Shown here: one piece after another, positions 1 to 64,000 of the stretch
Numbering within the stretch: position 1 is the first letter of the stretch
Layout of the letters: each line of letters begins with the position of its first letter
DNA from: Patescibacteria group bacterium
GTDB taxonomy: Bacteria > Patescibacteriota > Minisyncoccia > Phycocordibacterales > JAACPR01
Assembly: GCA_022711495.1 (NCBI GenBank)
Contig: JAKLEX010000001.1
Location: 23,058 to 87,057, forward strand
Length of the DNA: 64,000 nt
Direction of reading: 5' to 3'
Notes under the pieces: model-generated
What the model saw: only the letters and a program-made list of their open reading frames with translations
Told to the model about the DNA's origin: nothing
Databases searched by the model: none
Translations under genes and position numbers: made by a program

Positions 1-193
1 TGCCTGAATTTTGCTGAATTTTTTTCAACAAGCCCTCGGCTATTTCTCTCGGATTGCCACCGTTTTTCTGCGCTAAAACTAAAGCGACATTGGTAGAATA
101 ATCGCCGTGTTTCAGTTCGGTCGGGTGTTCAACGATAAAATCAACCTCGTCTGGTAGATTTTCCTTGATTAGTTGTTGAATTATTTCTTTCAC
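1..193 (-). CDS. argS: Arginyl-tRNA synthetase, N-terminal fragment; the gene continues beyond the window start
   Basis: The minus-strand translation reads (V/M)KEIIQQLIKENLPDEVDFIVEHPTELKHGDYSTNVALVLAQKNGGNPREIAEGLL. This matches the ArgS N-terminal domain motif (HGDY-S/A-TN-x-A). The probable start is a GTG at 193-191. The ORF is absent from the supplied track because it lacks an ATG. Confidence 0.5.
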   Translation of the reverse strand, partial: MKEIIQQLIKENLPDEVDFIVEHPTELKHGDYSTNVALVLAQKNGGNPREIAEGLLKKIQQNSG

Positions 194-280
194 TACTAAT
201 AGTATAGCAAAAAAGAAAGGGTAAATATTTCCAAGTGACTCCCTATATTAAACGGGAATCCCATATCCCCATATCAAAAC

Positions 281-1456
281 CTATCCAACAGACCATTTAA
301 TCCAATTAGCCTGAAAGGTGGTGGTATCTACCCAGTCGCCGTAGATGGTAGCCATAAAGGGCATTCCGCCTTCATATGGACGTGATTGGGCGAATGGATA
401 AAAATCTGCCCATTTTTTCAACTCTTCGTTTGGCCCCATCACAAATCGTAATCTCGTCTCAATATCGATCAATATCTTTATCTTTTTGTTATCGTCTATT
501 AAGTAAAAGTCCGAACGAGCGGAATTCATTCCGAATGTATTACATTTTATCATTTGTGGGCAGGACTTACCTGTAGAATCTGTACATTCCGATCCGGGAA
601 TCAATTCTAGACGACTACAATCTATTATGAGAGTTGAACTACCCAATGGCGGTAAGACATCTTTAAATTTCATAGTCGAAATTATCTGATCTATAATATC
701 CTCCCCGTTGATTTCATAGATAAAGCTGTCGGTGTATACGACAAAGACGGTCCAGGAGGTTTGGTCAGAAATATTGCTCAGACCCGAATAGACTAACTTG
801 GTTGCCGGTTTGCCCCCTATCATCATGTCGATTTCTTGCTTAAGAATAAGATTGGAAAATTCGGCCAAAATAGATTCGATATCCGCGGTTGATCTCCAAA
901 CATCAATCTTGAAGGACTCGCCATCGCAGCGACCAACAAAATTATCACCAGAAAACAGCGGATCATCTGGTTGCGTAATAACCTCGTCACAAAGTTGGTA
1001 AAAATTATAGAGTCCTGGTGATTTGTGATCATCAACACCATCACGCAATTTCATCATCGACGGATATTTAAATTCAAATCCGTATTTATCATTTACATAA
1101 GTATTCCAGTCACTGGTATCGGCGACGGTTTCATCACTCTCACACTCCTCTTCCCAACTTCTCAAGCATTTGTTTTTGGCTTCACACCAAGTATATCCGG
1201 CTGAACCAATACAGCCGTGTTCATCTCTATCGCCCCCGACAATATTATTGCCACCTTTATTTCCTGAACTTTCGACGGGAGCTGGATTTCTGTCGTATTC
1301 GACTACGGGACCGTCTTGAGTGGGGGCCTCATCTCTGCCATTTACGAGCAAAAACCCCCAATTGTGAAACCAACTGAAAGGGTTCCACCAGGCCGCCGAG
1401 GCAATAATCGGGGTTATCAACAACAAGACAAAGATAACTCGTAAGATATTTTTCAT
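281..1456 (-). CDS. Secreted hypothetical protein with an N-terminal signal peptide and a Cys-rich segment
   Basis: 391-aa ORF. The N-terminus MKNILRVIFVLLLITPIIASA looks like a signal peptide. A CxxxxxxxxCxxxxxC region is present (HGCIGSAGYTWCEAKNKC). I recognise no family. Confidence 0.5.
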   Translation of the reverse strand: MKNILRVIFVLLLITPIIASAAWWNPFSWFHNWGFLLVNGRDEAPTQDGPVVEYDRNPAPVESSGNKGGNNIVGGDRDEHGCIGSAGYTWCEAKNKCLRSWEEECESDETVADTSDWNTYVNDKYGFEFKYPSMMKLRDGVDDHKSPGLYNFYQLCDEVITQPDDPLFSGDNFVGRCDGESFKIDVWRSTADIESILAEFSNLILKQEIDMMIGGKPATKLVYSGLSNISDQTSWTVFVVYTDSFIYEINGEDIIDQIISTMKFKDVLPPLGSSTLIIDCSRLELIPGSECTDSTGKSCPQMIKCNTFGMNSARSDFYLIDDNKKIKILIDIETRLRFVMGPNEELKKWADFYPFAQSRPYEGGMPFMATIYGDWVDTTTFQANWIKWSVG

Positions 1457-1503
1457 ATTGAAGAATCATAACAAAAAAATAGGAAAACAGCCTAAGTTCC
1501 TTC

Positions 1504-2250
1504 TTACAAAATCCCCTTCTTTTTAAGAAGAGCGACGATATCTTGATGAATCTCCTGGGGTGGACGGACACCAATCTCCGAATCGTCAGAGCAGTCAATA
1601 ACGTGCCAGCCATATTTTTTGGCGGCCCACAAATATCTGCTGGATGATTTTTTCATAAAACTCAAACTGTCTTCATGGATATCCCTCTGAAGCCCGTGGG
1701 TATAAGTTCGCGCAGCTTTTTGATTTATTAATTTCTGGCTGACTTCTGGCTTGATATACAGACAAATAACAAAATCCGGACGCGGAATATGCAAAAAATC
1801 ATACTCTAGCTCCGTCAACCAATTAAGAAAAATCACGCGCCCCTCATCGTCATCAATTTTCGCCGCCTGATGCCCGATATTTGATGTCGTATATCGGTTG
1901 CTGACGACGACATATCCTTGATCAAGCCACTTTTTCAACTCAAATGATTGATCAAAACGATCTAGCGCGTAAAAAAGAGAAGCTTTTCTTGGGCCGACTT
2001 CTTTAACCCCGCCATACTCGCCGCGCAAATATTTCTCCACGAAATAAGCCGAAGCGTGACCATACCTAGGATAATCTAAAACTTGATACGGAATTTTATT
2101 TCCGATTAAATATGTCGCTAGTAATTGCATTTGCGTTCCCTTACCAGCTCCGTCAATGCCATCAATAACGATTAATACGCCCTTTTTTCTCTTGATCCAT
2201 TCGCCGGTTGTTTTTTTGGCGGCTATTTTTTTATTTTTTGAGGATTTCAT
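1504..2250 (-). CDS. tmk: Thymidylate kinase (dTMP kinase)
   Basis: It has the P-loop IVIDGIDGAGKGTQ and a DRY/DRF-like motif (ALDRF). Its length and architecture are typical of Tmk. Confidence 0.9.
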   Translation of the reverse strand: MKSSKNKKIAAKKTTGEWIKRKKGVLIVIDGIDGAGKGTQMQLLATYLIGNKIPYQVLDYPRYGHASAYFVEKYLRGEYGGVKEVGPRKASLFYALDRFDQSFELKKWLDQGYVVVSNRYTTSNIGHQAAKIDDDEGRVIFLNWLTELEYDFLHIPRPDFVICLYIKPEVSQKLINQKAARTYTHGLQRDIHEDSLSFMKKSSSRYLWAAKKYGWHVIDCSDDSEIGVRPPQEIHQDIVALLKKKGIL

Positions 2251-3475
2251 CTATTTTTTTTGCTATTTTCTTAAAATCTTTCTCACTTTTCCCGCGAGTT
2301 GTTTCGGCGGCGGAACCCAGACGAATTCCCGACGGATCAAACGGCGATCTCTTATCAAAAGGAACAGTGTTTTTGTTGACAATGATTCCGGACCTCTCTA
2401 AACGACTCTCGGCTTCTTTGCCGGTCAATCCACCAGCGCCTTTTTCATTTTTCAATCCGCCGTTCCAGACATCAACTAAAACCAAGTGGCTGTCTGTTCC
2501 GCCGGAGACAATTCGCCAACCTTGCCTTGCCAATTCCGTGGCTAAAATATTGGCGTTTTTAACAACTTGCTTGGCGTATTTTTTGAAAGCCGGCGACGCG
2601 GCTTCAGCCAAAGCCACTGCTACCGCGGCAATCTGATTGTTATGCGGACCGCCCTGCAATCCCGGAAAGACAGCTTTGTCAATTTTTTTCGGAAGTTCTC
2701 GTTCATCAATTCGATTGAAAATTAAAGCGGCTCTCGGCCCTCGCAAAGTTTTGTGGGTTGTCGTGGTGATCACGTCAGCATATTCAAACGGCGAAGGATA
2801 AACTTTCCCAGCGATCAGTCCGGCAATATGCGACATGTCCACCATCAAAATCGCGCCGCAAGAATCGGCCACTTCACGCATCTTTTTCCAATCAACTTTT
2901 CTCGGATAAGCCGTGTAACCAGAAACAATCAGATCGGGTTTTTCTCTTTGCGCCAATTCTTTCAAATCAGAATAGTTTATCGTCTCGGTTTTCGGATCAA
3001 CTCCATATAAAACCGAATCCCAGAATTTTCCCGTGGCTGAAACTTTTTGTCCGTGAGTTAAATGTCCGCCCTGATCCAGTGACATGCCCATGATTTTTCC
3101 GCGGAATTTTATTTTTCCATCAGACATTGTTCCACCAAGTGGCACTAAAGCAAGATAAACCGCCAGATTTGCCGGTGAACCGGAAAGTAGCTGGACATTC
3201 ACCGCCCATTTATTTTTGTCCAGTCCAAAAAGTTTAAGGGCTCGCTTCTGGCAAAGTTCTTCAATCTCATCAACGACAGAATTACCGCCATAATATCTTT
3301 TGCGCGGATAACCTTCGGAATATTTATTAGTCAAAACCGAGCCGAGGGCGGATAAAACATCTTTTGAAACGTAATTTTCGGAAGCGATTAAGTTGATGAC
3401 AGATTTCTGGCGCGTTGCCTCTTTTTTGAGAAGGTTGTTGATCTGGCGATCTTTCATTAAGATGAATTCTATCAC
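2231..3475 (-). CDS. glyA: Serine hydroxymethyltransferase
   Basis: 414 aa with LIASENYVS, YSEGYPRKRYYGG and the PLP-lysine region TTTTHKTLRGPR. These are canonical SHMT motifs. Confidence 0.95.
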   Translation of the reverse strand: MIEFILMKDRQINNLLKKEATRQKSVINLIASENYVSKDVLSALGSVLTNKYSEGYPRKRYYGGNSVVDEIEELCQKRALKLFGLDKNKWAVNVQLLSGSPANLAVYLALVPLGGTMSDGKIKFRGKIMGMSLDQGGHLTHGQKVSATGKFWDSVLYGVDPKTETINYSDLKELAQREKPDLIVSGYTAYPRKVDWKKMREVADSCGAILMVDMSHIAGLIAGKVYPSPFEYADVITTTTHKTLRGPRAALIFNRIDERELPKKIDKAVFPGLQGGPHNNQIAAVAVALAEAASPAFKKYAKQVVKNANILATELARQGWRIVSGGTDSHLVLVDVWNGGLKNEKGAGGLTGKEAESRLERSGIIVNKNTVPFDKRSPFDPSGIRLGSAAETTRGKSEKDFKKIAKKIDEILKK

Positions 3476-3502
3476 GACCAGACAAGTCGGCGAGAAAAAT
3501 TC

Positions 3503-3979
3503 TCATCTTCTAAACTCTTCTTCGCTTGTGTCAAGGAGATAAACATCTCTAATGCCCGCCCCGATCATCTTGTCCCAGCAAGGTTTGCAAGACCACCAGT
3601 GTCCCCACAGATATAGATCGGCACAATCTGGATTATGGCCGTTTTTTAGGGCGTCTTTTATCGCTCTTTGCTCGCTATGATCGGAAAATCTGGCGCATCC
3701 TGGACAGAGCCAATACTTGGTCCCCGTCTCTACCCTGAGCAGACGTCTGATACACAGTCCCTTCTTATGAAGCCAGTTTAATGGCCGAATATGGCCCAAT
3801 GGGGCCCGATTAGCGGCCCTTCCGATGATTCTCCCGTCTTTTACCACGACGGAACCGGTCGGCTGACCGAGATCATTAGATTCCGTCAGTGCCGTTTTCT
3901 TGGCTAAAGCCATAAATTCATTGGTAATCGGCACATACAAAAACTGCCGACCTTTCGGTAAATACGGATATTCCTTCAT
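3503..3979 (-). CDS. dCMP (deoxycytidylate) deaminase, CMP/dCMP deaminase zinc-binding family
   Basis: It has an H-(S/A)-E zinc-ligand motif (HSEQRAI) and a PCxxC motif (KPCWDKM). At 158 aa it fits ComEB-like dCMP deaminases. Confidence 0.8.
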   Translation of the reverse strand: MKEYPYLPKGRQFLYVPITNEFMALAKKTALTESNDLGQPTGSVVVKDGRIIGRAANRAPLGHIRPLNWLHKKGLCIRRLLRVETGTKYWLCPGCARFSDHSEQRAIKDALKNGHNPDCADLYLWGHWWSCKPCWDKMIGAGIRDVYLLDTSEEEFRR

Positions 3980-4032
3980 GGCTTTTATTATACAAGATTT
4001 TGAATACTTTTTAATGTTATAATTCCACTGTC

Positions 4033-4869
4033 ATGACAAAGTTTGATCAAATTTATCAGAGAATCCTCAAGGATATAATGACAAATGGGATCAAAGAATA
4101 TTCGGAACGAACCAAACTGGAATGCACTGTTTTGCCGGGCGTTCACTTCTCCATAGATCCAGAAAAGGACGGCTTTCCTCTCCAAACTTTGCGAAAGATT
4201 CCTCTCAAATCAGTAATCGCCGAACAGATTTGGTTTTTAAGCGGAGCCCGGAAACCCGAAGATTTTTTACGTGACTACACAAAAATCTGGGACGCCTTTA
4301 CCAACCCAGGAGACGTCGTAACCGTCGCTTACGGCTATCGCTGGAGAAAACATTTTGGACGCGACCAAATCGGCGCGCTGATTAAACTTCTGCAAAAAGA
4401 GCCGAGTTCGCGACAGGGAGTCGTCGTGACTTGGGATCCTGGACAAGATGGTTTGGGCGCCGCCAAAAAAGCCAACGTCCCCTGCCCTTACACTTTCACC
4501 GTCAATATCATCGGCGGTAAATTACATTTGCATAACATGGTTCGCTCAAACGACATGATGCTTGGCTTTCCATTTGATGTCGCCGGTTTTTGTTTGCTTC
4601 AATATATTTTGGCACAAAAATTGGGAGTTGGCGTTGGAATTTATTCTCACTCTATTTCCAACGCCCATGTTTATGAAAATCATTACGAGGGAGCACGAGA
4701 AATTTTGAAGAGAGAAAATGATCATCCGCCAATAAAATTGATTTTGCCGAAAAATAGTCTGGCTCGTGCTGAAAAAAAAGATAAAAAGCTTCTTGACGAA
4801 ATATTTGATATCCTTAATAAACAATATCACCCACTTGAAAATATTGGCGGCTTAAAAATAGCAAAATAA
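4033..4869 (+). CDS. thyA: Thymidylate synthase (ThyA family)
   Basis: It has RSNDMMLGFPFDVAGFCLLQYILAQ (compare RSxDxxLGxPFNIASYALL in ThyA). A catalytic-Cys-like region is present (VPCPYTF), along with Arg/Trp motifs (YGYRWR). Confidence 0.85.
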   Translation: MTKFDQIYQRILKDIMTNGIKEYSERTKLECTVLPGVHFSIDPEKDGFPLQTLRKIPLKSVIAEQIWFLSGARKPEDFLRDYTKIWDAFTNPGDVVTVAYGYRWRKHFGRDQIGALIKLLQKEPSSRQGVVVTWDPGQDGLGAAKKANVPCPYTFTVNIIGGKLHLHNMVRSNDMMLGFPFDVAGFCLLQYILAQKLGVGVGIYSHSISNAHVYENHYEGAREILKRENDHPPIKLILPKNSLARAEKKDKKLLDEIFDILNKQYHPLENIGGLKIAK

Positions 4870-4871
4870 AT

Positions 4872-5546
4872 ATGTCAGTTTTAACAAGCAAACAAATATT
4901 GGAAAGAATCAAAAAAGGCGACATTGTTTTCAAGCCGGCGCTGGATTCCTTTCAATTGCAGGCGCACGCGGTTGATTTGCGGTTGGGCTATACTTTCATG
5001 ATTCCGAAAAGCTGGCACCTAACGGAAAATGGTCGTGAATCTCTGAGGGTGGACCATTTGAACAGCGAAAATGTTTCTAATTTATATGAGGTGGTTGAAC
5101 TTGAAAAGGGCCAATATTTTGAACTTTTACCGGAGGAACATGTCCTGGCGGCGACTCTTGAATCAATAAAATGGCCAAGCGATTTAATGTCAGTGCTTTA
5201 CCCAAAATCTTCAACCAATCGACGCGGATTGGCCGTAGATTTAACCGGAATTGTTGACGCCGGTTTTGAAGGACAATTGATTATTCCGATTAGAAACAAC
5301 ACCAGCGCTCATGCCATTCGGCTTTATCCCGGTGAAAGATTTTGCCAAATAACTTTTCACGAATTGTACGAACCGGCACGAAAACCAAACGGAACTTATC
5401 ATCAGAAAGATGTCGTTGAGGGCTTTATCTTGAACAAAAAATATAAAGACTATGATATGATCAAGAAAGGACAGATCTTGGAAATGAAGGAGAAATTTAA
5501 AATAGAAGTCAACGAGGGAGTCAAAGATGACAAAGACAAAAAATAG
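4872..5546 (+). CDS. dcd: dCTP deaminase (dUTPase superfamily)
   Basis: The N-terminus MSVLTSKQILERIKKGDIVFKPALDSFQLQAHAVDLRLG matches the Dcd N-terminal consensus. It sits directly between thyA and folA. Confidence 0.7.
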   Translation: MSVLTSKQILERIKKGDIVFKPALDSFQLQAHAVDLRLGYTFMIPKSWHLTENGRESLRVDHLNSENVSNLYEVVELEKGQYFELLPEEHVLAATLESIKWPSDLMSVLYPKSSTNRRGLAVDLTGIVDAGFEGQLIIPIRNNTSAHAIRLYPGERFCQITFHELYEPARKPNGTYHQKDVVEGFILNKKYKDYDMIKKGQILEMKEKFKIEVNEGVKDDKDKK

Positions 5547-6060
5547 TGCGCGAATTAGTCTAATCGCCGCCATAGCAAGAGGCACTCGTACCGTCGGTAA
5601 AGAAGGCGGCGGTATACCTTGGCATATCAAAGAAGATTTCAGGGATTTTAAAGAAAAGACAATGGGACACCCATTGATTTTCGGACGAAAAACTTGGGAA
5701 GAATTTGGTGGAAGGCCGCTTCCGGGACGAACGCACATAATTGTGACTAAGGACACGGGATATGAGGTTCCAGAAGGACACTTTGTCTGTGATTCGGTTG
5801 AATCGGCCATAGAAAAAGCGCAAGAAATAGAAGAAGCGCAAAATTCTAACGGCGGAGAAATTTTTGTCGCCGGCGGCGCACAGATTTATGCGGCCGCCAT
5901 AAAACACGCCGACCGAGTTTATCTGACCGTGGTTGATGTTGATATGGACGGTCCGACAAAATTCCCTGACTACACCGCCGAGGGCTTCACAAAAGTAGTC
6001 TCCAGTCGAAAATCAAGCGACGAAAACTACTCGTACGAATTCTTGGTTTTGGAAAAATAA
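5527..6060 (+). CDS. folA: Dihydrofolate reductase
   Basis: ISLIAAIA...GGIPWHIKEDFRDFKEKTMGHPLIFGRKTWE...RPLPGRTHIIVT is the classic DHFR signature (IGxxxxLPWxLPxDLxxFKxxT, GRKT, RPLPGR). Confidence 0.9.
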   Translation: MTKTKNSARISLIAAIARGTRTVGKEGGGIPWHIKEDFRDFKEKTMGHPLIFGRKTWEEFGGRPLPGRTHIIVTKDTGYEVPEGHFVCDSVESAIEKAQEIEEAQNSNGGEIFVAGGAQIYAAAIKHADRVYLTVVDVDMDGPTKFPDYTAEGFTKVVSSRKSSDENYSYEFLVLEK

Positions 6061-6097
6061 AAACACTTTTTGAGATTACTTCAAAAAAGTGTTTTTT
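6061..6097. terminator. Bidirectional rho-independent terminator between convergent folA and rplK
   Basis: A perfect inverted repeat aaacacttttttga...tcaaaaaagtgttt is followed by T-runs on both strands. Confidence 0.6.
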
Positions 6098-6105
6098 ATT
6101 TGTCC

Positions 6106-6528
6106 TTACTTCACCTCTACGCCCATTGAGCGACAACTGCCTTCAATTATTTTCATGGCCGCCTCAACTGAATTAGCATTCAAATCAGCCATTTTCTTTT
6201 GGGCAATTTCTTTGATTTGGGCCTTGGTAATTGTGCCGGCTTTTTGTGTTTTATTGGCGCCAGAGCCTTTGTCTTTACCAATGGCTTTTAAAATAAGAGC
6301 CGTGGCCGGAGCAGTTTTGTATTCCAATTTGAAACTGCGATCTTCAAAGACCGTGATAATCGTCGGAACAACTTCTCCCATTCTGTCCTTAGTTTCAGTA
6401 TTGAACTTGTTGATGAATTCGCCAATGTTGATTCCGGCCTGACCAAGAGTCGGACCCAAAGGAGGCGCTGGTTTAGCTTGCCCGCCGACCGCTTGAACTT
6501 TTATTACTTTTGAAATTTTTTTCGCCAT
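6106..6528 (-). CDS. rplK: 50S ribosomal protein L11
   Basis: MAKKISKVIKVQAVGGQAKPAPPLGPTLGQAGINIGEFINKFN is canonical L11. Confidence 0.95.
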   Translation of the reverse strand: MAKKISKVIKVQAVGGQAKPAPPLGPTLGQAGINIGEFINKFNTETKDRMGEVVPTIITVFEDRSFKLEYKTAPATALILKAIGKDKGSGANKTQKAGTITKAQIKEIAQKKMADLNANSVEAAMKIIEGSCRSMGVEVK

Positions 6529-6564
6529 AATTTTTCGTCCTAAATTAGTGTCTGGGATATTAGC

Positions 6565-7110
6565 TTAAATTTTCTTAACTTGCAAGAAATCAAGCTCAAC
6601 CGGCGTTTCGCGGCCGAACATGGAAACGTTGACCTTGATTTTCCCGCGAGTTTCGTCAATCTCTTCAACTCGTCCCTCCAATTCCTTAAACGGTCCCTCA
6701 ACAACGATGATAACGTCGCCAACCATCAAATCAATTTTGTGTTTAGCCGTATCGGTTTTCATGCGGTTGAACAAGTCTTCAACTTCTTTCTTAGAAAGAG
6801 GGACCGGATAGACGCCAGACCCAACAAAACCAGTGACTCGCGGAGTATTTCTGACCACATACCAGGAATCGTCGGTCACAATCATATCAACCAGAACATA
6901 TCCGGGATAAATTTTTTCCTCAACTTCCACTCGTTTATTGCCTTTTATCCTGATTTTTTTCTCGGTAGGGACAAGAACATTAAAGATTCTGTCCCCCATG
7001 GCCAAAGATTCTATTCGCTGGGCCAAGTTTTTAGCAACGGCGTTTTCATAGCCAGCATAAGTATGAATGGCATACCAGTTGCGTTCACGTGTTGGTTGTT
7101 GTTTTGACAT
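6565..7110 (-). CDS. nusG: Transcription termination/antitermination factor NusG
   Basis: It has an NGN domain (WYAIHTYAGYENAVAKNL) and a C-terminal KOW motif (GDVIIVVEGPFKELEGRVEEID). It lies between secE and rplK, as is usual. Confidence 0.95.
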   Translation of the reverse strand: MSKQQPTRERNWYAIHTYAGYENAVAKNLAQRIESLAMGDRIFNVLVPTEKKIRIKGNKRVEVEEKIYPGYVLVDMIVTDDSWYVVRNTPRVTGFVGSGVYPVPLSKKEVEDLFNRMKTDTAKHKIDLMVGDVIIVVEGPFKELEGRVEEIDETRGKIKVNVSMFGRETPVELDFLQVKKI

Positions 7111-7113
7111 ATT

Positions 7114-7296
7114 TTACGAAACAAAGAAGTTCTTAATAATGTTAACGAAAGCAAAATCAAAAAAGCCCAAATAAAGTGAAACAGCGACAGAGATAATTAT
7201 CACCAAAGCCGTGTAAACTATTGTCTGCTTTCTTGACGGCCAGCTGACATGCTTCAATTCGCTTGTCGTCTCCTTGAAAAAATTCATTAATCCCAT
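7114..7296 (-). CDS. secE: Preprotein translocase subunit SecE
   Basis: A 60-aa single-TM protein (FFKETTSELKHVSWPSRKQTIVYTALVIII) sits immediately upstream of nusG. Confidence 0.8.
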   Translation of the reverse strand: MGLMNFFKETTSELKHVSWPSRKQTIVYTALVIIISVAVSLYLGFFDFAFVNIIKNFFVS

Positions 7297-7321
7297 AATG
7301 TTGTTTGGTTATTTAAAAAAG

Positions 7322-7372
7322 CCCCTTTCAGGGCGGTGATTCTTATGCTATCACCAGGGGCTTTTTTAGTCA
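7322..7372. terminator. Rho-independent terminator hairpin, readable on both strands; 3' of the SIMPL gene
   Basis: aaaaagcccctttcagggcggtgattcttatgctatcaccaggggctttttt is a GC-rich stem flanked by A/T runs. Confidence 0.55.
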
Positions 7373-7384
7373 AGCGATGTAACG

Positions 7385-8173
7385 CTACTTTATTTCGTAA
7401 TCAACGTGAACTGTATAAGTTATTTTCTGTTCTCCAACCGGGATATCTGGAGAGGCTACTGATTTGGCGCCCATTCCGCCCGCTTCTTCATAGCCGTAAT
7501 CATACATCGGGTAACTGCCGGAATCTTCATAGAAGCCGACAACTCTAACCAGTCTGACACCGAGACTTTCTGCCAATTCTTTTGCCTTTGCTTGAGCATC
7601 TTCAATCGCCAACTTTTTAGCTTGTTCTTCCAAAGCATCGCGATCGTCAGAAGTGAAACTTAGTCCACTGACATTAGAAATTCCCAGTGATCCTATACCG
7701 GACAAAAGGTCTCCGGCCTTAGAGGTGTCTCGGACTTTTACCGTAACGGTTTGGCTGACTTCATAGCCGATGATCTCTTCATATCCGCCCGGACAATAAT
7801 AATCGCTACAAACTTCGGAAATCCAACGAGTTTTCGGATAGATGTTATAGCTTGAAGTCTCCAAGTCCTTTTCCTCAACTCCGTTATCCTTCAAATATTT
7901 TAAAGCTTTGTTAGTTTTTTCGGAAGCCGCCGACTGAGCTAACTCAACATTTTCTGACGCTTCGGTAATAGAAAAGTTGAAAGTCGCTATATCCGGAACA
8001 GCCACAACCTCGCCTTCTCCCGCGATAGAAATGCTTGAATAAAAATCATCATCAAAAGAATCAATGGTGATGCTGACTAGATATACCGATAAAAGTATGG
8101 CCACAATCAAAACCGCTACAACCACCCACCCAAAAGCATACTGCCAATTCTCAAATATTTTCTTAAGATTCAT
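7385..8173 (-). CDS. SIMPL/DUF541 family periplasmic protein (YggE-like), membrane-anchored
   Basis: It has an N-terminal TM segment. The domain's length and organisation match SIMPL-domain proteins (e.g. KALKYLKDNGVEEKDLETSSYNIYP ... EQAKKLAIEDAQAKAKELAESLGV). Confidence 0.65.
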   Translation of the reverse strand: MNLKKIFENWQYAFGWVVVAVLIVAILLSVYLVSITIDSFDDDFYSSISIAGEGEVVAVPDIATFNFSITEASENVELAQSAASEKTNKALKYLKDNGVEEKDLETSSYNIYPKTRWISEVCSDYYCPGGYEEIIGYEVSQTVTVKVRDTSKAGDLLSGIGSLGISNVSGLSFTSDDRDALEEQAKKLAIEDAQAKAKELAESLGVRLVRVVGFYEDSGSYPMYDYGYEEAGGMGAKSVASPDIPVGEQKITYTVHVDYEIK

Positions 8174-8208
8174 GTTATTAAATTACCCGATAATAATGCT
8201 AGATTATA

Positions 8209-9039
8209 TCACCCGCGCCTTTTACAAGCACGAAACAGATTTTGGAAAAGACAGGCCACGGTCATCGGCCCAACCCCACCAAGAGCCGGCGCCAGCGCGG
8301 CAACTTCTAGGCCAACAGTTTTGATGTCGCCAACGATCTTCCCGTCTTTATCGCGGGAAATACCGACATTGATCACAGTTTGTTTTTTGTTAAAAAAGCT
8401 CTTGTCTAAAAATTCCGGTTTACCAACAGCGGAGATAACAATGTCGGCCGTACGCAGAATTTCTTTGAGATTTTTAGTGCGACTGTGACAAATCATTACC
8501 GTCGCGTCCAAATTCAGAAACTGCGCCGCCGTCGGCCGCCCCACTAAATTTGAACGCCCCACGATCGCCACCTTTTTGCCGACAATAGGAACCTTATAAA
8601 ACTTCAACAATTCAATAATGCCCTGCGTCGTAGCCGGGATCATACCATCTTTATCGCCGCGGAATAGTTTTGAAATATTTAAGCCGGTTAATCCGTCAAC
8701 ATCTTTGGCCGGATCAATGGAGTCAATTATTTTGTTTCTGTCCAATCTGCCCGGCAGAGGGAGTTGAACGATAATTCCGTGAACTTTTTCATCGGCATTT
8801 ATTTTTTTGATAACCGAGACGATTTCCGTTTGCCGAGCATCGGCGCCGAATCGGAGAACTTCGGCACGTGCGCCGATGGTTTCGGCGAATTTGATCTTTT
8901 GAGCAATATAAATATTTGAGGCTCCGTTATCGCCGACTTGAATAATCTTCAGCGTCGGTTGGCTTTTCAAAATTTTAGATTCTCTAAGGAGAGATCGCCG
9001 GATCTTTTCATTTACTTTTTTACCATCAAGAATCTTCAT
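8209..9039 (-). CDS. folD: Bifunctional methylene-THF dehydrogenase/methenyl-THF cyclohydrolase
   Basis: MKILDGKKV...HGIIVQLPLP...IDPAKDVDGL...GRSNLVGRP...GGVGPMTVA are FolD hallmarks. Confidence 0.9.
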   Translation of the reverse strand: MKILDGKKVNEKIRRSLLRESKILKSQPTLKIIQVGDNGASNIYIAQKIKFAETIGARAEVLRFGADARQTEIVSVIKKINADEKVHGIIVQLPLPGRLDRNKIIDSIDPAKDVDGLTGLNISKLFRGDKDGMIPATTQGIIELLKFYKVPIVGKKVAIVGRSNLVGRPTAAQFLNLDATVMICHSRTKNLKEILRTADIVISAVGKPEFLDKSFFNKKQTVINVGISRDKDGKIVGDIKTVGLEVAALAPALGGVGPMTVACLFQNLFRACKRRG

Positions 9040-9042
9040 TAA

Positions 9043-9219
9043 GAAATGTAGAACATTATCACCGCCAACAAGAGCCCGAGAACGAAATAATCAACGAGTT
9101 TTTTAACTTTGTCATATTCGCTAAGCGCCCGATTTAGATTACGTTTTATTTCGTCGCCCTCGCTAGCCACGTTTCCGTGGGGATGAGTTTTAACAATTTT
9201 TCGTTCTACTTCTTCCATT
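9043..9219 (-). CDS. Small hypothetical protein (58 aa) with a C-terminal hydrophobic tail
   Basis: This minus-strand ORF (MEEVERKIVKTHPHGNVASEGDEIKRNLNRALSEYDKVKKLVDYFVLGLLLAVIMFYIS) fills the folD-dsbA gap. It is below the track's length cutoff and has no family assignment. Confidence 0.25.
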
Positions 9220-9236
9220 CGCTAAATTATAGCAAA

Positions 9237-10022
9237 TCACTCTCCCAAAAGCGTGTTAATCATAAACTGCCACTCCTCTTTTGGTTGAGCGCCGCTAACG
9301 GTTTGTCCGGTTCCATCAGAGACAACGAGTGAGAACGGTGTACCAAAATTGCCAGCCGTGGCTTGTAAAACATCGTTGTAGACGCCTTCAATCTTGGAGA
9401 CATAACGCTGTTCAACATTGCACTCGTCAAATTTTTCCAGATCAATTCCGATTGACTCGGCGATTCGCGGAAGTTCATTTATATCAAGCCCGTCGTTAGA
9501 GGTTGTGATGTTGTAAATAGTGTTCAAGTATTCCCAAAATTTTTCATTGCCACCGATTTCTGCCACACATTCTGCCGCGTGAGCCTCAAGGATGGCTTTT
9601 TTGTGTAAGGTTGGTAGCGGTAACGGACGATAAATCCAAGCGATTTTGTCGCCGTATTCTTCAGTCAGTTCTTTTAACGTCTCGTGCAAGATGGCGCAGT
9701 AAGGACATTCCGTGTCGGAGTATTCAACGATTACGACTTTGGCGTTCAAATTGCCGACGATATGGTCATTTTCGTTTGGTTGAGGAATTTTTGTAATGTC
9801 GGCCGCTATCGGAGAAGTTTCTTGATTTTCAAAGAAAGTTTTAAAGACGCCGATAATTCTGGAGTTTACTTCAGAAACATATTTTGAATAAAGCATCTGA
9901 TAATTGGTTGAGCTGCCACCAGTTGAATCACCTCTAGTAAAAATCAACGCCGCGGCAATCAGCGCGCCAGCAATGATAATTGAGATCGCCATCCAAATAT
10001 TGTTTTTCTTTTCCTCGGGCAT
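9237..10022 (-). CDS. DsbA-like thioredoxin-fold thiol:disulfide oxidoreductase, membrane-anchored
   Basis: It has an N-terminal TM helix. The CPYC active-site motif sits in ECPYCAILHETLKEL, in the thioredoxin fold context of DsbA/BdbD-like proteins. Confidence 0.8.
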   Translation of the reverse strand: MPEEKKNNIWMAISIIIAGALIAAALIFTRGDSTGGSSTNYQMLYSKYVSEVNSRIIGVFKTFFENQETSPIAADITKIPQPNENDHIVGNLNAKVVIVEYSDTECPYCAILHETLKELTEEYGDKIAWIYRPLPLPTLHKKAILEAHAAECVAEIGGNEKFWEYLNTIYNITTSNDGLDINELPRIAESIGIDLEKFDECNVEQRYVSKIEGVYNDVLQATAGNFGTPFSLVVSDGTGQTVSGAQPKEEWQFMINTLLGE

Positions 10023-10133
10023 ATTTTTAAATTAAATTATTAATAAAGTTTCAGCAAAGGTAAGTGAGTATTATAGTAACATAGATTCCGAAGACGAGAA
10101 AAATAAAAACCCGCCGATCGCTTTCGCGCCCCC

Positions 10134-10166
10134 TCCTTTGTTTCATGGGCGACTATCGGGAATCGG
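10134..10166. repeat. Distal copy of a 33-bp perfect direct repeat that duplicates the tRNA-His 3' end (18 nt) plus 15 nt of downstream flank
   Basis: ctcctttgtttcatgggcgactatcgggaatcg is identical to 10278-10310, 144 bp away. Confidence 0.9.
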
Positions 10167-10277
10167 TCACAGGTTCGGCTACGCCGACCCGCGACCCCGA
10201 CTCACTCGCTACGCTCGCTCCGTCTTTCGATTCCGAAGTCTTCCTGAAACAAAAGTCGCCGACTCGTTCCGAGCCGG

Positions 10278-10310
10278 CTCCTTTGTTTCATGGGCGACTA
10301 TCGGGAATCG
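10278..10310. repeat. Proximal copy of the 33-bp direct repeat; it overlaps the genuine 3' end of tRNA-His
   Basis: Identical 33-mer. It includes the T-arm 3' half and the acceptor 3' strand of the tRNA-His gene on the minus strand. Confidence 0.9.
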
Positions 10311-10365
10311 AACCCGAATCGAGAGTTCCACAAACTCTTGTGTTAACCGTTACACCATAGTCGCC
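10293..10365 (-). tRNA. tRNA-His (anticodon GTG) with a genomically encoded G-1
   Basis: I folded this cloverleaf by hand. The acceptor is GCGACTA/TAGTCGC, and an extra 5' G pairs with C73. D-stem GTGT/ACAC. Anticodon stem AGAGT/ACTCT with loop TTGTGGA. T-arm TCGGG-TTCGATT-CCCGA. No CCA is encoded. Confidence 0.85.
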
Positions 10366-10465
10366 ATTTTCAACCACACTTCCCCGCGCGACGCATTTGA
10401 AATTTTTTGCCGCTCGTCACTCGGGAACTCTTCTTTTATACCAGACAAATGGCTGGCAAGTCTAG

Positions 10466-11473
10466 CTAAAATAGATTAAAAAGTTTGGCGGCAAAAACAG
10501 CGTAGAGCAAAACATATAGCACTCCTTCTTGGATATGAATCCGGCGCGAGATGCCAGAAATGACAAACAATATGGTGGCAATAACTAGAACGGGCAGACC
10601 CAAAGTGAGAGTTTTTTCGTCAATCGGAAGCGAACTGATCAATCCGGGTATGCCGATGACAAATAGAGCGTTAAAAATATTGGAACCAAAGATATTACCG
10701 ATGGACAGTTCCGATTTGTGGGCCATGGCGGCTCTAGTCGAGACCGCTAGTTCGGGTAGAGACGTTCCGATGGCCACTCCGGTAATAGCAATAACGCCAG
10801 TGGCGATATTTAGAAGGCCGGATAATTCAACAACAGAGATAATAAGATATCTTGATCCGACAATCAGGCCCACGAAACCAGTGATTAACAGGACAAAATC
10901 TTTAGCTGATAATTTTGGCCTTTTGGCCTTTAACTCGGCGATTTCATGCGGCTCGTCAGCCTCGTCTGGTTTGTAGATAACGGAAAAGCCAAGATAGATC
11001 AAGAACGTCAGTATCAAAAAGACAGCCTCAAAAAAAGTTATGACTCCGTCCCAGGCGGTAATCAAAAAGATTGAACCCGTAATGGCGATCGTCGGTAATT
11101 CCAAATCAATCAAGTCTTTTGTCACAACTAATCTGCGCGCCAGAATGGCCGAAAAACCAACGATAACTAAAATATTAAAGATGTTGGAACCAACGACATT
11201 GGCTACCACGATTTCCGGAGCTTGATGCAAGACGGCGACAATTGACGACGCTAGTTCTGGCAAAGAAGTCCCGAAACCGATGATGGTTACGCCGATTACG
11301 AATGGAGAAAGGCCAACGGCCAAGCCGATCCTTTCAGCGCTAACTAATGTCCAATCGGATCCCTTGACCAGAATGCTCAACGAAAGAACAAAAATAACAA
11401 CCCACAAAAATATCATGCGATTAATTTTAACACTGAATTTATCCGCGACAAAATGACAAGCGCGGAATTGCAA
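10466..11473 (-). CDS. Na+/Ca2+ exchanger (CaCA/YrbG) family membrane transporter
   Basis: Two alpha-repeat signatures are present: GTSLPELASSIVA and GTSLPELAVSTRAA. It has a polytopic membrane profile. The true start may be the internal Met near 11416. Confidence 0.8.
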   Translation of the reverse strand: MQFRACHFVADKFSVKINRMIFLWVVIFVLSLSILVKGSDWTLVSAERIGLAVGLSPFVIGVTIIGFGTSLPELASSIVAVLHQAPEIVVANVVGSNIFNILVIVGFSAILARRLVVTKDLIDLELPTIAITGSIFLITAWDGVITFFEAVFLILTFLIYLGFSVIYKPDEADEPHEIAELKAKRPKLSAKDFVLLITGFVGLIVGSRYLIISVVELSGLLNIATGVIAITGVAIGTSLPELAVSTRAAMAHKSELSIGNIFGSNIFNALFVIGIPGLISSLPIDEKTLTLGLPVLVIATILFVISGISRRIHIQEGVLYVLLYAVFAAKLFNLF

Positions 11474-11503
11474 ATGAAGCGGATGTCGGGCAAAATACGT
11501 CTA

Positions 11504-11585
11504 CGCCCAGGTGGTGGAATTGGTATACACGTACGCTTGAGGTGCGTATGCCGAAAGGCTTGGAGGTTCAAGTCCTCTCTTGGGC
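11504..11585 (+). tRNA. tRNA-Leu (anticodon GAG), class II with a long variable arm
   Basis: Hand-folded: acceptor GCCCAGG/CTTGGGC, anticodon stem TACGC/GCGTA with loop TTGAGGT, long variable arm TGCCGAAAGGCT, T-loop TTCAAGT. Confidence 0.8.
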
Positions 11586-11587
11586 AC

Positions 11588-11615
11588 ACAAAAAACCGGC
11601 TTCAGGGCCGGTTTT
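11588..11615. terminator. Bidirectional rho-independent terminator between tRNA-Leu and rplS
   Basis: aaaaaaccggcttcagggccggttttt is a stem ccggc/gccgg flanked by A/T runs. Confidence 0.6.
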
Positions 11616-11622
11616 TGATTTC

Positions 11623-12081
11623 TTATTTCTTCTCTTCAATCTTCTCCGTTTCAGTTTTTACTTCGTCTGCCGCAACTTCTTTGTTGTCAGCTGTCCCAGC
11701 GGCTTCACTCGGAACTTCTTTCTCTTCTGTCGTAATATCAACCATCATCATTCTCATTCTCTTACTCATCTGTTTGATGGCTTGTCGGCGAATATTATAA
11801 AGTTTGCTTCGGCGAGTCTTTGATCTTTTAACAATCTCGATTTTATCAATTGTCGGAGAATATAATGGAAAGATTTTTTCCGTTCCGTAACCATCGGTTG
11901 TTCGACGAACAGTAAAAGTCGCGCCCGCTTCAGCGCCATGCTTTCGAGCTAAAACTAAGCCCTCAAATTGCTGAACACGAGTCTTGCCCTTTTCTTCAAC
12001 TTTTTGATAAACCCGAACGGTATCGCCGGTTCTTAAATCAAGATTTTTTCGCTGATCTGTTTTTACTTGCGAGAGTTGCAT
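11623..12081 (-). CDS. rplS: 50S ribosomal protein L19 with a charged C-terminal extension
   Basis: GDTVRVYQKVEEKGKTRVQQFEGLVLARKHGAEAGATFTVRR...KLYNIRRQ is the L19 core. It is followed by a Glu/Lys-rich tail. Confidence 0.9.
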   Translation of the reverse strand: MQLSQVKTDQRKNLDLRTGDTVRVYQKVEEKGKTRVQQFEGLVLARKHGAEAGATFTVRRTTDGYGTEKIFPLYSPTIDKIEIVKRSKTRRSKLYNIRRQAIKQMSKRMRMMMVDITTEEKEVPSEAAGTADNKEVAADEVKTETEKIEEKK

Positions 12082-12108
12082 AGTGGCTCACAATTTAACA
12101 CAGGCTCT

Positions 12109-12864
12109 TTATTTAATCAAGGAAATCGCCCTCTCAAAATCTAGCGGATAAGGCGCCTCAAAAGAAAGTATTTGCCCCTTCGGATCAATAAATCGCAAAC
12201 TTTTCGCGTGTAGGGCCATCCTTGAAAATCCAAGCAGAGATTCTCGGTTAGGCGCGTAAAGATTGTCGCAAACAATCGGATGATAAATGTGTTTTAAGTG
12301 AACTCTTATTTGATGAGTCCGACCGGTTTTGGGAGAAGCTTCAATGAAAGTTACGGATTTGTCGGTGGCTCTTTTCAGAACTTCAATATTTGTAACGGCT
12401 TCCCTTTTTTCACCGCGAGCACGCAAGCCGGCCAGCCATTGGCGAAAATTCTTTTTGCTTCGACCGATTGGTTCGTCAATGGTCAAAAACTTTTCTTTAA
12501 TATTTCCATAAACAAAGGCGTGATATTTTTTCTCAATTAAACGATCTTGAAATTGCTTTTTTAAATATTCAAAAAACTTCTGGTTGCGGGCGACAATCAT
12601 CACGCCGGAAGTATCGCGATCCAAACGGTGAACGATTCCCGGCCGATCAATTGAAATTTTTTTGCCGGTTTCTTGATCTAGAATAAGCGCCGGCTCGCCG
12701 ACGCCCTTAATTGCAGGATATTTTTTTAAAAGAAAATCGCAGAGCGTCGACTCTTTTGTCCGGCCGTCGGAGTGAACGACAAGGTCGGCCGGCTTATTTA
12801 TTATCAAAAAGTCTTTATCAGCTTTGAGGATTTCGGGGGTTAGATTGTAAGTACCGCGAGGCAT
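12109..12864 (-). CDS. RluA-family pseudouridine synthase
   Basis: The catalytic motif HRLDRDTSGVMIVARN is present. The length and the C-terminal region are typical of RluA/RluD-like enzymes. Confidence 0.85.
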   Translation of the reverse strand: MPRGTYNLTPEILKADKDFLIINKPADLVVHSDGRTKESTLCDFLLKKYPAIKGVGEPALILDQETGKKISIDRPGIVHRLDRDTSGVMIVARNQKFFEYLKKQFQDRLIEKKYHAFVYGNIKEKFLTIDEPIGRSKKNFRQWLAGLRARGEKREAVTNIEVLKRATDKSVTFIEASPKTGRTHQIRVHLKHIYHPIVCDNLYAPNRESLLGFSRMALHAKSLRFIDPKGQILSFEAPYPLDFERAISLIK

Positions 12865-12869
12865 CTGTG

Positions 12870-12943
12870 TGGGCGCTAAGGGACTTGAACCCCTGACCTA
12901 CCCGGTGTAAACGGGTTGCTCTAGCCAACTGAGCTAAGCGCCC
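12870..12943 (-). tRNA. tRNA-Val (anticodon TAC)
   Basis: Hand-folded: acceptor GGGCGCT/AGCGCCC, D-stem GCTC/GAGC, anticodon stem ACCCG/CGGGT with loop TTTACAC, T-arm AGGGG-TTCAAGT-CCCTT. Confidence 0.85.
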
Positions 12944-12974
12944 AAATTCAATTTTCTATTTTAATACAAGTTAC

Positions 12975-13038
12975 GGTCCTGACCTGCCCGGTGTCTGTCT
13001 GAAGCTGGGGTTGCTCTAGCCAACTGAGCTAAGCGCCC
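12975..13038 (-). pseudogene. Truncated tandem copy of tRNA-Val: 5' 31 nt identical, anticodon region replaced, no T-arm/acceptor 3' strand
   Basis: GGGCGCTTAGCTCAGTTGGCTAGAGCAACCC is identical to tRNA-Val positions 1-31. It continues CAGCTTCAGACAGACACCGGGCAGGTCAGG, retaining ACACCGGG-AGGTCAGG but with a 15-nt substitution in the anticodon loop. It then diverges. Confidence 0.7.
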
Positions 13039-13094
13039 AACAGAATGAGAATACCAAAAAAAAAGAAGAGTGGCTAGATAGTAAATAGAATTAA

Positions 13095-13136
13095 ATAAAA
13101 AAGAGGGAGCTGTTTTCACATACTCCCCCGAGCTCC
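13095..13136 (-). terminator. Rho-independent terminator 3' of the GC-rich hypothetical gene
   Basis: On the minus strand, gaggagctcgggggagtatgtgaaaacagctccctc is followed by tttttt. Confidence 0.5.
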
Positions 13137-13901
13137 TCACCACAACATAAGACTCGCCCGATATTGCTCCAACTGCGCCGTCCAATCATGTATGACCTTC
13201 AATTGGCCGTGGCGGCTGATAAAGATCCTCTGCTGAAATCCGGGATCAGAATAGTACGGCCTCGGATTAAAAATTTCTCCGCGATGGCCGAGACTCTCTA
13301 TTGCTCCATTTCCGCGGGCAAACTGCGAGAACAGGGCAGATGTTTCCATGAGTCCCTCCAAACCAATCTCCTGCCAAGAGACGAGGCTTTGTCCATCACT
13401 CGCGGCCAATCTTTTGGCAATCTCGGGCACATTCTCATCGCCCGAAACCAACGCCCGAAACATCCGGGCGTGGGAGAGCGCACCGGCCGGTGAAACAAAC
13501 GACCCGTGAGCTTTTGACAAAAGCCAGATCCCTCGTCCGCTCTGGTCAAGGTGAAAATCCACGGAAAGAGTAATCTGAAGATCAAATCTGGAACCGCCCT
13601 CTTCCGCCGGTTTGAAATTCCAGAAATTGCTTGGGACCCACCCAGGAATCTGTTCGTGGGGATTTTCATCAATGAGCGTAAAAACGGTGTCCTGACAATC
13701 CGGACGGGGCTGGCGATTAATTTTGTGCCCTGCCAATGTGGCCAGTAACTTATCGTCCAGCTCATACACCTTGATCGGACCGGAGTACGCTTTGGACACT
13801 CCGATATGAAGTGCCAGATTGCAGTGACTGGCTACCCTTTGCAACAAATCAGCAAGGGTAAAGCAATCAACACCGACCACTAAGTGCGGCAAACCATTCA
13901 T
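13137..13901 (-). CDS. Hypothetical protein encoded in a GC-rich islet between tRNA-Val and tRNA-Arg
   Basis: 254-aa ORF. It is noticeably more G+C-rich by eye than the surrounding genes, which also gives long antisense shadow ORFs. It has no signal peptide and no family I recognise. Confidence 0.45.
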   Translation of the reverse strand: MNGLPHLVVGVDCFTLADLLQRVASHCNLALHIGVSKAYSGPIKVYELDDKLLATLAGHKINRQPRPDCQDTVFTLIDENPHEQIPGWVPSNFWNFKPAEEGGSRFDLQITLSVDFHLDQSGRGIWLLSKAHGSFVSPAGALSHARMFRALVSGDENVPEIAKRLAASDGQSLVSWQEIGLEGLMETSALFSQFARGNGAIESLGHRGEIFNPRPYYSDPGFQQRIFISRHGQLKVIHDWTAQLEQYRASLMLW

Positions 13902-13986
13902 CGTAGTCTCCTTTGACTTATATTAGGTTGTGAACTATGCAGATCCAAATCTGAGACTAACAAAGAGAGAAGTAAAAATCAACTTG

Positions 13987-14058
13987 TCCTCTCGGCAGGA
14001 ATCGAACCCACATCAATGCCTTAGAAGAGCACTGCTCTATCCATTGAGCTACGAGAGG
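13987..14058 (-). tRNA. tRNA-Arg (anticodon TCT)
   Basis: Hand-folded: acceptor CCTCTCG/CGAGAGG, D-stem GCTC/GAGC, anticodon loop CTTCTAA, T-loop TTCGATT. Confidence 0.75.
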
Positions 14059-14099
14059 AATACTAAAAAAATAACAACGAAACGGCCTCTGGTCAAATA

Positions 14100-14378
14100 T
14101 TATTCAGACAAAAGTTGATTGAAATTATCTTTTCTAACTTCAAAGTCGTAAATAACGCGGTTGATCTTTCCCGCGTCAACAGACTTACCGTTGGCGGCAG
14201 GACTAACCGCACCGCCGCCAACCTCGCCCATAATGTGCCGATAGACAAAAAATCCCGCAACCAGCGCCAACAGCGCTATCACCACAAAACCAGTCAGAAG
14301 AACCTTCCAATCGCCCCGCTGATCTTTGCCAAAAATCGCCACTTCTTGTTTTCTGTTTTGAGATTTCATTAAGTTCAT
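14100..14378 (-). CDS. Small single-TM protein, translationally coupled to pilO; possibly a T4P assembly accessory protein (PilP-like?)
   Basis: 92 aa from the MNLMKSQ start. Its ATG overlaps the pilO stop (ATGA). It has a central TM helix LLTGFVVIALLALVAGFFVY. Confidence 0.4.
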   Translation of the reverse strand: MNLMKSQNRKQEVAIFGKDQRGDWKVLLTGFVVIALLALVAGFFVYRHIMGEVGGGAVSPAANGKSVDAGKINRVIYDFEVRKDNFNQLLSE

Positions 14379-14929
14379 ATTGATTTCACGGCAATTTTCA
14401 AAGAAAATATCGCCTTCCATGGATCGGCCGGGTCTTCCGCGTTACGACTTAATTTAAGCGAATTGATTTGCGAATAATAAGGTGAGTTTTCAACCAATTT
14501 TATAAATTTTATGACACCCGCCCAGTCGCCGCTAATTTCCAAAACAACGGACAAGTCTCCGTAAATAATTTTACCCGACACTCGACTGGCGGCATCATCC
14601 AGACCGGAGACATCAACGGCTTTAGTGACAACAACCACGCCATTATTTATGCCCAACGCCTCAAGATAACTGATAAATTCAACGATTTCGTTTTCCGGCA
14701 AGAACATCCGGCTGATGAAAATCTCCTTAACCGTGGCCTCCGCCAATTTTCTTTCCGTGTTCAACGAGCTGTAATTTTGAGAATATTCTTCCAAAAAAGT
14801 TCTTCGCAGGTTCCCGACCGTGTTGGATTCGCTTCTTAAAAAATTAAGCAATAAAACGTCAGCGATCAGAAGAAGCGCGAAAACAGCCACGGTAATTATC
14901 AATATTATTTTAGTCTTACTAGTTTTCAT
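14375..14929 (-). CDS. pilO: Type IV pilus assembly protein PilO-like
   Basis: It has an N-terminal TM helix followed by a periplasmic domain. It lies third in an overlapping pilM-pilN-pilO arrangement. Confidence 0.6.
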   Translation of the reverse strand: MKTSKTKIILIITVAVFALLLIADVLLLNFLRSESNTVGNLRRTFLEEYSQNYSSLNTERKLAEATVKEIFISRMFLPENEIVEFISYLEALGINNGVVVVTKAVDVSGLDDAASRVSGKIIYGDLSVVLEISGDWAGVIKFIKLVENSPYYSQINSLKLSRNAEDPADPWKAIFSLKIAVKSI

Positions 14930-15506
14930 CGCTTAAATTTAAAATCTTTGATTTATCTGAAAACAACGTAGCGGTAAATGAGATGTCGGTTGTTTGAGCA
15001 AAGTTGGAATAAGGAATGTCTATCTTGGCGAATAAATCGCTCTTTCCCAGTCGGTCCTGAAACGCCAGAAGTTCCGCGCGAGTTTCAGCCAACCCGCGGA
15101 AAGTAATTTTGATAATCTTCCCCGGAACCTTATTATCAGCGTCGGTGTATTGAGTCTCAATCTGCAGTCCATCCAAAGAAACGCCGGCGCCGGACGACAA
15201 ATCCAAAGTTTCAATCAAAATCGACGGATTTATAACCTTCGATCCGACATACTTTATTTGCTCGTCTAACAAATCCAGTTTTTCGGTCAGGGCCTTTCTA
15301 TCCGCGGCTAATTCAGTAGAATTGATTTTCCGCATCTGGTCCTGGACAATGTCTCCGGCGATGGATACTTGAAGAAGGGCGGCAAACAACACCCCGCTGA
15401 AAATAATCAGGGCGACAATCAAAAACGCCGTAGCAACAGTGAAAAACCTGACGGCGTATTCCCCCTTCAATTTATCTATGTTTTCTTGTAGAAGTAACCT
15501 AGCCAT
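14919..15506 (-). CDS. pilN: Type IV pilus assembly protein PilN-like
   Basis: A short cytoplasmic N-terminus is followed by a TM helix (FFTVATAFLIVALIIFSGVLF) and then a coiled-coil/periplasmic domain. It overlaps both pilM and pilO. Confidence 0.6.
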   Translation of the reverse strand: MARLLLQENIDKLKGEYAVRFFTVATAFLIVALIIFSGVLFAALLQVSIAGDIVQDQMRKINSTELAADRKALTEKLDLLDEQIKYVGSKVINPSILIETLDLSSGAGVSLDGLQIETQYTDADNKVPGKIIKITFRGLAETRAELLAFQDRLGKSDLFAKIDIPYSNFAQTTDISFTATLFSDKSKILNLSDEN

Positions 15507-16530
15507 GAAGTTTTAATTTAAGAGCCAGCCCGATAACCGCGGCGTAATTTAACGAAGCGGCTCGATCAATCGTCGGTATTTGTTTTTCCAAATCCAGACA
15601 ATTCGTCCAGGCGTTTCCGGCTCTGACGCCGATTTTTAGGTGCCTCTCCAAAAATTCGTCTATCTCCTGCGACAAGCTTTCTTCTCCGGCGACAATTGCC
15701 GTGTTGATCTTTTTATGCTCTTCGCCGAAATCCCTGTTGGTAAACCAGAAAATAAGTAATTTATTCAAGGCGTTTTTGAGTTCCGTCGCTTTTTCACCGG
15801 CCGGATCGGCAACAGCGTCTCTAACGCTGACCTGAATTGAAGAAGAATATTGAACGACATTTCTCTCAACGATGGCGACATTCGTACGATCAGCCGCCAG
15901 ACGAATTAACAAATAAGGTTCAATGTCACCGTCTCCGACCACCGCTTCCGCCAACGCGGCGGATTCCGATTCAAAACAAACTGGCGTCAGGCCGGCTCGT
16001 TCCAAAATCTCCGTGTAGGCGGCAATAACTTTTTTTGGAAAAACATTGACGATGACATCAATTTTGCCTTTTTTCAGAAGTGACTCGTCGTCTATAACCG
16101 AATAATCAAAAACTGATTCCTCAAAAGACAGCGGCACATTTTCTTCCAACGAAAACTTCACGGCCGAAAGAACGTCGGCGCGAGCGGCGGCCGGCAGTTG
16201 AATTTTATAAACGTAAGACTCAATATCCGGCAAGATGGCGCCGACATATTTCAAATCAAGCTCCTTTCGCAGTTTCGTTAAGGTTTCAATCAAGACTTGT
16301 GCGTCTTTTGAAGAGGCGTCGCAATCCCGAGAAATACTTGATGAATCATATTGGCCGGCGACGGTGACTTCGCGGAAAATTTGCGGCAGAAGTTGATCTC
16401 CAGATCTTCGCAGTCTCATCAAACGAATTTTTTGAGTAGAAATGTCAATAGCCACCGGGTTAAGACTCAAGAATCTCGGCACCGGGAAACTTTCTTTTAT
16501 GCGAGAAAAGAAACGAACGGCTCTAGACAT
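15499..16530 (-). CDS. pilM: Type IV pilus assembly ATPase-fold protein PilM (actin-like)
   Basis: 343 aa. Its position directly upstream of pilN and its actin/FtsA-like pattern (IDISTQKIRLMRL...; GLALK) support the call. Confidence 0.7.
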   Translation of the reverse strand: MSRAVRFFSRIKESFPVPRFLSLNPVAIDISTQKIRLMRLRRSGDQLLPQIFREVTVAGQYDSSSISRDCDASSKDAQVLIETLTKLRKELDLKYVGAILPDIESYVYKIQLPAAARADVLSAVKFSLEENVPLSFEESVFDYSVIDDESLLKKGKIDVIVNVFPKKVIAAYTEILERAGLTPVCFESESAALAEAVVGDGDIEPYLLIRLAADRTNVAIVERNVVQYSSSIQVSVRDAVADPAGEKATELKNALNKLLIFWFTNRDFGEEHKKINTAIVAGEESLSQEIDEFLERHLKIGVRAGNAWTNCLDLEKQIPTIDRAASLNYAAVIGLALKLKLHG

Positions 16531-16590
16531 ATAGCAAATTATACTACTTTTAAAACTTTTTATAAAATTTCTAAACTCTTTATGAGGTCT

Positions 16591-16935
16591 TTAAGATATC
16601 AACGCTCCCACTGAAATTTCATCGTCTATGTTGAGCAGAGAAAATTTATTGTTGGTTCTGTCCAAGACGGCCAGAATCATGCCGTTACTTTCAAGGCCGC
16701 GAAGAACGCGCGGCTGCAAGTTTGTGACAAAAGGACATTTTTTGCCGACCAAATCTTCCGGGTTCGGATAGTATTCGGCGATGCCGGAGACGATCTGCCT
16801 GGCGTGATCGCCAAAATCTACTTCCAGGCGCAATAATTTATCAGCGCCGGTAACTTTCTCGGCCGATTTTATCTGGCCGACCTTAATTTCCACTTTTTTA
16901 AAATCATCAATTGAAATTTTTTGTGATTCTTCCAT
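16591..16935 (-). CDS. tRNA-binding protein (CsaA/YgjH family, EMAP/MetRS C-terminal-like OB fold)
   Basis: VEIKVGQIKSAEKVTGADKLLRLEVDFGD...QIVSGIA is the classic tRNA-binding-domain signature. Confidence 0.8.
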   Translation of the reverse strand: MEESQKISIDDFKKVEIKVGQIKSAEKVTGADKLLRLEVDFGDHARQIVSGIAEYYPNPEDLVGKKCPFVTNLQPRVLRGLESNGMILAVLDRTNNKFSLLNIDDEISVGALIS

Positions 16936-16967
16936 GTCTTTGATTTTAACACGATTTATCGGCGGAA

Positions 16968-17354
16968 TTACCGACGATTTTGCCCATCCAAATAGTCCTG
17001 CAAAATAATAGCCGCGGCCGAAGCGTCCAGTTTTTCGCTCTTGCCGGTGATCTTTCGCGCTTCAACGCTGGTCAAAAATTCCGGATGCAAGTGAACATCA
17101 ATGTTAAGCTCCGATTCTAAGATTTTTTTCAGATCAAGAATTTCCGTCATGATTTCGTTATCTTCCATTTTGAAATTCTTGGACTCGCCGAGAATAATTT
17201 TGCCAACAGAATTCTTTCTGGCGATTTTCAGCAACTCTTCAATTATCTTAGAATTGTTCTCCAAGATGACTTTCGGAAAAGCAATTTTGCCATCGTCGTC
17301 CGACAGAGCGACGCCGATTCTCTTTGTTCCATAATCTATGCCGAGATATTTCAT
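16968..17354 (-). CDS. ruvX: RuvX/YqgF Holliday-junction-resolvase-like putative pre-16S rRNA nuclease
   Basis: MKYLGIDYGTKRIGVALSD is the YqgF N-terminal catalytic motif. Confidence 0.9.
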   Translation of the reverse strand: MKYLGIDYGTKRIGVALSDDDGKIAFPKVILENNSKIIEELLKIARKNSVGKIILGESKNFKMEDNEIMTEILDLKKILESELNIDVHLHPEFLTSVEARKITGKSEKLDASAAAIILQDYLDGQNRR

Positions 17355-17404
17355 AAAGGTATCATTGCAAATCAGGCCTTTTTTGGCTAGTATTTTCTAC
17401 TATT

Positions 17405-17491
17405 GGAGAGATGGCAGAGTGGTTGAATGCACCGGTCTTGAAAACCGGAACATCCGAAAGGGTGTCGTGAGTTCGAATCTCACTCTCTCCG
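17405..17491 (+). tRNA. tRNA-Ser (anticodon TGA), class II
   Basis: Hand-folded: acceptor GGAGAGA/TCTCTCC, anticodon stem ACCGG/CCGGA with loop TCTTGAAAA (anticodon TGA), long variable arm, T-arm GTGAG-TTCGAAT-CTCAC, discriminator G. Confidence 0.8.
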
Positions 17492-17675
17492 CAACGACTT
17501 GTGAAGACGGGCAAAGCTCGTCTGAACAAGGCGTCTGCGAAAATAGCGAGGGTGAGATGAGAAAGACGGACTGAGCGAAAATGAGCGAAGCGAATTTTTG
17601 CGAAGGAGTCGGGGTCGCGAACACTTAGATTTTTACGAGCCGAGTTTAGCGAGGCGAAGTAAAAAGCTTAGTGAT

Positions 17676-17703
17676 TCGTGACCGAATCTCACTCTCTCCG
17701 CAA
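17676..17703. repeat. Direct repeat of the tRNA-Ser 3' end, 190-209 bp downstream of the tRNA
   Basis: cgaatctcactctctccgcaa at 17683-17703 is identical to 17474-17494 (21 bp exact), with an imperfect extension (tcgtga-ccgaatctc vs tcgtgagttcgaatctc). It overlaps the stop codon of the HD-domain gene. Confidence 0.85.
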
Positions 17704-18171
17704 ATTATCCAAATACCCCACTGCCCCATCCGTCATCTTTTTTATAAAAGCAACGTCTTCAGGAAGAACTTTCTCTTGTTCTAAAATTAATTTCAGTGTC
17801 GGAATATTTAAGATGCTTAATTTGTCCGCCATCTGCAAAATTTTTGCTTCTTGAGATTCCGGCTTTCCGCCCGTTCCGTGATTCAAGATACAATCTCTCA
17901 TCTCCGACGATAGTTCAAAACCTTTCTGCTCAAGCAATTTAACACTATGCTCTGCGTGATTATCTTTTTCCACTAAATACCCGATGTCATGAACCCAGGC
18001 GGCCGTTTCAACCAACTCCTGATCGCAATTCGCTTTTTTAGCAAGGGTAACCGCGATCTCCGCCACTGAAGCGGAGTGAATTCTGGCAAAATCGCCTTCA
18101 ATTCTATCTCGGTAAGACTGAAAACAGTCTCGAGCAATTTGTTTTGCCAACTCTAGTGTAAGTTTTTTCAT
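17689..18171 (-). CDS. HD-domain phosphohydrolase (HDIG-like)
   Basis: The HD motif is present in AAWVHDIGYLVEKDNHAEHS. The likely true start is MKKLTLELAK at 18171. The 88-aa N-terminal extension in the track (17689-18432) runs through GC-rich sequence and is probably spurious. Confidence 0.7.
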   Translation of the reverse strand: MKKLTLELAKQIARDCFQSYRDRIEGDFARIHSASVAEIAVTLAKKANCDQELVETAAWVHDIGYLVEKDNHAEHSVKLLEQKGFELSSEMRDCILNHGTGGKPESQEAKILQMADKLSILNIPTLKLILEQEKVLPEDVAFIKKMTDGAVGYLDNLRRE

Positions 18172-18175
18172 ATAA

Positions 18176-18226
18176 AAAATTATACAACAAAAAAACAAAA
18201 GCGCGTCATTGCTGACGCGCTCGTAC
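18176..18226 (-). terminator. Rho-independent terminator 3' of the small GC-rich ORF
   Basis: On the minus strand, agcgcgtcagcaatgacgcgct is followed by tttgtttttttg. Confidence 0.55.
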
Positions 18227-18244
18227 AAACAACATCTCGCGGAA

Positions 18245-18472
18245 TCATTCTTGGTCGGCCACGACCATTGCAGCGCTGGACGACGAACCTCCGGCGCGTG
18301 CCCGAGCGTACTGGCCCCGAACCCAATTGAAGGTAAGCCCGGCAATAATCGCCAAAACGGCCAGAATGCCGACGGCGGCGGCCGTCTCCAGAGACGGCGA
18401 TATCTGCCTTGCCTCGTGCGCGTCTCGCTCAATCAGCTCTTCATCCGGCATGTCTTGAATATTTTCGTTCAT
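18245..18472 (-). CDS. Small (75 aa) membrane-anchored hypothetical protein in a GC-rich islet
   Basis: It has an acidic N-terminus, a TM helix (AAAVGILAVLAIIAGLTF) and an Ala/Ser/Arg-rich C-terminus. It has its own terminator. Its composition differs from the neighbouring genes. Confidence 0.4.
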   Translation of the reverse strand: MNENIQDMPDEELIERDAHEARQISPSLETAAAVGILAVLAIIAGLTFNWVRGQYARARAGGSSSSAAMVVADQE

Positions 18473-18567
18473 CTGATCCGCTCCTGTTTTGATGTCTTTA
18501 TATGTACTCGAACTCCTCCACTTCCTGGCGGATTATAACAACACGAGTGGACATTTGTCAAATGCCC

Positions 18568-18610
18568 GCATCTAAAACACCGCGTCTAAAACACCGCGTC
18601 TAAAACACGC
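18568..18610. repeat. Three tandem copies of a 14-bp unit (c[a/g]tctaaaacaccg), ~100 bp upstream of the small GC-rich ORF
   Basis: catctaaaacaccg-cgtctaaaacaccg-cgtctaaaacacgc. Iteron- or operator-like. Confidence 0.8.
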
Positions 18611-18615
18611 TGACG

Positions 18616-18888
18616 TTACTTCGCCAGACTATTCATGTGATCTTCCAGATCCTTCAGTCGGTCATCGGAAATATTACTCGTCTTTCTTAAAATTTCTATT
18701 CCCTGTTTTATCTCCTTTTTATCAATTCCAGATTCAGAATTTGACTCATCCAAGTGGCCGGCAAAAGCCATCTTAACCTTGTCCCGATCGGCGGAACTCC
18801 AATTTCGAGCGGAAAGATGACTCAAGACCCTTTCTCGAAACTCGGTCTTGGAAACATTCGGCTTTGAACTGTTCCAAAATAATCCCAT
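18616..18888 (-). CDS. Hypothetical 90-aa protein
   Basis: An ORF with plausible coding composition. It has no TM segment and no family I recognise. Confidence 0.4.
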   Translation of the reverse strand: MGLFWNSSKPNVSKTEFRERVLSHLSARNWSSADRDKVKMAFAGHLDESNSESGIDKKEIKQGIEILRKTSNISDDRLKDLEDHMNSLAK

Positions 18889-18955
18889 AGAATTATGATT
18901 AGTTGATAACAGTTAAATTATATCTAAACGCACAGAAAATGTTAAAATAGTTTCA

Positions 18956-19972
18956 ATGACCCTTTTCATAATAAATTTAATATTGGCCTTAGCCGGAATC
19001 TGTATTACAAGAAAGATTTCGTCAAAGAAACTTCGGGAAAAACAATTTGTCTGCTATGTCGGCGGTGATTGTGAGAACGTCCTAAGCAGTAAGTTTTCAA
19101 AATTTCTCGGAATAAACATAGAAAAAATCGGACTCCTTTATTATTCAGTCCTTTTTCTTGGTTATATTTATCTCCTGGCCGTAAATCCCGCGCCCGTCAT
19201 AATTTTCGGCCTATTTGTTCTAAATTTCATCGGCCTGATTTTCTCCTTGTACCTTACCTTTGTCCAACTAACTTACTTGAGAAAATGGTGCCTCTACTGT
19301 CTGGCCTCGGCCTTCAACACAATTATCATGTTTACAGTAGCAATGTTTATTTTCTCAGATCATTTCGGAGTTTTATCTCTTTACCTGGCACAAGTCATCA
19401 GCGTTTTGAACGTCTTCCAGGTTATCGGTATCGCCGTTGGATTAAGTAGCGCCACCGTCAGCGGAGTTCTTGTCATAAAATTTCTAAAAGATTTCAAAAT
19501 AGATCCTCTGGAAGATAAAAAACTGGCGATTTTGGATCAAATAATCTGGTCGTCAATCATAATTTTGCTGGTCGTAAATTTGTGTTACTACATCGCCGAT
19601 TTGGAAGTTTACTTCCATTCAACTCGTCTACTGGCTCAATTTATCATCCTGTTAATTCTCGTCGTCAATGACGCGTTTCTTGGCTTGTGCGTCAATCCGA
19701 AACTTATCGGTGTCAGAATGGATTTGAAATCTCTTCATGTCTCAAAAACTCTCCGACTTCGCCAGGCGGCCCTGGCTTTGGGCGTGATTTCCATTGTCTC
19801 GTGGTATGCCGTCCTGTTTGTCTCTTTCTTCATTCAAGGAGATATAGATATCATCAGTATCATCAGTCATTATTTAGCCATAACAATCGCCGCCGTCGTC
19901 ATCAGCCAATCTGTCATTCTGCTTGTTGATAAAATAAAGATTACGAGCGATAATACATATAAGTTTAAATAA
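18956..19972 (+). CDS. VKOR-family (vitamin K epoxide reductase-like) membrane protein with an extra C-terminal polytopic domain
   Basis: The loop Cys pair (CYVGGDCENV) and the intramembrane CXXC (WCLYCLASA) in TM helices are the defining features of bacterial VKOR homologues. These re-oxidise DsbA-like proteins. Confidence 0.65.
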   Translation: MTLFIINLILALAGICITRKISSKKLREKQFVCYVGGDCENVLSSKFSKFLGINIEKIGLLYYSVLFLGYIYLLAVNPAPVIIFGLFVLNFIGLIFSLYLTFVQLTYLRKWCLYCLASAFNTIIMFTVAMFIFSDHFGVLSLYLAQVISVLNVFQVIGIAVGLSSATVSGVLVIKFLKDFKIDPLEDKKLAILDQIIWSSIIILLVVNLCYYIADLEVYFHSTRLLAQFIILLILVVNDAFLGLCVNPKLIGVRMDLKSLHVSKTLRLRQAALALGVISIVSWYAVLFVSFFIQGDIDIISIISHYLAITIAAVVISQSVILLVDKIKITSDNTYKFK

Positions 19973-19973
19973 C

Positions 19974-20444
19974 ATGGCGCAAAAAAGTATATCCTGGAGA
20001 GCCCTAGATCATATCAAGGAAGCCAAGTCCGAAGATTGGTTTTGGATTGTCGGAATTGTCGCCATCGGATTGGTAGTCTTGGCGATTTTCTTTGACAATA
20101 TTTTGTTCGCACTTTTAATCGCGTTGGCCACTTTCGCCTCGTTCTTGTTGGCACACAGCGCTCCTAGAGAAATTGATTACGAAATTAGCCGGAAGGGCAT
20201 CCGTTCCGGCGATATTATTTATCCGTTCTCAAGTTTGGAAGCTTTTTGGGTTATAGATGAGGATGGCTATGAACGTGATCGAGTTTTGGTCAAATCCAAG
20301 AAATTTTTCATGCCGGTAATCACGATTCCGGTTGGCAACGGCGCAGATCTGGAAGAAGTGCGAGATTGTCTCTTGCAATATCTGGAAGAAGAAGAAATCC
20401 GCGAACCTTTTTACGAGCACTTGATGCACCGGCTTGGTTTCTAG
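19974..20444 (+). CDS. Hypothetical membrane protein (two TM helices near the N-terminus)
   Basis: 156 aa with TM helices WFWIVGIVAIGLVVLAIFF and LFALLIALATFASFLLA. No family assignment. Confidence 0.45.
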   Translation: MAQKSISWRALDHIKEAKSEDWFWIVGIVAIGLVVLAIFFDNILFALLIALATFASFLLAHSAPREIDYEISRKGIRSGDIIYPFSSLEAFWVIDEDGYERDRVLVKSKKFFMPVITIPVGNGADLEEVRDCLLQYLEEEEIREPFYEHLMHRLGF

Positions 20445-20477
20445 TTTCAATTTATTGCCGGAGCGCGATTTCATAAA

Positions 20478-20549
20478 GTCCCCATAGTTTAATGGATAAA
20501 ATGCAAGATTGCGGATCTTGCGATCCAGGTTCGATTCCTGGTGGGGGCA
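20478..20549 (+). tRNA. tRNA-Arg (anticodon GCG)
   Basis: Hand-folded: acceptor GTCCCCA/TGGGGGC, anticodon stem CAAGA/TCTTG with loop TTGCGGA, T-arm CCAGG-TTCGATT-CCTGG. Confidence 0.75.
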
Positions 20550-20675
20550 CTAATATTAAACTTTCCGATTTTTTGAAAGGTTTATGTTAAAATATAGAAG
20601 GATTGAATTATTACTAGCTTAATTAATAACGCCCGCATTCGGCCCTTGTTGATTCGGGCGAAAAAGGTAAATAAT

Positions 20676-21419
20676 ATGAATAAAATTATAACAATCAGCC
20701 TTTTAGCGATAATTCTTGCCCTTGCTAACGATGCCGCAGCAGTAAGCCCAAACAGTAGTGCCGGTGCCAGTGGGAAAAATCAAGTCCAGCAGCAAACTCA
20801 AACTGTCAATCAGGGCGAAAGCGACCAGATTCAAACACAAAACAACGAGCAAACTGGCGGGGGCATCGACCAAACAGAGACGGGAGCGCAAGCACAACAA
20901 GACGAGGACGAGACTGGAGACGATCAGGCTGATGAGCAAAATAAAGGCAAAAGTGGCGAAGTCAAAACTAATAAACAAGAAGAGAAAGTTAATAATGAGG
21001 TGGCCGAACAAAGAAGGAGTCAGGTCGCTAATGCAGTGCAAGAGATGCTACAAGTCGCCGATAGAAACGGCGGAATTGGTCAGCAAGTAAGGGTTATCGC
21101 CCAAGCTCAAAATCAGAACCAAGAGGAGTTGGAGGTCAGCCTACAAAATGTCCAGAATCGAGGTGGTTTCGCGAGATTTTTCATCGGACCAAATTACGGC
21201 GAAATCAACAATGCACAAAAATTACTAGAACAGAATCGCGAACAAATTGAGCAGTTGAATCAAATCAAGAACCAGCTCTCTAACCAGAGTGATGCACAAA
21301 CTTTAACGGAACAGATCCAGACGTTGGAACAAGCCAATTTAGAGATCGAAAATTCCCTACAAAATGCGCAAGGCGGGTTTAGTTTGTTCGGCTGGGCGTT
21401 TAGATTGTTTTCTAAATAG
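20676..21419 (+). CDS. Secreted low-complexity Gln/Asn/Glu-rich coiled-coil protein
   Basis: It has a signal peptide (MNKIITISLLAIILALANDAAAV). Long Q/N/E-rich heptad-like stretches follow. No enzymatic motifs. Confidence 0.5.
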   Translation: MNKIITISLLAIILALANDAAAVSPNSSAGASGKNQVQQQTQTVNQGESDQIQTQNNEQTGGGIDQTETGAQAQQDEDETGDDQADEQNKGKSGEVKTNKQEEKVNNEVAEQRRSQVANAVQEMLQVADRNGGIGQQVRVIAQAQNQNQEELEVSLQNVQNRGGFARFFIGPNYGEINNAQKLLEQNREQIEQLNQIKNQLSNQSDAQTLTEQIQTLEQANLEIENSLQNAQGGFSLFGWAFRLFSK

Positions 21420-21461
21420 CAAAAAACAAGTTATCATATCCAAAAGCGCCATAATATCCCC

Positions 21462-22433
21462 ATGTCATTACTGTTCGTTTTAGTTTTCTTCTTGTCCTGC
21501 GCGCTTTTGATGATTTCTGGAAATTGGATAATAAAAGCTCTCTCCGGCATTTCTGAATTTCTCGGCTGGAAAGAATTCACCGTGGCTTTTATTATCATGT
21601 CAATCGCCACCGCCTCGCCGGAATTACTCGTCGGCGTCAGCTCCGCTATCAGAGGAATACCGGAACTTTCTCTTGGAAATATTATCGGACAAAATATCAT
21701 TCACTTTACCGTGGCAATTTTCATTCTGGTTTTGATTCGCGGACGATTTTCCGTAAGATCCCGCGCGACCCGAACAGCAACTCTTTTTTCGGCTTTCATG
21801 GCGATTTTCCCGCTGATTTTGGTTTTGGACGGATCGCTTTCAAGAATTGACGGGCTCATTTTAATCCTACTCTTCCTCGTCTATACAATACGCTTAATTC
21901 AGAATTCAAAGAGGCGGGAAAGTGTCTATGACGTAGAAGCTGATTCACCGGCCACCGGTAAATTTATACTGACAGATTTTACTTCATTTCTAAAAGACGT
22001 GGGAATTTTATTGATCGGTGTAGCAGTTTTATTAATCGCTTCGCAAGGAATCATCAGTTCCTCAATTCACTTCGTTCAATTATTGAATTTACCGTTAGTA
22101 ATTGTCGGCGCGGTTATCGTCGGCATCGGCACTTCCCTGCCGGAAATTTATTTTTCGGCGGCATCGGCCAGAAAAGAAGAACCGGAATTAATGGCCGGCA
22201 ATTTGTTGGGTTCAACGGTAGTCTCAACCAGCTTAGTTCTAGGAATCGTCTCTCTAATCTCGCCGGTGACAGGAATTTCCTGGCATTCCTACGCCACAAG
22301 CAGAATTTTTCTATTCATCTCGGTTTGTCTATTTATATCTTTCATTTGGCCAGACAAAAAAATCAGCCGGACCGAGGCTTGGATATTATTCACGATCTAC
22401 TTGTTGTTTATCGCGACGGAAATGCTGTTATAA
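21462..22433 (+). CDS. Na+/Ca2+ exchanger (CaCA) family membrane transporter, a second paralogue
   Basis: The alpha-repeats GNIIGQNI and GTSLPEIYFS are present. It is polytopic. Confidence 0.8.
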   Translation: MSLLFVLVFFLSCALLMISGNWIIKALSGISEFLGWKEFTVAFIIMSIATASPELLVGVSSAIRGIPELSLGNIIGQNIIHFTVAIFILVLIRGRFSVRSRATRTATLFSAFMAIFPLILVLDGSLSRIDGLILILLFLVYTIRLIQNSKRRESVYDVEADSPATGKFILTDFTSFLKDVGILLIGVAVLLIASQGIISSSIHFVQLLNLPLVIVGAVIVGIGTSLPEIYFSAASARKEEPELMAGNLLGSTVVSTSLVLGIVSLISPVTGISWHSYATSRIFLFISVCLFISFIWPDKKISRTEAWILFTIYLLFIATEMLL

Positions 22434-22464
22434 AGCAAGGGGGGCGGATTCTTGGTTATTTTTT

Positions 22465-22743
22465 CTATTTCTTTTCGGCGAATTTAACTTTTTTGATTCG
22501 CGCAATTAAACGAGATTTGGTTCTGGCCGCGGCGTTTTTATGGATAGTTCGCATTTTTGCCGCCTTATCAATCGCCTTGTAAGCTTCCGGCACTTTTTTC
22601 TCCGCTTCAGCGACTTTATTTTGTTTCAACAATGCGTCAATTTCTTTGACGATATCTTTATAAACTCTTTTTCGACGAAGATTAAAGATCGCCTTGCGTT
22701 CGCTAGCGCGGATAGCTTTTTTTGCTGAACTTGTTATTGCCAT
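22465..22743 (-). CDS. rpsT: 30S ribosomal protein S20
   Basis: MAITSSAKKAIRASERKAIFNLRRKR is the S20 N-terminal signature. I chose this internal Met as the start; the track ORF extends to 22776. Confidence 0.85.
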   Translation of the reverse strand: MAITSSAKKAIRASERKAIFNLRRKRVYKDIVKEIDALLKQNKVAEAEKKVPEAYKAIDKAAKMRTIHKNAAARTKSRLIARIKKVKFAEKK

Positions 22744-22819
22744 AAGTGACGAAAACTCTACCAGACCACCTCGCAAAAAGCAAATGATTTTTCTTCGGCC
22801 ATCGTGATATTATATAAGC

Positions 22820-23386
22820 ATGATCGCCTATCTTTCGGGGAAAGTACTTGATTCAAACCTTGATTCCGTCGTCTTGGAGGTCGCCGGCGTGGGATATCGG
22901 ATTTTCGTTTTGGGTAAATTAATTCAGGAAGTTAAAAAAAATAAAGACATCTCGCTGTGGATTCATCACGCCGTCCGTGAAGATTCCGAAAAACTTTTTG
23001 GTTTCAAGAACAAGCCGGAATTGGAAATGTTTGAACTTCTCATGACCATCTCCGGAATCGGACCGAAGTCTGCCCTCTCAATATTAAACGCATCATCACT
23101 GGAAACGTTAACCGAGGGAATTCGATCCGGCGACGCTGCTTATTTGGCAAAGATTTCCGGAATCAGCCGAAAAAATTCTGAAAAAATTGTCCTCGGATTA
23201 AAAGATAAGCTAGGGGCAGATTTGTCAGGCGATGAGAATTATCAGAATCAGAATACTTTGGCCATTGACGCTCTGGTAGCCCTAGGTTACTCCGAGCGCG
23301 AATCAAGAGAGGCCGTGCGAAAAGTTGAAAAATCCGATAACCCGGAAGAAATCATCAAAAAGGCCTTAAAGAAATTAAGCGACTAG
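22820..23386 (+). CDS. ruvA: Holliday junction branch migration complex subunit RuvA
   Basis: MIAYLSGKV...GVGYRIFV is the OB domain. HhH motifs follow (LMTISGIGPKSALSIL), then a C-terminal domain III. Confidence 0.9.
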   Translation: MIAYLSGKVLDSNLDSVVLEVAGVGYRIFVLGKLIQEVKKNKDISLWIHHAVREDSEKLFGFKNKPELEMFELLMTISGIGPKSALSILNASSLETLTEGIRSGDAAYLAKISGISRKNSEKIVLGLKDKLGADLSGDENYQNQNTLAIDALVALGYSERESREAVRKVEKSDNPEEIIKKALKKLSD

Positions 23387-23395
23387 TCTGTAAAA

Positions 23396-24730
23396 ATGGA
23401 GAAAATCTTGCAAATCATAAAAAGAGCTGTCCCTCAAAAAATTTTCCGGGCCGTCCAGCCGATTTATCACTATTTGCTTGCCATTATCGGCGCGGCAGTT
23501 TATCGTTTTCCGGCCAGAAAATTATTTGTCATCGGAGTAACCGGAACTAAAGGCAAATCATCAACGACTGAAATTATAAACGCAATTCTAGAACAGGCCG
23601 GCCATAAAACTGCCGTTTGCAATACGATCCGTTTTAAAATAGGCGGGGAGTCAGTCCCCAATAAATTCAAGATGTCCATGCCGGGGCGCTTTTTTATCCA
23701 AAACTTTCTATACCGAGCGGTGAAATCGGGCTGTACTCATGCCGTAGTTGAGATCACTTCCGAAGGAGTTCGACAATTCCGCCACAAATTCGTCTGGCTT
23801 AATGTTTTCGTGTTCACCAATTTGGCACCAGAGCACATTGAATCTCACGGTTCGTATGAAAAATACAAAGAAGCCAAATTAAAAGTTGTTGATCTATTAA
23901 GAAAAAACGGCGTCGCCATTGTGAACGCCGATGATGACGAATCAGAAGCTTTTCTTAACCGAGCCCGCGTTGATAAAAAAATTAAATATTCCCTATCAGA
24001 CGCCAAGCCGATTGTCTACGGCCACGAGACAAAATTCAAAGAAGGGGCACAAAAAGAAACACTCGCGGAAACACAGGCCGGAGCCCGAACGGAAATGAGA
24101 TTCAAAAGGACAATCCTGTACCCTAAACTGGTTGGCGAATTTAATATCTACAATATTTTAGCCGCCGCAACCGCCGCCGACGCGATGGGCATCGGCGTTG
24201 AAATCATAAAAGAGGCCGTGGAAAATCTGGCCGAGATTCCGGGCCGCGTTCAGAGAGTCCGCTCTGGACAGAATTTTGATGTCATCATTGACTACGCTCA
24301 CACAGCCGAATCCTTGGAAGAATTATATAAGGCCTTTCCAGAAAAAGATAAGATTTGCGTTTTGGGAAACACCGGCGGCGGCCGTGACAAATGGAAAAGA
24401 CCGATTATGGCAAAAATCGCCGAAAAATATTGTTCGGAAATAATTCTAACCAATGAAGACCCTTACGACGAAGATCCCGAACAGATCGTGGAAGAAATGA
24501 GAAGCGCCCTAACCAAAAAGTCAGCCAAGGTTATTATGGATCGCCGAGAAGCTATTTCAGAAGCTCTAAAACTGGCCCAAAAAGCGTCCGCCACGTCTTC
24601 CAGAAGTAGCGTCGTGTTGATCACCGGAAAAGGCACCGACCCTTATCTCATGGAGAAAAATGGCAAAAAAACACCTTGGTCTGATTACGCCGTCGCCGAA
24701 GAGGAACTTAAAAAAATTCTGCGTAAATAA
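23396..24730 (+). CDS. murE: Mur ligase family protein, MurE-like
   Basis: It has the P-loop GVTGTKGKSST. The motif DYAHTAESLEELY resembles the MurE DYAHTPDAL motif. The short N-terminal domain is as seen in CPR Mur ligases. Confidence 0.6.
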   Translation: MEKILQIIKRAVPQKIFRAVQPIYHYLLAIIGAAVYRFPARKLFVIGVTGTKGKSSTTEIINAILEQAGHKTAVCNTIRFKIGGESVPNKFKMSMPGRFFIQNFLYRAVKSGCTHAVVEITSEGVRQFRHKFVWLNVFVFTNLAPEHIESHGSYEKYKEAKLKVVDLLRKNGVAIVNADDDESEAFLNRARVDKKIKYSLSDAKPIVYGHETKFKEGAQKETLAETQAGARTEMRFKRTILYPKLVGEFNIYNILAAATAADAMGIGVEIIKEAVENLAEIPGRVQRVRSGQNFDVIIDYAHTAESLEELYKAFPEKDKICVLGNTGGGRDKWKRPIMAKIAEKYCSEIILTNEDPYDEDPEQIVEEMRSALTKKSAKVIMDRREAISEALKLAQKASATSSRSSVVLITGKGTDPYLMEKNGKKTPWSDYAVAEEELKKILRK

Positions 24731-24732
24731 AC

Positions 24733-25677
24733 ATGCCGGAATTACCTGAAGTTACAACAACTGCGCGGATTCTCAATAAGATTTTGGTCAATCAGAAGAT
24801 TTTGTCTGTTTGGACGAACTACAGCAGTCCTCATTTCAAAGGGAAAAAGAATATCAAAGATAAAAAATATTTTGAGTTTTTCAAAAAAGAAGTCGTCGGC
24901 TCAAAAATAGTCAGTGTCGGCAGAATCGGAAAAAATGTTCTGATCCATCTCTCCGGAACAAAGACCGGATCAAAGACCGAATTGAGGCGCGGCCTAAAGA
25001 CAATTCTGGTTCACATGAAAATGACCGGGCATTTCTTATATGGAGATTATGAGAGACGAGGAAATGAATGGCTCGCGACAAAACCCGGCCCGTTACAAGA
25101 CAAGTTTAATGGTTATATTCGCTTAATTTTCGGTCTCTCCAGCGGCAAATACCTGGCGCTTTCCGATGTCCGTCGTTTCGCCAAAATCGCTGTCATTTCG
25201 GACGGCAACGTCAAAAATTTTGAAGACATAAAAAATCTTGGCCCGGATCCAATGGAAAAAGAATTTGACTTCAAAAAATTTAAGTCAGTGATCTCCCAAA
25301 AACCGACTGGGCGCGTAAAAAGCGTCTTGATGGATCAGGACGTTATCGCCGGGATCGGCAACATCTATTCCGATGAAGCGCTTTGGCTTTCTTCCATACA
25401 TCCGGAAACTCAAATCAAAAAATTGACAGATAATGAGCTAAAGATTTTATTAAAAAACATTAAAAAAGTTCTAAAGTTTGGAATTGACATGGGCGGTGAT
25501 TCTACTTCTGACTACCGCCGACCCGACGGTTCCCCAGGAAAATCCCACCACGCTCACAATGTCTACCAGCGCCGCGGTGAAAAGTGCTCTAAAAAAGGCT
25601 GCGCCGGCACGATCGTCCGCAAAGTTGTCGGTGGCCGCGGAGCGCATTTTTGCGATACTCACCAGAGAAAAAAATAA
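24733..25677 (+). CDS. mutM: Formamidopyrimidine-DNA glycosylase (Fpg/Nei family)
   Basis: The N-terminus is the catalytic MPELPEV. There is an H2TH region and a C-terminal zinc finger (CSKKGCAGTIVRKVVGGRGAHFC). Confidence 0.85.
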   Translation: MPELPEVTTTARILNKILVNQKILSVWTNYSSPHFKGKKNIKDKKYFEFFKKEVVGSKIVSVGRIGKNVLIHLSGTKTGSKTELRRGLKTILVHMKMTGHFLYGDYERRGNEWLATKPGPLQDKFNGYIRLIFGLSSGKYLALSDVRRFAKIAVISDGNVKNFEDIKNLGPDPMEKEFDFKKFKSVISQKPTGRVKSVLMDQDVIAGIGNIYSDEALWLSSIHPETQIKKLTDNELKILLKNIKKVLKFGIDMGGDSTSDYRRPDGSPGKSHHAHNVYQRRGEKCSKKGCAGTIVRKVVGGRGAHFCDTHQRKK

Positions 25678-25744
25678 GGGGGAAATGGGAGAAAGATGAG
25701 AGAGAAACCGGAGAAAAAGTGGCCGTTCATCCGGAGCGTAAAAA

Positions 25745-26233
25745 TTAAGATCTATCAAACAATCTAAATAACAAAACGGCCGTTGCCACAGCGACGTTCA
25801 GCGATTCTTTTTTGCCTCGCATCGGTATTTCGGCAATCACGTCACTAACTTTGAGAAACTTTTTTGAGACACCATCAATTTCATTGCCAATGACAATGGC
25901 AGCTTTGTCCAAAACCGGAATTTTCTTGTAATTCACGGACTTGCCAGATTGTTCAAGAGAAATAATCTTGAACCCGCCCCTTTTCAAGGTCTCAATTAGC
26001 GATTCGGCATCAGAATCAGAAATAGACTCCCAGAGAATATTTTTCTCCGCGCCCAAAGCGGACTTTTTCATGTCATTTCTCTCGCGACCGAAACGATCAA
26101 GAGGCGTTGGTGTGTAACCAACTAAATAAATTTTGGAAACGCCAATGGCGTCAGCCGTTCGGAAAATAGATCCGACGTTAAGAACACTTCTGACGTTATC
26201 AATAATTAAGATAATCTGCCTGGTTTTGTTCAT
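25745..26233 (-). CDS. SpoU/TrmH-family RNA 2'-O-methyltransferase (TrmL-like)
   Basis: NVGSIFRTADAIG and LVGYTPTP are SPOUT motifs. At 162 aa it is minimal. Confidence 0.8.
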   Translation of the reverse strand: MNKTRQIILIIDNVRSVLNVGSIFRTADAIGVSKIYLVGYTPTPLDRFGRERNDMKKSALGAEKNILWESISDSDAESLIETLKRGGFKIISLEQSGKSVNYKKIPVLDKAAIVIGNEIDGVSKKFLKVSDVIAEIPMRGKKESLNVAVATAVLLFRLFDRS

Positions 26234-26251
26234 CTCTGATATACTACATCT

Positions 26252-26656
26252 ATGTTCAGTATTTTTCCAAATCTTTTGAACTTTAGTTTTTTCGCCGTGT
26301 CGGTTATTAGAATCTTGATTGGGCTGGTTCTGATATATCTCGGCTTGAGAACTTACTTTTACAAAAAGGCTGCGATAATAGAAAACTTGGCGGCTCGAAA
26401 CTACCCCATGACAAGATTTATACCTATAATCTCGGCACTTTTGTCCGTCATCACCGGAGGTTTCTTGGCCGTCGGATTTTTAACTCAAATCGCCGCAATT
26501 ATCTCGGCGTACGCTTTTCTGAATTTCGGAATGATTGACTTCGGAGAAACTAAGCCGCTGGGGCAATCGTGGTTGTTTTATTTCGTGATGACGGTTTTGT
26601 CGTTGGCCCTGGTATTTCTTGGCGCCGGCGCATTCGCCGTTGATCTGCCACTTTAA
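26252..26656 (+). CDS. DoxX-family membrane protein
   Basis: 134 aa with 4 TM helices. The pattern is DoxX-like (IRILIGLVLIYLGL...). Confidence 0.6.
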   Translation: MFSIFPNLLNFSFFAVSVIRILIGLVLIYLGLRTYFYKKAAIIENLAARNYPMTRFIPIISALLSVITGGFLAVGFLTQIAAIISAYAFLNFGMIDFGETKPLGQSWLFYFVMTVLSLALVFLGAGAFAVDLPL

Positions 26657-26703
26657 TTAGACTTTTCGGCGTTTTTTGTTATAGTTTTTCTTACCATTTA
26701 TTC

Positions 26704-26776
26704 CCGCTCATAGCTCAGGTGGTAGAGCACCTGCCTTTTAAGCAGAGGGTCGTAGGTTCGAGTCCTACTGAGCGGA
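26704..26776 (+). tRNA. tRNA-Lys (anticodon TTT)
   Basis: Hand-folded: acceptor CCGCTCA/TGAGCGG, D-stem GCTC/GAGC, anticodon loop CTTTTAA, T-arm GTAGG-TTCGAGT-CCTAC. Confidence 0.85.
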
Positions 26777-26778
26777 CA

Positions 26779-27537
26779 TTAAATCCCCAACACAAACTTT
26801 TCTAACCGCGCCTCTAGATCAACTCCTCCCCTCCGCGCCTCGTGGTACATGGAGACGATTTCTCGGGAAAGATTTTCCAACTCTTCTCCAGTGAAATTTT
26901 TTGAGTATCTTTTGGCTTTTGAATAGACAAATGGTTTAAGTCCGGCTTCTGCGGCAGAATTTGTCTGACTAGCAATTAGCATCGACTTTATCTGCCACCA
27001 CAAAATTCCGTGAATTTCTTCCGGAGCGGAATTTTTAACGGCCGACAAATATAGCAACCATAATTTTTTAGAATTTCTCTCGCCAAAAGCGTCGGTCAAA
27101 GCGAAATTCGAGGAAAGATCCGCCGAATTTTTATCAGAAGATTTTGTGCCGGCGAATTCTTGCGATTTCTCGGCAAATTTTTCTATCTTTTTCAAGTTTT
27201 TTGCGTCAATGTCGGGCTCAATCCAAATAAAAACGTTCTCCGATTCCTTCAGCTGGTTGAGCTTGTCTAAGATTTCGTTAAAGACATCCTCCTTTTCAGA
27301 AACTCGAGCGATCTCAACAATATATTTTTGAGTAAACAAAGATTGCCCGCCGATTAGCTCGTCAAATCCAGATGAAGAAAAATTATCCGTGTTAATTTTA
27401 AAAACTTCCGAGTTGGGTCGCTTCAACAGCATTGAATTTCTAAGCTCTGCCGCTTTCTTGAAACATTGTTTTGATTCGCCGTGAATAAAATAGAACATGG
27501 TCGTGAATATTTCTACATTTTTTTCATGTCTCCCCAA
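26779..27537 (-). CDS. holA: DNA polymerase III delta subunit-like (HolA)
   Basis: FYFIHGESKQ...SLFTQKYIVEI resembles the HolA N-terminal consensus (iYLLyGee...slFg.krlvvi). It lies directly downstream of polA. The likely start is the internal Met near 27498. Confidence 0.5.
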   Translation of the reverse strand: MGRHEKNVEIFTTMFYFIHGESKQCFKKAAELRNSMLLKRPNSEVFKINTDNFSSSGFDELIGGQSLFTQKYIVEIARVSEKEDVFNEILDKLNQLKESENVFIWIEPDIDAKNLKKIEKFAEKSQEFAGTKSSDKNSADLSSNFALTDAFGERNSKKLWLLYLSAVKNSAPEEIHGILWWQIKSMLIASQTNSAAEAGLKPFVYSKAKRYSKNFTGEELENLSREIVSMYHEARRGGVDLEARLEKFVLGI

Positions 27538-29867
27538 CTTTTGCCCGACAAACAGTCAACAATAACCGGAACTCCAAGAGCTTCTTCTTTCGTCAGGGCA
27601 TTTTCCAGAATCTCTTGAATTTTTGGCGCGTATTTTGCCGCCAATTTTTCGTTCATCTCATATATTACCTCATCGTGAATCTGAAGAATTATTTTGACCT
27701 GATCTAAAACGCCCTCATTTTTCAAATATTCGTGAACTAAGACCATAGCTCGTTTTATCAAATCCGCGGCAGTTCCTTGAATCGGCGCGTTTATGGCCAT
27801 TCTTTCAGCTTGAGCACGAATGTAAGGTAGCGGCGACTTAAAACCATCAAAATAGCGGCGGCGGCCAAATAACGTTCTAGTAAAGCCATTTTTAGCGGCC
27901 TCAACTTTGACTTGATCCAGATAATTAGCCAGATCAGTATAAATTTTAAAGTATTGATTGTAAAAGGTTTGAGCCTCCTCGCGACTTGAATTGAGACTTT
28001 CCTTCAGGGCGTTAACGCCCATGCCATACAAAATTCCGAAATTGATAATCTTCGCTCGGCGGCGCATCTCTTTGGTAACTTTATCCGGCGACACGGCGAA
28101 AATCTTGGAAGCGACGTCGCGGTGAATATCGTCGCCATTCTTGAAGGCTCCAATCATCTTTTTATCTTTTGATAAAATAGCGGCAATCCGAAGTTCAATT
28201 TGCGAATAATCAAAAGATACAAAAACATTTCCCTCTTCGGCCACAAAAGCCTCGCGGATTTTTCGGCCGCGCTCGGTGCCAATCGGAATATTTTGCAGAT
28301 TAGGATTGTTTGACGACATCCGTCCAGTTGTGGTGCCAGTCTGTGGAAAATTTGCATGCAAACGTCCGTCTGGGCCGACCAGTTTCGGAATATTGTCAAT
28401 GTAGGTTGACAATAATTTCTGAAATTCCCGATATTCCAAAATCTTTCCGACAATTTCGTGTTCGCTTTTGAGTTTTTGCAAAACATCTTCGCGCGTTGAT
28501 AAGCGACCGGTTGAAGTTTTGCGCATGCCCTTGTATTTTAACTGCATTTTTTCAAATAAAACTTGCGATAACTGTTGCGAAGAATTGATATTGAACTCCG
28601 CGCCGGACATTTTCCAGATTTCTCTTTCAAGTTTGGACAATTCGGCGGAATATTCAGAAGAAAGCCGCTCCAAAAAAACTTTATCTATTTTTACGCCGTT
28701 CTTTTCCATTTCCGACACTACTGGGATAAGCGGCTTCTCAATATCTTCAAAAACTTTTTTGAGGCCGTCTTTATCAATCTCTTTAAGAAGCTTGCTCCGC
28801 GCTGATTTTAAATCGCTTTCACCGGTATAATTTAAAATATCAAGCAACTGCGGGTCATTGATAGACGAATTCACCAGCCACAAAGCTATTTTGGTTTCAG
28901 CCAGAAGATCGGAGCTGCTATTATCCAAATTGAGAGCCGTTTGGCCAGAACTTTCCGCGGGTAAAATATCTTTGACTCGAACGGCCAGAGTTCTGAAATC
29001 CAATTCCCGAAACAGGGCTTGAACCGCGTCAGCCGAGACCGTCTCCCGCCAAGTTTTCTCTGGAATTTTAAATTCCACCGGCGCGTCTCGTCGAATCGTC
29101 GCCAACATTTTACTGAATTCAGCTTCTTCTTCGTTGTCTTTCAGCAGATTCAGTATCCGGTCAGTAATTCCGGCTTCCTTTAATTTTTCTGGGAACTTTC
29201 TGAGAGTTTTGTAGATGTCTTTGATTGACCCAAATTTAGAAATCAAAGTCGTGGCGGTCTTTTCGCCGATTCCACTGACGCCGATAATGTTGTCGCTCGG
29301 ATCGCCGCGCAGGCCCTTGTAATCCGGCAAAAGTTCCGGGCCGAATCCGAATCTCTCTCGCACGGCATTCTCATCATAGAGAATCGTATCTTTAATTCCC
29401 TTTTTCAGGGTATAGACCTGAACCGATTTCTTATCAACTAACTGCAAAGTGTCCATGTCACCAGAAGCAATTATCACTTCGGATTCGGATTTTAACTTCT
29501 CGGCCAGAGTTCCGAGGACATCATCGGCTTCATATCCTTCTTTCTCATAGATTGGGATATTAAAAGCCCGAAAGAAATCGTAAGCACGTTTTATTTGAGC
29601 GACCAATTCCTTATCGGCCTCTTTGCGACCGGCTTTGTAATCGGTGTAAGCTTCGTGGCGATAAGTTGGTTTGGGCAAATCAAAAGCAGCAATAATGTAA
29701 TCCGGTTTAAGTTCTTTGACGATTGAGATCAACATGGAGGCCAGGCCGTAAAGAGCGCCGGTTGGTTCTCCGTTCCGCGAAGAAAAATCCGGCAGCGCGT
29801 GATAGGCCCGATGCAAAATCGCGTGTGAATCAAGAAGCACTATTCTTTTTTTATTTTTTGAAGACAT
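27513..29867 (-). CDS. polA: DNA polymerase I, with a 5'-3' exonuclease domain and the polymerase domain
   Basis: The N-terminal 5'-nuclease motifs are present (LLDSHAILHRAYHAL; EADDVLGTLA). The polymerase motifs A/B/C are RRRAKIINFGILYG and HDE. At 784 aa, a 3'-5' exonuclease domain is either reduced or absent. Confidence 0.95.
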   Translation of the reverse strand: MSSKNKKRIVLLDSHAILHRAYHALPDFSSRNGEPTGALYGLASMLISIVKELKPDYIIAAFDLPKPTYRHEAYTDYKAGRKEADKELVAQIKRAYDFFRAFNIPIYEKEGYEADDVLGTLAEKLKSESEVIIASGDMDTLQLVDKKSVQVYTLKKGIKDTILYDENAVRERFGFGPELLPDYKGLRGDPSDNIIGVSGIGEKTATTLISKFGSIKDIYKTLRKFPEKLKEAGITDRILNLLKDNEEEAEFSKMLATIRRDAPVEFKIPEKTWRETVSADAVQALFRELDFRTLAVRVKDILPAESSGQTALNLDNSSSDLLAETKIALWLVNSSINDPQLLDILNYTGESDLKSARSKLLKEIDKDGLKKVFEDIEKPLIPVVSEMEKNGVKIDKVFLERLSSEYSAELSKLEREIWKMSGAEFNINSSQQLSQVLFEKMQLKYKGMRKTSTGRLSTREDVLQKLKSEHEIVGKILEYREFQKLLSTYIDNIPKLVGPDGRLHANFPQTGTTTGRMSSNNPNLQNIPIGTERGRKIREAFVAEEGNVFVSFDYSQIELRIAAILSKDKKMIGAFKNGDDIHRDVASKIFAVSPDKVTKEMRRRAKIINFGILYGMGVNALKESLNSSREEAQTFYNQYFKIYTDLANYLDQVKVEAAKNGFTRTLFGRRRYFDGFKSPLPYIRAQAERMAINAPIQGTAADLIKRAMVLVHEYLKNEGVLDQVKIILQIHDEVIYEMNEKLAAKYAPKIQEILENALTKEEALGVPVIVDCLSGKSWGDMKKM

Positions 29868-30387
29868 TTTTGAAAGCTTGAGCCAGGCGCCGGAACACGT
29901 TTGTTATAACACTCGCTCGCGGAGATTCAATCACTTCAACTTCACGGGTGTTTTCATCTATAAAAGTAAAATTGATTTTGGTCGTCTTTCTTGGCAAAGC
30001 TGACGCGATTTTTTCCGGCCACTCAATAAAGACGAGGTTCTCTGGATTGGCGATGGTGTCATCAAACCCGATAGGCCCAAGCTCATCAGTGGACTCAACT
30101 CTGTACATATCAAAATGATAGAGATTTTTCCAAGGAAAATTCTCGCTACCAGACAATCTAAAACGTCGTCTCATGATAAAAGTCGGGCTGGTTACTTCTT
30201 CCGTTATCCCCAATTCTTTGGCGAAGTACTTCATAAAAGTCGTCTTGCCGGATCCCAGATTTCCACACAGACCGACAATAATGGCTTTATTAGAAGATCC
30301 GCTTTCAGACACAAGTTTCTTTAGATGATTTAAAACGTGGTCCGCAACCCGCGTGAGTCCTCCCTCATTCTCAATCCGAAATTTCAT
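29851..30387 (-). CDS. tsaE: tRNA t6A37 biosynthesis ATPase TsaE (YjeE)
   Basis: GNLGSGKTTFMKYFAKELG...SPTFIMRRRF...HFDMYRV matches the TsaE signature. Confidence 0.85.
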   Translation of the reverse strand: MKFRIENEGGLTRVADHVLNHLKKLVSESGSSNKAIIVGLCGNLGSGKTTFMKYFAKELGITEEVTSPTFIMRRRFRLSGSENFPWKNLYHFDMYRVESTDELGPIGFDDTIANPENLVFIEWPEKIASALPRKTTKINFTFIDENTREVEVIESPRASVITNVFRRLAQAFKNVFKK

Positions 30388-30452
30388 GAGTCTATTTTAA
30401 CATTTAAAACGAAACTAACCTTTTCGCCGAAAATCTGTTAAAATAACTACAA

Positions 30453-32123
30453 ATGGTTCTCAAGTTTGATGAGGAAAAACAAAATAGCCGCGTGGCAGAG
30501 CTTCGACAAAAAGAAAGCGAAGATTTGGCCCAATACATGGCTTCAAAATATGGCATTCCATATGTGAATTTGTCTGAAATCACTATAGATACTAACGCCC
30601 TTAGACTTATTCGCGAAGACGAGGCTCGCTCCGCCCAGGTCGCCGGTTTTCAATTATTCAACAAAAAACTTGGCTTGGCCGTTCTGTCGGCTCAATCCGA
30701 AGCGGTACAGAAAATTGTTGAAGATTTTAACGCCCAAGGATACAACGTCCAGTTGGCCATCTGTTCGCCAAGCAGTCTTGAGCACGCCTGGACTAGATAC
30801 AAGGATATTTCTTTCGCCACCGCGACTGATGCCGGAACGTTGGACGTGGCCAGCGATTTCGTTGAGGAATTCATCAAAAAAGTCCGCTCAATTGACGGCG
30901 CTCGTAAACTGATTGAAGACGTCAAACAGATGAAGAAAAGTTTTCGCGTCTCGCGAATCGTGGAGATCGTCGTAGCCGCAGCCATCGCCTCAAAATCTTC
31001 CGACATACACGTTGAACCGGAAGAAGAATCCATCACAGTTCGCTTCAGAATAGACGGTGTTCTAACAAAGGTCACTTCGCTTGATTTTGAAACATATAAT
31101 TTGTTGCTATCAAGAATAAAACTTCTATCAGGATTAAAACTGAACATTAAAAACCAGGCGCAGAACGGACGCTTCAGCGTAAAGATCGGAGAGATTGAGT
31201 TTGAAATCCGAACCTCTACCCTACCGGGCAACAACGGTGAGTCTATCGTCATGAGATTACTTGACCCGAACTCGTTGTCCGTCCCTTTAACCGATTTGGG
31301 AATTCCTCAAAAACTGTTGGGCCTCTTAAATAAAGAAATTGAAAAACCGAACGGCTTGATCCTAAACACTGGACCGACCGGTTCCGGTAAGACCACGGCT
31401 CTTTACGCCTTTTTAAGCCGAATTAAAAACCCGGGCATAAAGATAATCACCATTGAAGACCCAATAGAATATCACCTCACCGGCGTTGTTCAAACACAAG
31501 TTGATCAGCACAAAAACTACGATTTTGCTTCCGGTTTGAAAAACTCCTTGCGACAAGATCCCGATGTCATCATGGTCGGCGAGATCCGTGACAACGACAC
31601 GGCCGAAACGGCTGTTCAAGCGGCGCTAACCGGCCACTTGGTCTTATCAACTCTTCACACCAACAGCGCCGCCGGCGCCTTTCCGCGGCTGACCGATCTT
31701 GGAGTTGACCCGAAAATCACGACCTCGGCCGTAAACGTCGTCATCGCTCAAAGATTGGTCCGAAGGATTTGCAAACATTGTGGTAAAAAAGTAAAAATCT
31801 CTTCCGACAAAATTGAAAGAGTCAAAAAATGTTACGACGGAATCGTTGACCGAGACATCCCGGCCTGGTCAGAGGAGGTTTACGAGGCTCAAGGCTGCGA
31901 GAAGTGCAACAACACGGGTTACTCCGGCCGAATAGGAATTTTCGAGGCGATTTTCATGGACAAAAAAGTTGAAGCGGCCGTCCACTCAATCGCCAGTGAA
32001 GACGAAATCGCAGAAACTGCCCGACCGCAAGGGGTCATGAACATGCAAGAAGACGGCTTAGTAAAAATCTTAGACGGAATCACGACCATTGATGAAGTTG
32101 AGAGAGTTGTTGGTTCCTTCTAG
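30453..32123 (+). CDS. pilB: Type IV pilus assembly ATPase PilB (GspE/PilB family)
   Basis: An N-terminal GspII_E-like domain is present. The Walker A is GPTGSGKTT. The Asp/His boxes and the tetra-Cys motif are CKHCGKK...CEKCNNTG. Confidence 0.9.
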   Translation: MVLKFDEEKQNSRVAELRQKESEDLAQYMASKYGIPYVNLSEITIDTNALRLIREDEARSAQVAGFQLFNKKLGLAVLSAQSEAVQKIVEDFNAQGYNVQLAICSPSSLEHAWTRYKDISFATATDAGTLDVASDFVEEFIKKVRSIDGARKLIEDVKQMKKSFRVSRIVEIVVAAAIASKSSDIHVEPEEESITVRFRIDGVLTKVTSLDFETYNLLLSRIKLLSGLKLNIKNQAQNGRFSVKIGEIEFEIRTSTLPGNNGESIVMRLLDPNSLSVPLTDLGIPQKLLGLLNKEIEKPNGLILNTGPTGSGKTTALYAFLSRIKNPGIKIITIEDPIEYHLTGVVQTQVDQHKNYDFASGLKNSLRQDPDVIMVGEIRDNDTAETAVQAALTGHLVLSTLHTNSAAGAFPRLTDLGVDPKITTSAVNVVIAQRLVRRICKHCGKKVKISSDKIERVKKCYDGIVDRDIPAWSEEVYEAQGCEKCNNTGYSGRIGIFEAIFMDKKVEAAVHSIASEDEIAETARPQGVMNMQEDGLVKILDGITTIDEVERVVGSF

Positions 32124-32223
32124 CCCGACGAAAAATAGAAAACAAAAAAAGGGGCTTGGCTAGTTGAATTTGAAATAGATATAACTAATATAACTTACAG
32201 AACGCCAAGTGACGGAAAGTTCC

Positions 32224-32379
32224 AAGACATAAACCTCTAAGCAAAACCTTTAAATACTGAGACCTAAAGGCAGGTAATTATCTAAGGATGGCATCAGTTA
32301 AACGACTTGCGTCGTCACCAAAAGCGTCCTCGATGAAACACCGATGGGATCGCCCCCTTTGCTTAGAGATTTATGTCTT
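32224..32379. repeat. A 22-bp inverted repeat pair (1 mismatch) enclosing 112 bp, inside the 323-bp non-coding pilB-ruvB spacer; candidate structured RNA or miniature inverted-repeat element
   Basis: aagacataaacctctaagcaaa (32224-32245) is the reverse complement of tttgcttagagatttatgtctt (32358-32379), apart from one c/t mismatch. A GGGGC...GCCCCC complementarity is also present (32151-32155 vs 32352-32357). Confidence 0.7.
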
Positions 32380-32446
32380 CGAGCGGTAGAAATTCAGGTA
32401 TTGTGTAAAAAGCTTTATACCTGGTATAATAACATATACGAATATT

Positions 32447-33478
32447 ATGTCAAGTACTTCCCCCAAACAAAACGACACGGCCCAAAATAATAAGATAGAT
32501 AGCTTTTTAGATCAAGAGCTACGACCAACAACATGGGATGAATATGTCGGTCAAAAAAACACCAAAGATAACCTCAATATCCTCCTAAAAGCCGCCAAAC
32601 AAAGGGCTCATCCGCCGGAACATTTACTATTTTACGGTCCGCCAGGGTTGGGGAAAACTACTCTGGCCTATCTTATCGCTCATCATACAAATTCACAGAT
32701 TAAAACGACCTCCGGTCCGGCCATAGAAAAAGTCGGCGACATCGCTTCAATTCTAACGAACCTAAATCCAGGAGATATTTTATTCATAGATGAAGTTCAT
32801 CGACTTAATAAATCCATAGAAGAAGTACTTTACCCCGCTATGGAATCGGGAAGTTTAAATATAATAATCGGCAAGGGACCATCAGCGAGAACTTTGCAAC
32901 TTGAATTGCCGCCTTTTACCCTAATCGCGGCCACAACAAGAATCTCCATGATTTCTTCCCCGCTCCGCTCTCGTTTTTCCGGCGGAATTTATAAATTAGA
33001 ATTCTATTCGGAAGAAGAGATAGAGAAAATCCTTGAGCGTTCGGCGAAGATTTTAGGAATTAAAATAGACAAGGACGCGGCCAAAGAAATCGCCAAGAGA
33101 AGCCGCCAAACGCCGCGCACTGCGAACTATTTATTGCGACGATGCCGAGATTACGCACAAGTTCACGGTTTGGATCTTGATGAAGAGACCGTAGAGAAAA
33201 CTCTTTCCATGTTGCAGATAGACAAAATTGGCTTAACTCGGGCCGATCTAACTATTCTGAAGACAATCATAGAAAAATTCGGCGGCGGACCGGTCGGTTT
33301 AAATACTCTGGCCACGGCTCTGTCGGAAGAAACCGGCACATTGGAAGAATTTAACGAACCATATCTGATTCAGCTTGGTTTTATAGAAAGAACACAACGG
33401 GGCCGAGTGGCGACCGAACTTGGTTATAAGCACCTGGGTATAGAACCGCCCGCGGATTTGCAAAAAAAGCTTATCTAA
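32447..33478 (+). CDS. ruvB: Holliday junction DNA helicase RuvB
   Basis: The AAA+ Walker A is LLFYGPPGLGKTTLA and the Walker B is FIDEVHRL. A C-terminal winged helix follows. Confidence 0.95.
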   Translation: MSSTSPKQNDTAQNNKIDSFLDQELRPTTWDEYVGQKNTKDNLNILLKAAKQRAHPPEHLLFYGPPGLGKTTLAYLIAHHTNSQIKTTSGPAIEKVGDIASILTNLNPGDILFIDEVHRLNKSIEEVLYPAMESGSLNIIIGKGPSARTLQLELPPFTLIAATTRISMISSPLRSRFSGGIYKLEFYSEEEIEKILERSAKILGIKIDKDAAKEIAKRSRQTPRTANYLLRRCRDYAQVHGLDLDEETVEKTLSMLQIDKIGLTRADLTILKTIIEKFGGGPVGLNTLATALSEETGTLEEFNEPYLIQLGFIERTQRGRVATELGYKHLGIEPPADLQKKLI

Positions 33479-33507
33479 ACTTATTAAAAATAGAAAATAT
33501 TAAATCC

Positions 33508-34038
33508 ATGTCAGGTCACAATAAGTGGTCAAAAATAAAGAACAAAAAAGGCGCTGAAGACGCGAAGAAAAGCCGAGTTTTTTCAAAGTATTCAAAACTA
33601 ATCACGGCCGAATCTAAAAAGGCCGGAGGCAATGTCTCTTCCCCATCTTTAGCCGCGGTGATTGAAACGGCCAAGAAAGAAAACATGCCCAAAGACACCA
33701 TTGAGCGCGCGGTGAAAAAAGGAATGGACCCCGGCACAGCAAACATAGAGGCCGTAATGTATGAAACCTACGGACCAGGCGGAGTAGCCATCATCATTGA
33801 GGCCTTGACCGACAACAAAAATCGAACGGCGCCAGAAATTCGTCACCTTTTAACGAAAAATGGTTATGAACTGGCTCAACCCGGAGCGGCTTCTTGGGCT
33901 TTTAAAAAAGAAAACGGCAAATGGGTAGCACAAACATTGATAAGTCTGTCGGACGCGGACTTGGAGCTCCTCTCAAAACTCGTTGAGGAGTTGGAAGACA
34001 CGGAAGACGTTCAGGAAGTGTTCACTAACGCCGAATAA
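33508..34038 (+). CDS. YebC/PmpR (TACO1) family transcriptional regulator-like protein, short form
   Basis: MSGHNKWSKIKNKKGAEDAKKSRVFSKYSK...NMPKDTIERAVKKG matches the YebC N-terminal consensus (MAGHSKWANIKHRK...NMPKDNIERAIKKG). It lies between ruvB and ruvC, as is common. Confidence 0.8.
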   Translation: MSGHNKWSKIKNKKGAEDAKKSRVFSKYSKLITAESKKAGGNVSSPSLAAVIETAKKENMPKDTIERAVKKGMDPGTANIEAVMYETYGPGGVAIIIEALTDNKNRTAPEIRHLLTKNGYELAQPGAASWAFKKENGKWVAQTLISLSDADLELLSKLVEELEDTEDVQEVFTNAE

Positions 34039-34055
34039 AGTTAAAATTTAACTAA

Positions 34056-34541
34056 ATGAAAATCATCGCCGTTGATCCTGGTTATGAAAGATTGGGAATC
34101 GCCATCTTGGACGCAGAGAAACCAGAAAAAGAATCTTTGGTTTTTTCCGAGTGTTTTAGAACTTCGGCAAAAGAAAGTCACCCAGAACGTCTAGCCAAAA
34201 TTCAAAACGAGATCGGTAATTTAATAAATAAATTCAAGCCGAAAGAATTGGCCATTGAAAGTCTGTTCTTCAACTCTAACCAAAAAACAGCCCTGAAGGT
34301 CGCCGAGACGCGCGGTACGATAATCTCCCTAGCCAAGAATTCGGAATTGGAAGTTTTTGAATACTCTCCTCAAGAAATCAAAATCGCCATCACCGGCAAC
34401 GGCCGAAGCGACAAAAGTTCCGTCGCCAAAATGCTCTCTTTGATATTAAAACTAGGACCAGAGATAAAATACGACGACGAATTTGACGCCATCGCCTGTG
34501 GCGTAACACATCTATCTTCATTGAAAACACGGGGGCGATAG
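34056..34541 (+). CDS. ruvC: Crossover junction endodeoxyribonuclease RuvC
   Basis: MKIIAVDPGYERLGIAIL is the RNase H-like fold with the catalytic Asp/Glu pattern. 161 aa. Confidence 0.9.
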   Translation: MKIIAVDPGYERLGIAILDAEKPEKESLVFSECFRTSAKESHPERLAKIQNEIGNLINKFKPKELAIESLFFNSNQKTALKVAETRGTIISLAKNSELEVFEYSPQEIKIAITGNGRSDKSSVAKMLSLILKLGPEIKYDDEFDAIACGVTHLSSLKTRGR

Positions 34542-34714
34542 ACTTCATGTCGCCGCCTCTGGAGGTAAATGGCCGATTTCTGGGGTCAAATGACCGATTT
34601 TCTAGAGATAACTTGACTCGCGGATATTTTTTCCACAGGTTTCTGCTTTTAGCCATTGGCGACTAAAAAAATATTTGCTACAAGTATATCTAATTAGTTT
34701 TTTAATTTAAAACC

Positions 34715-34957
34715 ATGGATGAAGTTGAAGAAACAAACAGCCCCGGAGAAAACGAAGATATTGATTCTTTGCTGGAAATTGATAATGCCGAGGACGGCGA
34801 TTTGGTGGACGATGGAGAGGAACTGACCGTGGATCCGTTGATAACTAAGACCGCCCATGTCGAGGAAGAAGGTCCTGCGGAAGAAAATGGGGATGACGAG
34901 GAAGAGGAAGACGATGGGGTAGACACCGAAAGTTTTGAAGACGTCGTAAATTTTTAA
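34715..34957 (+). CDS. Small, extremely acidic hypothetical protein (80 aa, ~45% Asp/Glu)
   Basis: MDEVEETNSPGENEDIDSLLEIDNAEDGDLVDDGEELTVD...EEEEDDGVDTESFEDVVNF. I prefer it over the antisense Ser-rich ORF (34702-34926) because of its strand context and its ATG start after an AT-rich spacer. Confidence 0.4.
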   Translation: MDEVEETNSPGENEDIDSLLEIDNAEDGDLVDDGEELTVDPLITKTAHVEEEGPAEENGDDEEEEDDGVDTESFEDVVNF

Positions 34958-34986
34958 ATCACCTCAACCTTAGCAGCTTATCTTCA

Positions 34987-36261
34987 TTAACGTAAGTTGG
35001 GCTCTACTTTAATAAACCGACGTTTGCCAATTCTGTAAGTCTCACTTTTCTCTACTTTGTAATCAAAATCCGAGATTTTACTGTCGTCTTCCATGCGGCT
35101 GATTCCACCTTGCTCAATCAATCTGCGCCACTCGCTTTTTGATGAAATAATTTTGTTTGCTAACAGGATCTCGGCCAACAGGGTCCCGGATTTTACAGGA
35201 ACAACCGATATGTCTTCGGGAATTTCTTTCTTTGAAAAAGTTTTATCAAATTTTTCTGCCGCCATTATGGCTTTATCTTTGCCGTGGTAGATGCTGACAA
35301 TTTCCACTGCCAATTGTTTTTTAGCGCCCATCGGATTGATAGAACCAGAATTGAGACGACCCTCAATTTCAGAAATCGTCGACATCGGCACGCCGGTTAC
35401 GCCGGTAAACAATGGCACGATCACGTTATCCGGCAAGGTCATAATTCCACCAAACATATCGTCCGGGCCGTCTTTTAGAGAAACATAGCTACCCTCGCTT
35501 TTACTCATCAATTTTTTACCAGTCTTCGTGTCTTCCAATAAGGTCGTGGCCATAACATACTTTTCTTTTTGTCCAAGTTTTTTCCTCAAAACCCGTCCGG
35601 CTAGCATGTTAAAAATCTGGTCGGTTCCGCCGATTTCAACATCAACATCAAGCATTTCGCTGTCATAACCCTGCATCAGAGGATACAAAAACTCATGCAA
35701 ATATATCGGCCGATTTTCTTTAAGCCGCTTCTGGAACATATCGCGTTCAATCATTTGTTGAACAGTAAGATTAGAAGCCAATTCAATAACATCTTCAAAA
35801 GAAAGCTTTGACAACCAACGACCGTTTCTTCTTATCTTGATTGGATTTGAACCGTTCAGGGTAACAATTTTTGAAATTTGTTTTTTCCAGGTTTTTAAAT
35901 TTTCCTCAACTTCTTTTTTGGACAAGCGCACCCGAGCGGCCGATTTATCCGTCGGATCGCCAATTCGCGCCGTGAAATCTCCGAACAGCAAAATCACCTC
36001 GTGGCCAAGTTTTCTGAATTTTTCTAATAAAAGAAGATTTTTAGTATGGCCAAGGTGAAGTTCGCGGCCGGTCGCGTCAATTCCGGCGTAAATACGCAAT
36101 CTCCTGCCACTCAAAAGCTCCTTTTTCAAGGCTTCTTTTGAAGGAAAAATCTGGCCAACGCCTCTGGTCAAGATTTCCTCTATCTTGCCCTCATCCGTAT
36201 CAATTTTTTGATTAAACCCAAACATTAGATAGATTTTAGCATCTAAAACCAAGCAAAACAA
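34987..36261 (-). CDS. tyrS: Tyrosyl-tRNA synthetase
   Basis: The class I HIGH-type motif is ELHLGH and the KMSKS motif is present. A C-terminal S4-like domain follows. The start may be the second Met (36225). Confidence 0.9.
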   Translation of the reverse strand: MFCLVLDAKIYLMFGFNQKIDTDEGKIEEILTRGVGQIFPSKEALKKELLSGRRLRIYAGIDATGRELHLGHTKNLLLLEKFRKLGHEVILLFGDFTARIGDPTDKSAARVRLSKKEVEENLKTWKKQISKIVTLNGSNPIKIRRNGRWLSKLSFEDVIELASNLTVQQMIERDMFQKRLKENRPIYLHEFLYPLMQGYDSEMLDVDVEIGGTDQIFNMLAGRVLRKKLGQKEKYVMATTLLEDTKTGKKLMSKSEGSYVSLKDGPDDMFGGIMTLPDNVIVPLFTGVTGVPMSTISEIEGRLNSGSINPMGAKKQLAVEIVSIYHGKDKAIMAAEKFDKTFSKKEIPEDISVVPVKSGTLLAEILLANKIISSKSEWRRLIEQGGISRMEDDSKISDFDYKVEKSETYRIGKRRFIKVEPNLR

Positions 36262-36324
36262 AGAAGCTTTGACGTTTGGGATATTTTCTAATAATCTTAC
36301 TAAATTGAGGATATAATGGTGTAA

Positions 36325-38772
36325 GTGCTAAAAACAAGACAAGTGGCTCGTAACTCAAAAATAAAAAACCTGGTCAAACTCGCAGCCGTCGGTTTTCTGG
36401 TGGCGGCAGGAATAATCTTTATCTGGATTTCCACCTTGGACCTGCCAAACCTAGCCAACTTCGAAGAAAGAAAAGTCGCTCAATCAACCAAAATTTTGGA
36501 CAGAACCGGCGAAATTGTTCTTTATGACATTCACGGAGACATAAAAAGAACCATCATACCTTTGGGTGAAATATCTTCCTATCTACAAAAAGCCACTATC
36601 GCCATAGAAGACAAAGATTTTTACGAACATTCTGGAATTCAAATTTCAGCAATCATTCGGGCAGTTTTCAGCAACCTTTCTCAAGGAGATTTGTTAAGCG
36701 GCCAAGGCGGTTCAACCATAACGCAACAAGTAATAAAAAACGCGCTTCTGACGACGGACAAAAAGATCTCTCGAAAAATCAAGGAGTGGGTTCTGGCGCC
36801 GAGGTTAGAAAAGATTCTGACTAAAGATCAGATTTTGGAAATATATTTAAACGAAATACCTTATGGCGGCAACGTTTACGGCGCGGAAGAAGCTTCGTTA
36901 AAATTTTTTGGCAAGCAAGCTAAAGACTTGAGTCTGGTGGAATCGGCCTACCTGGCAGCGTTGCCCCAAGCTCCAACTTATTTCTCGCCATACGGAACTC
37001 ACACTGACGCTCTGGAGGCGCGAAAAAATTATGTCCTGGAACAGATGCGCAACCAAGGTTACATAAATCAAACCGAACTTGAGACCGCTCAATCAGCAAA
37101 AGTTGAATTTGAAAAACAAGAGGAATTCGGCATCAAAGCTCCGCACTTCGTCATGTACGTCAGAGAATTGTTGGAAGAAAAATTCGGCAAAGACGTCATA
37201 GAAGAAGGCGGCCTAAGGGTCGTCACGACGCTTGATTGGGATCTTCAGAAGAAAGCTGAAGAAATAGTAAAGAAATATTCACTGGAAAACGCCGAGAAAT
37301 ATTCGGCCGAAAACGGCGCCATGGTCGCGACTGATCCAAGCACCGGAGAAATTTTGGTCATGGTCGGTTCAAGAGATTATTTTGACGAAGAGATTGACGG
37401 TAACTTTAATATCGCCACCGCCAAGAGGCAGCCAGGATCTGCTTTTAAGCCAATAGTTTACGCCGAGGCCTTCACCAAGGGATACCGTCCGGAAACGGTC
37501 GTTTTTGACGTTTCAACTGAATTCTCAACGGCCTGCAAAAACGGTGGCAGTTGTTATCGTCCCTCAGACTATGACGGAAAATTCCGTGGTCCGATTTCTT
37601 TGAGAAATGCTTTAGCTCAATCTCTAAATATTCCGGCGGTGAAAGTCTTGTACTTGGCCGGGCTGCGCGACTCTTTAAATCTGGCGAAAAAAATGGGCAT
37701 TCAGACCTTAACAAACGTAGATCAATATGGATTAACCTTGGTTTTGGGAGGTGGAGAAGTCCGATTGATTGATATAACAAGCGCTTATGAAGTTTTCGCC
37801 AATGAAGGAAATAAATACGAACAAGAGGCCGTTCTAAGAGTGGAAGATAAGAACGGCAATGTCCTCTTTGAAAATAAAAACAATGAGCCAGAAAGAGTCC
37901 TGTCGGAAAATGTCGCCAGAATGATAAGCGATATTCTTTCGGATAACGCCGCGCGAGCTCCGATATTCGGCTCGAACTCGCCTCTCAACGTCCCAGGTGT
38001 AGCGGTCAAAACTGGAACGACCGACGATTATCGCGACGCTTGGATCATTGGCTACACGCCAAACATTTCCGTCGGCGCCTGGGTGGGAAACAACGACAAT
38101 TCGCCGATTGATAAAAGAGTCGCCGGTTTTATCGTCGGTCCGATGTGGAACGAATACATGCAATTTATCTTGCAAGAGAGAAGCAACGCCCAATTTAATA
38201 AACCAGAAAAACAGTCGCTTGACGTGAAGCCGATCATAAATGGATTTTGGAAAGGTGAAAAGACAAAAGTTTTGACCGACGACAACGGCAATGAACAAGT
38301 TGTGGTAACCGGCAAAGGTGACGGCATTCACAGCATCTTATACTGGGTTGATAAAAGCAATCCGTTGGGTCCGGCGCCATCAAATCCTTATGATGACCCT
38401 CAATATGAAGAATGGGAAAAAGCAGTCAGAAGTTGGGTGAGAGAAAATAACATCAGCGATAATGTCAAAGTATCTGATCCGCAAAAAATTACTACTCCAA
38501 AATTAGAAATCACCAATCTGACCAATAACGCCTCATATTTGACGAATCATCCGCTTGTCATCATTGTCGCCATGTCCGATGGCCGTCTATTACGCAGTGG
38601 CGAAGTCTTTTTAAATGATCAGAAAATTGGCGACATCAATGTGGAAACAATGTCGTTCATGTTCATTCCAGAAGAGAATTCTTTCATTAAAGACAGAAAC
38701 GAACTTAGAGTTGAAGCTCTCGACGAAGTCGGAAATGCCTTCAAAGCGGAAGTAGACTTCCGTATCAACTGA
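36325..38772 (+). CDS. Class A penicillin-binding protein (PBP1A: transglycosylase plus transpeptidase)
   Basis: The GT51 motifs are EDKDFYEHSGI and GGSTITQQVIKN. The transpeptidase SxxK region is present (QPGSAFKP), along with SxN and KTG(T) (VKTGTTDD). An N-terminal TM anchor is present. Confidence 0.9.
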   Translation: MLKTRQVARNSKIKNLVKLAAVGFLVAAGIIFIWISTLDLPNLANFEERKVAQSTKILDRTGEIVLYDIHGDIKRTIIPLGEISSYLQKATIAIEDKDFYEHSGIQISAIIRAVFSNLSQGDLLSGQGGSTITQQVIKNALLTTDKKISRKIKEWVLAPRLEKILTKDQILEIYLNEIPYGGNVYGAEEASLKFFGKQAKDLSLVESAYLAALPQAPTYFSPYGTHTDALEARKNYVLEQMRNQGYINQTELETAQSAKVEFEKQEEFGIKAPHFVMYVRELLEEKFGKDVIEEGGLRVVTTLDWDLQKKAEEIVKKYSLENAEKYSAENGAMVATDPSTGEILVMVGSRDYFDEEIDGNFNIATAKRQPGSAFKPIVYAEAFTKGYRPETVVFDVSTEFSTACKNGGSCYRPSDYDGKFRGPISLRNALAQSLNIPAVKVLYLAGLRDSLNLAKKMGIQTLTNVDQYGLTLVLGGGEVRLIDITSAYEVFANEGNKYEQEAVLRVEDKNGNVLFENKNNEPERVLSENVARMISDILSDNAARAPIFGSNSPLNVPGVAVKTGTTDDYRDAWIIGYTPNISVGAWVGNNDNSPIDKRVAGFIVGPMWNEYMQFILQERSNAQFNKPEKQSLDVKPIINGFWKGEKTKVLTDDNGNEQVVVTGKGDGIHSILYWVDKSNPLGPAPSNPYDDPQYEEWEKAVRSWVRENNISDNVKVSDPQKITTPKLEITNLTNNASYLTNHPLVIIVAMSDGRLLRSGEVFLNDQKIGDINVETMSFMFIPEENSFIKDRNELRVEALDEVGNAFKAEVDFRIN

Positions 38773-38803
38773 TTCGGCTAGCTAACCTGGCTAGCTGATT
38801 CGG

Positions 38804-39055
38804 CTAACTAATTCGCCGATCAATTTGCAGTCTGTCTCGCACAAGATTTTCAATTTTTGACTTATTAATAAAAATTTCGGTCTTCTCCACTCCAACCTTG
38901 TTTATTCTAACCTGTCTGTTAGTAACATCTATTTCTTTCGGTGAAAGTTCAATGCCGGTGGCGTCTTTAACACATTCCACGACGACTCTCTTGATATTAT
39001 TTTCCTTCAGACCGAGATTTTCAAACTTTTTTAAGTAGAACGATATTGATTCCAT
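38804..39055 (-). CDS. Small dnaN-associated protein (DUF721-like?)
   Basis: This 83-aa ORF lies immediately downstream of dnaN, which is the usual position of DUF721/YaaA-type small proteins. The family assignment is tentative. Confidence 0.35.
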   Translation of the reverse strand: MESISFYLKKFENLGLKENNIKRVVVECVKDATGIELSPKEIDVTNRQVRINKVGVEKTEIFINKSKIENLVRDRLQIDRRIS

Positions 39056-39070
39056 AAAGCCATAAGAAAA

Positions 39071-40174
39071 TTAGCGGTTCATCGGCATAACCAAGTACAA
39101 AAAGCTCTTGTCACTAGTTCCCTGAATAATCATCGGCTTTTCCGCGCCACTGAATTTCAGAGTCAGACCGTCTGATTTTATTGAATTAAAACAATCATTG
39201 ATATATCTGCTGTTAAAACTCAATTTCAGGCTGTCTCCGTTAATCTGGCACTTAATATTATTTTTGGTTTCACCAACTTCACTAGAATTTGATTCTATCT
39301 GAAATATCTCGTCTTTCGGAGAAATAGTGAAAGTAACCTGATTGAATTTATCGGCAAAAACACTAGAAACTTTCAAACACTGTTGCAAATCGTCTTTCAA
39401 GACATGAACTTCCGTTTTCACTTCCTTGGGAATAATCTGGCGGTAGTCCGGAAAAACACCGTCTATAACGCGTGAAATTATGGTCATTTCGTGCGTTTCC
39501 ACGATAATCTTGTCTTGCTCAAAACAAACCTCTATTTCTTCGTCCAAGTCCTCAAGAAGACGAACCATTTCCACGGTATTCTTATAAGGAATTAGGATGT
39601 TCTCAAAAGTATCAACATTTTTGACTAAAATTCGGCTTTCGGCCAATCTAAACGAGTCAGTGCCAACGAAAACCAAATCCCCATCGTCATGATAGACATA
39701 AACGCTGGACAATTCCGGCTTAATACTTGAAGTGGCGGTGCTGTACCAGACCGAATTTAAGCCTTTAACCAAATCCGAGGAGCTAATTTTGAATAATTTG
39801 TCGGATTTCTTATCGGAAATAACTGGAAAATCATCAACTGATTGGGTGTTTATAATCGTGTCGGTAGATTCGCTAGTCACATGTAGCTTGGAATTGTTGG
39901 CTTCCAGTTTGATGACTGAATCTCGCTTAGGCAAATTTGTCAGAAAAGAATTTAAAATAGCCGCCGGGACTAAAACTTTGCCAGTTCCACTGCCTTTCAC
40001 CTTAGAGACGATTTTCAGACTAATATCCAGATTGGTTGAATTGATTGTCAGATCCGTGCCGTCAAAATCAAACATCAAACAAGACAAAGCCGGCAAGGTT
40101 GAACCTTTGGTGGCAATTTTTTCGGCTTTACTGACGATCCTTGTTAGTCTTTCTTTATTAATCTCTATTTTCAT
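39071..40174 (-). CDS. dnaN: DNA polymerase III beta sliding clamp
   Basis: 367 aa with a three-domain beta-clamp pattern. It follows dnaA. Confidence 0.9.
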   Translation of the reverse strand: MKIEINKERLTRIVSKAEKIATKGSTLPALSCLMFDFDGTDLTINSTNLDISLKIVSKVKGSGTGKVLVPAAILNSFLTNLPKRDSVIKLEANNSKLHVTSESTDTIINTQSVDDFPVISDKKSDKLFKISSSDLVKGLNSVWYSTATSSIKPELSSVYVYHDDGDLVFVGTDSFRLAESRILVKNVDTFENILIPYKNTVEMVRLLEDLDEEIEVCFEQDKIIVETHEMTIISRVIDGVFPDYRQIIPKEVKTEVHVLKDDLQQCLKVSSVFADKFNQVTFTISPKDEIFQIESNSSEVGETKNNIKCQINGDSLKLSFNSRYINDCFNSIKSDGLTLKFSGAEKPMIIQGTSDKSFLYLVMPMNR

Positions 40175-40199
40175 TTTATATAAAATTATTTTTTATTAT

Positions 40200-40345
40200 T
40201 AATCCTGTGGATTTGTGTATAAGTCCGGCAGAGCTTTAAATATCTCGGTTAAATTGAAATCTTTTTTCAGACAAACTGTGAAATAAAAATGGATAACGCA
40301 TTTTTATGTGAATAACTTTTTGTCTTGTTAATTCTTATCCACATT
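40200..40345. promoter_or_regulatory. Predicted oriC: a cluster of DnaA-box motifs in the AT-rich dnaA-dnaN spacer
   Basis: A perfect TTATCCACA lies at 40335-40343. Near-matches are TGTGAATAA (40307-40315), TGTGTATAA (40215-40223), TGTGGATTT (40207-40215) and TGGATAACG (40291-40299). The flanks are AT-rich. Confidence 0.6.
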
Positions 40346-40411
40346 TTCCTGAAACTTTTCAGAAGCTTTTTAACAAAGAACGCAAACCTTTCCCACAGCT
40401 TTTCCGCAAAT

Positions 40412-41761
40412 TTATAACATCGACCGGATTTGCGTTAGCTGCTGTGAGAGAGAGTTGTCGGTTTTAAGATCCCCTTTAATCTTTTCGCAAGAATGAATGA
40501 CCGTGGTGTGATCTCGGCCGCCCAATTTTTCACCAATGGTCGGATATGAAATGCTAAAGTCTTCTCGCAAGATATACATTACTATCTGACGAGGTCTAAC
40601 GACTTCTTTTCGTCGAGTTTTATCGCAGATGCTCTTTTCTTCTATATTGAAGAAGTCGGAGACGATCTTTATCAATTCGTTAACCGAGACCATTTTCTTT
40701 GGTTTGGCGCTATTTTTGATTAAATCCTTAATCTCATTGAAAGACAGGGCCTTTCCTTTCAGTTGAGTCTGACAAATGATTGAATTTACCGCCCCTTCAA
40801 GCTCTCTAATGCTTCCCTCAACGGCTTTGGCAATGTAGTCAAAGGTTTCCTTATCCAAGCGAATATTGTTCTTTTCAGCCTTAGATTTGAGGATGGCGAC
40901 CCGGGATTCATGGTCGGGAGCGGTAATGTCAACCATCATACCCTGATTAAAGCGGGATTTTAGCCTCTCTTCCAGGCCAGGGATAAAATTTGGGTGTTTA
41001 TCCGAAGAAAAGATGATTTGTTTATTGTTGTCATACAGAGTGTTGAACAAGTGGAACAGTTCTTCTTGCGTTTTTTCCTTGCCGGACAAAAACTGAATGT
41101 CGTCCATGATCAAGACATCATATTTTCTGTATTTGTCCTTGAAAAGGTTTACTTTGTTTGTTTGGACGGCGCCGATGTATTCAATAGCGAATTTTTCCGA
41201 GGTCAGATAGTAAATTCGTTTGTCGGGGTTTTGCGTTTTTATGGTATTCCCTACCGCTTGAAGCAAGTGAGTCTTTCCGTTTCCGGTGTTTCCATAAATG
41301 AACAACGGGTTGTAAACAATTCCCGGTTGTTTGATGACAGCTTGCGAAGCGGCGTGAGCTAACTCATTGAACGGACCGATGATAAAATTTTCAAAGGTAT
41401 ATCGCGGATTTAAATTATCTTCTTTGTTGATGTAAAAATCGGCCAAAGGAAGTTCATTGACTTGCGTTTTTGGTTTGACGATGACATTTTTCTTTACTTT
41501 GTCGGTCTTAGAAACGATAAACTCAAGAGATCGGACCTCGTCGGAGATATCCCGCAGAGTTTTTAGGATGTCTTTGTGAAATTTGCTGTTCAACCAGTCC
41601 TTTACGAAGCTGTTGGGTACGCCGATATGGACAACGCCGTCGTCAATTTTAGTAATAAACGTATCTTTAAACCAAGTATTGAAATTCGCTTTAGAAACCT
41701 GATTTTCTAAAATATTCAGAGCGTCTTCCCAGATGTTTTTGTGTTCAAAGATTCCCGACAT
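40412..41761 (-). CDS. dnaA: Chromosomal replication initiator protein DnaA
   Basis: The AAA+ Walker A is GNTGNGKTHLLQAVGN. The DnaA signature includes the basic loop GRDHTTVIHSCEKI in domain IV. Confidence 0.95.
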   Translation of the reverse strand: MSGIFEHKNIWEDALNILENQVSKANFNTWFKDTFITKIDDGVVHIGVPNSFVKDWLNSKFHKDILKTLRDISDEVRSLEFIVSKTDKVKKNVIVKPKTQVNELPLADFYINKEDNLNPRYTFENFIIGPFNELAHAASQAVIKQPGIVYNPLFIYGNTGNGKTHLLQAVGNTIKTQNPDKRIYYLTSEKFAIEYIGAVQTNKVNLFKDKYRKYDVLIMDDIQFLSGKEKTQEELFHLFNTLYDNNKQIIFSSDKHPNFIPGLEERLKSRFNQGMMVDITAPDHESRVAILKSKAEKNNIRLDKETFDYIAKAVEGSIRELEGAVNSIICQTQLKGKALSFNEIKDLIKNSAKPKKMVSVNELIKIVSDFFNIEEKSICDKTRRKEVVRPRQIVMYILREDFSISYPTIGEKLGGRDHTTVIHSCEKIKGDLKTDNSLSQQLTQIRSML

Positions 41762-41870
41762 TGCTTAGATTTAAAATGTTGCTCCATTATATACCCGAAA
41801 GCAAGATGGGGAACTTGCTCAAAATAATTAATTATGTTAAAAACATGTTAATAACCTGTTAATTATTTTT

Positions 41871-42005
41871 ATGTCAATTACATATCAACCGAAGAAAAGA
41901 AAGCGATCAAAGACCCATGGCTTTTTAGTGCGTAGCCGCTCTAAAGGTGGCCGAAGAGTTCTCAAAAGCCGAAGACAAAAGGGCCGAAAAAGAATCTCAG
42001 TTTAA
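41871..42005 (+). CDS. rpmH: 50S ribosomal protein L34
   Basis: [44 protein letters not shown] is canonical L34 at 44 aa. It is not in the ORF track because it is below the length cutoff. Confidence 0.9.
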
Positions 42006-42322
42006 TGCTTCTCTCAAAAAATAGAATATCCGCCGGAGACCTTCAGGAAATATTTAAGAGTGTCAGCAACTCTGTCAGTTCCAAATTCTTTTATCTCAAA
42101 AAAAGATTGAACAATTTGAATTATTCCAGATTTGCGGTGATCATCCCCCAGAAGATTTCTAAGTTGTCAGTGGCCCGGCACCGAAACAAGAGAAAAGTTA
42201 TGAACCTACTCAAAAAAATCGGCACTACTGGTAATTATGATTACGTTTTAACTTTGAAAAAGAGGGTCGACGATGTCGTGACCGGAGAATTGGAGGCCGA
42301 CTTGGTTAAAATTTTAATTTAG
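42005..42322 (+). CDS. rnpA: Ribonuclease P protein component
   Basis: It has a 4-nt ATGA overlap with rpmH. It is basic, at 105 aa. The central RNR-like region is ARHRNKRK. This is the classic rpmH-rnpA-yidC context. Confidence 0.8.
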   Translation: MLLSKNRISAGDLQEIFKSVSNSVSSKFFYLKKRLNNLNYSRFAVIIPQKISKLSVARHRNKRKVMNLLKKIGTTGNYDYVLTLKKRVDDVVTGELEADLVKILI

Positions 42323-42339
42323 GATATCATTTCATTAAT

Positions 42340-43101
42340 ATGAAAGCGTTGTTTGTTAGTCTTGTTGTTCGACCATTTTATAATGCTTTGATTTTGTTAA
42401 TGGATTTTGTCACCAGCGATATCGGCATTGCGTTGGTAATTTTAACTTTAGTTTTTCGTTTTATTCTCTTCCCTCTTTATCGAAGTCAGATTCGCACGCA
42501 AATAAAAATGGGACAGGTTCAAGAACCGCTCAAAAAAATTCAAGAGAAGTATAAAGACGATCGCGAAACAATGGGGCGGGAGATGTTGAAACTCTATCGG
42601 CAAAACAAAATTAATCCATTTTCTGGAATTCTGATAATGATTATTCAGTTGCCATTGCTTATCGGTTTTTATTATGTTTTTTCCAGATCAGGTCTGCCGA
42701 ATATAAATGAAAATCTTTTATACTCATTCGTTTCGTGGCCGGAAAACATTAACACCATGTTTCTTGGTTTAATTGATATGACCGGTAAAAGTCTGCCGTT
42801 GGCGATTATCGTCGGCATAACGCACTTTTTCCAAATGCGCCTAATGCTACCGAAGAAAAAGGAGGCTCAAGAGGGCGATAAACCCGGGGGTTCTAAAGAA
42901 AATATGATGAGGAGCATGCAGACGCAGATGAGCTATTTTATGCCTGGAATGATGGCGGTGATGGCCTATACGCTTGGTTCAATGGTGGGCTTGTATTTCT
43001 TTGTCGGTGGACTTATTTCCATCGGACAGGAATTTTATATAAGAGAAAACATCCGCAAACCGGAAGAAGAAAGATTGAAAAAAGAGAAAAACGGCAACTA
43101 A
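42340..43101 (+). CDS. yidC: Membrane protein insertase YidC (short Oxa1-like form)
   Basis: 253 aa with 5 TM helices. The conserved YidC core is present (IALVILTLVFRFILFPL; NPFSGILIMIIQLPLLIGFYYVF) and there is a basic C-terminal tail. Confidence 0.85.
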   Translation: MKALFVSLVVRPFYNALILLMDFVTSDIGIALVILTLVFRFILFPLYRSQIRTQIKMGQVQEPLKKIQEKYKDDRETMGREMLKLYRQNKINPFSGILIMIIQLPLLIGFYYVFSRSGLPNINENLLYSFVSWPENINTMFLGLIDMTGKSLPLAIIVGITHFFQMRLMLPKKKEAQEGDKPGGSKENMMRSMQTQMSYFMPGMMAVMAYTLGSMVGLYFFVGGLISIGQEFYIRENIRKPEEERLKKEKNGN

Positions 43102-43102
43102 A

Positions 43103-44392
43103 CTATTCCGTGATTTCAGCGTTCGGTCGGATGTCTAAACTCCAAAGTGACAAATCTTTTTTATTTTGAAAGACCAAATATTCCTCCTGTTCGTTTAGGG
43201 AAATGTTTGAGATGTCAAAAATTAATGGAAAGCCGGTGAACATCGTGGCGGTGTCTTCTTTCAGATTGATTTCAAAAATACTGTCGTTAAACGAGACGGC
43301 ACCCAAATACCAATCGTCCGGATAATCCGCCGAAGCTAAATTCGTCGGAACGGCGCAATAAACAATGTCAGTATTTTTTTTGCCCCAAACACATTTGTCG
43401 GCCAAAGTGCGAACGGTGAGTGGCTTATCCTCGTTAGTGCTTAGATCATAAATGCCGGTGGAAATCGTATCGCCGTTATATTCCGAATATAAAATTTTTG
43501 TTAAGTCCGGGCTAGTTTTGGTTGCCAATCCGTATTTGTCATCAAGAAGTTTTGAGAGGTTTCCGTTTGTTGGATTCATGGCAAAAGCGAATCCTTCTGA
43601 AAGCCACGAAGGTTTTGTCGTCAAAATAATTGTGTTGTTAATCCACTCCGCCAACCATTCGGTTATAGGATATTCAAAAACTAAGGTTTGAGCTTGCGGA
43701 GCCGCGCCATCAAAAGTGTAACCGCGGTTATCTTTTATGAAGAAGAAGGAATCTTTGGTTGGAGATTTGATCAAAGTCGAGACGTTTTTTGGTAGAAATG
43801 ACCCATTCAAAGCTGAATAAATGCTTTCGTCTTCGGCAATGTTAGGATCGGCTGGGGCGTCTTCAATCTTGCCGACGAAGGTCTCAATATCATTATTATC
43901 GTCCAGATATCTCAATATCACGCCGTCTCCGGAGTTAAAGAACATTGCTTCTTGGACTTTAGGTATGGTCGTGTTTGTAACTCGACTGACAGTTAGGCGA
44001 TTCTCGGTGGTTTCATAGACATTTCCAGAGGCCCTATGAACGAAGCGATAAACCGTTTCAGTTTGATTCCTTTGAGACTCGGGAATTGTCGTGTCGTTCG
44101 GATTTATTTTTCTCTCAAAAGTCGTGAAGCCGGAAACTAATGTTGGAGTGATTTGTCGCAATTTTGGAATCTGACCGATATTTTCCAATTCCGTCGAGGT
44201 TGTTTCTTCGGCGGCAGTGGTGTCGGCGCTTGTGCCGGATGTTGGGAAAGAGAATTCGGCGTCTGTTCCGCCCGAAGTTTCACCGCCGGTTGTGCCAGCC
44301 TCTTGTCCGGAGAAGATAATAAGATAGCCGACCGATAGTCCGGCCAAGACGACTACTGTTGCTAATATTATTATGGCTGTTTTGCGTGTCAT
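43103..44392 (-). CDS. Membrane-anchored hypothetical protein, last gene of the T4SS-like module
   Basis: It has an N-terminal TM helix and a Gly/Thr-rich linker. A ~350-aa beta-rich ectodomain follows. No motifs I recognise. Confidence 0.4.
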   Translation of the reverse strand: MTRKTAIIILATVVVLAGLSVGYLIIFSGQEAGTTGGETSGGTDAEFSFPTSGTSADTTAAEETTSTELENIGQIPKLRQITPTLVSGFTTFERKINPNDTTIPESQRNQTETVYRFVHRASGNVYETTENRLTVSRVTNTTIPKVQEAMFFNSGDGVILRYLDDNNDIETFVGKIEDAPADPNIAEDESIYSALNGSFLPKNVSTLIKSPTKDSFFFIKDNRGYTFDGAAPQAQTLVFEYPITEWLAEWINNTIILTTKPSWLSEGFAFAMNPTNGNLSKLLDDKYGLATKTSPDLTKILYSEYNGDTISTGIYDLSTNEDKPLTVRTLADKCVWGKKNTDIVYCAVPTNLASADYPDDWYLGAVSFNDSIFEINLKEDTATMFTGFPLIFDISNISLNEQEEYLVFQNKKDLSLWSLDIRPNAEITE

Positions 44393-44401
44393 GGATTGTC
44401 T

Positions 44402-45235
44402 TTATGGTACGAGTCCTTCCATCTCCAAGACTCTTTGAATGTTTGGCGGAGAGGTTGGATCTGAGTTTTGATTACTGAAAAAATCAATTTGTGATTCCGT
44501 AGCTATTGGTCCACTATCGATCTGATTATTAATTTCTGCCTGTGCGGCCGGACTCAGTGTGGGGGCGGGACCACTGATACTTAACTGTTGGCCCATAAAC
44601 GAGGAGTTTATTTTTGTTTCTGTCGCGTTGCCAGGTTTTTTTAACTCAGATGAAACGTAGGCGGCATCAACTTTATTTGCTGGCTGCGTGTCCGATATAT
44701 CACCCAGACTAGGAGACACAACCCTGGGGCGATTTGCGCCGTCGCCGCTAGCGCCGGAAACGCTATTATCCGCCGTATTTTTTACCCCAATATCCAAATT
44801 CAACAGCGCCGGATTTATCTCGTGCAAAATCAGCCACGATACCAAAGCCAAAATTAGACCGGCGATTGCCGACTCTATTTTTGCCCAGCCTTCTTTTTTG
44901 TCAAAAACTGCATCAGTCGTCATATATTGTATGGCGCCGAGCAGAATAAACAGAACGGCTAAAATAATGGCGATAGCCACGGTCCAATTAAAAAGTTGCT
45001 TTAAGACTGCACTTAAAGATGTCTTTGAGGTACCAGTTCCCTGACCTTGATCAAACAATCCTTTGCCGGATATCGGAACATAGTTTGCCACGGATTGTCC
45101 GGCTTGGGCCAAGCTTTGCTCGCCGGAATTTCTTGTTGCTGTTAAGACATCCGATTGAAAAAGCACGGCGACAAAAATCACCAAGGTGAAAACTATGGCG
45201 GATCCTAATATTATTTTGTTTTGGCGGCTTATCAT
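44402..45235 (-). CDS. Membrane protein with a two-helix hairpin reminiscent of VirB2/TrbC-type pilins, plus a Ser/Pro-rich C-terminal tail
   Basis: It has an N-terminal anchor. Two closely spaced TM helices follow (WTVAIAIILAVLFILLGAIQY; IAGLILALVSWLILHEI), separated by a short loop. Confidence 0.35.
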   Translation of the reverse strand: MISRQNKIILGSAIVFTLVIFVAVLFQSDVLTATRNSGEQSLAQAGQSVANYVPISGKGLFDQGQGTGTSKTSLSAVLKQLFNWTVAIAIILAVLFILLGAIQYMTTDAVFDKKEGWAKIESAIAGLILALVSWLILHEINPALLNLDIGVKNTADNSVSGASGDGANRPRVVSPSLGDISDTQPANKVDAAYVSSELKKPGNATETKINSSFMGQQLSISGPAPTLSPAAQAEINNQIDSGPIATESQIDFFSNQNSDPTSPPNIQRVLEMEGLVP

Positions 45236-46308
45236 ATTGAACTGTTAGCGGAATAAGTTAAAGTCAAGTTGGAAGAAGCGCTTGAATACAAGTTGTTCTT
45301 GTCCAGAATTTTAGCCGAAATGGTGAACTGGCCGGATTCTCCAGAATTACGCCCGAGGATGATTGAATTTGTATTGCCGACGGTTTCAATTCTTGAATTA
45401 TTCAAATACCAGTTATAAGTCAATGATCCCAGATTTCCCAGATTGAAGTAAAGAGGCAAAGCCGTTATCTCAACTTCTTGTCCACTGAGAGTCATGTTCC
45501 CCGTAGCTAGTCTGCTTAATATCAAGCCATTTGTCGGCGCTTTGGCGTAGAGCAGGGTTCTTGATTCGGAATAGCCGATATTTTCAATGGCTTGATTTTG
45601 CAAATTCTGCCCGACGACTTTAGCGGTTACGGTGACGGTGGAAGGATTAGTGAATTCTGTTTTTGGCACAGCAATATAAACATTGCGTCCGGTTCCAGAA
45701 GCCGGTCCGTCCGTCTGACCATTTATTCTCCAGGTGTAGACTATATTTGAGTCATCTATTCTGCGGCCGGCGGAATTCCGGAAATCCGAAATGGCGATGA
45801 ATTTGTGAATTGAACCTGGCACCGGCAGAGCTCGACCTTTATAGAAAGGTGGCGTTGAGGTCAGAGCCTCATCCAATATTGATAATTCGGATGGTGAGAC
45901 TGTGTGCGCCACTTCATACTCACCAGTAGATGTTTTGACTACGGCTTTTATGTTAATGTTTCGGGCGTTTTCACCAACTGTCGTGTTGATACTTTTTAGA
46001 CCAAGACCGCTTGAAATGAATTTTCCGTCAATGTACCAAGAAATCGTGGCTTCATCCACTGGCAGAGAATAACTCTGGATATATATTGAAATGTTGTCGC
46101 CCGGACTTGGGTAGGCGGGGTCGGTGTAGATGGAAATATTTGGAGTTATTTCAGGCAAAGAGTCCAGAAATCCTTCAATATCAGTTAAGTCAACGGTGGT
46201 GTTGTCACCGGCCCCGTTAGCTGGAATAGTTTGAGCAGACACAATTGACGTGCCGAGAACGAGAGAGAAAAATAGCCAAACTATTAGAAATAAGCCTAGT
46301 TTTTTCAT
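45232..46308 (-). CDS. Secreted repetitive beta-rich protein (three related ~90-aa repeats); possible surface or pilus-associated adhesin
   Basis: It has a signal peptide (MKKLGLFLIVWLFFSLVLGTSIVSA). Repeated motifs are ISWYIDGKF / IVYTWRINGQ / LTYNWYLNNSRI. Confidence 0.45.
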   Translation of the reverse strand: MKKLGLFLIVWLFFSLVLGTSIVSAQTIPANGAGDNTTVDLTDIEGFLDSLPEITPNISIYTDPAYPSPGDNISIYIQSYSLPVDEATISWYIDGKFISSGLGLKSINTTVGENARNINIKAVVKTSTGEYEVAHTVSPSELSILDEALTSTPPFYKGRALPVPGSIHKFIAISDFRNSAGRRIDDSNIVYTWRINGQTDGPASGTGRNVYIAVPKTEFTNPSTVTVTAKVVGQNLQNQAIENIGYSESRTLLYAKAPTNGLILSRLATGNMTLSGQEVEITALPLYFNLGNLGSLTYNWYLNNSRIETVGNTNSIILGRNSGESGQFTISAKILDKNNLYSSASSNLTLTYSANSSI

Positions 46309-46381
46309 CAGTATAATTATAGCAAACCGCCTGTTTTTGTTAATTAAAGCGAGCAGGTTTCGGGCGAGGAATTGATGTGCC

Positions 46382-48262
46382 TTAAAATCCCTCCAAATCC
46401 TTCTGAATTTTTCTAATACTGGATTCCTGCAAGTCTTGTTTGCCGGAATTTTTCAATTCCTGCTTGCTTCTCTTGATACTTAAAATTTGGGCCGGATCGG
46501 AAGTGATGATCTGATCTTCAGCGTAGGAGCCGATGACTTTAATGGCCACGTGTTTTAGTCCGGCAAAAAAGATTCCCTCTCCGACGTTGGATTCAAGCAG
46601 CAGATATTTCTCTTCCTCGGTTAAATTGAATGTTCTCTGGACAATATCAATTGATGAAACTGATTGTTTCATCAGCAGTTGCATTGAGGAGTTGCTGATA
46701 ATTGGCACGCCGTATGGAGAATTTAAGAAGTCCTCAACGTCTTGCGTGATTGTTGAAAGCCCCAAGAAATATTTTCGTCCTCTTTTAGCCAAACCAAGCA
46801 AGAACGAAGCGGTGTCTTCGGATTTCATCATCCACCAAGCTTCGTCAATGACCAGCAGTCTCTTTCTCAAATCTTTTCGTATGGCCGTCCAAATGTAGCG
46901 GGTGATGATGTACATGGCGATCGGCTTCAATTCGTCTTCCATGTCGCGCAGAGCGAAGACGATGAAGTTTTTATTGATGTTGACGTTGGTTGGTTTATTC
47001 AAAAATCCCGCCCAAGTTCCTTGAGTGTATTTCGTTAATTTCTGTGCCAAATTTTCCGCTCCTTCCATTCCGGCCAAAACAAGGGCAAAGTCGGACATCA
47101 AAGGTGGCTCAATTTGCGAGAAGTCAGATTCCGGCGTGATATCTTTTAGAGCGTAAGTCTCGGTGATGGCGCGATCAATGATGGCGTCTTCTTCTGGTGT
47201 TAATCCGCCGAACATTAGTCGGAATAAACCGACCAAGTTTATAATGTTTGATCGCAAAACATCAGCTGGTTGTTCGTCCGGCCGCGGAGTCGGAATGTCA
47301 AACGGATTGATGTGGTGATTTGAAGTCAGAGAGATGGTAAAGAAGCGTCCGCCAGCGGCTTCGGCCATGTATTCGTATTCTCTTTCCGGGTCAATGACGA
47401 TGACTTCTATGCCGAACATCAAAGAACGCAGAATTTCCAGTTTGGTGGTATATGATTTTCCGGCACCGGCTTTGGCGAAGGTAACAGAGTTATAGTTTTC
47501 CAATGAGAACCGGTCAAATAGAATCAATCCGGAATTGTGTCGGTTTATTCCGTAAAGAATTCCGCGGTCGGAAGTCAATTCAAATGAGATGAATGGGAAG
47601 ATGCTGGAAAGGGGCTCAGAATTTAATTGCGTGTGAATTCCCAGTAAGTCGGTTCCGACCGGAATAATACTTTTGAAAGCTTCTTCTTGTTGGAAAATGG
47701 CTGGTTTTACATAAACGAGCTTTGATTCTAGAAGTGACTTGAATTCGGATTCAAACTTATCAAGTTCGTCGTCGGTGTTTCCGTATATTGAAATGTATAA
47801 TCCGACGTCAAAAACCTTCTCTGTGGCTTGTTGCAGACTATCTCGCAGAGCCTCCAGGTCGCGGTAAGCCGTGTCTAACTTTGGGTCGCGCACTAGACCT
47901 TTTTCCGTGCGAAGGTTGATTTGACTCTCTACCTCGGCGACTTTCTTTTGGAATTTTCTCAAAATAACAGTGGTGTCTATCGGGTGAACGAAAATTGAAA
48001 CGTCAAAAATTTTATCTAGATTGATTACCGGCGAGAACCAGCTGTCGGCCAAAAAGCGCGGATAAGAAATGACGAAGAAACTGCGAACGACTTTATCACC
48101 CAAATTCAATTCCCTCGGTGAAACTTTCAAGGCTGGTGGGGCGATGATGTCCCGTAATTCCAAAACTCCCGCTTCATATATTTGTTGCGGCAAAAACGAA
48201 GTGATCCTTGGATCCTCTATTTTTGTGTTTTTTTTGCCTTTTAGAAAATCTAAGATTCCCAT
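46382..48262 (-). CDS. VirB4/TrbE/CagE-family T4SS ATPase, C-terminal 626-aa portion (ATPase domain)
   Basis: The Walker A is FAKAGAGKSYTT and the Walker B is LLVIDEAWWMM. The size and order match VirB4 homologues. Confidence 0.8.
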   Translation of the reverse strand: MGILDFLKGKKNTKIEDPRITSFLPQQIYEAGVLELRDIIAPPALKVSPRELNLGDKVVRSFFVISYPRFLADSWFSPVINLDKIFDVSIFVHPIDTTVILRKFQKKVAEVESQINLRTEKGLVRDPKLDTAYRDLEALRDSLQQATEKVFDVGLYISIYGNTDDELDKFESEFKSLLESKLVYVKPAIFQQEEAFKSIIPVGTDLLGIHTQLNSEPLSSIFPFISFELTSDRGILYGINRHNSGLILFDRFSLENYNSVTFAKAGAGKSYTTKLEILRSLMFGIEVIVIDPEREYEYMAEAAGGRFFTISLTSNHHINPFDIPTPRPDEQPADVLRSNIINLVGLFRLMFGGLTPEEDAIIDRAITETYALKDITPESDFSQIEPPLMSDFALVLAGMEGAENLAQKLTKYTQGTWAGFLNKPTNVNINKNFIVFALRDMEDELKPIAMYIITRYIWTAIRKDLRKRLLVIDEAWWMMKSEDTASFLLGLAKRGRKYFLGLSTITQDVEDFLNSPYGVPIISNSSMQLLMKQSVSSIDIVQRTFNLTEEEKYLLLESNVGEGIFFAGLKHVAIKVIGSYAEDQIITSDPAQILSIKRSKQELKNSGKQDLQESSIRKIQKDLEGF

Positions 48263-48264
48263 AA

Positions 48265-48882
48265 TTATTTGTTAGCTTTGAAATCAACATCGCCCGGATT
48301 GAAGATTTTGTAATAAACTTCAATGATTTCTTCCGTGCCAAGATTGGCGGCGCGAACGCCACAACGGCTGATTCCCTGTTTGACGACGGCCACTCTCTGT
48401 TCCAACTGGCTGCGGCTTTCTTCAAAATCGTCAATGCTTTGTTGCTTCTTGTCTTTCTTCGGTCCAAAAAACTTAGCGCCTTTCGTTATATCCAGACTTG
48501 GCGGAGTATAAGGGATGACGATAAAAAAATTTTTAGTCATGATGTTGACGCTCTCGGTGAAACTTTTTATGAAGTTTATGTATTCTCGGCCTTGTATTTT
48601 CAGCAAGTCGTTGGTTTGTTCTTTGACTCGGCCATCAAGCATGGACAAGTAGGGTTTGATATCTAGCTTTCTGGATTGGATGAAAATCTGAATGGTAAAG
48701 TCCAAAGAGTTAAGAAAGTTTTGAAATTGGGAGATGATGGCCTGTTGCTCGTCGGTGGATTTTAGAGCGAAGTTCAAGGAAGAAGTCATCAACAAGGCCC
48801 GCATTGAGCCGTCTTTCAAGATGGCGATACCGTCTCGGACCTCTTTAATTGGGACAAACTCTTGTGATGTCTTAGGGACCAT
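48265..48882 (-). CDS. VirB4-family N-terminal domain encoded as a separate 205-aa ORF
   Basis: VPIKEVRDGIAILKDGSMRALLMTSSLNFALKSTDEQQAII matches the N-terminal consensus of Gram-positive-type VirB4/TrsE proteins. Its stop lies 2 nt before the ATG of the ATPase ORF, in a different frame. Confidence 0.65.
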   Translation of the reverse strand: MVPKTSQEFVPIKEVRDGIAILKDGSMRALLMTSSLNFALKSTDEQQAIISQFQNFLNSLDFTIQIFIQSRKLDIKPYLSMLDGRVKEQTNDLLKIQGREYINFIKSFTESVNIMTKNFFIVIPYTPPSLDITKGAKFFGPKKDKKQQSIDDFEESRSQLEQRVAVVKQGISRCGVRAANLGTEEIIEVYYKIFNPGDVDFKANK

Positions 48883-48897
48883 TCCTGATATTATACA

Positions 48898-49305
48898 CTA
48901 TTTTATATTCTCATTAATATCCAAACTCCAAGAAAGATCTTTCAGTTTGCTGTCGGAAAGCTTCGGTATGGCGATAGGCGATTCGGCGGCGGAAGTTTCT
49001 TCTTTTTTCTCCTCAAGTTTTTTTGGAACTTTTTTCCAGATATATTTCTTATTACCGATGAAATATTTCATGGAGTTTTCAAAAGTCTGAACAAACGGTT
49101 GCCAGCCGTCAAATTTAAAGAAGGCAAACATTAACAATAAAATGACTATCGGCGCACCGACAATTACGGCGATAATCGGCGGAAGGATGTTCCAGACGAT
49201 AAATCCGGTCGCGGCCGCGCCACCGACATACAAAAATTGCTTAGCGGTGAGCGAACCGAATATTTTGTCTTCTACTTCTAGGAATTGTGGAACTTGGTAT
49301 CTCAT
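48898..49305 (-). CDS. PrgI-family (VirB3-like) small T4SS membrane protein
   Basis: MRYQVPQFLEVEDKIFGSLTAKQFLYVGGAAATGFIVW is the hallmark N-terminal motif of the PrgI family (MxYQVPQFIxxEDKIxGPLTxKQF). Two TM helices follow. Confidence 0.8.
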   Translation of the reverse strand: MRYQVPQFLEVEDKIFGSLTAKQFLYVGGAAATGFIVWNILPPIIAVIVGAPIVILLLMFAFFKFDGWQPFVQTFENSMKYFIGNKKYIWKKVPKKLEEKKEETSAAESPIAIPKLSDSKLKDLSWSLDINENIK

Positions 49306-49314
49306 GATCAGTGT

Positions 49315-49965
49315 CTAATCTAGCGGTTCTCGGTACGGATCAACCGGTCGGGATTTTTGAATGTTGGCGTTAGTGTTGGCGACATCGGCACCACCGGTTG
49401 AAATGACATGACTTTCTTTTTGGGCTTCGGTGGTGTTCAATAATTTCTTTTCAAGAATGGTGTCTTTAGGTAAGTCCTCAATAACAACTTCATTATCTAT
49501 TCCGAGAGCTGGCTCAGGCGGTATTTCCGGAACCGGAGCAACAGATTCTCCGCCGGCCGAGATGATTTCTACCTCAGAATTTTCTCGAGAGCTTCCTTGT
49601 TCTACTGCTTTCTTGGCAGCCTCTTCGGCTTTTTTCTCTTCCTCCTCAAGTTCTATGAGTTGTTGCTTGATGTTTTGGAAGATTTCTTCTTCAACCGAAT
49701 TTACTATTTTACTCAAAACCTCCGGACTTAGATTAAGTTCTTGTCTTAATTTATTCATGTAGTCGCGCGGACTGGTTATGCCGAGCATCACGAGAAATGT
49801 TTCAGTTTCCAGAACGCTAGCATCACCGATGACTAAGTTATTTTTTTGAGCGATGATTCGGATTTTTTGTTCCCAATGTGAATTGACAATGGCCTCTTGA
49901 ATAGACTTTGGTAGCGCCCGGAAGCGTTCGATGATTATTTGGTTGTTGGATTCGCCTGATTCCAT
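49315..49965 (-). CDS. Hypothetical acidic protein within the T4SS-like module
   Basis: 216 aa, soluble and Glu-rich in the middle. Unknown function. Confidence 0.4.
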   Translation of the reverse strand: MESGESNNQIIIERFRALPKSIQEAIVNSHWEQKIRIIAQKNNLVIGDASVLETETFLVMLGITSPRDYMNKLRQELNLSPEVLSKIVNSVEEEIFQNIKQQLIELEEEEKKAEEAAKKAVEQGSSRENSEVEIISAGGESVAPVPEIPPEPALGIDNEVVIEDLPKDTILEKKLLNTTEAQKESHVISTGGADVANTNANIQKSRPVDPYREPLD

Positions 49966-49984
49966 AATACGCTATTAAATTATT

Positions 49985-52204
49985 TTATTTCTTTTTGTTA
50001 TCACCGCCCCCGCCGGATTTTTCTTCTTTGTCCTCTTTCTTTATTTCTTCTCTCATCTCTTTTGCCATTTCTTCTTTTAATTTGTCGCGCTCACTTTTTT
50101 TCATTTGCTTTAGACGAGCTTGAACTGCGGCATTTGAATGAGTCCTGTGTATTAGGTTGCCTCTAAATGGATTAAAACGAGCGCCAGCGTATTTGCCGCC
50201 CAAGCTTTTAACCGCTTGTTCCATGGCCGCGTCAATCATTTTGTTTTGTGCTTTTTCTGCTTCCGATTTTAGTCCCTCCTGTTTTTTTATCTCTTCTCCT
50301 GAAGTGCCTATTGAATTTTGTGCGGCTGTTTTTATCTGAGTCAGACGATTCATTTCTTGTTGTGTCTGTGTTAGTTCGGCGTTGGAGAGGCCTCCTTTTT
50401 GTAATTTTACAGTTAAGGCAGCAATTTCGGCGTCAACCTGGTCTAACTTGGCCTTGTTGTCTTTGGTTGACTGATTTTCAGAATCAATTTTTGATTGTGC
50501 CTGCTTAATTTTGTCTGTCTCGTCTCTATATTCCTGTCTGTTCTTTGCTATGTCCCCAGCTTTCTTTTTGATATTATCGTCGGTCTGTCTATCTTCTGGT
50601 CTTCTGAACTTGTCTCGTTCCTTTTCCAATTTCAGATCTTCTTTGACTCTCTCTTCCGTCAGACCGGCGTAACCTTTATCGGCGCCCTTGGCGGGTTTAC
50701 CAAAATCAAGGCCTGCGCCTTTCAGGCCGGCCTTAGCTCCTGCGGCTTGTCTAATATCAAAACTTCTCTTTGAGGCCCAGTCGCCGACTCTTCCCAATGA
50801 TCTCGCGATTTTGCCGGCTCCCTCTCGTTGCCCGACTGCGCTTAGAGCCGCACCAACTCGTCCGAATGTGCCACGGCCAACCGCGGCGATGCCTCCGGCG
50901 CCAATGGCCGCTCCAAACTCCGCACCAACTGCGCCGAGTTTTTTGCCGATCATCACGGAGCCGATTATGAAGCCAAGGACGATTATTAGATTAATGAATA
51001 TTCCAATGGTACTGGTATCGTTTTGAGTCGCTATCGATAAGGCGTTATCAGTTGAAACAAAAGTTGTGGTTCCCTTGAGTAGGCCGCCAGATATTTCATA
51101 TGTTATGTAGAGCATCAAGAACATCACTGGAAGTGATATGAGCTGCTCTGATAATTTCTTTGACCAACTTTTTGTGTGTTCTTCTAGTTTTGGTAATATC
51201 CATCCGCCGAACATGATTGGCGAAAGTATTAGCAGGAATATTAGGGTTATGAATCTGGAGAATATAACTGCCGAAACGCTGAATAGTACGACGGCCACAA
51301 TCAGAAGTACTACGCCGATAGCAATATATCCCAAAATTTTTTGTCCCAGATTTAATTGATTGCTTTCCAGAATGTCTGTCGCTGCGCTGTCATTATTACC
51401 TATCATTCCGCTATTAGGTTTATAGGCGCCTGACAACTGTAATTTATTGACTAAACAATTTGATAGGCCGCCGTCGGTGAAATATTCCACTCTATTAATC
51501 TTGGATTCGCTGGTAAGCGGTTCGAGAGTTTCTTTTTTTGCCCCCAAGGTTTCGGTCGGGATATCGCACCCGGTCATTTTGTCGTAGAAACTTAGTGCCA
51601 ATATATTTGATATGTCGATCAATACTGTGGTGAAGAAGAAACTAAAATTTATCAAAAGTGCGGCCATTATGACCATTCCCAGTCTCTTTCTAATGTTTTC
51701 CGTCCACCCGCTGACTATTGTCAATATTGATATATATAACAGACCGAATATAAACAGGATATTTATTACATCTCTAAAAACTGACCAACCCAGTCTTATG
51801 GCCTCCGAGTTTGTAATCGTATAACCCATTTTCATGATCCCCAGTATGACAGAGGCATTTAGTATCGTACCTGCGGCGAACAAGACCCACGCGCATAGTT
51901 GTTTAAACACCTTGGGCAAGAATAGTATAATGGATTGAATTCCTTCGACGAAACCGGTATAAATTTCACTAAACCAGCCCCTTTTTTCTTTTCTTAATTC
52001 ATCCCTAGTAACAGCCTGGTCATCAGGGTTTGACGCGGCTGATGCCGCGCTAGTATCACCCGCATAATACTCGGAGTAATCGTACTCTCCGACTTGAGCG
52101 AGTGCCCTTGGGCTTGTTCGTGATGGCAGAATAAAGGCACATGCTACCAGTATAATCAGCAACCACTTTACAAGCACAATTCTTTTGTTCAAGAGTGTAG
52201 GCAT
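49985..52204 (-). CDS. VirB6/TrbL-like polytopic membrane protein with a long C-terminal coiled-coil/charged tail
   Basis: 739 aa. It has a signal/anchor and at least 6-8 TM helices in the first ~430 aa. A Gly-rich segment follows, then a Lys/Glu/Gln-rich coiled-coil. This architecture is typical of VirB6-type channel subunits. Confidence 0.55.
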   Translation of the reverse strand: MPTLLNKRIVLVKWLLIILVACAFILPSRTSPRALAQVGEYDYSEYYAGDTSAASAASNPDDQAVTRDELRKEKRGWFSEIYTGFVEGIQSIILFLPKVFKQLCAWVLFAAGTILNASVILGIMKMGYTITNSEAIRLGWSVFRDVINILFIFGLLYISILTIVSGWTENIRKRLGMVIMAALLINFSFFFTTVLIDISNILALSFYDKMTGCDIPTETLGAKKETLEPLTSESKINRVEYFTDGGLSNCLVNKLQLSGAYKPNSGMIGNNDSAATDILESNQLNLGQKILGYIAIGVVLLIVAVVLFSVSAVIFSRFITLIFLLILSPIMFGGWILPKLEEHTKSWSKKLSEQLISLPVMFLMLYITYEISGGLLKGTTTFVSTDNALSIATQNDTSTIGIFINLIIVLGFIIGSVMIGKKLGAVGAEFGAAIGAGGIAAVGRGTFGRVGAALSAVGQREGAGKIARSLGRVGDWASKRSFDIRQAAGAKAGLKGAGLDFGKPAKGADKGYAGLTEERVKEDLKLEKERDKFRRPEDRQTDDNIKKKAGDIAKNRQEYRDETDKIKQAQSKIDSENQSTKDNKAKLDQVDAEIAALTVKLQKGGLSNAELTQTQQEMNRLTQIKTAAQNSIGTSGEEIKKQEGLKSEAEKAQNKMIDAAMEQAVKSLGGKYAGARFNPFRGNLIHRTHSNAAVQARLKQMKKSERDKLKEEMAKEMREEIKKEDKEEKSGGGGDNKKK

Positions 52205-52211
52205 AATTCAT

Positions 52212-53246
52212 TTACAAACTAATCGGTCCTCCCTGGAACATATTAAACGCTTTGGTTACAAGCAGATCTACGACGGCCGTCATCAATTCGTCAAACTCAT
52301 CGGCAAAGGCCATTTTATCTTCCGGTATGCCGGAGATTTTAGATATTTTTTCTACCAAAAGTTTTCCGGGCCACTTCAAAGTCCCGTCTTCGTCTCTTGG
52401 GCCGAGAAATCCATTGCCCCAATTTAGTTCCATCTTTAGGGCATTAGCCTTTGCTCCAGCGGCCGCGATCGCATCTCTCTCTATCTCGTATTCAGCGATT
52501 TCTGGGTTATTAATCTGCGACAACTCAAACCAACCTCTCCAGCCGCCCTTTTCAAAATCTCCTTCAATAAACTCCTCCATGTTGTCCGTTATTTCTGACA
52601 ACGTACAGACGTCTTCTTTTTTCCTCATTTGTTGACCGCTTAAAAGATTTAATTTAATACTGATTTGAAACGGTTCACACAATGTAGCCCCGGAAGTTGT
52701 TCCAAATACTAGAGTGTTAACGGCTTTGCCGAACTCTTCGTCGGCCAAATCGGTGAAAAATTGTTGCGGGTTTTCCAAAAATAACGGACTGCCATGGGCG
52801 CCGGTTTGCACCCAGCGAGTTGTATCTACCAATATTGCCTCAATCAAACCGTTCATGATGCAGTTGGCGATTCCGTCGGTTGATGGTGTTCCGATTCTCC
52901 CGGTTTCTTTGTTTCGGAACAGGCCCTCTCTCACCGGGACTTCTAATGACAAGATACTGCTGGCGACCTCTTGTATGGCATTTCCCATAAAATTAACTAT
53001 CCAGCTGCTAACCATGTTTGCTGCTAAGGTAGACAAACATCTCGCGGCGACGGCGCCGACTCCGGTGGCGATGGCCGATGCCGTGTCTGAATCGGAATCT
53101 CTCGTATATGGATCCAAAACTGACCCGCTGCTACTTTGAGCGCTGGCCATTCGCGGGTTGTATATAGAGACAAAACTAAAAACCAAGACGAAAGTGAGAA
53201 TTGGTGACAGGCATCCAGCTATTTTTCTTGAAAAAGTATTAGACAT
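52212..53246 (-). CDS. Secreted or membrane-anchored hypothetical protein of the T4SS-like module
   Basis: 344 aa with an N-terminal hydrophobic segment followed by ASAQSS. No family I recognise. Confidence 0.4.
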   Translation of the reverse strand: MSNTFSRKIAGCLSPILTFVLVFSFVSIYNPRMASAQSSSGSVLDPYTRDSDSDTASAIATGVGAVAARCLSTLAANMVSSWIVNFMGNAIQEVASSILSLEVPVREGLFRNKETGRIGTPSTDGIANCIMNGLIEAILVDTTRWVQTGAHGSPLFLENPQQFFTDLADEEFGKAVNTLVFGTTSGATLCEPFQISIKLNLLSGQQMRKKEDVCTLSEITDNMEEFIEGDFEKGGWRGWFELSQINNPEIAEYEIERDAIAAAGAKANALKMELNWGNGFLGPRDEDGTLKWPGKLLVEKISKISGIPEDKMAFADEFDELMTAVVDLLVTKAFNMFQGGPISL

Positions 53247-53250
53247 TTAC

Positions 53251-54189
53251 TTAATCTGTCCAGACAAAGTCCTCGCCATTAAATATTATACCATTGTTTC
53301 TTATATATTGAAACATTATAGCCAGGTTTTCCGCCGCCGAAGCGGAGCTTTGTGAAAATAAAGTCAAACCAACCAGCGCCAGAGCCGGATCGGCATTTTC
53401 TTGTGCCATCAAAACGATAGCTGAACCTATATTGTAGTAATTGTTGGCCAGCGCCGCTTGGTATGACACCAATTGTTCCGGCGTTTCAAGGCCGATTAAG
53501 TATTCAGCCATCTGGGTGGTCGCCGTCGATAACTCTGAATAGTCTTCGGGGCCGATTTGGGTCGAAGCCATTTTGAGGCGATCCTCCCCTTCAATCAAGG
53601 CGTTGGCATAGGACAATAATTTATCTTTATCCGTGGCGCCGTCAAAGGTTACCAAGCTATCTTTGTTGTACCGGTTTCTAAAAGTGTATCTCCCCAAAGC
53701 GCTGTCGGTGACGTTTTCTATCAAATTTGTTTTTTGTTCAAGCGACAGCGCGCCGCCGGTTTGGCTTCGCAGAGAAAAATAGCTTGAAATCAAATCGCTT
53801 GAAATTTCTTTGGTTAGTCCGGTTGTCTCTGGCCACTTCTTTTCCAAATCAGCCAAAAGTTTTTCTTCAATTTCGTAATTGCTGTCATCTGGTCCGACGA
53901 CAAGTGGATTTCTATCGGCGTCAACTTCGGCGCCGTCCGTTGTTCCGTCTTTATCGGTATCTGGCTCATTTATATCAGTGCCCCACAGAGATTCTTCCCA
54001 ATCCAAAAGTCCGTCGGCGTCCGCGTCTTGAGTCGCGTCGCTTTGCAAGTTTACCGGCACAGATAAACTGACTTCGGTCGTTGGTGTCGGAACGAAATTT
54101 TCTTCTTGGCTGTTGATCAGCACTATTGCCGTCACGACAATTACGGTGCCCAACAATACCGCCGAGACCTTTTTGCTTGGCATTTTCAT
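53251..54189 (-). CDS. Membrane-anchored protein with Asp-rich, calcium-binding-like repeats; first gene of the T4SS-like module
   Basis: It has an N-terminal TM helix. DADADGLLDWEE...DTDKDGTTDGAEVDADRN resembles DxDxDG Ca-binding loops. Positionally it could be a VirB8-like bitopic component, but that is speculative. Confidence 0.4.
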   Translation of the reverse strand: MKMPSKKVSAVLLGTVIVVTAIVLINSQEENFVPTPTTEVSLSVPVNLQSDATQDADADGLLDWEESLWGTDINEPDTDKDGTTDGAEVDADRNPLVVGPDDSNYEIEEKLLADLEKKWPETTGLTKEISSDLISSYFSLRSQTGGALSLEQKTNLIENVTDSALGRYTFRNRYNKDSLVTFDGATDKDKLLSYANALIEGEDRLKMASTQIGPEDYSELSTATTQMAEYLIGLETPEQLVSYQAALANNYYNIGSAIVLMAQENADPALALVGLTLFSQSSASAAENLAIMFQYIRNNGIIFNGEDFVWTD

Positions 54190-54243
54190 TTGGCTCTTAT
54201 TATAGCAGATAAACCGCTTTTATTTGCTATAATACTGCTTGAG

Positions 54244-55671
54244 ATGTCATTATTTTTTTCTCATACCAAGAGACTGGCGATTTGCCTGAAAATAATTCTG
54301 GGATTTGCGCTTGTTTCGCTGATTTTTTTCACTGGTGGTTTTAGCACTGTTTTTGCCGGTGTATCTGTGCCCGCCATTCCGATAAGCGCGGCAGTTATAA
54401 CTCCTTATGGGGGACAGGTCATGTTTACTGTGCCGTGTCCATGTTCCGGCGGAAACCTTTACGTGATACACGACTATCGGTCAAAGTTGGTTTTACCGAT
54501 ATATCAGAGCTTCGCCACGACCATCTATCATACTCGTCAGAATATTGGTTCATTATTTACTCCTGGGCACTTTCAGCTGGGTAATTTATTAGGTACAAAT
54601 GCTTGTGTGTTAGGGGTACCGCCCCTCTGTCTTCTCCCAATCCCGGCGCTGAACATCAAAAACTTTGGTAATGGCGGACTTCCGCTTGGCGGATTTGCGG
54701 TCGGACCGCTGGCTTATGGGGCGTTGGCCACGACACTTGCCATCGCGGGCGCGTCTATTATTTATCCGAGCGATGTTCCGGCGATAGACCCAGATAATCC
54801 GGATACTTGTTACGCCGCTTCTTTTGAGTCGGCGTCTTTTTCTGGCAGCGGCGACAACGTTACTCTTCATGTCTCAACTCCGGGCAGAGAAAATTGGCCG
54901 ATGGTTCCAAATCCTGATGCCGAAGAGCCAGTTACGGGCTGCACGATCACCGGAATGAACATTCCTTTTGATCAAGATTTTACTTTTGTCGTCTCCGGCC
55001 AGTTGAGCACGGACATGAGCGCTGATAGCGGTGTGGCAACTCGTCTTTGGTTTGCCAATGATCGGGACAAATATACGATGTTTGAACTTTTTTATCACGG
55101 TTCTCTCAACATGAGGTTGGCCAACAGAATGATCCATTTTTCTCGGGCCATTCTAGGCAGTATCGCTCGACCGAATAGTGACACTGACCACTGGGCCAAG
55201 GCTGCCGGTGCGGCTTTCAGTGCTGGAATACACAAATTCCGAATCGAATATTCTTATGCCAACAAAAACGTAAAGCTTTATGAGGACGATAAGAAAATCG
55301 GCGATTGGGATTTTGAGATGAATACTCTTCCTCCGCCGATAACCAGTCTGACTTTCATTCTTTTGTCGCCGCAGTTCCTTGGTTACAAAGTCGGCACGGC
55401 CAATGCCACAGAAGCCGAATTGGAAGGGCCTCTAGGCGCAGCCGCTTCAGCCTGTATTTTGACCAATCTTTCTGAAGGAGATGATCAATATGTTAACGCC
55501 GAGATTTTAATAGACGGTCAGCACGCTGGCTGGATGGTTGAGGGCGCGAATGAGGCTGTTTTGAAATTTGAAGAAGGGGCCGATCGACCTAATTCAGGCG
55601 ATGAAGTTGATATTGAATTACGTTCTGTTGACGCGGCTTGTTCAATCAGCGAATCTGCCGAGTGGCCGTGA
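54244..55671 (+). CDS. Secreted hypothetical protein, divergently transcribed from the T4SS-like module
   Basis: The likely start is MSLFFSHTKRLAICLKIILGFALVSLIFF (signal peptide). The upstream part of the track ORF overlaps the neighbouring gene. There are Cys pairs (CPCSGG) and a large beta-rich domain. Confidence 0.45.
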   Translation: MSLFFSHTKRLAICLKIILGFALVSLIFFTGGFSTVFAGVSVPAIPISAAVITPYGGQVMFTVPCPCSGGNLYVIHDYRSKLVLPIYQSFATTIYHTRQNIGSLFTPGHFQLGNLLGTNACVLGVPPLCLLPIPALNIKNFGNGGLPLGGFAVGPLAYGALATTLAIAGASIIYPSDVPAIDPDNPDTCYAASFESASFSGSGDNVTLHVSTPGRENWPMVPNPDAEEPVTGCTITGMNIPFDQDFTFVVSGQLSTDMSADSGVATRLWFANDRDKYTMFELFYHGSLNMRLANRMIHFSRAILGSIARPNSDTDHWAKAAGAAFSAGIHKFRIEYSYANKNVKLYEDDKKIGDWDFEMNTLPPPITSLTFILLSPQFLGYKVGTANATEAELEGPLGAAASACILTNLSEGDDQYVNAEILIDGQHAGWMVEGANEAVLKFEEGADRPNSGDEVDIELRSVDAACSISESAEWP

Positions 55672-56473
55672 TTTTTTGTAATTTAGCGTAAATTTTCTGC
55701 CAATTCCCCAAAGAAAGTTCTTCGGCGCGAGTATTTTTATCAAATCCGACGAGGTTGGAATTTTCTCCGCCTTTTATACTTTTGGTTCGAAAAATTTCTT
55801 TTAAATTTGAAGTTAACTTCTTTCTTTTGTGTGCGAATCCGGTTTTTACCAATTCAAAAAACTTTTTCTCGTCAATATTATTTTTCTCAAAGAAATCTTT
55901 TGAGATGTTTTCAAATAAAATTATGGCCGAGTCAACCTTTGGTGGTGGGCTGAAAGACCCGGCCTTTACCGTGCCGATGAATTTCGGTTGGCAATAAGCT
56001 CGAACCGAAATTGATAAAATACTTTCTTTGCCGTCTTGCGTCATAATCCGATTGGCGACTTCTTTTTGTACCAGCAGAACCATTTTTTCCGGCGCCTTCT
56101 CCGCGGTCAAAAATTTTCTTATGATTTCTCCGGTAATGTAGTAAGGAATATTGGCGATTAATTTGTATTTTCGGTTTCGCAGTAGACTATTTTTGGTCGG
56201 ATCAAAATCAAGGATGTCTTTTTCTAACAGAACCAGCTCTTCTTTTTCTAATTCAGTGCGGAATTTTTCCGAAAGGACTTTCAACATTTCCGAATCTTTT
56301 TCCACGGCCAGAATTTTGGCGCCGGTCGCCAATAAGGGCGCTGTCAAAGCGCCTTGTCCCGGCCCGATTTCTAAAATAACATCGTTAGCCGTTACTTCTC
56401 CGGCCCTGACTATGTCTTGTAGGGCCGATTTTGATTTTAAGAAATGTTGCCCGAGTGATTTTTTGGCGCGCAT
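55646..56473 (-). CDS. rsmA: 16S rRNA (adenine1518/1519-N6)-dimethyltransferase
   Basis: MRAKKSLGQHFLKS...ILEIGPGQGALT is the KsgA/Dim1 signature. Confidence 0.9.
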   Translation of the reverse strand: MRAKKSLGQHFLKSKSALQDIVRAGEVTANDVILEIGPGQGALTAPLLATGAKILAVEKDSEMLKVLSEKFRTELEKEELVLLEKDILDFDPTKNSLLRNRKYKLIANIPYYITGEIIRKFLTAEKAPEKMVLLVQKEVANRIMTQDGKESILSISVRAYCQPKFIGTVKAGSFSPPPKVDSAIILFENISKDFFEKNNIDEKKFFELVKTGFAHKRKKLTSNLKEIFRTKSIKGGENSNLVGFDKNTRAEELSLGNWQKIYAKLQKITATRQIR

Positions 56474-56514
56474 ATTGAATTTTGGTACTTAGTACGACTA
56501 TTTTTCCCAGATAT

Positions 56515-58512
56515 CTAGTAATCTATCAAGTACTCAATGGAATTACCATCACCATAAGAATTTCCGCCGAAGTCTCCCCCATTATAAATTTCTCCGTTGA
56601 AATTTTCTCTCTCAATTATTTCTTCGCTGATATCGCCCAGAAATTCCGATTGCAAGTTGTTTTGTTTGTTGCCGTAAATCGTTCGGAAATTTGTCCAAGT
56701 CAAGAAAAGTTTTTTTCGGGCTCTGGTCAGAGCGACATAAAAGAGCCGACGCTCTTCCTCGGCGTCTTCCATATTTTCATTTTGGTTGTCTCGCTCCATT
56801 GGGAACAAGCCGCTTTCTAGCCCGACGACAAAGACATAATCAAATTCCAGACCCTTGGCGGCGTGAACCGTCATAAGTTTTACCCCATAATGTTTTCTTT
56901 CCAAATCATCTTGATCCGTCGCCAAAGAGGCGTCATCAAGAAAATTATTCATCGCCTCTTTCGGATTGAGACCGTCGTATTTCTTTGCCAAAGAGACCAG
57001 CTCTTTTATATTTTGAATTTTTTCCAAGCCGTCTTCGCCTTGTTCTTTCAGGAAATTTTCCAGGCCCGATTCCTTAAAAATCATTGAGACAATATCTGCC
57101 GGCGTTTTAACAGCGGACTCTTTTTCAATCTTCTCCAAAAAATTCTGAAATTTTTCTACGCGCTCTTTCATCGCCGGAGTCAGGTCTTTTTTCTGGCCGG
57201 CGTGTATTTTTAAAGCGGTTGATTTACCAATTCCGCGCGGCGGTGTATTTATGATTCTGTTCAAACTGGCAAAATCGTTTTTATTCAGCGCCGCTTTAAT
57301 GTATGAGAGAACGTCTTTGATTTCTTTTCTGTCAAAGAATCTGGTGCCGACAATTTGGTGTGGTAATTTATATCTAAGACAGATTTCCTCCAGAACCCGT
57401 GACTGAAAATTAGCTCTATAAAGAATGGCGATTTCGTTTGGCGAAACTCCGTCGGCCATAAGTTCCCGGGCTTTTTTGACTGCATAAATGGCCTCGTCAT
57501 ATTCATCCAAGGCCGAGTAAATTCGAATCTTTTCGCCCTCGCCGTTTTGAGTGAAAAGATTTTTTTCCTTGCGGATGGAGTTTTTAGAGATAATTTCGTT
57601 GGCCGCTTTTAAAATATTTTGAGTTGAACGGTAGTTTTCTTCTAGAACGATTTCTCGAGTTCCTTCATAATCTTGCTCAAAACTCATGATGTTTTTTATG
57701 GTTGCGCCCCGCCAAGTATAAATATTTTGATCAATATCGCCGACAGCGCAAATGTTTTTGTGTTCAGCTGCCAACATTTTGGCCAACTGATATTGTACTT
57801 CGTTGGTGTCTTGGTATTCATCAATGTGGATGTAGCGCCACCGATTTTGGCAGGATTTTCTTATTTCGGGATTTTCTTTTAGCAAAGAAACGGTTCTGGT
57901 CAACAGATCGTCAAAATCAAGCGCGCCGTTTTTTTGTAAGTGATCATCGTATTTTCTCCAAACGGTTGAAACCAAATCATTCCAGAAATCTCCCCGTCCA
58001 CCAGAGTCCTCATATTCTTCGGGGGTGAGAAAATCGCCTTTTTGGCGAGAAATTGTCGCCAAGATTTTGGCCGGATCGTACTGCCGCGGGTCATAACCTT
58101 CGGATTTCAAAATATCACGGATTATTTTCTTTGAATCCGCTCTGTCCAATATTGAAAATCTCTTTGGCAATGCGGCTTTCTGGAAATTTTCTCTTAGGAT
58201 CATGACTCCAAGCGAGTGAAAAGTCCTAACCGTCGGTCGTTCCGTGAATTCCACCGGCCTTTTCAAGGTCTTTTCTTCTCCAAGTAATTTTTCCACTCTC
58301 TCTCGCATCTCATTGGCCGCCTTGTTGGTGAAGGTCACGGCCAAAATGTTCTCCGGATTAACTCCGTTAGAGATTAGATGAGCTATTCGGTAGACAATCG
58401 TTTTGGTTTTTCCTGCTCCGGCGCCGGCGATAATCAGGAGCGGCCCTTCGGTGTGTTGGGCGGCCTCTCTTTGTCTCGGGTTTAGTTCATTTAGATAGGA
58501 CATCCCGGTCAT
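56515..58512 (-). CDS. pcrA: ATP-dependent DNA helicase PcrA/UvrD (SF1)
   Basis: The Walker A is AGAGAGKT. SF1 motifs include TFHSLG and a VGDIDQNIY-type DEXX region. 665 aa. Confidence 0.9.
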   Translation of the reverse strand: MTGMSYLNELNPRQREAAQHTEGPLLIIAGAGAGKTKTIVYRIAHLISNGVNPENILAVTFTNKAANEMRERVEKLLGEEKTLKRPVEFTERPTVRTFHSLGVMILRENFQKAALPKRFSILDRADSKKIIRDILKSEGYDPRQYDPAKILATISRQKGDFLTPEEYEDSGGRGDFWNDLVSTVWRKYDDHLQKNGALDFDDLLTRTVSLLKENPEIRKSCQNRWRYIHIDEYQDTNEVQYQLAKMLAAEHKNICAVGDIDQNIYTWRGATIKNIMSFEQDYEGTREIVLEENYRSTQNILKAANEIISKNSIRKEKNLFTQNGEGEKIRIYSALDEYDEAIYAVKKARELMADGVSPNEIAILYRANFQSRVLEEICLRYKLPHQIVGTRFFDRKEIKDVLSYIKAALNKNDFASLNRIINTPPRGIGKSTALKIHAGQKKDLTPAMKERVEKFQNFLEKIEKESAVKTPADIVSMIFKESGLENFLKEQGEDGLEKIQNIKELVSLAKKYDGLNPKEAMNNFLDDASLATDQDDLERKHYGVKLMTVHAAKGLEFDYVFVVGLESGLFPMERDNQNENMEDAEEERRLFYVALTRARKKLFLTWTNFRTIYGNKQNNLQSEFLGDISEEIIERENFNGEIYNGGDFGGNSYGDGNSIEYLIDY

Positions 58513-58638
58513 TTTATCAGAAAAAATAGGTCAAGTACCCCCTGTTGATAGCTGTTTGACACCCTCTCCACCGACTCTATAATTAACCATACCACTGAAA
58601 AGGGAAACCGAGGGCGATCCGTAGATCAATCTGACAGG

Positions 58639-59847
58639 ATGACAGAGATACCGCTTAAAATAAGGCTTATTTTACGAAAAACCTCTATATTTGATTACCT
58701 TATCCGCCTTTTCCCCTGCGGCAAGGGCCAGGTGAATAACGCGGGATTAAAGGTCTCCAGGAAGTTTTACCTGTGGACGCTTTCCAGATTTATTTTCACT
58801 TCTCTGTTTTTACCGTTTTTCTCTCATGCCGCTTCTTTTTCTGATATCTCGCTTTCGTCCATTATCGGCATCAATTTTGCTTTAGGCGCGGAGACGATTA
58901 GAGAAATTAGCGACGTTGACTTTGAATACAACTCTCAAAACATAGACATTCTTATACCAGAAGCCGACAACAACCAAACTGTCGGCTCAATCGGTGGTGG
59001 GAAAGTTACGGTTGTGGACGAGGTGGCTCTTGTGCCGGAAATTGGGTCCGTCGGAACAACATTAGACATTGATCAGACTCAAAACGGTGGAAAAATTTCT
59101 GTCTATGAGGTTCGCGAAGGGGATACTTTGTCTCAAATCGCCGAGATGTTTGATATTTCGGCCAATACCATCCGTTGGGCCAATGACATTGATGGCTCAA
59201 TCCGACCTGGCCAAGTTTTAATTATCTTGCCGGTTACGGGCGTAACTCATAAAGTCAAAAACGGGGGCACCATTGCTGATGTCGCCAAGATCTATGGTGC
59301 CGATGTCCGAGAAATTGCTTTATTCAACGGAATTGATGAAGAAGCACAGCTTAAACCAGGAGATGAAGTCATTGTTCCGAATGTTGATCCGGTTGTTAAG
59401 AGTAGCGGCAAGAAGACTACGAAATTAACCCAACCTTACGTTGCTTCTTATTCTGGTCCAGCCGCAACGGCCGGTTATTATCAAAACCCTGTGCCCGGAG
59501 CAACCATGACGCAAAATCTACACGGATACAACGCGGTTGATCTGGGCGCTCCGGTGGGCACGCCAGTTTATGCCTCCGCTGACGGGCGAATCATTGATAG
59601 CCGATACGGTGGCTGGAACGGAGGATACGCCATTATGATTATTATCTCTCACGACAACGGAACACAGACGCTATATGCGCACTTGAGCCAGAACCTGGTA
59701 AAAGTTGGACAGAAAGTTGAACAGGGCGAAGTCATTGGATACGTTGGCTCAACCGGAAACTCCACCGGCCCTCATTTGCACTTTGAAGTCCGTGGCGCGA
59801 AAAATCCTCTTGCCGCTTGTCGCGTCGGTTCAACCTGCTCCATCTAA
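58639..59847 (+). CDS. LysM-domain M23-family peptidoglycan endopeptidase
   Basis: Two LysM repeats are present (YEVREGDTLSQIAEMFDIS; HKVKNGGTIADVAKIYGAD). The C-terminal M23 motifs are HxxxD-like (YAHLS) and GSTGNSTGPHLHFEV. Confidence 0.85.
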   Translation: MTEIPLKIRLILRKTSIFDYLIRLFPCGKGQVNNAGLKVSRKFYLWTLSRFIFTSLFLPFFSHAASFSDISLSSIIGINFALGAETIREISDVDFEYNSQNIDILIPEADNNQTVGSIGGGKVTVVDEVALVPEIGSVGTTLDIDQTQNGGKISVYEVREGDTLSQIAEMFDISANTIRWANDIDGSIRPGQVLIILPVTGVTHKVKNGGTIADVAKIYGADVREIALFNGIDEEAQLKPGDEVIVPNVDPVVKSSGKKTTKLTQPYVASYSGPAATAGYYQNPVPGATMTQNLHGYNAVDLGAPVGTPVYASADGRIIDSRYGGWNGGYAIMIIISHDNGTQTLYAHLSQNLVKVGQKVEQGEVIGYVGSTGNSTGPHLHFEVRGAKNPLAACRVGSTCSI

Positions 59848-61385
59848 CCGTACAAATCTTTTGGTCTATATCTTAACGCCTCTAAAATATGAGGCTCTTT
59901 TATTTTCTCTGATGACTCAATGTCGGCGATGGTGCGAGCCAGTTTGATTATTTTGTAGTAACTTCTGGCCGACAGGTCTAATCTCTCGGCCGATCTATTT
60001 AAAAGATTTTGAGTTTTCTCATCCAAGACGCAGAATTTCTTTATCTCTCTCGGGGCAAGTTCACTGTTTAATTTTCCGGCTCGCTTTACTTGGATTTCTC
60101 GAGCGGTTTTAATGGAGAGTCGGGCCTCATTAGATTTTCGTCCAGAAATTGGGAGTTTTTCTCCCGGACAAAGTTTTTTATAATCCACTTTCGCCACTTC
60201 TACCCAAAGATCTATTCGATCAACGATCGGCCCAGAGATTTTTCTGCGATAATTTTGTATTGAATTTTGACTGCACAGACATGGCTTGATGCCGGTTTTG
60301 AAATATCCGCAAGGACAAGGATTCATAGACACGATTAAAATAAATTTGGCCGGAAATTTAATTGTTCCGACTGCTCTAGAGACGGTGATATTTTTCTCCT
60401 CAAGCGGTTGGCGGAGCGAGTCTATAACGCGACGGTCAAATTCTGGAAATTCGTCCAAAAAGAGCACGCCATTGTGAGCCAGGGTGATCTCTCCGGATTT
60501 AAGATTATTCCCGCCGCCGATAATTGAAGCGTACGAAGAGGTGTGATGCGGCGCGCGAAATGGCGGCTCCCCCACCATCGGCTCGTTCAGTTGCCCATTG
60601 ACTGAGTAGATTGATGAACACTCTATTGATTCGGAGTCGTTCAGCGGTGGCAGAATTTCCGGTAAAGATTTCGCCAGCATTGTCTTGCCGGTCCCGGGCG
60701 GGCCATACAAAGCGATATTGTGTCCGCCCGAGGCCGCAATGACCAATCCCCTTTTAGCGATTTCCGCGCCGACAATTTCATCAAATATCTTTTCTGTTTT
60801 TTTATCTGACGGTGCGGCGATTTTATTATTTTGTTCGTTTTTATCGTTTGTCGCTACGATTTCTTTTTTGCCGGAAATATGGTCTATAATCTCATTCAAA
60901 TTTTTAGCGCCGAATACCTTGATCCCACCGGCGATAAAAGTTTCTGACAGATTTTCGGCCGGCACGAAAACTTCTTTGAATCCGCGCTGTTTTGCGAACA
61001 AAACTACTGGCAGAACGCCGCATACTGGTCTCAACTTTCCATCCAGCGATAATTCTCCGATAAAAAGTCGGTGCTCCGTTGCGGCGTTTATATCTCTTGA
61101 GGCTAGCAAGTAAGCGATGGCGATGGGCACGTCAAAACAAGTTCCTGATTTTTTCAGATCGGCTGGCGCTAGAGAAATCACCAGTTTTTGATTTTTCTGT
61201 TTGGGCGCGATAAAACCGGAGTTTTTTATAGCCGCGGAGACGCGGTCTTTTGCTTCTTCCACGGCCTTGTCTGGCAGGCCGACAATAATAATTGAGTACA
61301 GGCCCCTTGTTATGTCTACCTCAACGTCCACGCCATCCGCGCCCAGCAGTTTGGCTTGAGCGCTATGAACTTTAGAAAAATACAC
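59844..61385 (-). CDS. comM: YifB/ComM-family Mg-chelatase-like AAA+ ATPase
   Basis: It has an N-terminal Lon-like domain. The Walker A is GPPGTGKTMLA. A C-terminal MCM/ChlI-like domain follows. This is the competence-associated ComM family. Confidence 0.85.
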   Translation of the reverse strand: MYFSKVHSAQAKLLGADGVDVEVDITRGLYSIIIVGLPDKAVEEAKDRVSAAIKNSGFIAPKQKNQKLVISLAPADLKKSGTCFDVPIAIAYLLASRDINAATEHRLFIGELSLDGKLRPVCGVLPVVLFAKQRGFKEVFVPAENLSETFIAGGIKVFGAKNLNEIIDHISGKKEIVATNDKNEQNNKIAAPSDKKTEKIFDEIVGAEIAKRGLVIAASGGHNIALYGPPGTGKTMLAKSLPEILPPLNDSESIECSSIYSVNGQLNEPMVGEPPFRAPHHTSSYASIIGGGNNLKSGEITLAHNGVLFLDEFPEFDRRVIDSLRQPLEEKNITVSRAVGTIKFPAKFILIVSMNPCPCGYFKTGIKPCLCSQNSIQNYRRKISGPIVDRIDLWVEVAKVDYKKLCPGEKLPISGRKSNEARLSIKTAREIQVKRAGKLNSELAPREIKKFCVLDEKTQNLLNRSAERLDLSARSYYKIIKLARTIADIESSEKIKEPHILEALRYRPKDLYG

Positions 61386-61435
61386 AGGGTGTATCTTGGA
61401 GCGCGTGTTTAAAATTTATATAAATTTTAAATGAA

Positions 61436-61819
61436 TTATTCGCAGATTTTAGCGCAGGATCTTGCCGCTGGATAAGCCTCCAGTCTTTTTAGCGGAATTT
61501 GTTTTCCGGTTTTTTCACATATTCCATAGGTGCCATCATCTATTCTTTTCAGGGCGGCTTTTATTTCTACTAGTTCAGTTTCCAACTCCTTCAAAATGGC
61601 GGAATTTTGTTCAAACTGCTCTATTTCATCGGCGAAGTCATTTGGATCAGAGACATTTGATTCTAATTCCCCAGGAACTGGTTCCCAGTCGTTCGGGTTG
61701 TCAGGATTTACTCGGCCGACCGATTTCAATTCGGCGACAATTCGCGCCTCTTCTTTTAGGAGTTTGTCTTTGAAATACTTAAGATCGATTTTTTCTTTTT
61801 CCATAATTTTATTTAACAC
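61436..61819 (-). CDS. DksA/TraR-family C4-type zinc-finger protein
   Basis: It has an N-terminal coiled-coil. A C-terminal CxxC...CxxC is present (YGICEKTGKQIPLKRLEAYPAARSCAKIC). Confidence 0.7.
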   Translation of the reverse strand: MLNKIMEKEKIDLKYFKDKLLKEEARIVAELKSVGRVNPDNPNDWEPVPGELESNVSDPNDFADEIEQFEQNSAILKELETELVEIKAALKRIDDGTYGICEKTGKQIPLKRLEAYPAARSCAKICE

Positions 61820-61835
61820 TTTAACTTATAAAACT

Positions 61836-62852
61836 CTATCTGACAATGTTTTGGAGATTTAGCTTGGTCGCAATTTCTTGGACAAGCTCGGGTTTAATAG
61901 CTAGCAATAAGTGGTTGTTGTTTACAAAAGTGTAGAAAAATAAAATCTGATTGTCGGTGCTGACTATTGCTCTAGCATCCCGATTGTATATAACTATATC
62001 ATTAAATTTGTTAGGGTCAAAAGCGGCGCCGCTGGTGTTGCCTGCTGACAGAGTCAAAAAGTCGTCCGTCCCGAGCGTCTTAAAAAAGATGTCGTTTATT
62101 TCTCTATACAATGATCTCTCCCAAGCTAACATGCCGGAAAAAACTCTCTCGTATTCAAGCGTCTTTATCAAAATAAACGGCACGGTTTCGCCGCCCAGTT
62201 TTATCAAGCCGAGCAGATAATTCTCGTCCAGTGCTCTGATGAAAGTGTCGTCCGGATAAAGTTCCAGAATGTCTAACAATTCGGCGAAGCTAACTTTTTG
62301 TTTGATCTCAATTGTCTCGTCTCCGATTGTCTGTGATATTTTTTTGGTAACAAGAATTTCCGCGATTTCCCTTTCGTTTAGATCGGAAGGCGGGACGTCA
62401 ATATTTCTAATGATTTGCGTTTTAATTTCGGAGTTTAATTTGTAATCGGTCGGTATTTCTATTATCTGCTTTTTGTCTATCAGAATATTGCCAAAATTGT
62501 TCGGCTGGTTTTGCCCAGGTTCTTCCTTGGATTTAAATATAAAGTAAATACCCCACAGAATTAAGATGGCCAAAACAACAAGGCCCAGGCTGACTTTCAG
62601 CATCAGATGAGTTCTTTTTTTGATGTTTTCGGCTTCCGCGACCGAAGCGGTCTCTCTCTGTCTTTTTTGTTCGGCGGCGATTATTTTAGACGTGGAGATT
62701 TGTCCGCGTTTAACAAAATTAGCCACGTCTTCTTCGTAGGTGCGAAGCGGCCTGATGACAAACTTGTCTTTGGCAGGCGCCCTTTCCGGATTGTCCGCGC
62801 CTCCTTGAACGTTTGTGTCAATATTTATTGGGTTGTTAAACTCTTCAGCCAT
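61836..62852 (-). CDS. Hypothetical bitopic membrane protein
   Basis: 338 aa. After ~90 residues there is a single TM helix (LMLKVSLGLVVLAILILWGIYFIF). No family assignment. Confidence 0.4.
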   Translation of the reverse strand: MAEEFNNPINIDTNVQGGADNPERAPAKDKFVIRPLRTYEEDVANFVKRGQISTSKIIAAEQKRQRETASVAEAENIKKRTHLMLKVSLGLVVLAILILWGIYFIFKSKEEPGQNQPNNFGNILIDKKQIIEIPTDYKLNSEIKTQIIRNIDVPPSDLNEREIAEILVTKKISQTIGDETIEIKQKVSFAELLDILELYPDDTFIRALDENYLLGLIKLGGETVPFILIKTLEYERVFSGMLAWERSLYREINDIFFKTLGTDDFLTLSAGNTSGAAFDPNKFNDIVIYNRDARAIVSTDNQILFFYTFVNNNHLLLAIKPELVQEIATKLNLQNIVR

Positions 62853-62885
62853 GAATAGATTCTAATGTTTTTTATCTTTGTCTTT

Positions 62886-63419
62886 TTATTTCCTCCAAAT
62901 CTTCTGACGTTGCGGACCGATTAGAAATCTTCCCGGTTCGCGATCCATATCAATAAAGTCATCGGCGATCTCTATCAATCTTGAAGAAGTCGAGCGCCCG
63001 AAAGAAATCGCTTCAACTTGGCAGCCTCCGCTGGTTTTTAGATATTCCACCAACGGAACAAAGTCGCCGTCGCCGGAGGCGATGACGATGGCATCAACCT
63101 TGGCCATAATTTTAACGGCGTCAATGGCCAGACCGACATCCCAATCGGCCTTTTTAGCTCCGCCAGGGAAAATCTGTAAATCTTTTGTTTTGGTCTCTAT
63201 TCCCAGTTTGCCCAACGCGTCAAAAAAACCCTGCTCTTCACCGGTCTCGGAAGTAATAACGTAAGCGATGGCTCGAGCCAACTTTCTGCCGGCTAAAGCT
63301 TCTTTTAAAACTGCACCAAAATTTACTTTCTTCTTATATAAATTCTTCGCGCTGTGATATAGATTTTGTGTATCAATGAAAACAGCGACTCTCTGCTCTT
63401 TATGTTTGATTACTGACAT
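62886..63419 (-). CDS. NYN-domain (LabA/DUF88-like, PIN-related) protein
   Basis: RVAVFIDTQNLYHSAK ... AIVIASGDGDFVPLVEYLKTSG matches the LabA-like NYN nuclease fold pattern. Confidence 0.7.
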   Translation of the reverse strand: MSVIKHKEQRVAVFIDTQNLYHSAKNLYKKKVNFGAVLKEALAGRKLARAIAYVITSETGEEQGFFDALGKLGIETKTKDLQIFPGGAKKADWDVGLAIDAVKIMAKVDAIVIASGDGDFVPLVEYLKTSGGCQVEAISFGRSTSSRLIEIADDFIDMDREPGRFLIGPQRQKIWRK

Positions 63420-63514
63420 ATTAAATAAATATTAAAAACCATGCTCCTTATAAAATTGTATCAAAAAACCACAAAGCCCGCTTCTCGACTGATCTCAGTG
63501 ACTCCTTTTAAGTT

Positions 63515-63775
63515 TTAAAGCCCGATCTTTTTAGCTAAAGATTTGTATCGTCTCGGGCTCTTTTTTTGCAAATATTTAAGCGTTGATTGTCTATCGGCAA
63601 CCATGCCCAAAAGTCCGCGTCTTGAGTGATTGTCCCGAGGGTGCTTTTTCAGGTGCCTCGTCAACTCCTCTATCTCTTTGGTTAGTATAGAAACTTGAAC
63701 TTCAGGGGACCCCGTGTCTTTGGCATGGGTTTGAACGTCTTTTATAGCTTTTGTTTTCTTTGATTTTGTAAGCAC
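63515..63775 (-). CDS. rpsO: 30S ribosomal protein S15
   Basis: SILTKEIEELTRHLKKHPRDNHSRRGLLGMVADRQSTLKYL is the S15 signature. Confidence 0.9.
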   Translation of the reverse strand: MLTKSKKTKAIKDVQTHAKDTGSPEVQVSILTKEIEELTRHLKKHPRDNHSRRGLLGMVADRQSTLKYLQKKSPRRYKSLAKKIGL

Positions 63776-63851
63776 GACAGGAAAGATGGTAACACGGATT
63801 ATTTATTATTGCAAGACAGCGAGATATATTGTGCGACACTATAAATGCTAT

Positions 63852-64000
63852 AATAAAAATATGGCAATAAAGTCAGAAATTGATTCTCTTCGCCAAGGAT
63901 TTCTGGAATACATTGAGATTGAAAGGGGGCGGAGCGTTAAAACGGTGGAGAATTACGACCACTACTTGAACCGTTTTTTCCAACAGCAAAATATTAGGAA
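63852..64000 (+). CDS. Tyrosine recombinase XerC/XerD-like, N-terminal fragment; the gene continues beyond the window end
   Basis: MAIKSEIDSLRQGFLEYIEIERGRSVKTVENYDHYLNRFF matches the N-terminal SAM-like domain of Xer/phage-integrase proteins. Confidence 0.55.

Follow-up and report, generated by a model that had tools for sequence, protein, structure and literature searches.

Among elements that target tRNA genes, those of the class II sublocation enter at the T loop, mycobacteriophage Ms6 being an example (Williams 2002, as cited in PMC1762012), and a changed attP core redirects the integration of Ms6 among tRNA-Ala genes (PMC1762012). In Prochlorococcus, tycheposons are associated with arrays of partial tRNAs beside tRNA genes, which represent degenerate or cis-mobilisable remnants (bioRxiv 10.1101/2020.12.28.424599). 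The tRNA genes of Patescibacteria are known to host group I introns, which sit in the anticodon loop at position 35/36 (PMC13011429). Our search of the literature on Saccharibacteria and CPR for an element of the kind described below returned only these introns. The CPR/Patescibacteria are a very large group with tiny genomes and few recognised mobile elements.

Here we analyse a 64,000-nt stretch of DNA (hereafter, the window) from a CPR bacterium whose nearest genomes are Candidatus Saccharibacteria MAGs. Behind its tRNA-His gene, which is surrounded by genes for a Na/Ca exchanger, a DsbA-like protein, FolD and others, the 3' end of the tRNA gene itself is exactly repeated. We consider it rather probable that this repeat pair bounds one small, structured insertion element that has no protein gene, is non-autonomous and rebuilds the gene end that it interrupts.

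The duplicated tRNA-His end and its insert

The tRNA-His(GTG) gene lies on the minus strand at 10292-10365 (ARAGORN, 10292-10364; Rfam, 10293-10364 at 64.4 bits), with G-1 encoded at 10365, the discriminator C73 at 10293 and an extra C at 10292; CCA is not encoded in this gene. A first-pass annotation of the sequence had claimed that the last 18 nt of the gene and 15 nt of flank recur exactly, and this was confirmed: the 33-mer CGATTCCCGATAGTCGCCCATGAAACAAAGGAG (minus-strand reading), made up of tRNA positions 56-73 (18 nt) and 15 nt of trailer, has exactly two occurrences in the window, 10278-10310 and 10133-10165, and the chance expectation for such a repeat is none (100 shuffles, up to 3 mismatches allowed). 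The start-to-start spacing of the copies is 145 nt rather than the 144 first given, and 112 nt rather than about 111 separate them. Beyond the identical 33/33 positions, similarity goes on for 49 nt at 61% (30/49 identical, p = 2e-7), giving 82 nt altogether.

The exactness of the repeat also held in other data. A 227-kb JGI contig (3300025902 Ga0209202_1000029) that includes the window is identical in sequence and reads through the repeat with the same arrangement. Logan contigs from SRR5007150 stop inside the 33-mer on both sides, as does a contig from SRR5007146 on the DsbA side, the outcome to be expected if the repeat exceeds the Logan assembly word, which we take to be about 31 bases. 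The JGI contig and the two further sequencing runs agree, and the repeat is therefore real in independent data.

All features of the His copy are on the minus strand. The proximal copy (10278-10310; tRNA positions 56-73 and 15 nt of trailer), which under the insertion model would have arrived with the element, leads into a hairpin, T1 (10245-10290), that combines a terminator-like stem (10258-10278; 9 bp, T-run) with an extension in which an A-tract pairs with a T-tract. The palindrome GAGCCGGCTC and the 9-nt inverted repeat TGAAACAAA/TTTGTTTCA that the first-pass annotation had placed within the insert are both present, but they belong to this terminator hairpin of the tRNA and not to the core of the element. 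Within T1, GGCGACT (10254-10260) duplicates the 5' acceptor strand of tRNA-His. A conserved GGAAGA (10239-10244) precedes the P1 5' strand, GACTTCGGAATCG (10228-10240), which has its complement at the beginning of the distal copy (tRNA positions 56-68). The scaffold core (10166-10227; GC 67%; 51.5 bits with the covariance model) then consists of J1/2 AAA (10225-10227), P2a GAC/GTC (10222-10224 with 10199-10201), an internal loop GGA/GA within P2 between P2a and P2b, P2b with a GCGTAGC tip (10204-10217), J2/3 GGG (10196-10198), P3a GTCGCGG/CTGTGAC (10189-10195 with 10166-10172) and the P3 tip, again with GCGTAGC (10173-10188). The distal copy (10133-10165) begins with C56 directly after the GTGAC of the scaffold, so that the junction reads CTGTGAC and then CGATTCCC, and its first 11-13 nt are the P1 3' strand. 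By analogy with the L128 and L166 loci described below, the distal copy would be the displaced original 3' end of the tRNA gene under the insertion model.

Past the distal copy lies B2 (10084-10132), a terminator-like stretch with a damaged stem that shares 61% identity with the DNA following the proximal copy and, like that DNA, ends in the 10-mer CTTCGGAATC (10084-10093). No scaffold was found behind B2, where the DsbA promoter region comes next; B2 represents what is left of an older tandem unit or, alternatively, the ancestral terminator. The diverged trailer similarity (B1/B2 in the window) recurs in loci L157 and L128 and is only loosely accounted for by an insertion element, which does not account for the second CTTCGGAATC after the distal copy.

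Family members, common fold and target-complementary strand

A second family member lies in the window behind tRNA-Ser(TGA) (17405-17492, plus strand), spanning 17474-17703 on the same strand and scoring 47.1 bits with the covariance model. Its 21-nt direct repeat CGAATCTCACTCTCTCCGCAA (17474-17494 and 17683-17703) encloses a hairpin (17498-17530), a P1 5' strand (17546-17561) and a scaffold (17562-17682). A blastn search of the His insert against the window had given a single 14-nt match, at 17606-17619, which was recognised later as the scaffold core of the Ser copy. The two copies are alike in the conserved core only, no near-identical copies occur at different loci within the window, and a scan of the window with the covariance model, filters off, returned these two copies and no others.

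Across about 15 CPR contigs we found about 20 related copies, which lie behind tRNA-His, Ser, Leu, Val and Met genes and behind rplK. They measure about 95-210 nt and encode no protein. A scan of metagenome contigs for the tRNA-His 3' 18-mer had yielded 78 loci, two of which (L100 and L157) have a second copy of the 18-mer 168 and 198 nt away. Common to these two loci and the window, between the copies, are the motifs (CTAT)CGGGAATCG-AAAGACGGAG, a variable hairpin, GAGTC(A/G)GGGTCG and another variable hairpin, a series that closes with (C/T)(C/G)TGAC and then immediately CGATTCCCGATAGTCGCCC. Searching with these motifs added the tRNA-Ser copy of the window, a tRNA-Leu copy in L157 and others. 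Among the 127 tRNA genes in the fetched loci, 11 (His five times, Val twice, and Ser, Leu-GAG, Leu-CAG and Met) have their own 3' end repeated within 700 nt with family motifs in between, and the sole other case of a repeated end is an ordinary tandem tRNA-Glu pair. Carriers account for about 6 of the 78 tRNA-His loci (L093, L100, L109, L112, L157 and a degenerate copy in L132/L095).

In three loci (L136, L147 and L154) the scaffold begins 5-13 nt past the stop codon of rplK, the identity of which was checked. In L136, the last 13 nt of rplK, TTGACGTGAAATA(A/G), stand on both sides of the scaffold, and GTCGA before the scaffold pairs with TTGAC. These copies indicate that the rule is "just inside the 3' end of a gene" and not "tRNA". 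We considered an L1/L11 autoregulatory leader for the rplK copies and rejected it because rplA is not the next gene and L136 shows a duplication of the target end like that at tRNAs.

Searched with a covariance model of the core (R1), 575 kb of CPR-type loci gave 16 matches at E < 0.01, of which eight were outside the seed; 585 kb of non-CPR loci (best E = 1.2) and 709 kb of viral loci (best E = 0.17) gave none. The family was thus found here only in CPR/Patescibacteria, within a small and biased sample in which most loci had been fetched via the tRNA-His 18-mer. Scans against Rfam 15 returned tRNAs only, with no overlap with the scaffolds at E up to 10 (up to 1 in some scans), and phage and plasmid records contained nothing similar. 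The 19-mer of the tRNA end and the scaffold pattern were both absent from viral contigs in an exact pattern scan; matches of the 14-mer GAGTCGGGGTCGCG in >120 viral contigs are due to chance, none being an element by the covariance model. The 21-mer of tRNA end and trailer was absent from metagenome contigs, a collection that evidently does not contain the window's own contig. Judged from these sequence comparisons, the copies most likely constitute an uncatalogued, CPR-specific family of structured gene-end insertion elements with no match in Rfam or in phage, plasmid and viral collections.

Read along the tRNA strand, the general order is the tRNA gene, a short trailer, the T1 hairpin (often a good terminator), the P1 5' strand, complementary to tRNA positions 56 to about 68, (G)AAA, P2, GGG and P3, after which C56 and the remainder of the copied gene end come without a spacer. 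P2 has a 3-bp base (GNC/GNC), the internal loop GGA/GA and a variable hairpin, and P3 has the base GUCGCGN/NYGUGAC and a variable tip. When twelve copies were folded at minimum energy, the three-way junction appeared in most of them. Eight copies were then aligned after trimming, their hairpin tips swapped for GAAA to make the columns comparable; in this alignment 82% of cells were paired, compared to 26-37% when the partners were slid by 1-3 columns, and 15 of the 25 pairs had changes on both sides; none of 500 shuffles reached the observed values. The middle pair of P2a is A-U, C-G or G-C depending on the copy, two P3a pairs are swapped in L093, and one G.U pair in P3a is invariant (8/8 copies). 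Summed over 12 copies, the folding energy was -537.8 kcal/mol for the tRNA strand versus -427.6 kcal/mol for its complement. Given the compensatory changes, the invariant G.U and the better folding, we conclude that it is the tRNA strand that folds, in the form of either RNA or single-stranded DNA. The 63 nt that had been taken for filler in a possible "decayed scar" are the conserved, covarying core of the family.

The hairpin tips are often GCGNAGC-like: the His copy has two occurrences of GCGTAGC and the Ser copy has one of GCGAAGC. GCGNAGC is a known extra-stable DNA mini-hairpin motif (PMC13037366), and we regard such tips as a hint of a DNA fold rather than proof of one. The core also has a 12-nt identity with the variable-loop/T-stem region of E. 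coli tRNA-Gly(GCC), suggesting that the scaffold may have descended from a tRNA.

P1 is the sole part of the structure that varies with the target gene. Its two strands are CTATCGGGAATCG/CGATTCCCGATAG at His, GAGGGTGAGAT/ATCTCACTCTC at Ser, AGAGGACTTG/CAAGTCCTCT at Leu and GATAAGGAC/GTCCCTTATC at Val. In L112, where the distal copy carries a T-to-C change relative to the tRNA (GACAG for GATAG), the change is offset by an A-to-G change in the P1 5' strand. In four copies (window His, L100_E2, L093 and L128-Leu), the 5' acceptor strand of the tRNA is also duplicated, farther upstream than the P1 5' strand, and in these four the element and the displaced end can form an acceptor/T-type minihelix in which the junction replaces the T loop.

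Boundaries, empty sites and competing explanations

The duplicated end begins at C56, in the T loop, in every tRNA case. Its right end varies, with 19 to 33 nt exact at tRNAs followed by a diverged trailer, and duplications of 13, 19, 20, 21, 25 and 33 nt were recorded. A fixed left and a variable right boundary fit an element that brings its own version of the gene end, and not a fixed target-site duplication.

The first-pass annotation had proposed looking for an empty site at the tRNA-His loci of relatives, and two loci provide one: in L007 and L086, the DsbA promoter region comes directly after tRNA-His, with no insert and no second copy (a spacer of about 60 nt in L007; a single terminator in L086). 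A third locus, L006, has an additional membrane-protein gene at this position. The same annotation had argued that an identical arrangement in relatives, with no other copies of the insert anywhere, would point to a fixed local duplication; neither was found, as L007 and L086 are without the insert and a second copy lies behind tRNA-Ser. The databases contain no closer relative of the window genome, the DsbA homologues dropping from 100% to 55% identity, and no within-species empty site. At another locus, L166, tRNA-Leu(CAG) and tRNA-Val(TAC) are 23 nt apart, whereas its relative L128 has an element after each of the two genes, and the DNA past the distal copies in L128 is orthologous to the DNA past the tRNAs in L166. 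It follows from this orthology that hairpin, P1 5' strand and scaffold all arrived with the insert, along with the gene-end duplication.

Copies also occur in arrays. L100 has two different subtypes in tandem and a perfect 209-nt repeat (terminator and element) on either side of 3.5 kb of cargo encoding two pyrophosphatases, LigT, MauE/DoxX and DUF305, and L157 has three copies within 3.4 kb. Others are partly decayed (L128-Val, L093 at its distal end, and L132/L095). Of the two readings that the first-pass annotation had offered, the supported one is the small, non-autonomous element associated with a tRNA.

A scan of 40 window ORFs detected no integrase, transposase or reverse transcriptase, and the cargo of the L100 and L132 islands likewise gave none; nor does a recombinase accompany any of the family members. 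A 243-aa ORF inside the L132/L095 copy has no recognisable domain. In a search for large integrase-bearing islands behind these tRNAs, only the cargo island of L100 was found, and it has no recombinase; viral, phage and plasmid collections contained no autonomous relative.

The main rival to an insertion element is a processed, tRNA-like ncRNA with a cellular role, which we think unlikely. The scaffold and the displaced tRNA end would be transcribed, folded as an acceptor/T minihelix with a three-way junction and cut by RNase P and 3'-end enzymes; the product might act as a processing site at which the upstream tRNA is freed of its trailer, or it might decoy factors that bind tRNA, and it would have spread among genes via slow recombination, not transposition. 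The strand-specific, covarying structure with its conserved unpaired nucleotides would be expected of such a gene, as would the terminator after each scaffold and gene end; the core resembles the variable-loop/T-stem region of a tRNA, and where the 5' acceptor strand is copied upstream (window His, L100_E2, L093, L128-Leu) a full acceptor stem could form with the 3' tail. However, the distribution is patchy, at about 6 of 78 tRNA-His loci and with relatives of the window genome lacking a copy, while single genomes have several copies at unrelated genes, rplK included. Tandem arrays of different subtypes and decayed copies (L128-Val, L132, the distal end of L093) also argue against a cellular gene, as does the position of many copies just downstream of a terminator with no visible promoter. 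A footprint of integrase activity, to which we assign a low probability, would instead make the copies miniature, integrase-less derivatives of T-loop-class islands that are moved in trans by a tyrosine integrase, the scaffold being an attP arm with protein-binding sites. A direct repeat of a tRNA 3' end that starts in the T loop is the trace of a class II integrase, attP core changes retarget Ms6 (PMC1762012), and tandem accretion and integrase-less partial tRNAs are known from tycheposon islands (bioRxiv 10.1101/2020.12.28.424599). The unoccupied sites in relatives (L007 and L086 for tRNA-His; L166 against L128 for Leu and Val) are also expected under this explanation. Replacement 3' ends would also suit it, being common in elements that enter protein genes, such as e14 in icd. 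Nevertheless, the window (40 ORFs scanned) and the surroundings of every copy lack an integrase, and no autonomous relative appeared in the viral, phage and plasmid collections. Because T54-T55 lie outside the identity, the crossover cannot have involved the entire T loop, and the right-hand half-site differs wholly between targets. The hairpins, free in sequence and length yet paired, and the invariant G.U speak for a nucleic-acid fold rather than protein sites, and duplex DNA of 93-145 bp would not readily close into a circle. Of the attL/attR pair suggested in the first-pass annotation, the reading of the duplicated tRNA 3' end as an insertion footprint stands, but a classical integrase pair is not supported for a unit this small, with no integrase and with a target-complementary strand for which integrase att sites have no need.

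If slippage or unequal crossing-over had duplicated a 145-bp unit locally and one copy had then diverged, the head-to-tail order, the 145-nt period and the similarity that extends past the exact core to 82 nt would be accounted for. Such a tandem duplication is very improbable, given that 33 exact nucleotides are followed by 49 at only 61%, that the last 63 nt have no significant similarity to tRNA positions 1-55, and that homologues of these 63 nt lie behind other tRNA genes and behind rplK in other genomes. An assembly artefact, in which a 33-mer common to strains or loci closes a false graph loop, is suggested by the breaking of short-word assemblies exactly at the repeat. We give it almost no weight, as the 227-kb JGI contig passes through the repeat, the loop sequence is a true family member and the same architecture is present on many independent contigs.

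Several known element and ribozyme types were also compared with the structure, and none fits it fully. A hammerhead core could not be fitted, the would-be cleavage nucleotide being G and the CUGANGA-like stretch having one extra C, and no Rfam model of another small ribozyme matches. Homing by an RNA-guided nuclease (TnpB-like, with a scaffold and a 3' guide) would lead to self-cutting, as the rebuilt tRNA gene is identical to the empty target. MITEs are recognised by terminal inverted repeats of their own and a target-site duplication of fixed length; here, P1, the sole long inverted repeat, takes one of its arms from the duplicated target and the duplication varies in length, which does not fit a MITE or other non-autonomous DDE transposon. 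A PATE of the IS200/IS605 type does not fit either, as the target end is duplicated and T1 and P3 are unrelated in sequence, although the strand-specific fold and the pairing of an element strand with flanking DNA are IS200/IS605-like traits. Group I introns are at least about 200 nt long, have a P3-P9 core, reside inside tRNAs without duplication and match the Rfam model Intron_gpI, whereas the core here is 62-125 nt with two hairpins, has no Rfam match and accompanies a duplicated gene end.

Proposed mechanism and relation to known systems

Comparative patterns suggest that the elements are mobile. Under the reading we prefer, a structured insertion element, entry would have taken place in the tRNA-His gene between T-loop positions 55 and 56. 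The left end of the element would have supplied its own tRNA positions 56-73, trailer and terminator, keeping the tRNA gene intact, and the original 3' end would have been pushed downstream to become the present distal repeat. The right part is the conserved three-way junction, with its closing helix P1 formed by an element-borne strand and the displaced gene end. Because P1 alone changes with the target, it may specify or stabilise the insertion site. Movement would proceed via a single-stranded intermediate, either single-stranded DNA or RNA, with catalysis by a factor supplied in trans. DNA is stiff, and duplexes of 93-145 bp are too short to circularise readily; we infer the single-stranded intermediate from this limit and from the one-strand fold. 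A double-strand integrase reaction is disfavoured because there is no integrase, the units are too short, the covarying fold is strand-specific and the right half-site is matched to the target. Some 7 copies have a good terminator (T1) in the interval from tRNA to scaffold and no recognisable promoter beyond it, which speaks against an RNA intermediate made from the tRNA promoter.

More speculatively, the family could represent a new class of mobile element without a protein gene of its own, in which a folded single strand (RNA or single-stranded DNA) chooses gene 3' ends by base pairing and carries a spare for the end that it displaces; we regard this as possible but doubtful. Its observed targets are T-loop position 55/56 in tRNA genes and the final codons of rplK; catalysis might be its own or come from a housekeeping enzyme, and its ancestor may have been a tRNA. 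If true, a protein-less element that colonises tRNA and other gene ends harmlessly would be a new route of genome change in CPR/Patescibacteria, and if the target-complementary helix directs insertion, this would be a natural and very compact form of nucleic-acid-guided site choice, relevant to programmable insertion. In practical terms, the short exact repeats that the elements create cause assemblies to break at tRNA genes and can pass for att scars. The R1 model opens the way to a census of the family, a search for helper enzymes by co-occurrence and a direct test.

As in T-loop integrative elements of the Ms6 type, entry is in the 3' part of the tRNA, identity runs from the T loop past the 3' end, a replacement 3' end is supplied and the displaced end is left as a distal direct repeat. 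Unlike those elements, the unit here is 145 bp without an integrase, identity starts at C56 rather than in the T-stem or at T54, and a conserved folded scaffold with a target-complementary strand is found in the same form at five tRNA types and a protein gene. Remnants of tycheposons share the repeated partial tRNAs, tandem accretion with the newest unit nearest the tRNA and integrase-less cargo (compare L100), but they are kilobase-sized and derive from integrase-bearing elements, whereas complete units here are ~95-210 nt with a common structured core. The group I introns of Patescibacteria are likewise structured inserts hosted by tRNA genes, in the same phylum; unlike the elements described here, they are full-size and self-splicing, sit at 35/36 and leave the gene end unduplicated. 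IS200/IS605 elements and PATEs also have strand-specific, folded single-stranded ends, guide or flank pairing and tiny protein-less derivatives moved in trans. IS200/IS605 insertion is 3' of a fixed tetra- or pentanucleotide, with no target duplication and similar hairpins at both ends, in contrast to the duplicated 13-33 nt of target, the three-way junction and the lack of TnpA/TnpB nearby in the present family. Finally, although IS110/IS1111 elements and introns differ from this family, which has no recombinase or reverse-transcriptase gene, a scaffold far smaller than any intron, no Rfam match and pairing on one side of the site only, the resemblance to the bridge (seek) RNAs of the former and the exon-binding guides of group I/II introns lies in the guide itself: a programmable stretch pairs beside the insertion point while the rest of the structure stays constant.

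Family members in the window and their surroundings

The window carries a second member of this family of small, protein-less folded inserts, which sit at gene 3' ends and duplicate the gene end, in addition to the one behind tRNA-His. It lies 3' of tRNA-Ser(TGA) at 17474-17703 (+), where the tRNA end recurs as a direct repeat of 21 nt (17474-17494 and 17683-17703) that brackets the P1 5' strand, the strand complementary to the duplicated gene end (17546-17561), and the scaffold, the conserved three-way-junction core (17562-17682). The genes dnaN, dnaA and yidC (39071-43101) and the lowest point of the cumulative GC skew locate the origin of replication at about 41.8-42.3 kb; relative to replication, the His element is co-directional and the Ser element head-on. 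Next to this region, 43103-55671 holds a run of ORFs without Pfam matches around a T4SS-type pilin gene (44402-45235).

At the tRNA-His locus, the 10-mer CTTCGGAATC, which forms the P1 5' strand, occurs again at 10084-10093, after the distal copy of the repeat. Its offset from the repeat is 39 nt in the distal and proximal units alike, and no scaffold follows this second occurrence, which may be the leftover of an older tandem unit. Nearby, a PduO-type cob(I)alamin adenosyltransferase gene is reduced to its last ~38 nt (10428-10465, -). The gene is whole in four relatives (L006, L007, L086 and L087), between a Na/Ca exchanger gene and tRNA-His, and the deletion junction in the window is a TTTAG microhomology immediately past the exchanger stop codon.

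Irregular and tandem copies in comparison loci

In L109, at 445-800, what comes behind a different tRNA-His gene is first a leftover of the 3' part of the CPR-type tRNA-His and then an element with a 16-nt insertion in its distal copy; the trailers (AAAAATAACGAGA..GACGCG) are duplicated too. The His-type element of L132 (2264-3330), like that of L095, is degenerate: a 243-aa acidic ORF separates its P1-like strand from its subtype-c scaffold, and its distal tRNA-end copy has decayed.

In L100, two elements of different subtypes stand in tandem, E1 adjoining the tRNA. A perfect 209-nt direct repeat, comprising a terminator and E2 (7372-7580 and 11063-11271), encloses 3.48 kb of cargo that encodes two inorganic pyrophosphatases, a LigT-like 2H phosphoesterase, MauE/DoxX, DUF305 and one further gene; no recombinase is present in this cargo.

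Copies at non-tRNA sites

Scaffolds also occur 3' of rplK, the ribosomal protein L11 gene, in L136 (2833-2906, -), L147 (4982-5042, +) and L154 (5970-6030, +). All three lie 5-13 nt past the L11 stop codon and upstream of a terminator, and in L136 the final 13 nt of the gene are present on each side of the scaffold. A weaker match at another non-tRNA site (L164, 10937-11011; 12.9 bits, E = 1.4) has CTTGTG/CACAAG as its P1.

Hairpin tips and scaffold core

Hairpin tips in the window (10178-10184, 10208-10214 and 17585-17591) read GCGTAGC or GCGAAGC with GA..GA on their flanks, and most members of the family have tips like these; the motif is known as an extra-stable DNA mini-hairpin (PMC13037366). 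The core GUCGGGGUCGCG, present in all scaffolds (in the window, 10196-10201 plus 10189-10195), is identical to a segment of E. coli tRNA-Gly(GCC) spanning the anticodon-stem 3' strand, variable loop and T-stem 5' strand, and is also similar to tRNA-His and tRNA-Val from the CPR loci. A tRNA may be the ancestor of the scaffold.

Follow-up and report, generated by a model that had tools for sequence, protein, structure and literature searches.

A horizontally acquired single-gene cassette and a partial tRNA-Val copy, probably inserted independently, side by side next to tRNA-Arg in a Patescibacteria genome

In the 64,000-nt stretch of a Patescibacteria group bacterium genome analysed here (the window; the host is assigned to Candidatus Paceibacterota), a G+C-rich ORF for a 254-aa protein and a truncated copy of tRNA-Val are lodged between an intact tRNA-Arg and an intact tRNA-Val. 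The arrangement raises the question of whether ORF and tRNA fragment arrived together, the fragment marking the acquisition, as the original prediction supposed, or separately. Our analysis suggests that the locus very likely holds two independent lineage-specific insertions side by side, a horizontally acquired single-gene cassette (13984-13078) and a 95-nt pseudo-tRNA insert (13038-12944). All features described below lie on the minus strand.

The insertion is bordered upstream by tRNA-Arg(TCT) (13985-14058; ARAGORN, 13986-14058, Rfam 64.6 bits), of which the end base 13985 was assigned from alignment with relatives. Downstream lie tRNA-Val(TAC) (12869-12943; ARAGORN, Rfam 68.8 bits), the minimum-free-energy fold of which is a cloverleaf (z = -3.45), and a gene encoding an RluA-family pseudouridine synthase (12109-12864; PF00849), a flanking core gene with orthologues of 63-78% identity that served as the synteny anchor. 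PilM/N/O-like genes also adjoin the site. Relatives were found through a large protein database with the RluA neighbour, and their contigs were then inspected. The order tRNA-Arg, tRNA-Val, RluA-family synthase and L19 is common to six related genomes and the window. In four of the relatives (L063, L064/L065, L066 and L069), whose RluA proteins are 75-78% identical to that of the window, a longer order is found, consisting of PilM-N-O, a small ORF, tRNA-Arg(tct), tRNA-Val(tac), RluA, L19, tRNA-Leu and a Na/Ca exchanger; here tRNA-Arg and tRNA-Val are 52-61 nt apart, with no ORF between them. The 254-aa ORF is missing from the same interval in the two others, L070 and L067, as well. The relatives were sampled as contigs, so that its absence applies to the syntenic site and the ORF could sit elsewhere in their genomes. 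Alignment with L063, L064 and L066 placed the window-specific block exactly between GGACA, the end of tRNA-Arg, and CTAGCCA, the -35 region of tRNA-Val, and the inserted interval measures 907 nt in the window versus 6-15 nt in the relatives and 50 nt in L070. The empty site in the relatives thus implies a gain of about 900 nt by the window. In L067, which is more distant, the same spacer contains another insert, of 2.3 kb and three genes, and L064 has an additional gene after tRNA-His; the tRNA-Arg/tRNA-Val interval is a recombination, or ordinary genome-plasticity, hot spot. A search of JGI metagenomes with the RluA neighbour gave a best match of only 49% identity, without synteny. No strain variants without the ORF or without the partial tRNA were found, the arrangement being the same on all contigs that match the ORF or the RluA protein exactly.

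Judging from its sequence, the 907-nt insert (13078-13984, delimited by alignment with L063, L064, L066, L069 and L070) is a complete transcription unit comprising promoter, conserved 5' UTR with RBS, ORF and terminator. A sigma-70-type promoter is predicted to begin 2 nt after tRNA-Arg (13954-13982), with a -35 element TTGATT (13982-13977), a 17-nt spacer ending in TGT and a -10 element TAGTCT (13959-13954); the motif TTGAyTTTT...TTTTGCTAAT is conserved ahead of the homologous ORFs at 12 or more unrelated loci. The ORF (13137-13901), preceded by the RBS AAGGAGAC at 13913-13906, encodes a 254-aa protein of an uncharacterised family. It has its own terminator, as originally proposed, namely a GNRA-loop hairpin followed by a T-run (GGGGGAG-TA-TGT-GAAA-ACA-G-CTCCCTC, then T6; 13129-13093). 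With a stem of 7 bp plus 3 bp, a GAAA loop and T6, it is the G+C-rich hairpin directly before a U-run that is expected of a rho-independent terminator, and it is kept in the homologous cassettes with three compensatory pairs. A simple terminator scanner missed this hairpin because only bulge-free loops of 3-8 nt were allowed. Insertion of the cassette left both tRNA genes intact. Its ends carry no recognisable target-site duplication, terminal repeats or microhomology, and no fragment of tRNA-Arg or tRNA-Val is present at its distal end, where an island would have a displaced fragment in addition to a regenerated tRNA. No integrase was found in or near the insert, which holds a single ORF without match in Pfam, NCBIfam, PHROGs or PADLOC.

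The impression of a G+C-rich gene among poorer neighbours was confirmed by calculation, with the 64-kb window alone as reference. The ORF has a GC content of 51.8% versus 43.5% for the window and a GC3 of 56.1%, both the highest of the 65 window ORFs (z = +3.1 and z = +2.65, respectively), and in synonymous codon usage it deviates more than any other of 28 size-matched ORFs (z = +2.6). Absence at the orthologous site in relatives, together with composition and codon usage deviating from the window, is what characterises a genomic islet. The same absence would also follow if the ORF were ancestral at the site and had been deleted in the relatives, given that streamlined genomes shed genes easily and that the relatives are represented by contigs only. 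This is very unlikely, as a tree of RluA and L19 would call for at least three separate clean losses (in L070, the crown clade and L067) versus one gain. Also at odds with an ancestral gene are its outlying composition and its nearest homologue, which is only 54% identical, while the flanking core proteins have relatives of 75-78% identity; moreover, the family is non-syntenic everywhere except in L022/L023.

Homologues of the protein numbered 21 in one search and formed at least 157 clusters at 50% identity in another. Their genes occupy unrelated contexts as single genes; no partner gene recurs in three or more of the 23 homologue loci, and no integrase domain was found among the called neighbours. 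What recurs in many other Patescibacteria genomes, in unrelated neighbourhoods, is the unit from promoter to terminator. The DNA common to the loci starts at about -79, with the -35 box, and stops at +55-80, where the terminator ends, promoter and UTR being alignable across loci. The composition of a homologue is usually unlike that of its host: in 9 of 21 loci no other ORF is as rich in G+C, and in one locus none is as poor. The genes also tend to follow closely on a tRNA, with one no more than 300 nt upstream in 8 of the 23 loci, compared to 19 of 225 background ORFs (Fisher p = 0.001), and no convincing tRNA-derived repeats were seen around the homologous cassettes. Absence from six syntenic relatives, outlying composition and single-gene, non-syntenic homologues thus uphold the predicted horizontal acquisition of the ORF. 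Profile and fold searches of the protein gave no match in Pfam, NCBIfam, PHROGs, PADLOC or PDB. It was modelled by AF2 with a pLDDT of 81 and is a soluble alpha/beta protein without recognisable catalytic signature or known fold. From its distribution alone, we would hazard that the gene is dispensable, with an accessory or conflict-type role (defence or selfish). A bolder proposal, which we regard as improbable, is that an integrase-free mini-cassette, extending from promoter to terminator, moves between Patescibacteria by natural transformation and inserts next to tRNA genes, with the family of about 250 aa as its cargo or even as its engine, and that the protein, whose fold has no PDB match, has a new conflict-type (defence or selfish) or tRNA-linked function.

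The partial tRNA-Val is real. It measures 61 nt (13038 to 12978) rather than the 64 nt first estimated, and it does lie 34 nt upstream of the intact gene, from which it is separated by an A+T-rich spacer (12944-12977). Positions 1-31 of tRNA-Val are retained exactly, as originally noted, within an exact 33-nt direct repeat (12913-12945 = 13008-13040) that also includes two leader bases. GTTT is indeed replaced, by a block of 13 nt (CAGCTTCAGACAG) and not of 15 nt, followed by ACACCGGGcAGGTCAGG (17 nt, one mismatch), so that the copy is made up of positions 1-31, the block and positions 35-51/52. Everything from the T-arm onward is lost, as had been observed; the copy has neither T-arm nor 3' acceptor strand, and its anticodon loop is enlarged by 9 nt. 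The same sequence recurs in two other independent assemblies (JGI and NCBI); because these agree and k-mer assembly breaks inside the repeat, the copy is not an assembly artefact. It was not called as a tRNA by ARAGORN, no Rfam tRNA was found at E <= 10 in 12930-13140, and its folding z-score is +1.0 compared to -3.45 for the intact tRNA-Val, so the possibility of an expressed, foldable tRNA variant was not borne out. A structured RNA of another kind was considered too and rejected, no stable or conserved fold being detected (z-scores of +0.1 to +1.2). As templates for the 13-nt block or the 34-nt spacer, only chance 11-mers were found within the window.

Between the cassette and this dead copy lies, intact, the predicted ancestral promoter of tRNA-Val (13048-13076; TAGCCA, 17 nt, (TGG)TATTCT), which now stands before the pseudo-copy. 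The motif CTAGCCA-N17-TATTCT is conserved directly upstream of tRNA-Val in L063, L064, L066, L069 and L070, where L070 has it before a pseudo-copy of its own. A model in which a 15-nt ancestral leader was split by the 95-nt insert was rejected, since L070 has a full leader before its pseudo-copy. These data bear on whether the whole locus is one integrase-type island, with the ORF as cargo and the partial tRNA-Val as the displaced att fragment of a tRNA-targeted element. A partial tRNA copy, atypical G+C content and bounding tRNAs do make up the classic island signature in the Islander concept, as far as that source sets it out (PMC4383910), and the underlying observation was itself confirmed. 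The two tRNA-Val copies, however, adjoin each other at a period of 95 nt instead of enclosing the ORF, the ancestral promoter separates cassette and pseudo-copy, and the lack of an integrase and of a tRNA fragment at the other cassette end fits such an island poorly. It is further contradicted by L070, which has an orthologous pseudo-Val with the same boundaries and no ORF; the pseudo-copy is therefore separate from the cassette insertion. A single island is thus extremely improbable, and the idea that the partial tRNA-Val belongs to or marks the acquisition was not sustained.

The comparison with L070 also bears on the history of the pseudo-copy. In both genomes the match to tRNA-Val breaks off at position 30/31, starts again at 35 and runs to 51/52, where GACCG follows. 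The tRNA-like blocks of the two pseudo-copies are identical at 29/31 and 19/22 positions, while the spacers (34 nt in the window and 29 nt in L070) are only about 50% identical, neither the 13-nt block nor the spacer being conserved. Three positions (6, 30 and 41) distinguish the intact tRNA-Val genes of the two genomes, and each pseudo-copy agrees with its own genome at all three. The simplest cause of this near-identity within each genome would be gene conversion, by which the pseudo-copy has probably been homogenised with the adjacent functional tRNA-Val. In a tree of RluA and L19, the window and L070 form successive branches below a crown clade without the pseudo-copy, and they are sisters in only 18 of 200 bootstraps. 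This event-ordering tree, built from two short proteins, is weakly resolved, and two independent gains of the pseudo-copy are therefore possible. On the more parsimonious reading, the pseudo-copy is most likely older than the cassette.

Neutrality alone is insufficient to explain persistence of the pseudo-copy in two lineages despite a 33-nt repeat through which it could be deleted. It might be kept by selection, either as a leader competing for the 3' acceptor strand to tune maturation or as a released small RNA. Consistent with this are the near-identity of its blocks in two lineages between which the spacer DNA has diverged to saturation (about 50% identity), its survival where the direct repeat would permit harmless deletion, and a 177-nt read-through model, in which the minimum-free-energy fold pairs the 5' strand of the pseudo-copy with the 3' end of the real tRNA. 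The pseudo-copy alone, on the other hand, has no stable fold, four close relatives do without it, its 13-nt block and spacer are not conserved, and gene conversion accounts for the pattern in which each copy matches its own genome. Selective maintenance consequently appears rather unlikely.

A partial self-duplication had been noted beside two further tRNAs of the window. The partial duplicates of tRNA-His and tRNA-Ser are real and the count of three is right, although two different kinds had been grouped together. For His and Ser, duplicates of the 3' end flank a shared small hairpin insert, whereas the Val copy is a 5' fragment without such an insert. The inserts of the His/Ser type are 126-188 nt long, are delimited by 19-21 nt duplicated from the 3' end of the tRNA and contain internal motifs common to different tRNAs and genomes; their core forms a long, imperfectly paired hairpin whose tip is of the GCGAAGC type. 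To our knowledge, such a hairpin core has not been described for scars of this kind. A phage origin was considered and rejected, as the 254-aa protein has no relative in IMG/VR and neither the pseudo-copy block nor the His/Ser motif has an exact match in viral contigs.

That small inserts clearly recur at tRNA 3' ends in these genomes lends some credit to reading the pseudo-Val as the remnant left at the site by a mobile element, small or decayed, which would have targeted the 5' part of tRNA-Val, supplied a replacement 5' segment and been gained separately in the window lineage and in L070. The identical boundaries in both genomes, their placement as non-sisters in the tree and the presence of 5' fragments upstream of intact tRNAs elsewhere in Patescibacteria (L026 Arg, L014 Thr and L019 Met) point in the same direction. 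The pseudo-Val insert, however, shares no motif with the 3' inserts and has neither hairpin nor coding capacity, the copies are separated by only 29-34 nt, no copy was found in the viral contigs searched, and a gain followed by a loss takes as many steps as two separate gains. We consider this origin doubtful.

Two separate insertions remain our preferred reading, for which the following course can be proposed. The 95-nt insert, consisting of the nonfunctional 5' tRNA-Val fragment and spacer, would have come first. As the ancestral promoter now points into the pseudo-copy, transcripts of the intact tRNA-Val are predicted to carry about 95 nt of additional leader, a stretch that would need to be cut off by RNase P. 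The cassette of about 900 nt would then have entered the gap of a few bases that separates tRNA-Arg from the promoter of tRNA-Val, presumably through DNA uptake followed by illegitimate or tRNA-anchored recombination at tRNA-flanking spacers that tolerate insertion. Natural competence has been reported for Patescibacteria (PMC10633639).

The locus offers a base-resolved gene gain in a streamlined Patescibacteria genome, and the combination of an empty site in relatives, alternative cargo and no integrase suggests that spacers flanking tRNAs are places where incoming DNA is tolerated, perhaps supplied through natural competence. An unnamed family (at least 157 clusters) that behaves like a single-gene cassette moving between genomes and has no recognisable fold is a target for functional work on microbial dark matter. 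For island predictors there is a caution: a tRNA fragment beside atypical DNA need not mark the integration of that DNA. Here the fragment is independent, apparently older and apparently homogenised by gene conversion.

Among known systems, integron gene cassettes are likewise single-ORF units that lack a mobility gene of their own and turn up in numerous genomic contexts. Integron cassettes are usually promoterless and end in attC next to an integron integrase platform. Unlike these, the window cassette ends in a plain terminator, and neither an attC-like site nor IntI was noticed; it also carries a conserved putative promoter of its own, which argues against membership. Cis-mobilisable or decayed integrative elements and MITE-like inserts at tRNA 3' ends are comparable to the His/Ser inserts, not to Val, with the difference that no parental element or recombinase was found for the His/Ser inserts. 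Tyrosine-integrase-type tRNA-associated islands, as outlined for Islander (PMC4383910), resemble the cassette in being atypical foreign DNA at a tRNA 3' end that is missing in relatives, and in that the cargo of one and the same tRNA spacer varies from genome to genome. In contrast to the islands as that source outlines them, the cassette has one gene (about 0.9 kb), no integrase and no pair of regenerated target and displaced fragment, and its recurring unit is promoter, ORF and terminator only (PMC4383910). Displaced tRNA fragments and tRNA pseudogenes (van der Gulik et al. 2023, PMC9897764) share with the pseudo-Val a partial, nonfunctional tRNA beside the canonical gene. The pseudo-Val differs in that it is a 5' fragment 34 nt upstream, instead of a 3' fragment at an island's far end, is common to two species and appears to evolve in concert with the functional copy.

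The host of the window is a Candidatus Paceibacterota (Patescibacteria/CPR) genome, and a protein identical to ORF254, the product of the 254-aa G+C-rich ORF, is annotated as Candidatus Paceibacterota; the contigs that carry it reach 555 kb in length. On the minus strand, tRNA-Arg(TCT) (14058-13985) is followed by the ORF (13901-13137) and its hairpin terminator (13129-13093). Next come a promoter-like element, TAGCCA-N17-TATTCT (13076-13048), an incomplete 61-nt duplicate of tRNA-Val (the pseudo-copy, 13038-12978), an A+T-rich spacer of 34 nt, the intact tRNA-Val(TAC) (12943-12869) and, 5 nt past it, an RluA-family pseudouridine synthase gene. Relatives were found by protein search with the neighbouring RluA (63-78% identity), and their contigs were then compared. 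The contigs L063, L064/L065, L066 and L069 display exactly the gene order of the window (RuvX, tRNA-binding protein, PilM/N/O-like, small ORF, tRNA-Arg(tct), tRNA-Val(tac), RluA, L19, tRNA-Leu and Na/Ca exchanger), with only 52-61 nt from tRNA-Arg to tRNA-Val, consisting of 6-15 nt, CTAGCCA-N17-TATTCT and a leader of 14-16 nt. Alignment gave two window-specific blocks, one of 907 nt extending exactly from the end of tRNA-Arg to the -35 of the tRNA-Val promoter (the cassette) and one of 95 nt comprising the pseudo-copy and spacer. The ORF is thus missing in syntenic relatives, and by this sequence comparison the cassette is shown to be an insertion with plausible expression signals of its own, which disrupted neither of the two tRNA genes nor the promoter of tRNA-Val. 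The RluA-family gene of the window carries a 5-residue N-terminal extension (MPRGTY...) and starts 5 nt after tRNA-Val (12864-12869); the corresponding gap in L063/L064/L066/L069/L070 is 14-33 nt (...AAATTGA...). The short gap and the extension are another minor rearrangement here that is specific to the lineage.

The suspected compositional anomaly was borne out. The G+C content of the ORF (51.8%, compared to a mean of 43.5%) is the highest among the 65 ORFs of the window (z = +3.1), as is its GC3 (z = +2.65). No ORF of matched size departs further in synonymous codon usage (z = +2.6), and the product is poor in Lys/Ile; a syntenic gene of normal composition is not what was found. Protein searches uncovered a real family: a word-indexed search gave 21 homologues, roughly 253 aa long, and an exhaustive one gave 157 clusters (50% identity). 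No match to the family was obtained in Pfam, NCBIfam, PHROGs, PADLOC or PDB sequences, using either ORF254 alone or a 90-member alignment. Sources naming an organism are Patescibacteria or Paceibacterota, the sole product name is 'hypothetical protein', and no relatives were found in viral contigs. An AlphaFold model from 17 sequences was confident (pLDDT 81, pTM 0.79), and Foldseek returned nothing significant from PDB (best E 0.5, TM 0.15) or BFVD. The best-conserved residues across the broad family are mostly aromatic, Gly or Pro, and no catalytic motif stands out because few polar residues are conserved (D78, 87%; Q243, 94%). Given its patchy distribution, mobility, tRNA adjacency and foreign composition, the protein may, with low confidence, be an accessory or conflict gene.

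Genomic context of the family was analysed in 23 loci from GTDB species representatives and in contigs from look-ups, where the gene stands by itself as an insert and its surroundings are unrelated from locus to locus; a search for recurrent neighbours gave no protein family shared by at least three loci. Synteny was restricted to L022 and L023, in which the gene lies between gyrB and secE-nusG. Their family proteins are 49% identical while GyrB and NusG are 82-84% identical, and therefore the family gene evolves much faster than its core neighbours. These two contigs (1.5 Mb and 322 kb, 53-62% G+C) include one from a bin labelled Gammaproteobacteria, which puts the taxonomic range of the family or the bin labels in question. 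Within about 12 kb of surrounding DNA, no ORF exceeds the family gene in G+C content in 9 of 21 loci, and in one locus none is lower; this indicates that its composition differs from that of the host, not that the gene is intrinsically biased. In 8/23 family loci a tRNA gene (Ala, Trp, Ser twice, Val, Leu, Arg and Glu) is found ≤300 nt upstream, on the same strand in seven of them, compared to 19/225 background ORFs of the same loci (Fisher p = 0.001). The DNA common to the loci begins at about -79 and ends at +55-80 with respect to the ORF. It comprises a conserved predicted promoter (TTGAyTTTT...TTTTGCTAAT), some 45 nt of 5' UTR, a ribosome-binding site (GGAGG) and a GNRA-loop terminator with compensatory changes in its upper stem; what travels is therefore an entire monocistronic transcription unit. 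In six loci (L007, L008, L012, L015, L020 and L024) an open frame that exceeds the G+C-rich gene in length lies antisense to it, probably a by-product of the gene's composition, which could mislead gene callers.

The partial tRNA-Val copy is real as originally predicted: tRNA-Val and the pseudo-copy share an exact direct repeat of 33 nt, the pseudo-copy sequence is the same in two further independent assemblies, and an assembly with short k-mers is broken within the repeat, as expected. It retains tRNA-Val positions 1-31, followed by a block of 13 nt (rather than the 15 nt first reported) standing for GTTT and then ACACCGGGcAGGTCAGG, and lacks the T-arm and 3' acceptor strand. The possibility of a foldable tRNA was not supported, with no ARAGORN call, no Rfam match even at E ≤ 10 and a folding z-score of +1.0, no better than shuffled sequence, compared to -3.45 for the real tRNA-Val.

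The proposed connection between this copy and the islet did not hold, because L070 (RluA 73% identical; ENA ERZ18242730 contig) carries an orthologous pseudo-Val at 634-727 without ORF254. This pseudo-Val has the same boundaries as in the window: tRNA positions 1-30 are followed by a 13-nt block ending ACAG, then by positions 35-51 and GACCG, and lastly by an A+T-rich spacer of 29 nt. It is preceded by the full ancestral leader and followed by an intact tRNA-Val, and therefore occupies the ancestral gene position, the promoter now being aimed into the pseudo-copy. Between the window and L070, the spacer and 13-nt block are only ~50% identical, compared to 29/31 and 19/22 in the tRNA-like blocks. 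The functional tRNA-Val genes differ at positions 6, 30 and 41, all in the duplicated region, and since each pseudo-copy carries the base of its own genome's tRNA-Val at these three sites, the non-functional fragment and the functional tRNA-Val, 90-95 nt apart, are likely to undergo concerted evolution by gene conversion. In a neighbour-joining tree of RluA and L19, L070 and the window branch successively below a crown clade without the pseudo-copy and are sisters in 18 of 200 bootstraps. One ancient gain and one loss would fit this tree, and the loss could have come about by recombination between the 33-nt repeats, restoring a single tRNA-Val gene; two independent gains in the window and L070 lineages are possible. 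With either one gain or two, the pseudo-copy is not a by-product of cassette arrival but a separate event, probably the older of the two. Transcription of tRNA-Val would now yield a precursor whose leader is extended by some 95 nt and, in a thermodynamic model, can pair with the tRNA-Val 3' strand.

The pseudo-copy can be grouped with the tRNA gene fragments known from prokaryotic genomes (PMC9897764; PMC4383910), but is unusual in being a 5' fragment, in tandem with the gene, common to species and homogenised with the functional copy. Among loci of other Patescibacteria, 5' tRNA fragments (13-19 nt) lie 55-110 nt upstream of intact Arg, Thr and Met genes (L026 3087-3105, L014 1842-1854 and L019 5245-5257), and degenerate nested tRNA-Pro fragments occur in L001/L007 (about 4470-4552); the fragment side always matches, 5' fragments being upstream and 3' fragments downstream of the tRNA.

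Other cargo was observed in relatives. The more distant L067 has a different 2.3-kb insert in the Arg/Val spacer (1166-3466) with three genes, a TrmB-like regulator and two unknown ORFs, flanked by GGACATTAAAAC direct repeats (tRNA-Arg end plus spacer) and not atypical in composition (36.5% against 36.3%). L064 has an extra Bestrophin-like gene (7029-7757) directly after tRNA-His, which is missing from L063 and the window. Therefore, tRNA flanks are recurrent insertion sites in this lineage. tRNA-Val had been regarded as the third tRNA with a partial self-duplication; the duplicates at tRNA-His and tRNA-Ser are real, but of a different kind, each being a 3'-end duplicate (19-21 nt) with an insert of 126-188 nt between it and the gene (10147-10291, minus, and 17493-17703, plus, respectively). 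Both inserts contain GAAAGACGGAsyGAGCG, GAGTCGGGGTCGCG and GTGAC. Similar inserts follow tRNA-Glu (L012 5276-5489), tRNA-Arg (L067 1166-1332) and probably tRNA-Thr (L014 2481-2643), giving a family in several Patescibacteria genomes of 126-190 nt, bounded by a 13-21-nt tRNA 3'-end duplicate and sharing the motifs GAAAGACGGA.., GAG[T/G]CGGGGTCGCGA and ..CGTGACC. At their core, these inserts form a long imperfect hairpin (GGTCGCGA...ACTTA / TTAGT...TCGTGACC) with the tip GAGCGAAGCGA; GCGAAGC is the classic ultra-stable DNA mini-hairpin (PMC13037366). The His and Ser inserts are absent from the close relatives L063/L064/L065, and no parental element of the family was found. Such inserts may be integrative elements, either decayed or cis-mobilisable, or else a mini-element based on a hairpin, a phenomenon different from, and possibly more novel than, the Val fragment. 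The HD-domain ORF adjoining the tRNA-Ser insert (17689-18432, minus) is overlapped in its 5' part by a second local G+C peak (51-55%, 18000-18620), and a 14-nt unit, CCGC[A/G]TCTAAAACA, occurs three times in tandem at 18566-18608.

The cassette DNA may have entered by uptake; pilus genes adjoin the locus, and natural competence has been demonstrated in Saccharibacteria (PMC10633639). Illegitimate or tRNA-anchored recombination would then have fixed the DNA in a spacer that presumably takes up insertions without harm. A search for an integrase, att repeats, terminal repeats and target duplication at the cassette found none. The ORF is, as originally proposed, an acquired islet, and its site has the behaviour of a tRNA-associated genomic islet. 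It differs from an integrase-type island, having neither an integrase nor a regenerated-target/displaced-fragment pair, and the putative promoter of the ORF254 unit argues against membership of the integron cassettes. Overall, this is a feature of an ordinary type, a tRNA-gene insertion hot spot with an uncharacterised mobile single-gene cassette.

Follow-up and report, generated by a model that had tools for sequence, protein, structure and literature searches.

Two of the seven tRNA genes in the analysed window, a stretch of 64,000 nucleotides (64 kb) from a Patescibacteria group bacterium, carry copies of a small structured element at their 3' ends. The family to which both copies belong exists, is apparently undescribed and previously unannotated, and is missing from both tRNAs in sister genomes. 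With a probability of roughly 0.55, it is a new family of small, non-autonomous elements that are structured at the RNA level, ride on stable-RNA transcription units, and are spread across the Patescibacteria (CPR).

The element is ~90-150 nt in length, with a compact form of ~95 nt, and contains a conserved module of ~65 nt with two hairpins, P2 and P3. P2 rises from a base of 3 bp and contains a bulged G together with tandem G-A/A-G motifs. It is separated by GG from P3, whose base is GGUCGCG/YGUGACC; in P3 one G-U pair and one bulged A are invariant, and the loop is of the AGCA type. The module ends in YGUGAC. The module is preceded by an inverted arm, X', which is the reverse complement of the last 10-28 nt of the host gene (from T54 in tRNAs) and forms a long hairpin, H1, together with the host terminator hairpin. 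A direct copy of the host 3' end, the arm X, lies 3' of the module and starts in tRNAs exactly at C56 of the T-loop. This downstream copy can alternatively pair with X' and close a three-way junction. The features of the tRNA-Ser copy are as follows.

17405-17492, plus strand: tRNA-Ser(tga), the intact host gene (ARAGORN; Rfam tRNA, 64.8 bits)
17474-17494, plus strand: X copy 1, running from C56 in the tRNA-Ser T-loop to the second nucleotide beyond the discriminator
17498-17530, plus strand: hairpin at the tip of H1, CTTGT-GA-AGACG / CGTCT-GA-ACAAG (sequence reading; MFE fold)
17546-17563, plus strand: inverted arm X', an imperfect reverse complement of tRNA-Ser positions 54 to ~69
17565-17610, plus strand: P2 hairpin, GAC-G-GA-CU-GA-GC...GC-GA-AG-GA-GUC (covariance-model alignment; covariation)
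17613-17683, plus strand: P3 hairpin, GGUCGCG...bulged A...CGUGACC (covariance-model alignment; covariation)
17683-17703, plus strand: X copy 2, the tRNA-Ser 3' end repeated in direct orientation from C56 onward

The 21-mer CGAATCTCACTCTCTCCGCAA at 17474-17494 recurs exactly at 17683-17703 with the spacing of 209 given in the original prediction, and the intervening sequence, put there at ~190 bp, measures 188 nt. The claimed imperfect extension of this repeat to ~28 nt turned out to be no duplication: the upstream TCGTGAC belongs to P3, as its conserved 3' strand, YGTGAC is found in all copies, and the resemblance of TCGTGAC to GTGAG in the T-stem of tRNA-Ser is only a likeness. Covariance-model alignment resolved the loose gagcgaag repeats noticed in the insert into the two P2 strands and a 20-nt insertion in the apical loop of P2; the apical part of P3 likewise contains an insertion, of 37 nt. 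X' matched tRNA-Ser at 13 of 16 positions in local alignment and paired with the first tRNA copy in the MFE fold. The hairpin at 17498-17530 takes the slot occupied by the terminator hairpin in other copies; it has no T-run, and the terminator scan did not call it a terminator. The second repeat copy was also correctly said to supply the stop codon of the downstream HD-domain gene, as this segment encodes L-R-R-E-stop on the opposite strand. The ORF ends in ...DNLRRE*, with the stop at 17689-17691 and the last four codons at 17692-17703, and homologues of the HD gene end 1-3 residues earlier.

The second copy in the window is hosted by tRNA-His and has the opposite orientation; each copy lies 3' of its own tRNA.

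10292-10364, minus strand: tRNA-His(gtg), the host of this copy
10258-10278, minus strand: intrinsic terminator hairpin B at the tip of H1 (terminator scan; MFE fold)
10226-10250, minus strand: X', the reverse complement of tRNA-His positions 54-76 plus trailer
10165-10224, minus strand: the module, with P2 at 10199-10224, GG at 10197-10198, and P3 at 10165-10196
10133-10165, minus strand: X copy 2, composed of the terminal 19 nt of the tRNA (from C56) and 14 nt of trailer
10084-10132, minus strand: a second, truncated unit, with terminator-like hairpin A and a second X'

Hairpin B is located directly 3' of tRNA-His and its stem is continuous with X', whose local alignment extends over 28 columns with 3 single-base gaps. 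The insert measures 113 nt, and the second X copy is an exact 33-nt repeat of 10278-10310. The truncated unit, whose X' is CTTCGGAATC (10084-10093), adjoins the native promoter of a DsbA-like gene and was delimited by an 82-nt repeat of 77% identity and by comparison with the empty sites at loci L169 and L170. Relative to the empty site of relatives, the His locus of the window contains ~208 nt extra. A simple tandem duplication was rejected at this locus on the basis of these ~208 nt and of the difference between the two terminator units (77% identity).

Read in tRNA orientation, the two inserts share both of the blocks first reported for them, GAAAGACGGA (10/10) and GAGTCGGGGTCGCG (14/14), and the latter is present in the window solely at 17606-17619 on the plus strand and 10190-10203 on the minus strand. 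Taken alone, the 14-mer is weak evidence, since 7 of 100 shuffles gave at least two matches at no more than two mismatches, and this modest improbability is what a chance similarity of two unrelated GA/GC-rich intergenic stretches has in its favor. Such an explanation is already refuted by the covariance model built from the copies of other genomes, which found exactly two matches in the 64-kb window, the His copy with 73 bits (E 5e-24; 10152-10240) and the other with 60 bits (E 2e-19), by the dozens of collinear copies in other genomes, and by 100 high-GC control loci with a chance 20-nt seed, which scored at most 22 bits. The shared sequence is a conserved module and not low-complexity chance. 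The alignment and covariance check suggested in the original prediction identified the Ser and His inserts as homologous copies of one structured module, and the outcome that would have spoken against it, low-complexity similarity with no further copies, is clearly at odds with the covariation, the further copies, and the negative control loci.

Covariation supports the fold of the module, a fold specific to the tRNA-sense strand. Among copies seeded by the conserved pattern, 95.5% of the cells in the 23 pairs of P2 and P3 were paired, compared with 25-41% when the partner was slid, and 11 of these pairs displayed compensatory changes on both sides. The covariation score was 0.44 versus 0.05-0.15 for the slid controls, a value reached by none of 500 shuffles, and RNAalifold independently gave identical P2 and P3 helices. 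In divergent members even the "invariant" base of P2 covaries (GAC/GUC, GGC/GCC, GCC/GGC). The G-U pair at 50:78 is invariant (31/31), and G-U cells far outnumber A-C cells. Helix P1 is 84% paired with double changes in 7 of 11 pairs, and its pairing is retained even where the X copy has otherwise decayed.

The arms were evaluated in 46 copies. In 31 of them, X' matched the upstream sequence exactly in inverted orientation over at least 8 nt (control mean 5.3), and direct repeats reached at least 8 nt in 25 and at least 15 nt in 16. Identity of at least 15 nt to the host 3' end directly after YGUGAC likewise occurs in 16 of the 46, with only 4-11 nt in others. In one subfamily the arm is the complement of the T-loop, T-stem, acceptor, discriminator, and CCA, and at one locus (L148) X' does not match the local T-stem. 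Degenerate X copies (L013, L043, L130) and tandem units (L037, L128, L133, and the His locus of the window) were observed; such decay and tandem arrays are typical of repeats. A second class of copies is positioned behind duplicated tRNA promoters and 5' tRNA fragments, with precise junctions (after G(T)G, before C) and no target duplication. Fold-back or snap-back synthesis was also considered as the origin of X'; it fits the order X-terminator-X' and not the module or the direct copy, and it remains speculation.

At least ~57 copies were collected from 43 Patescibacteria (CPR) loci in public genomes and metagenomes, with sampling seeded by a conserved 20-36-nt pattern, so that the counts are lower bounds and not estimates of prevalence. 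Within the public genomes and metagenomes scanned, copies were found only in this group. The search for further copies beside other tRNAs, another step proposed at the outset, brought the hosts to at least 15 tRNA isoacceptors as well as 5S rRNA, tmRNA, and fusA, with the usual position after the terminator hairpin of the host gene. The element is always on the same strand as the tRNA, 5S rRNA, tmRNA, or other highly expressed gene that it accompanies, and among modules within 140 nt of a tRNA, 29 were on the same strand and none on the opposite one. The neighboring genes have housekeeping functions (IF2, EF-G, LepA, S20, RuvX, HD, and DsbA). The original prediction contained neither the inverted arm X' nor the terminator hairpin, and it also lacked the RNA-type covariation and the limitation to Patescibacteria.

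Both window sites are empty in relatives, which answers the comparison with related genomes that had been called for. RuvX is still beside tRNA-Ser in these genomes, and tRNA-His is still beside the DsbA-like gene (L169 and L170 included), in each case without the element. The empty tRNA-Ser sites were obtained by synteny on the RuvX side; on the other side, three homologues of the HD gene (58-65% identity) were not beside tRNA-Ser. Loss instead of gain may have occurred at the empty sites, since the flanking proteins are only 55-75% identical. The idea of a family of small elements, or of recurrent insertion by one mechanism, is supported by the homology of the modules, the at least ~57 copies, and these empty sites: one structured module recurs with the same architecture and strand behind many hosts, and the related genomes have both sites empty.

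The repeats from the T-loop past the tRNA 3' end raise the question of a decayed integrase-type element such as a prophage or ICE, in which attL and attR would correspond to the copies of the tRNA 3' end and conserved attP-arm sequence to the shared core. A T-loop class of tRNA integration sites was reportedly described by Williams in 2002. The exact repeats from C56, 21 nt long for Ser and 33 nt for His, with a variable right boundary, and the restoration of an intact tRNA by the insert are consistent with this origin. Nevertheless, it is highly improbable. The inserts of 113-188 nt contain no ORF, the core shows RNA-type compensatory covariation, and the same compact size and architecture recur in more than 40 independent loci; decay at each locus separately would not be expected to halt at one and the same 95 nt. 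The element is also located behind the terminators of 5S rRNA, tmRNA, and fusA and within 5' fragments of tRNAs. Pfam identified no integrase, transposase, reverse transcriptase, or HUH enzyme in 57 of the window's 62 ORFs with a length of 110 aa or more, the remaining five being named from precomputed Pfam marks. IMG/VR gave no exact pattern match in two scans and a best covariance-model score of 13 bits, and BLAST of INPHARED phages and PLSDB plasmids gave no match. A circular or autonomous copy in transit was not found, and all-against-all clustering of the ORFs within 3.5 kb of 40 copies detected only housekeeping families as recurrent neighbors.

Known families were not recovered either. 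At the gathering threshold, Rfam 15 detected only the seven tRNAs in the whole window; at E<=10, the clean copy L055 yielded only its tRNA and sub-threshold noise, and 18 further loci yielded only tRNA, 5S, tmRNA, and LSU. Literature on CPR structured RNAs, CPR MITEs and repeats, and non-autonomous elements targeting terminators or tRNAs, together with a search for the sequence string, provided no description. Several specific candidates were rejected. The published group I introns of CPR tRNAs are at position 35/36, TIGR-Tas systems are 36-nt guide arrays beside tas genes, and both are unrelated. Known self-cleaving ribozymes, whose families are present in Rfam, did not match, and the hammerhead CUGANGA core was absent by eye. 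The consensus bulge of a K-turn is 3 nt, and that of the module is 1 nt. A tRNA-derived pseudogene does not fit, as the tRNA model misses the module in the Rfam scan of L055. For a MITE, the conserved part lacks inverted repeats at its ends (…AGACGG / …YGTGAC), and the flanking repeats of 4-33 nt are variable and host-derived. A class C group II intron is represented only by a domain-VI-like bulged-A hairpin ending in AC, with no Intron_gpII match and a module of ~65 nt.

An element transposed as single-stranded DNA, either REP/REPIN or IS200/IS605-derived (PATE), would have its hairpins H1, P2, and P3 recognized by an HUH (Y1) transposase encoded elsewhere, and the host-derived segment downstream would be the counterpart of the flank that serves TnpB omega-RNAs as a guide. 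The small, multi-copy, and ORF-less copies fit this model, as do the hairpins at both ends without terminal inverted repeats of the element's own and the precise junctions of the second class with no target duplication. The strand-specific fold with a conserved bulge and G-T resembles the IS608 and REP hairpins; subterminal hairpins specific to one strand are indeed present (H1 and P3), with G-U/G-T pairs only on the tRNA-sense strand. We consider this model decidedly unlikely, however. Orientation follows the host gene (29 to 0), and the two window copies are opposite to each other within one replichore, to the left of both dnaA/dnaN and the minimum in GC skew at ~42 kb, which places one folded strand on the leading-strand template. 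Direct repeats of 19-33 nt and a target-matched inverted arm are foreign to the REP/PATE family, invariant G-U pairs are more typical of RNA, and neither a Y1 transposase nor TnpB was detected in the 64-kb window or beside any copy.

For the favored family of RNA-level elements, the following course is proposed. The element would act as RNA made within a stable-RNA precursor. In the main class it would occupy the 3' trailer and be reached by terminator read-through; a good intrinsic terminator lies between the tRNA and the module in most copies, so that transcription depends on such read-through. In the second class it would occupy a 5' leader behind the duplicated tRNA promoter and 5' fragment. 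The element is probably selfish and non-autonomous, moved by a factor encoded elsewhere, and the target-matching arms X' and X may direct it to the end of a gene that is conserved and highly transcribed. Insertion there would be tolerated because the gene and its terminator are left intact.

A host-beneficial structured RNA is a competing reading that we rate as somewhat unlikely. The module would then be a protein-binding or processing domain (e.g., a handle for an RNase, ligase, or chaperone) embedded in stable-RNA precursors, X' and X would mimic the acceptor/T helix for release or stabilization, and copies would have been duplicated and then kept by selection. P2, the base of P3, the G-U pair, the bulged A, and the loop are near-invariant across distant CPR lineages. 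This extreme conservation of P2 and of the base of P3 across CPR classes counts against a selfish element and would also fit a host-beneficial RNA or a protein-binding site. The constant sense strand in precursors of highly expressed stable RNAs and the survival of P1 pairing after decay of X point in the same direction, and copies of the second class, behind duplicated tRNA promoters and 5' fragments, look selected for expression. On the other hand, close relatives do without the element at the same tRNAs, the host varies among 15 isoacceptors, 5S rRNA, tmRNA, and fusA with only two of the seven window tRNAs occupied, and truncated, degenerate, and tandem copies with nested loop insertions are more typical of a selfish repeat.

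A further proposal, which we make tentatively and regard as doubtful, is that of a mobile RNA with a core of ~65 nt, in which the site would be chosen by pairing of the exchangeable X' with the segment just 5' of the terminator hairpin and not by a sequence-specific protein. Through this pairing the 5' end of the element would come to lie beside the 3' terminus of a terminated stable-RNA gene or transcript, a guide-directed "terminator/tRNA-end homing" that might use ribozyme or ligase chemistry or an unfamiliar CPR enzyme. The tRNA-like closing helix might in addition borrow tRNA-processing enzymes.

Patescibacteria account for a large share of bacterial diversity, have tiny genomes with scant room for junk, and are almost unstudied at the RNA level. 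The element matches no Rfam family and no mobile-element class tested, and it is polymorphic between sister species. If mobile, it would point to an unfamiliar means by which the ends of stable-RNA genes are targeted and left undamaged, which could become a programmable insertion principle; if a host RNA, it would be new and abundant, specific to the CPR, and likely to have a protein partner. It explains the partly duplicated tRNAs and the "orphan" tRNA fragments of CPR assemblies, which annotators can mask or label with the covariance model.

Compared with known systems, the element shares with integrase-mediated T-loop integration the direct repeat of the tRNA 3' end from the T-loop, the regeneration of the tRNA by the insert, the displaced original 3' end downstream, and the empty sites in related genomes. 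It differs in its size of ~110-190 nt without integrase or cargo, its folded covarying core, its tRNA-complementary inverted arm, its absence from viral and plasmid collections, and its additional use of 5S rRNA, tmRNA, and fusA terminators. Similar to REP/BIME/REPIN sequences and MITEs (Correia, RUP, ERIC), it consists of small, multi-copy, non-coding hairpins, is non-autonomous, has decayed and tandem copies, and is located just 3' of genes or terminators. Unlike them, it lacks terminal inverted repeats of its own and a short fixed target duplication, its arms are copied from the target (one inverted, one direct), and it is limited to stable-RNA or highly expressed genes with a transcription-tied orientation and a low copy number.

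The tRNA-like domains of tmRNA, YrlA, viral tRNA-like structures, and retroviral primer-binding sites are comparable in that the closing helix reproduces the T-stem and the acceptor 3' strand. The element, however, mimics whichever gene is upstream, including 5S rRNA or a protein gene, has no T-loop or D-arm mimic and no Rfam match, and occurs in many copies per genome. Class C group II introns are also inserted directly after intrinsic terminator hairpins, sense to the upstream gene, and share a 3'-terminal hairpin with a bulged A ~9 nt from an ...AC end as well as a guide-like segment that pairs with hairpin-adjacent sequence. The element differs from them by its ~95 nt versus more than 600 nt and by the lack of domain V, domain I, and a reverse-transcriptase ORF; group II introns have been reported to be absent from Patescibacteria (PMC13011429). 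Finally, the omega-RNAs of TnpB/IscB and the bridge RNA of IS110 resemble the element, at least as seen in part of its copies, in having a conserved scaffold directly followed by ~20 nt identical to the genomic target, and in combining sense and antisense target-derived segments in one RNA. In contrast to the guide RNAs of TnpB, IscB, Cas12, and IS110, the element has no adjacent or recurrent effector gene; in several of its copies the guide-like part has decayed to 4-11 nt, and its two segments cover the same stretch of the target and pair together.

The window holds two copies of the element, a small folded non-coding insert, each behind a tRNA gene identified by ARAGORN and Rfam:

17405-17492, plus strand, tRNA-Ser(tga)
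10292-10364, minus strand, tRNA-His(gtg)

As originally noted, the 3' 21 nt of tRNA-Ser (17474-17494) recur exactly at 17683-17703, with a spacing of 209 bp, and the two inserts read in tRNA orientation share blocks, which proved to be collinear (GAAAGACGGA, GCGA, GAGTCGGGGTCGCG and ...GTGAC). The exact repeat at tRNA-His spans 33 nt (10278-10310 = 10133-10165), including 14 nt of the trailer. In both inserts the tRNA copy starts at T-loop position C56, directly after GTGAC. The imperfect extension formerly assigned to the Ser repeat belongs to the element itself, being its conserved end YGTGAC, and its likeness to the tRNA-Ser T-stem is fortuitous. The second Ser repeat copy does encode the end of the convergent HD-domain gene (L-R-R-E-stop), and homologues of this protein end 1-3 residues earlier. 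Loci identical to those of the window were found in GCA_035454325.1 and JGI assemblies. Both window copies of the tRNA-Ser 3' end (17490-17494, 17699-17703) read ...CCGCAA, and the three related genomes (L166-L168) encode ...CCGCCA, a genomic CCA. Upstream of the HD-domain gene, the intergenic stretch 18566-18608 contains three tandem copies of the 14-nt unit CCGC(A/G)TCTAAAACAC.

The proposal that the two inserts represent a family of elements or a recurrent mechanism was supported and considerably extended by further copies, a shared fold and empty sites in relatives. A search with the seed GCGANNGAGTCGGGGTCGCG, covering one genome per species, returned at least 120 stretches, about 108 of which were chance matches in high-GC genomes; 12 among the matches listed came from low-GC or Patescibacteria MAGs (Saccharibacteria, Paceibacterota, Nomurabacteria, Taylorbacteria and others) and had the architecture of the window copies. 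A longer pattern yielded 33 further loci in JGI metagenomes. From 31 distinct copies a covariance model, R1, was built. It gave 64 hits in 52 sources at E ≤ 1, including divergent copies missed by the pattern searches, and the 57 hits of about 20 bits or above, spread over 43 sources, were counted as copies. R1 hit the window exactly twice, with 73 bits at the His copy and 60 bits at the Ser copy, and reached at most 22 bits on 100 high-GC control loci with a chance seed.

A typical copy consists, in order, of the host 3' end (X), a terminator-type hairpin with A- and T-tracts, X', A, hairpin P2, GG, hairpin P3 and X again, with X' being the reverse complement of X, so that both the inverted and the direct arm are target-derived. 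At tRNAs, X' begins at T54 and takes in the 3' strand of the T-stem and some or all of the acceptor 3' strand. The second X, starting at C56, shows identity with the host over stretches that reach at least 20 nt (33 nt for the His copy of the window). The sequence of P2 is GAC-G-GA-NN-GA-GC-loop-GC-GA-NN-GA-GUC, and that of P3 is GGUCGCG-NN-variable stem-AGCA loop-stem-A(bulge)-NN-YGUGACC. The Ser insert is longer because of insertions of 20 nt in the P2 loop and 37 nt at the P3 tip. The hairpin of the His copy was predicted to be an intrinsic terminator, and in this copy X' prolongs the terminator stem by about 28 columns into the tRNA. In 31 of the 46 evaluable copies, X' matched upstream sequence exactly in inverted orientation over at least 8 nt (shuffled controls averaged 5.3, with maxima of 8-10), and direct repeats of at least 8 nt and at least 15 nt were present in 25 and 16, respectively. 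In class 1 (X-terminator-X' in the 3' trailer) the inverted partner is found 50-73 nt upstream; in class 2 (behind a duplicated tRNA promoter and 5' fragment) this distance is 0-8 nt, and a compact conserved hairpin, TTGAATTGC-GAATACNTGGA-GCAATTCAA, results.

The arms also differ in state among individual loci from public genomes and metagenomes (L-numbers), which any model of the mechanism has to accommodate: X' matches the tRNA at L013, where the downstream copy has decayed; it matches the downstream copy at L140; and at L148 the local T-stem is matched by the downstream copy and not by X'. One subfamily keeps the outer arm GCTGGAGGA(A/C)C at different tRNAs, and this arm reads as the complement of acceptor, discriminator and CCA. 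An AT-rich mini-hairpin of about 20 nt (GCGATTTAGYAAAATCGTC / CAGATTTTAGCAAAAATCTG) recurs nested in P2 or P3 apical loops:

L152, P2 loop and P3
L136, P3
L013 4566-4687, P2 loop

The common P3 tip, GAATTTTTCAGCAGAAAAATATC, resembles such a unit. At L133 and L153, a divergent sister module lies between tRNA-Met and the canonical module, in tandem with the latter; its P2 differs (GGCGC-GACG-GCGCC) and its P3 base carries a compensatory change, GGCUGCGG/CUGUAGCC in place of GGUCGCGG/CUGUGACC.

The fold was assessed on an ungapped 95-column alignment of the 31 distinct copies. The 23 pairs of P2 and P3 were 95.5% paired, compared with 25-41% when the 3' partner was slid by 1-3 columns, and 11 of them changed on both sides; the covariation score of 0.44 (0.05-0.15 in slid controls) was reached by 0 of 500 shuffles, and RNAalifold gave the same helices without a prior structure. 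Of the two variable P2 pairs, the first occurs as GC, GU, CG and AU and the second as CG, UA and UG; the two pairs beside the bulged A occur as GG/CC, GA/UC, AG/CU, CA/UG, AA/UU and UA/UA, and the P2 base too varies compensatorily in divergent members. One G-U pair is invariant in all 31 copies and another position is G-C or G-U. G-U cells greatly outnumber A-C cells, so the structure can form only on the tRNA-sense strand. The fold is real and strand-specific. The class 1 closing helix X':X was 84% paired with double changes in 7 of 11 pairs, as expected by construction because both arms are tRNA-derived.

Orientation was further considered against replication. The window holds dnaN and dnaA on the minus strand and yidC on the plus strand (39071-42340), which together with the minimum of the cumulative GC skew at about 40-42 kb indicate the chromosomal replication origin at about 41.8-42.3 kb. 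The His copy (10.2 kb, minus) and the Ser copy (17.6 kb, plus) hence share a replichore in opposite orientations; element orientation tracks host-gene transcription, not replication. This orientation and the invariant G-U pairs favour an RNA-level element over one acting through lagging-strand ssDNA (HUH-type). Beyond the origin, 43103-54189 encodes a type IV secretion or conjugation-like cluster (TraG/VirB4-type P-loop ATPase, PrgI, TrbL/VirB6-like protein, T4SS pilin) with several ORFs lacking a Pfam match, and the GC skew reverses locally at about 48-54 kb.

Across 43 loci (305 kb) with 60 tRNAs, the module, the conserved core formed by P2 and P3, followed 23 tRNAs, representing 15 isoacceptors, at a distance of no more than 140 nt and closely preceded 6, always in the same strand; none of the 60 had an opposite-strand module. 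5S rRNA genes are hosts at L037, with an array of three units, and L146. In these arrays (L037, a Saccharibacteria MAG, minus strand, about 1391-1970; L146, 161-451) each unit is preceded by the 5S 3'-end complement and followed by a 5S 3'-end copy, and the third unit has a divergent P2. A tmRNA gene at L145 (6389-6940) carries the module about 55 nt downstream on the same strand. At L128 (2617-3999, minus strand), two tandem units follow the stop codon and terminator of EF-G (fusA), and X corresponds to the last codons of the fusA ORF, showing that a protein-coding gene can serve as host too. Class 2 copies sit inside partial 5' tRNA duplicates, which comprise the promoter and positions 1 to about 17-31 and lie shortly before the intact gene, as at tRNA-Gly, tRNA-Ser(gga) and tRNA-Phe. 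The module thus always lies inside a stable-RNA or highly expressed transcription unit, in its trailer or leader, and is linked to the terminators of stable-RNA genes. At L082 and L144, an ORF C-terminal end (...YMQYYNNKRKQWARNKMTPVEYRNH...) abuts the element hairpin at the expected place of the host tRNA; by eye, it resembles the C-terminus of an integrase-core (DDE) transposase, and most of the tRNA seems to have been replaced by an insertion sequence.

Presence and absence of the element were found between relatives. The RuvX-tRNA-Ser adjacency is kept (RuvX about 75% identical), and in these relatives tRNA-Ser is followed by neither the hairpin nor the module nor a 3' copy. Two further loci retain the order Na/Ca-exchanger ... 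tRNA-His ... DsbA-like, with the DsbA promoter 12 nt after tRNA-His (L169) or one terminator there (L170). When this promoter is aligned to window 10070-10083, the window proves to have about 208 nt more (10084-10291), comprising one full unit and a second, truncated one. The two [X-terminator-X'] units share 77% identity over 82 nt and are exact over 33 nt. The truncated unit (10084-10132), behind the second X of the His element, consists of terminator-like hairpin A and a second X' (CTTCGGAATC), followed directly by the native promoter. R1 had no hit in any empty-site locus. The comparison argues for insertion, not ancestral sequence, at the window sites. Such insertion may have been guide-directed beside the terminator; the element may also have spread via homologous recombination through the conserved tRNA, or may have originated by template switching.

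No recombinase, transposase or reverse transcriptase was found among the window's ORFs, no ORF within the Ser or His insert, no protein recurring beside copies, and no copies in IMG/VR, phage or plasmid collections. The element would be transcribed within the host precursor, where X' could pair with the gene's own 3' end and extend the terminator to a long hairpin, the predicted minimum free energy state, or alternatively with the downstream copy to close a three-way junction. It probably persists as a non-autonomous selfish element, because the intact gene and its terminator are left upstream.

The tRNA-Val gene (12869-12943, minus) is the third tRNA of the window with a partial duplicate, located upstream (12946-13040). 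Its 5' half has an exact 33-nt copy (13008-13040 = 12913-12945), and the duplicate runs on as a pseudo-tRNA with a 16-nt stretch in place of the 7-nt anticodon loop, truncated at the T-stem. It contains no module and no covariance-model hit. Being a 5' partial tRNA duplicate, it is like the class 2 hosts elsewhere and could be a scar.

The finding is real. The element had no Rfam match in the window, in a clean copy or in 18 further loci, and the searchable literature yielded no description of it. A genuinely new, pairing-directed homing to stable-RNA gene ends is given roughly one chance in four, and the best place for the element is, as a new form, among the small, non-autonomous, structured intergenic elements.
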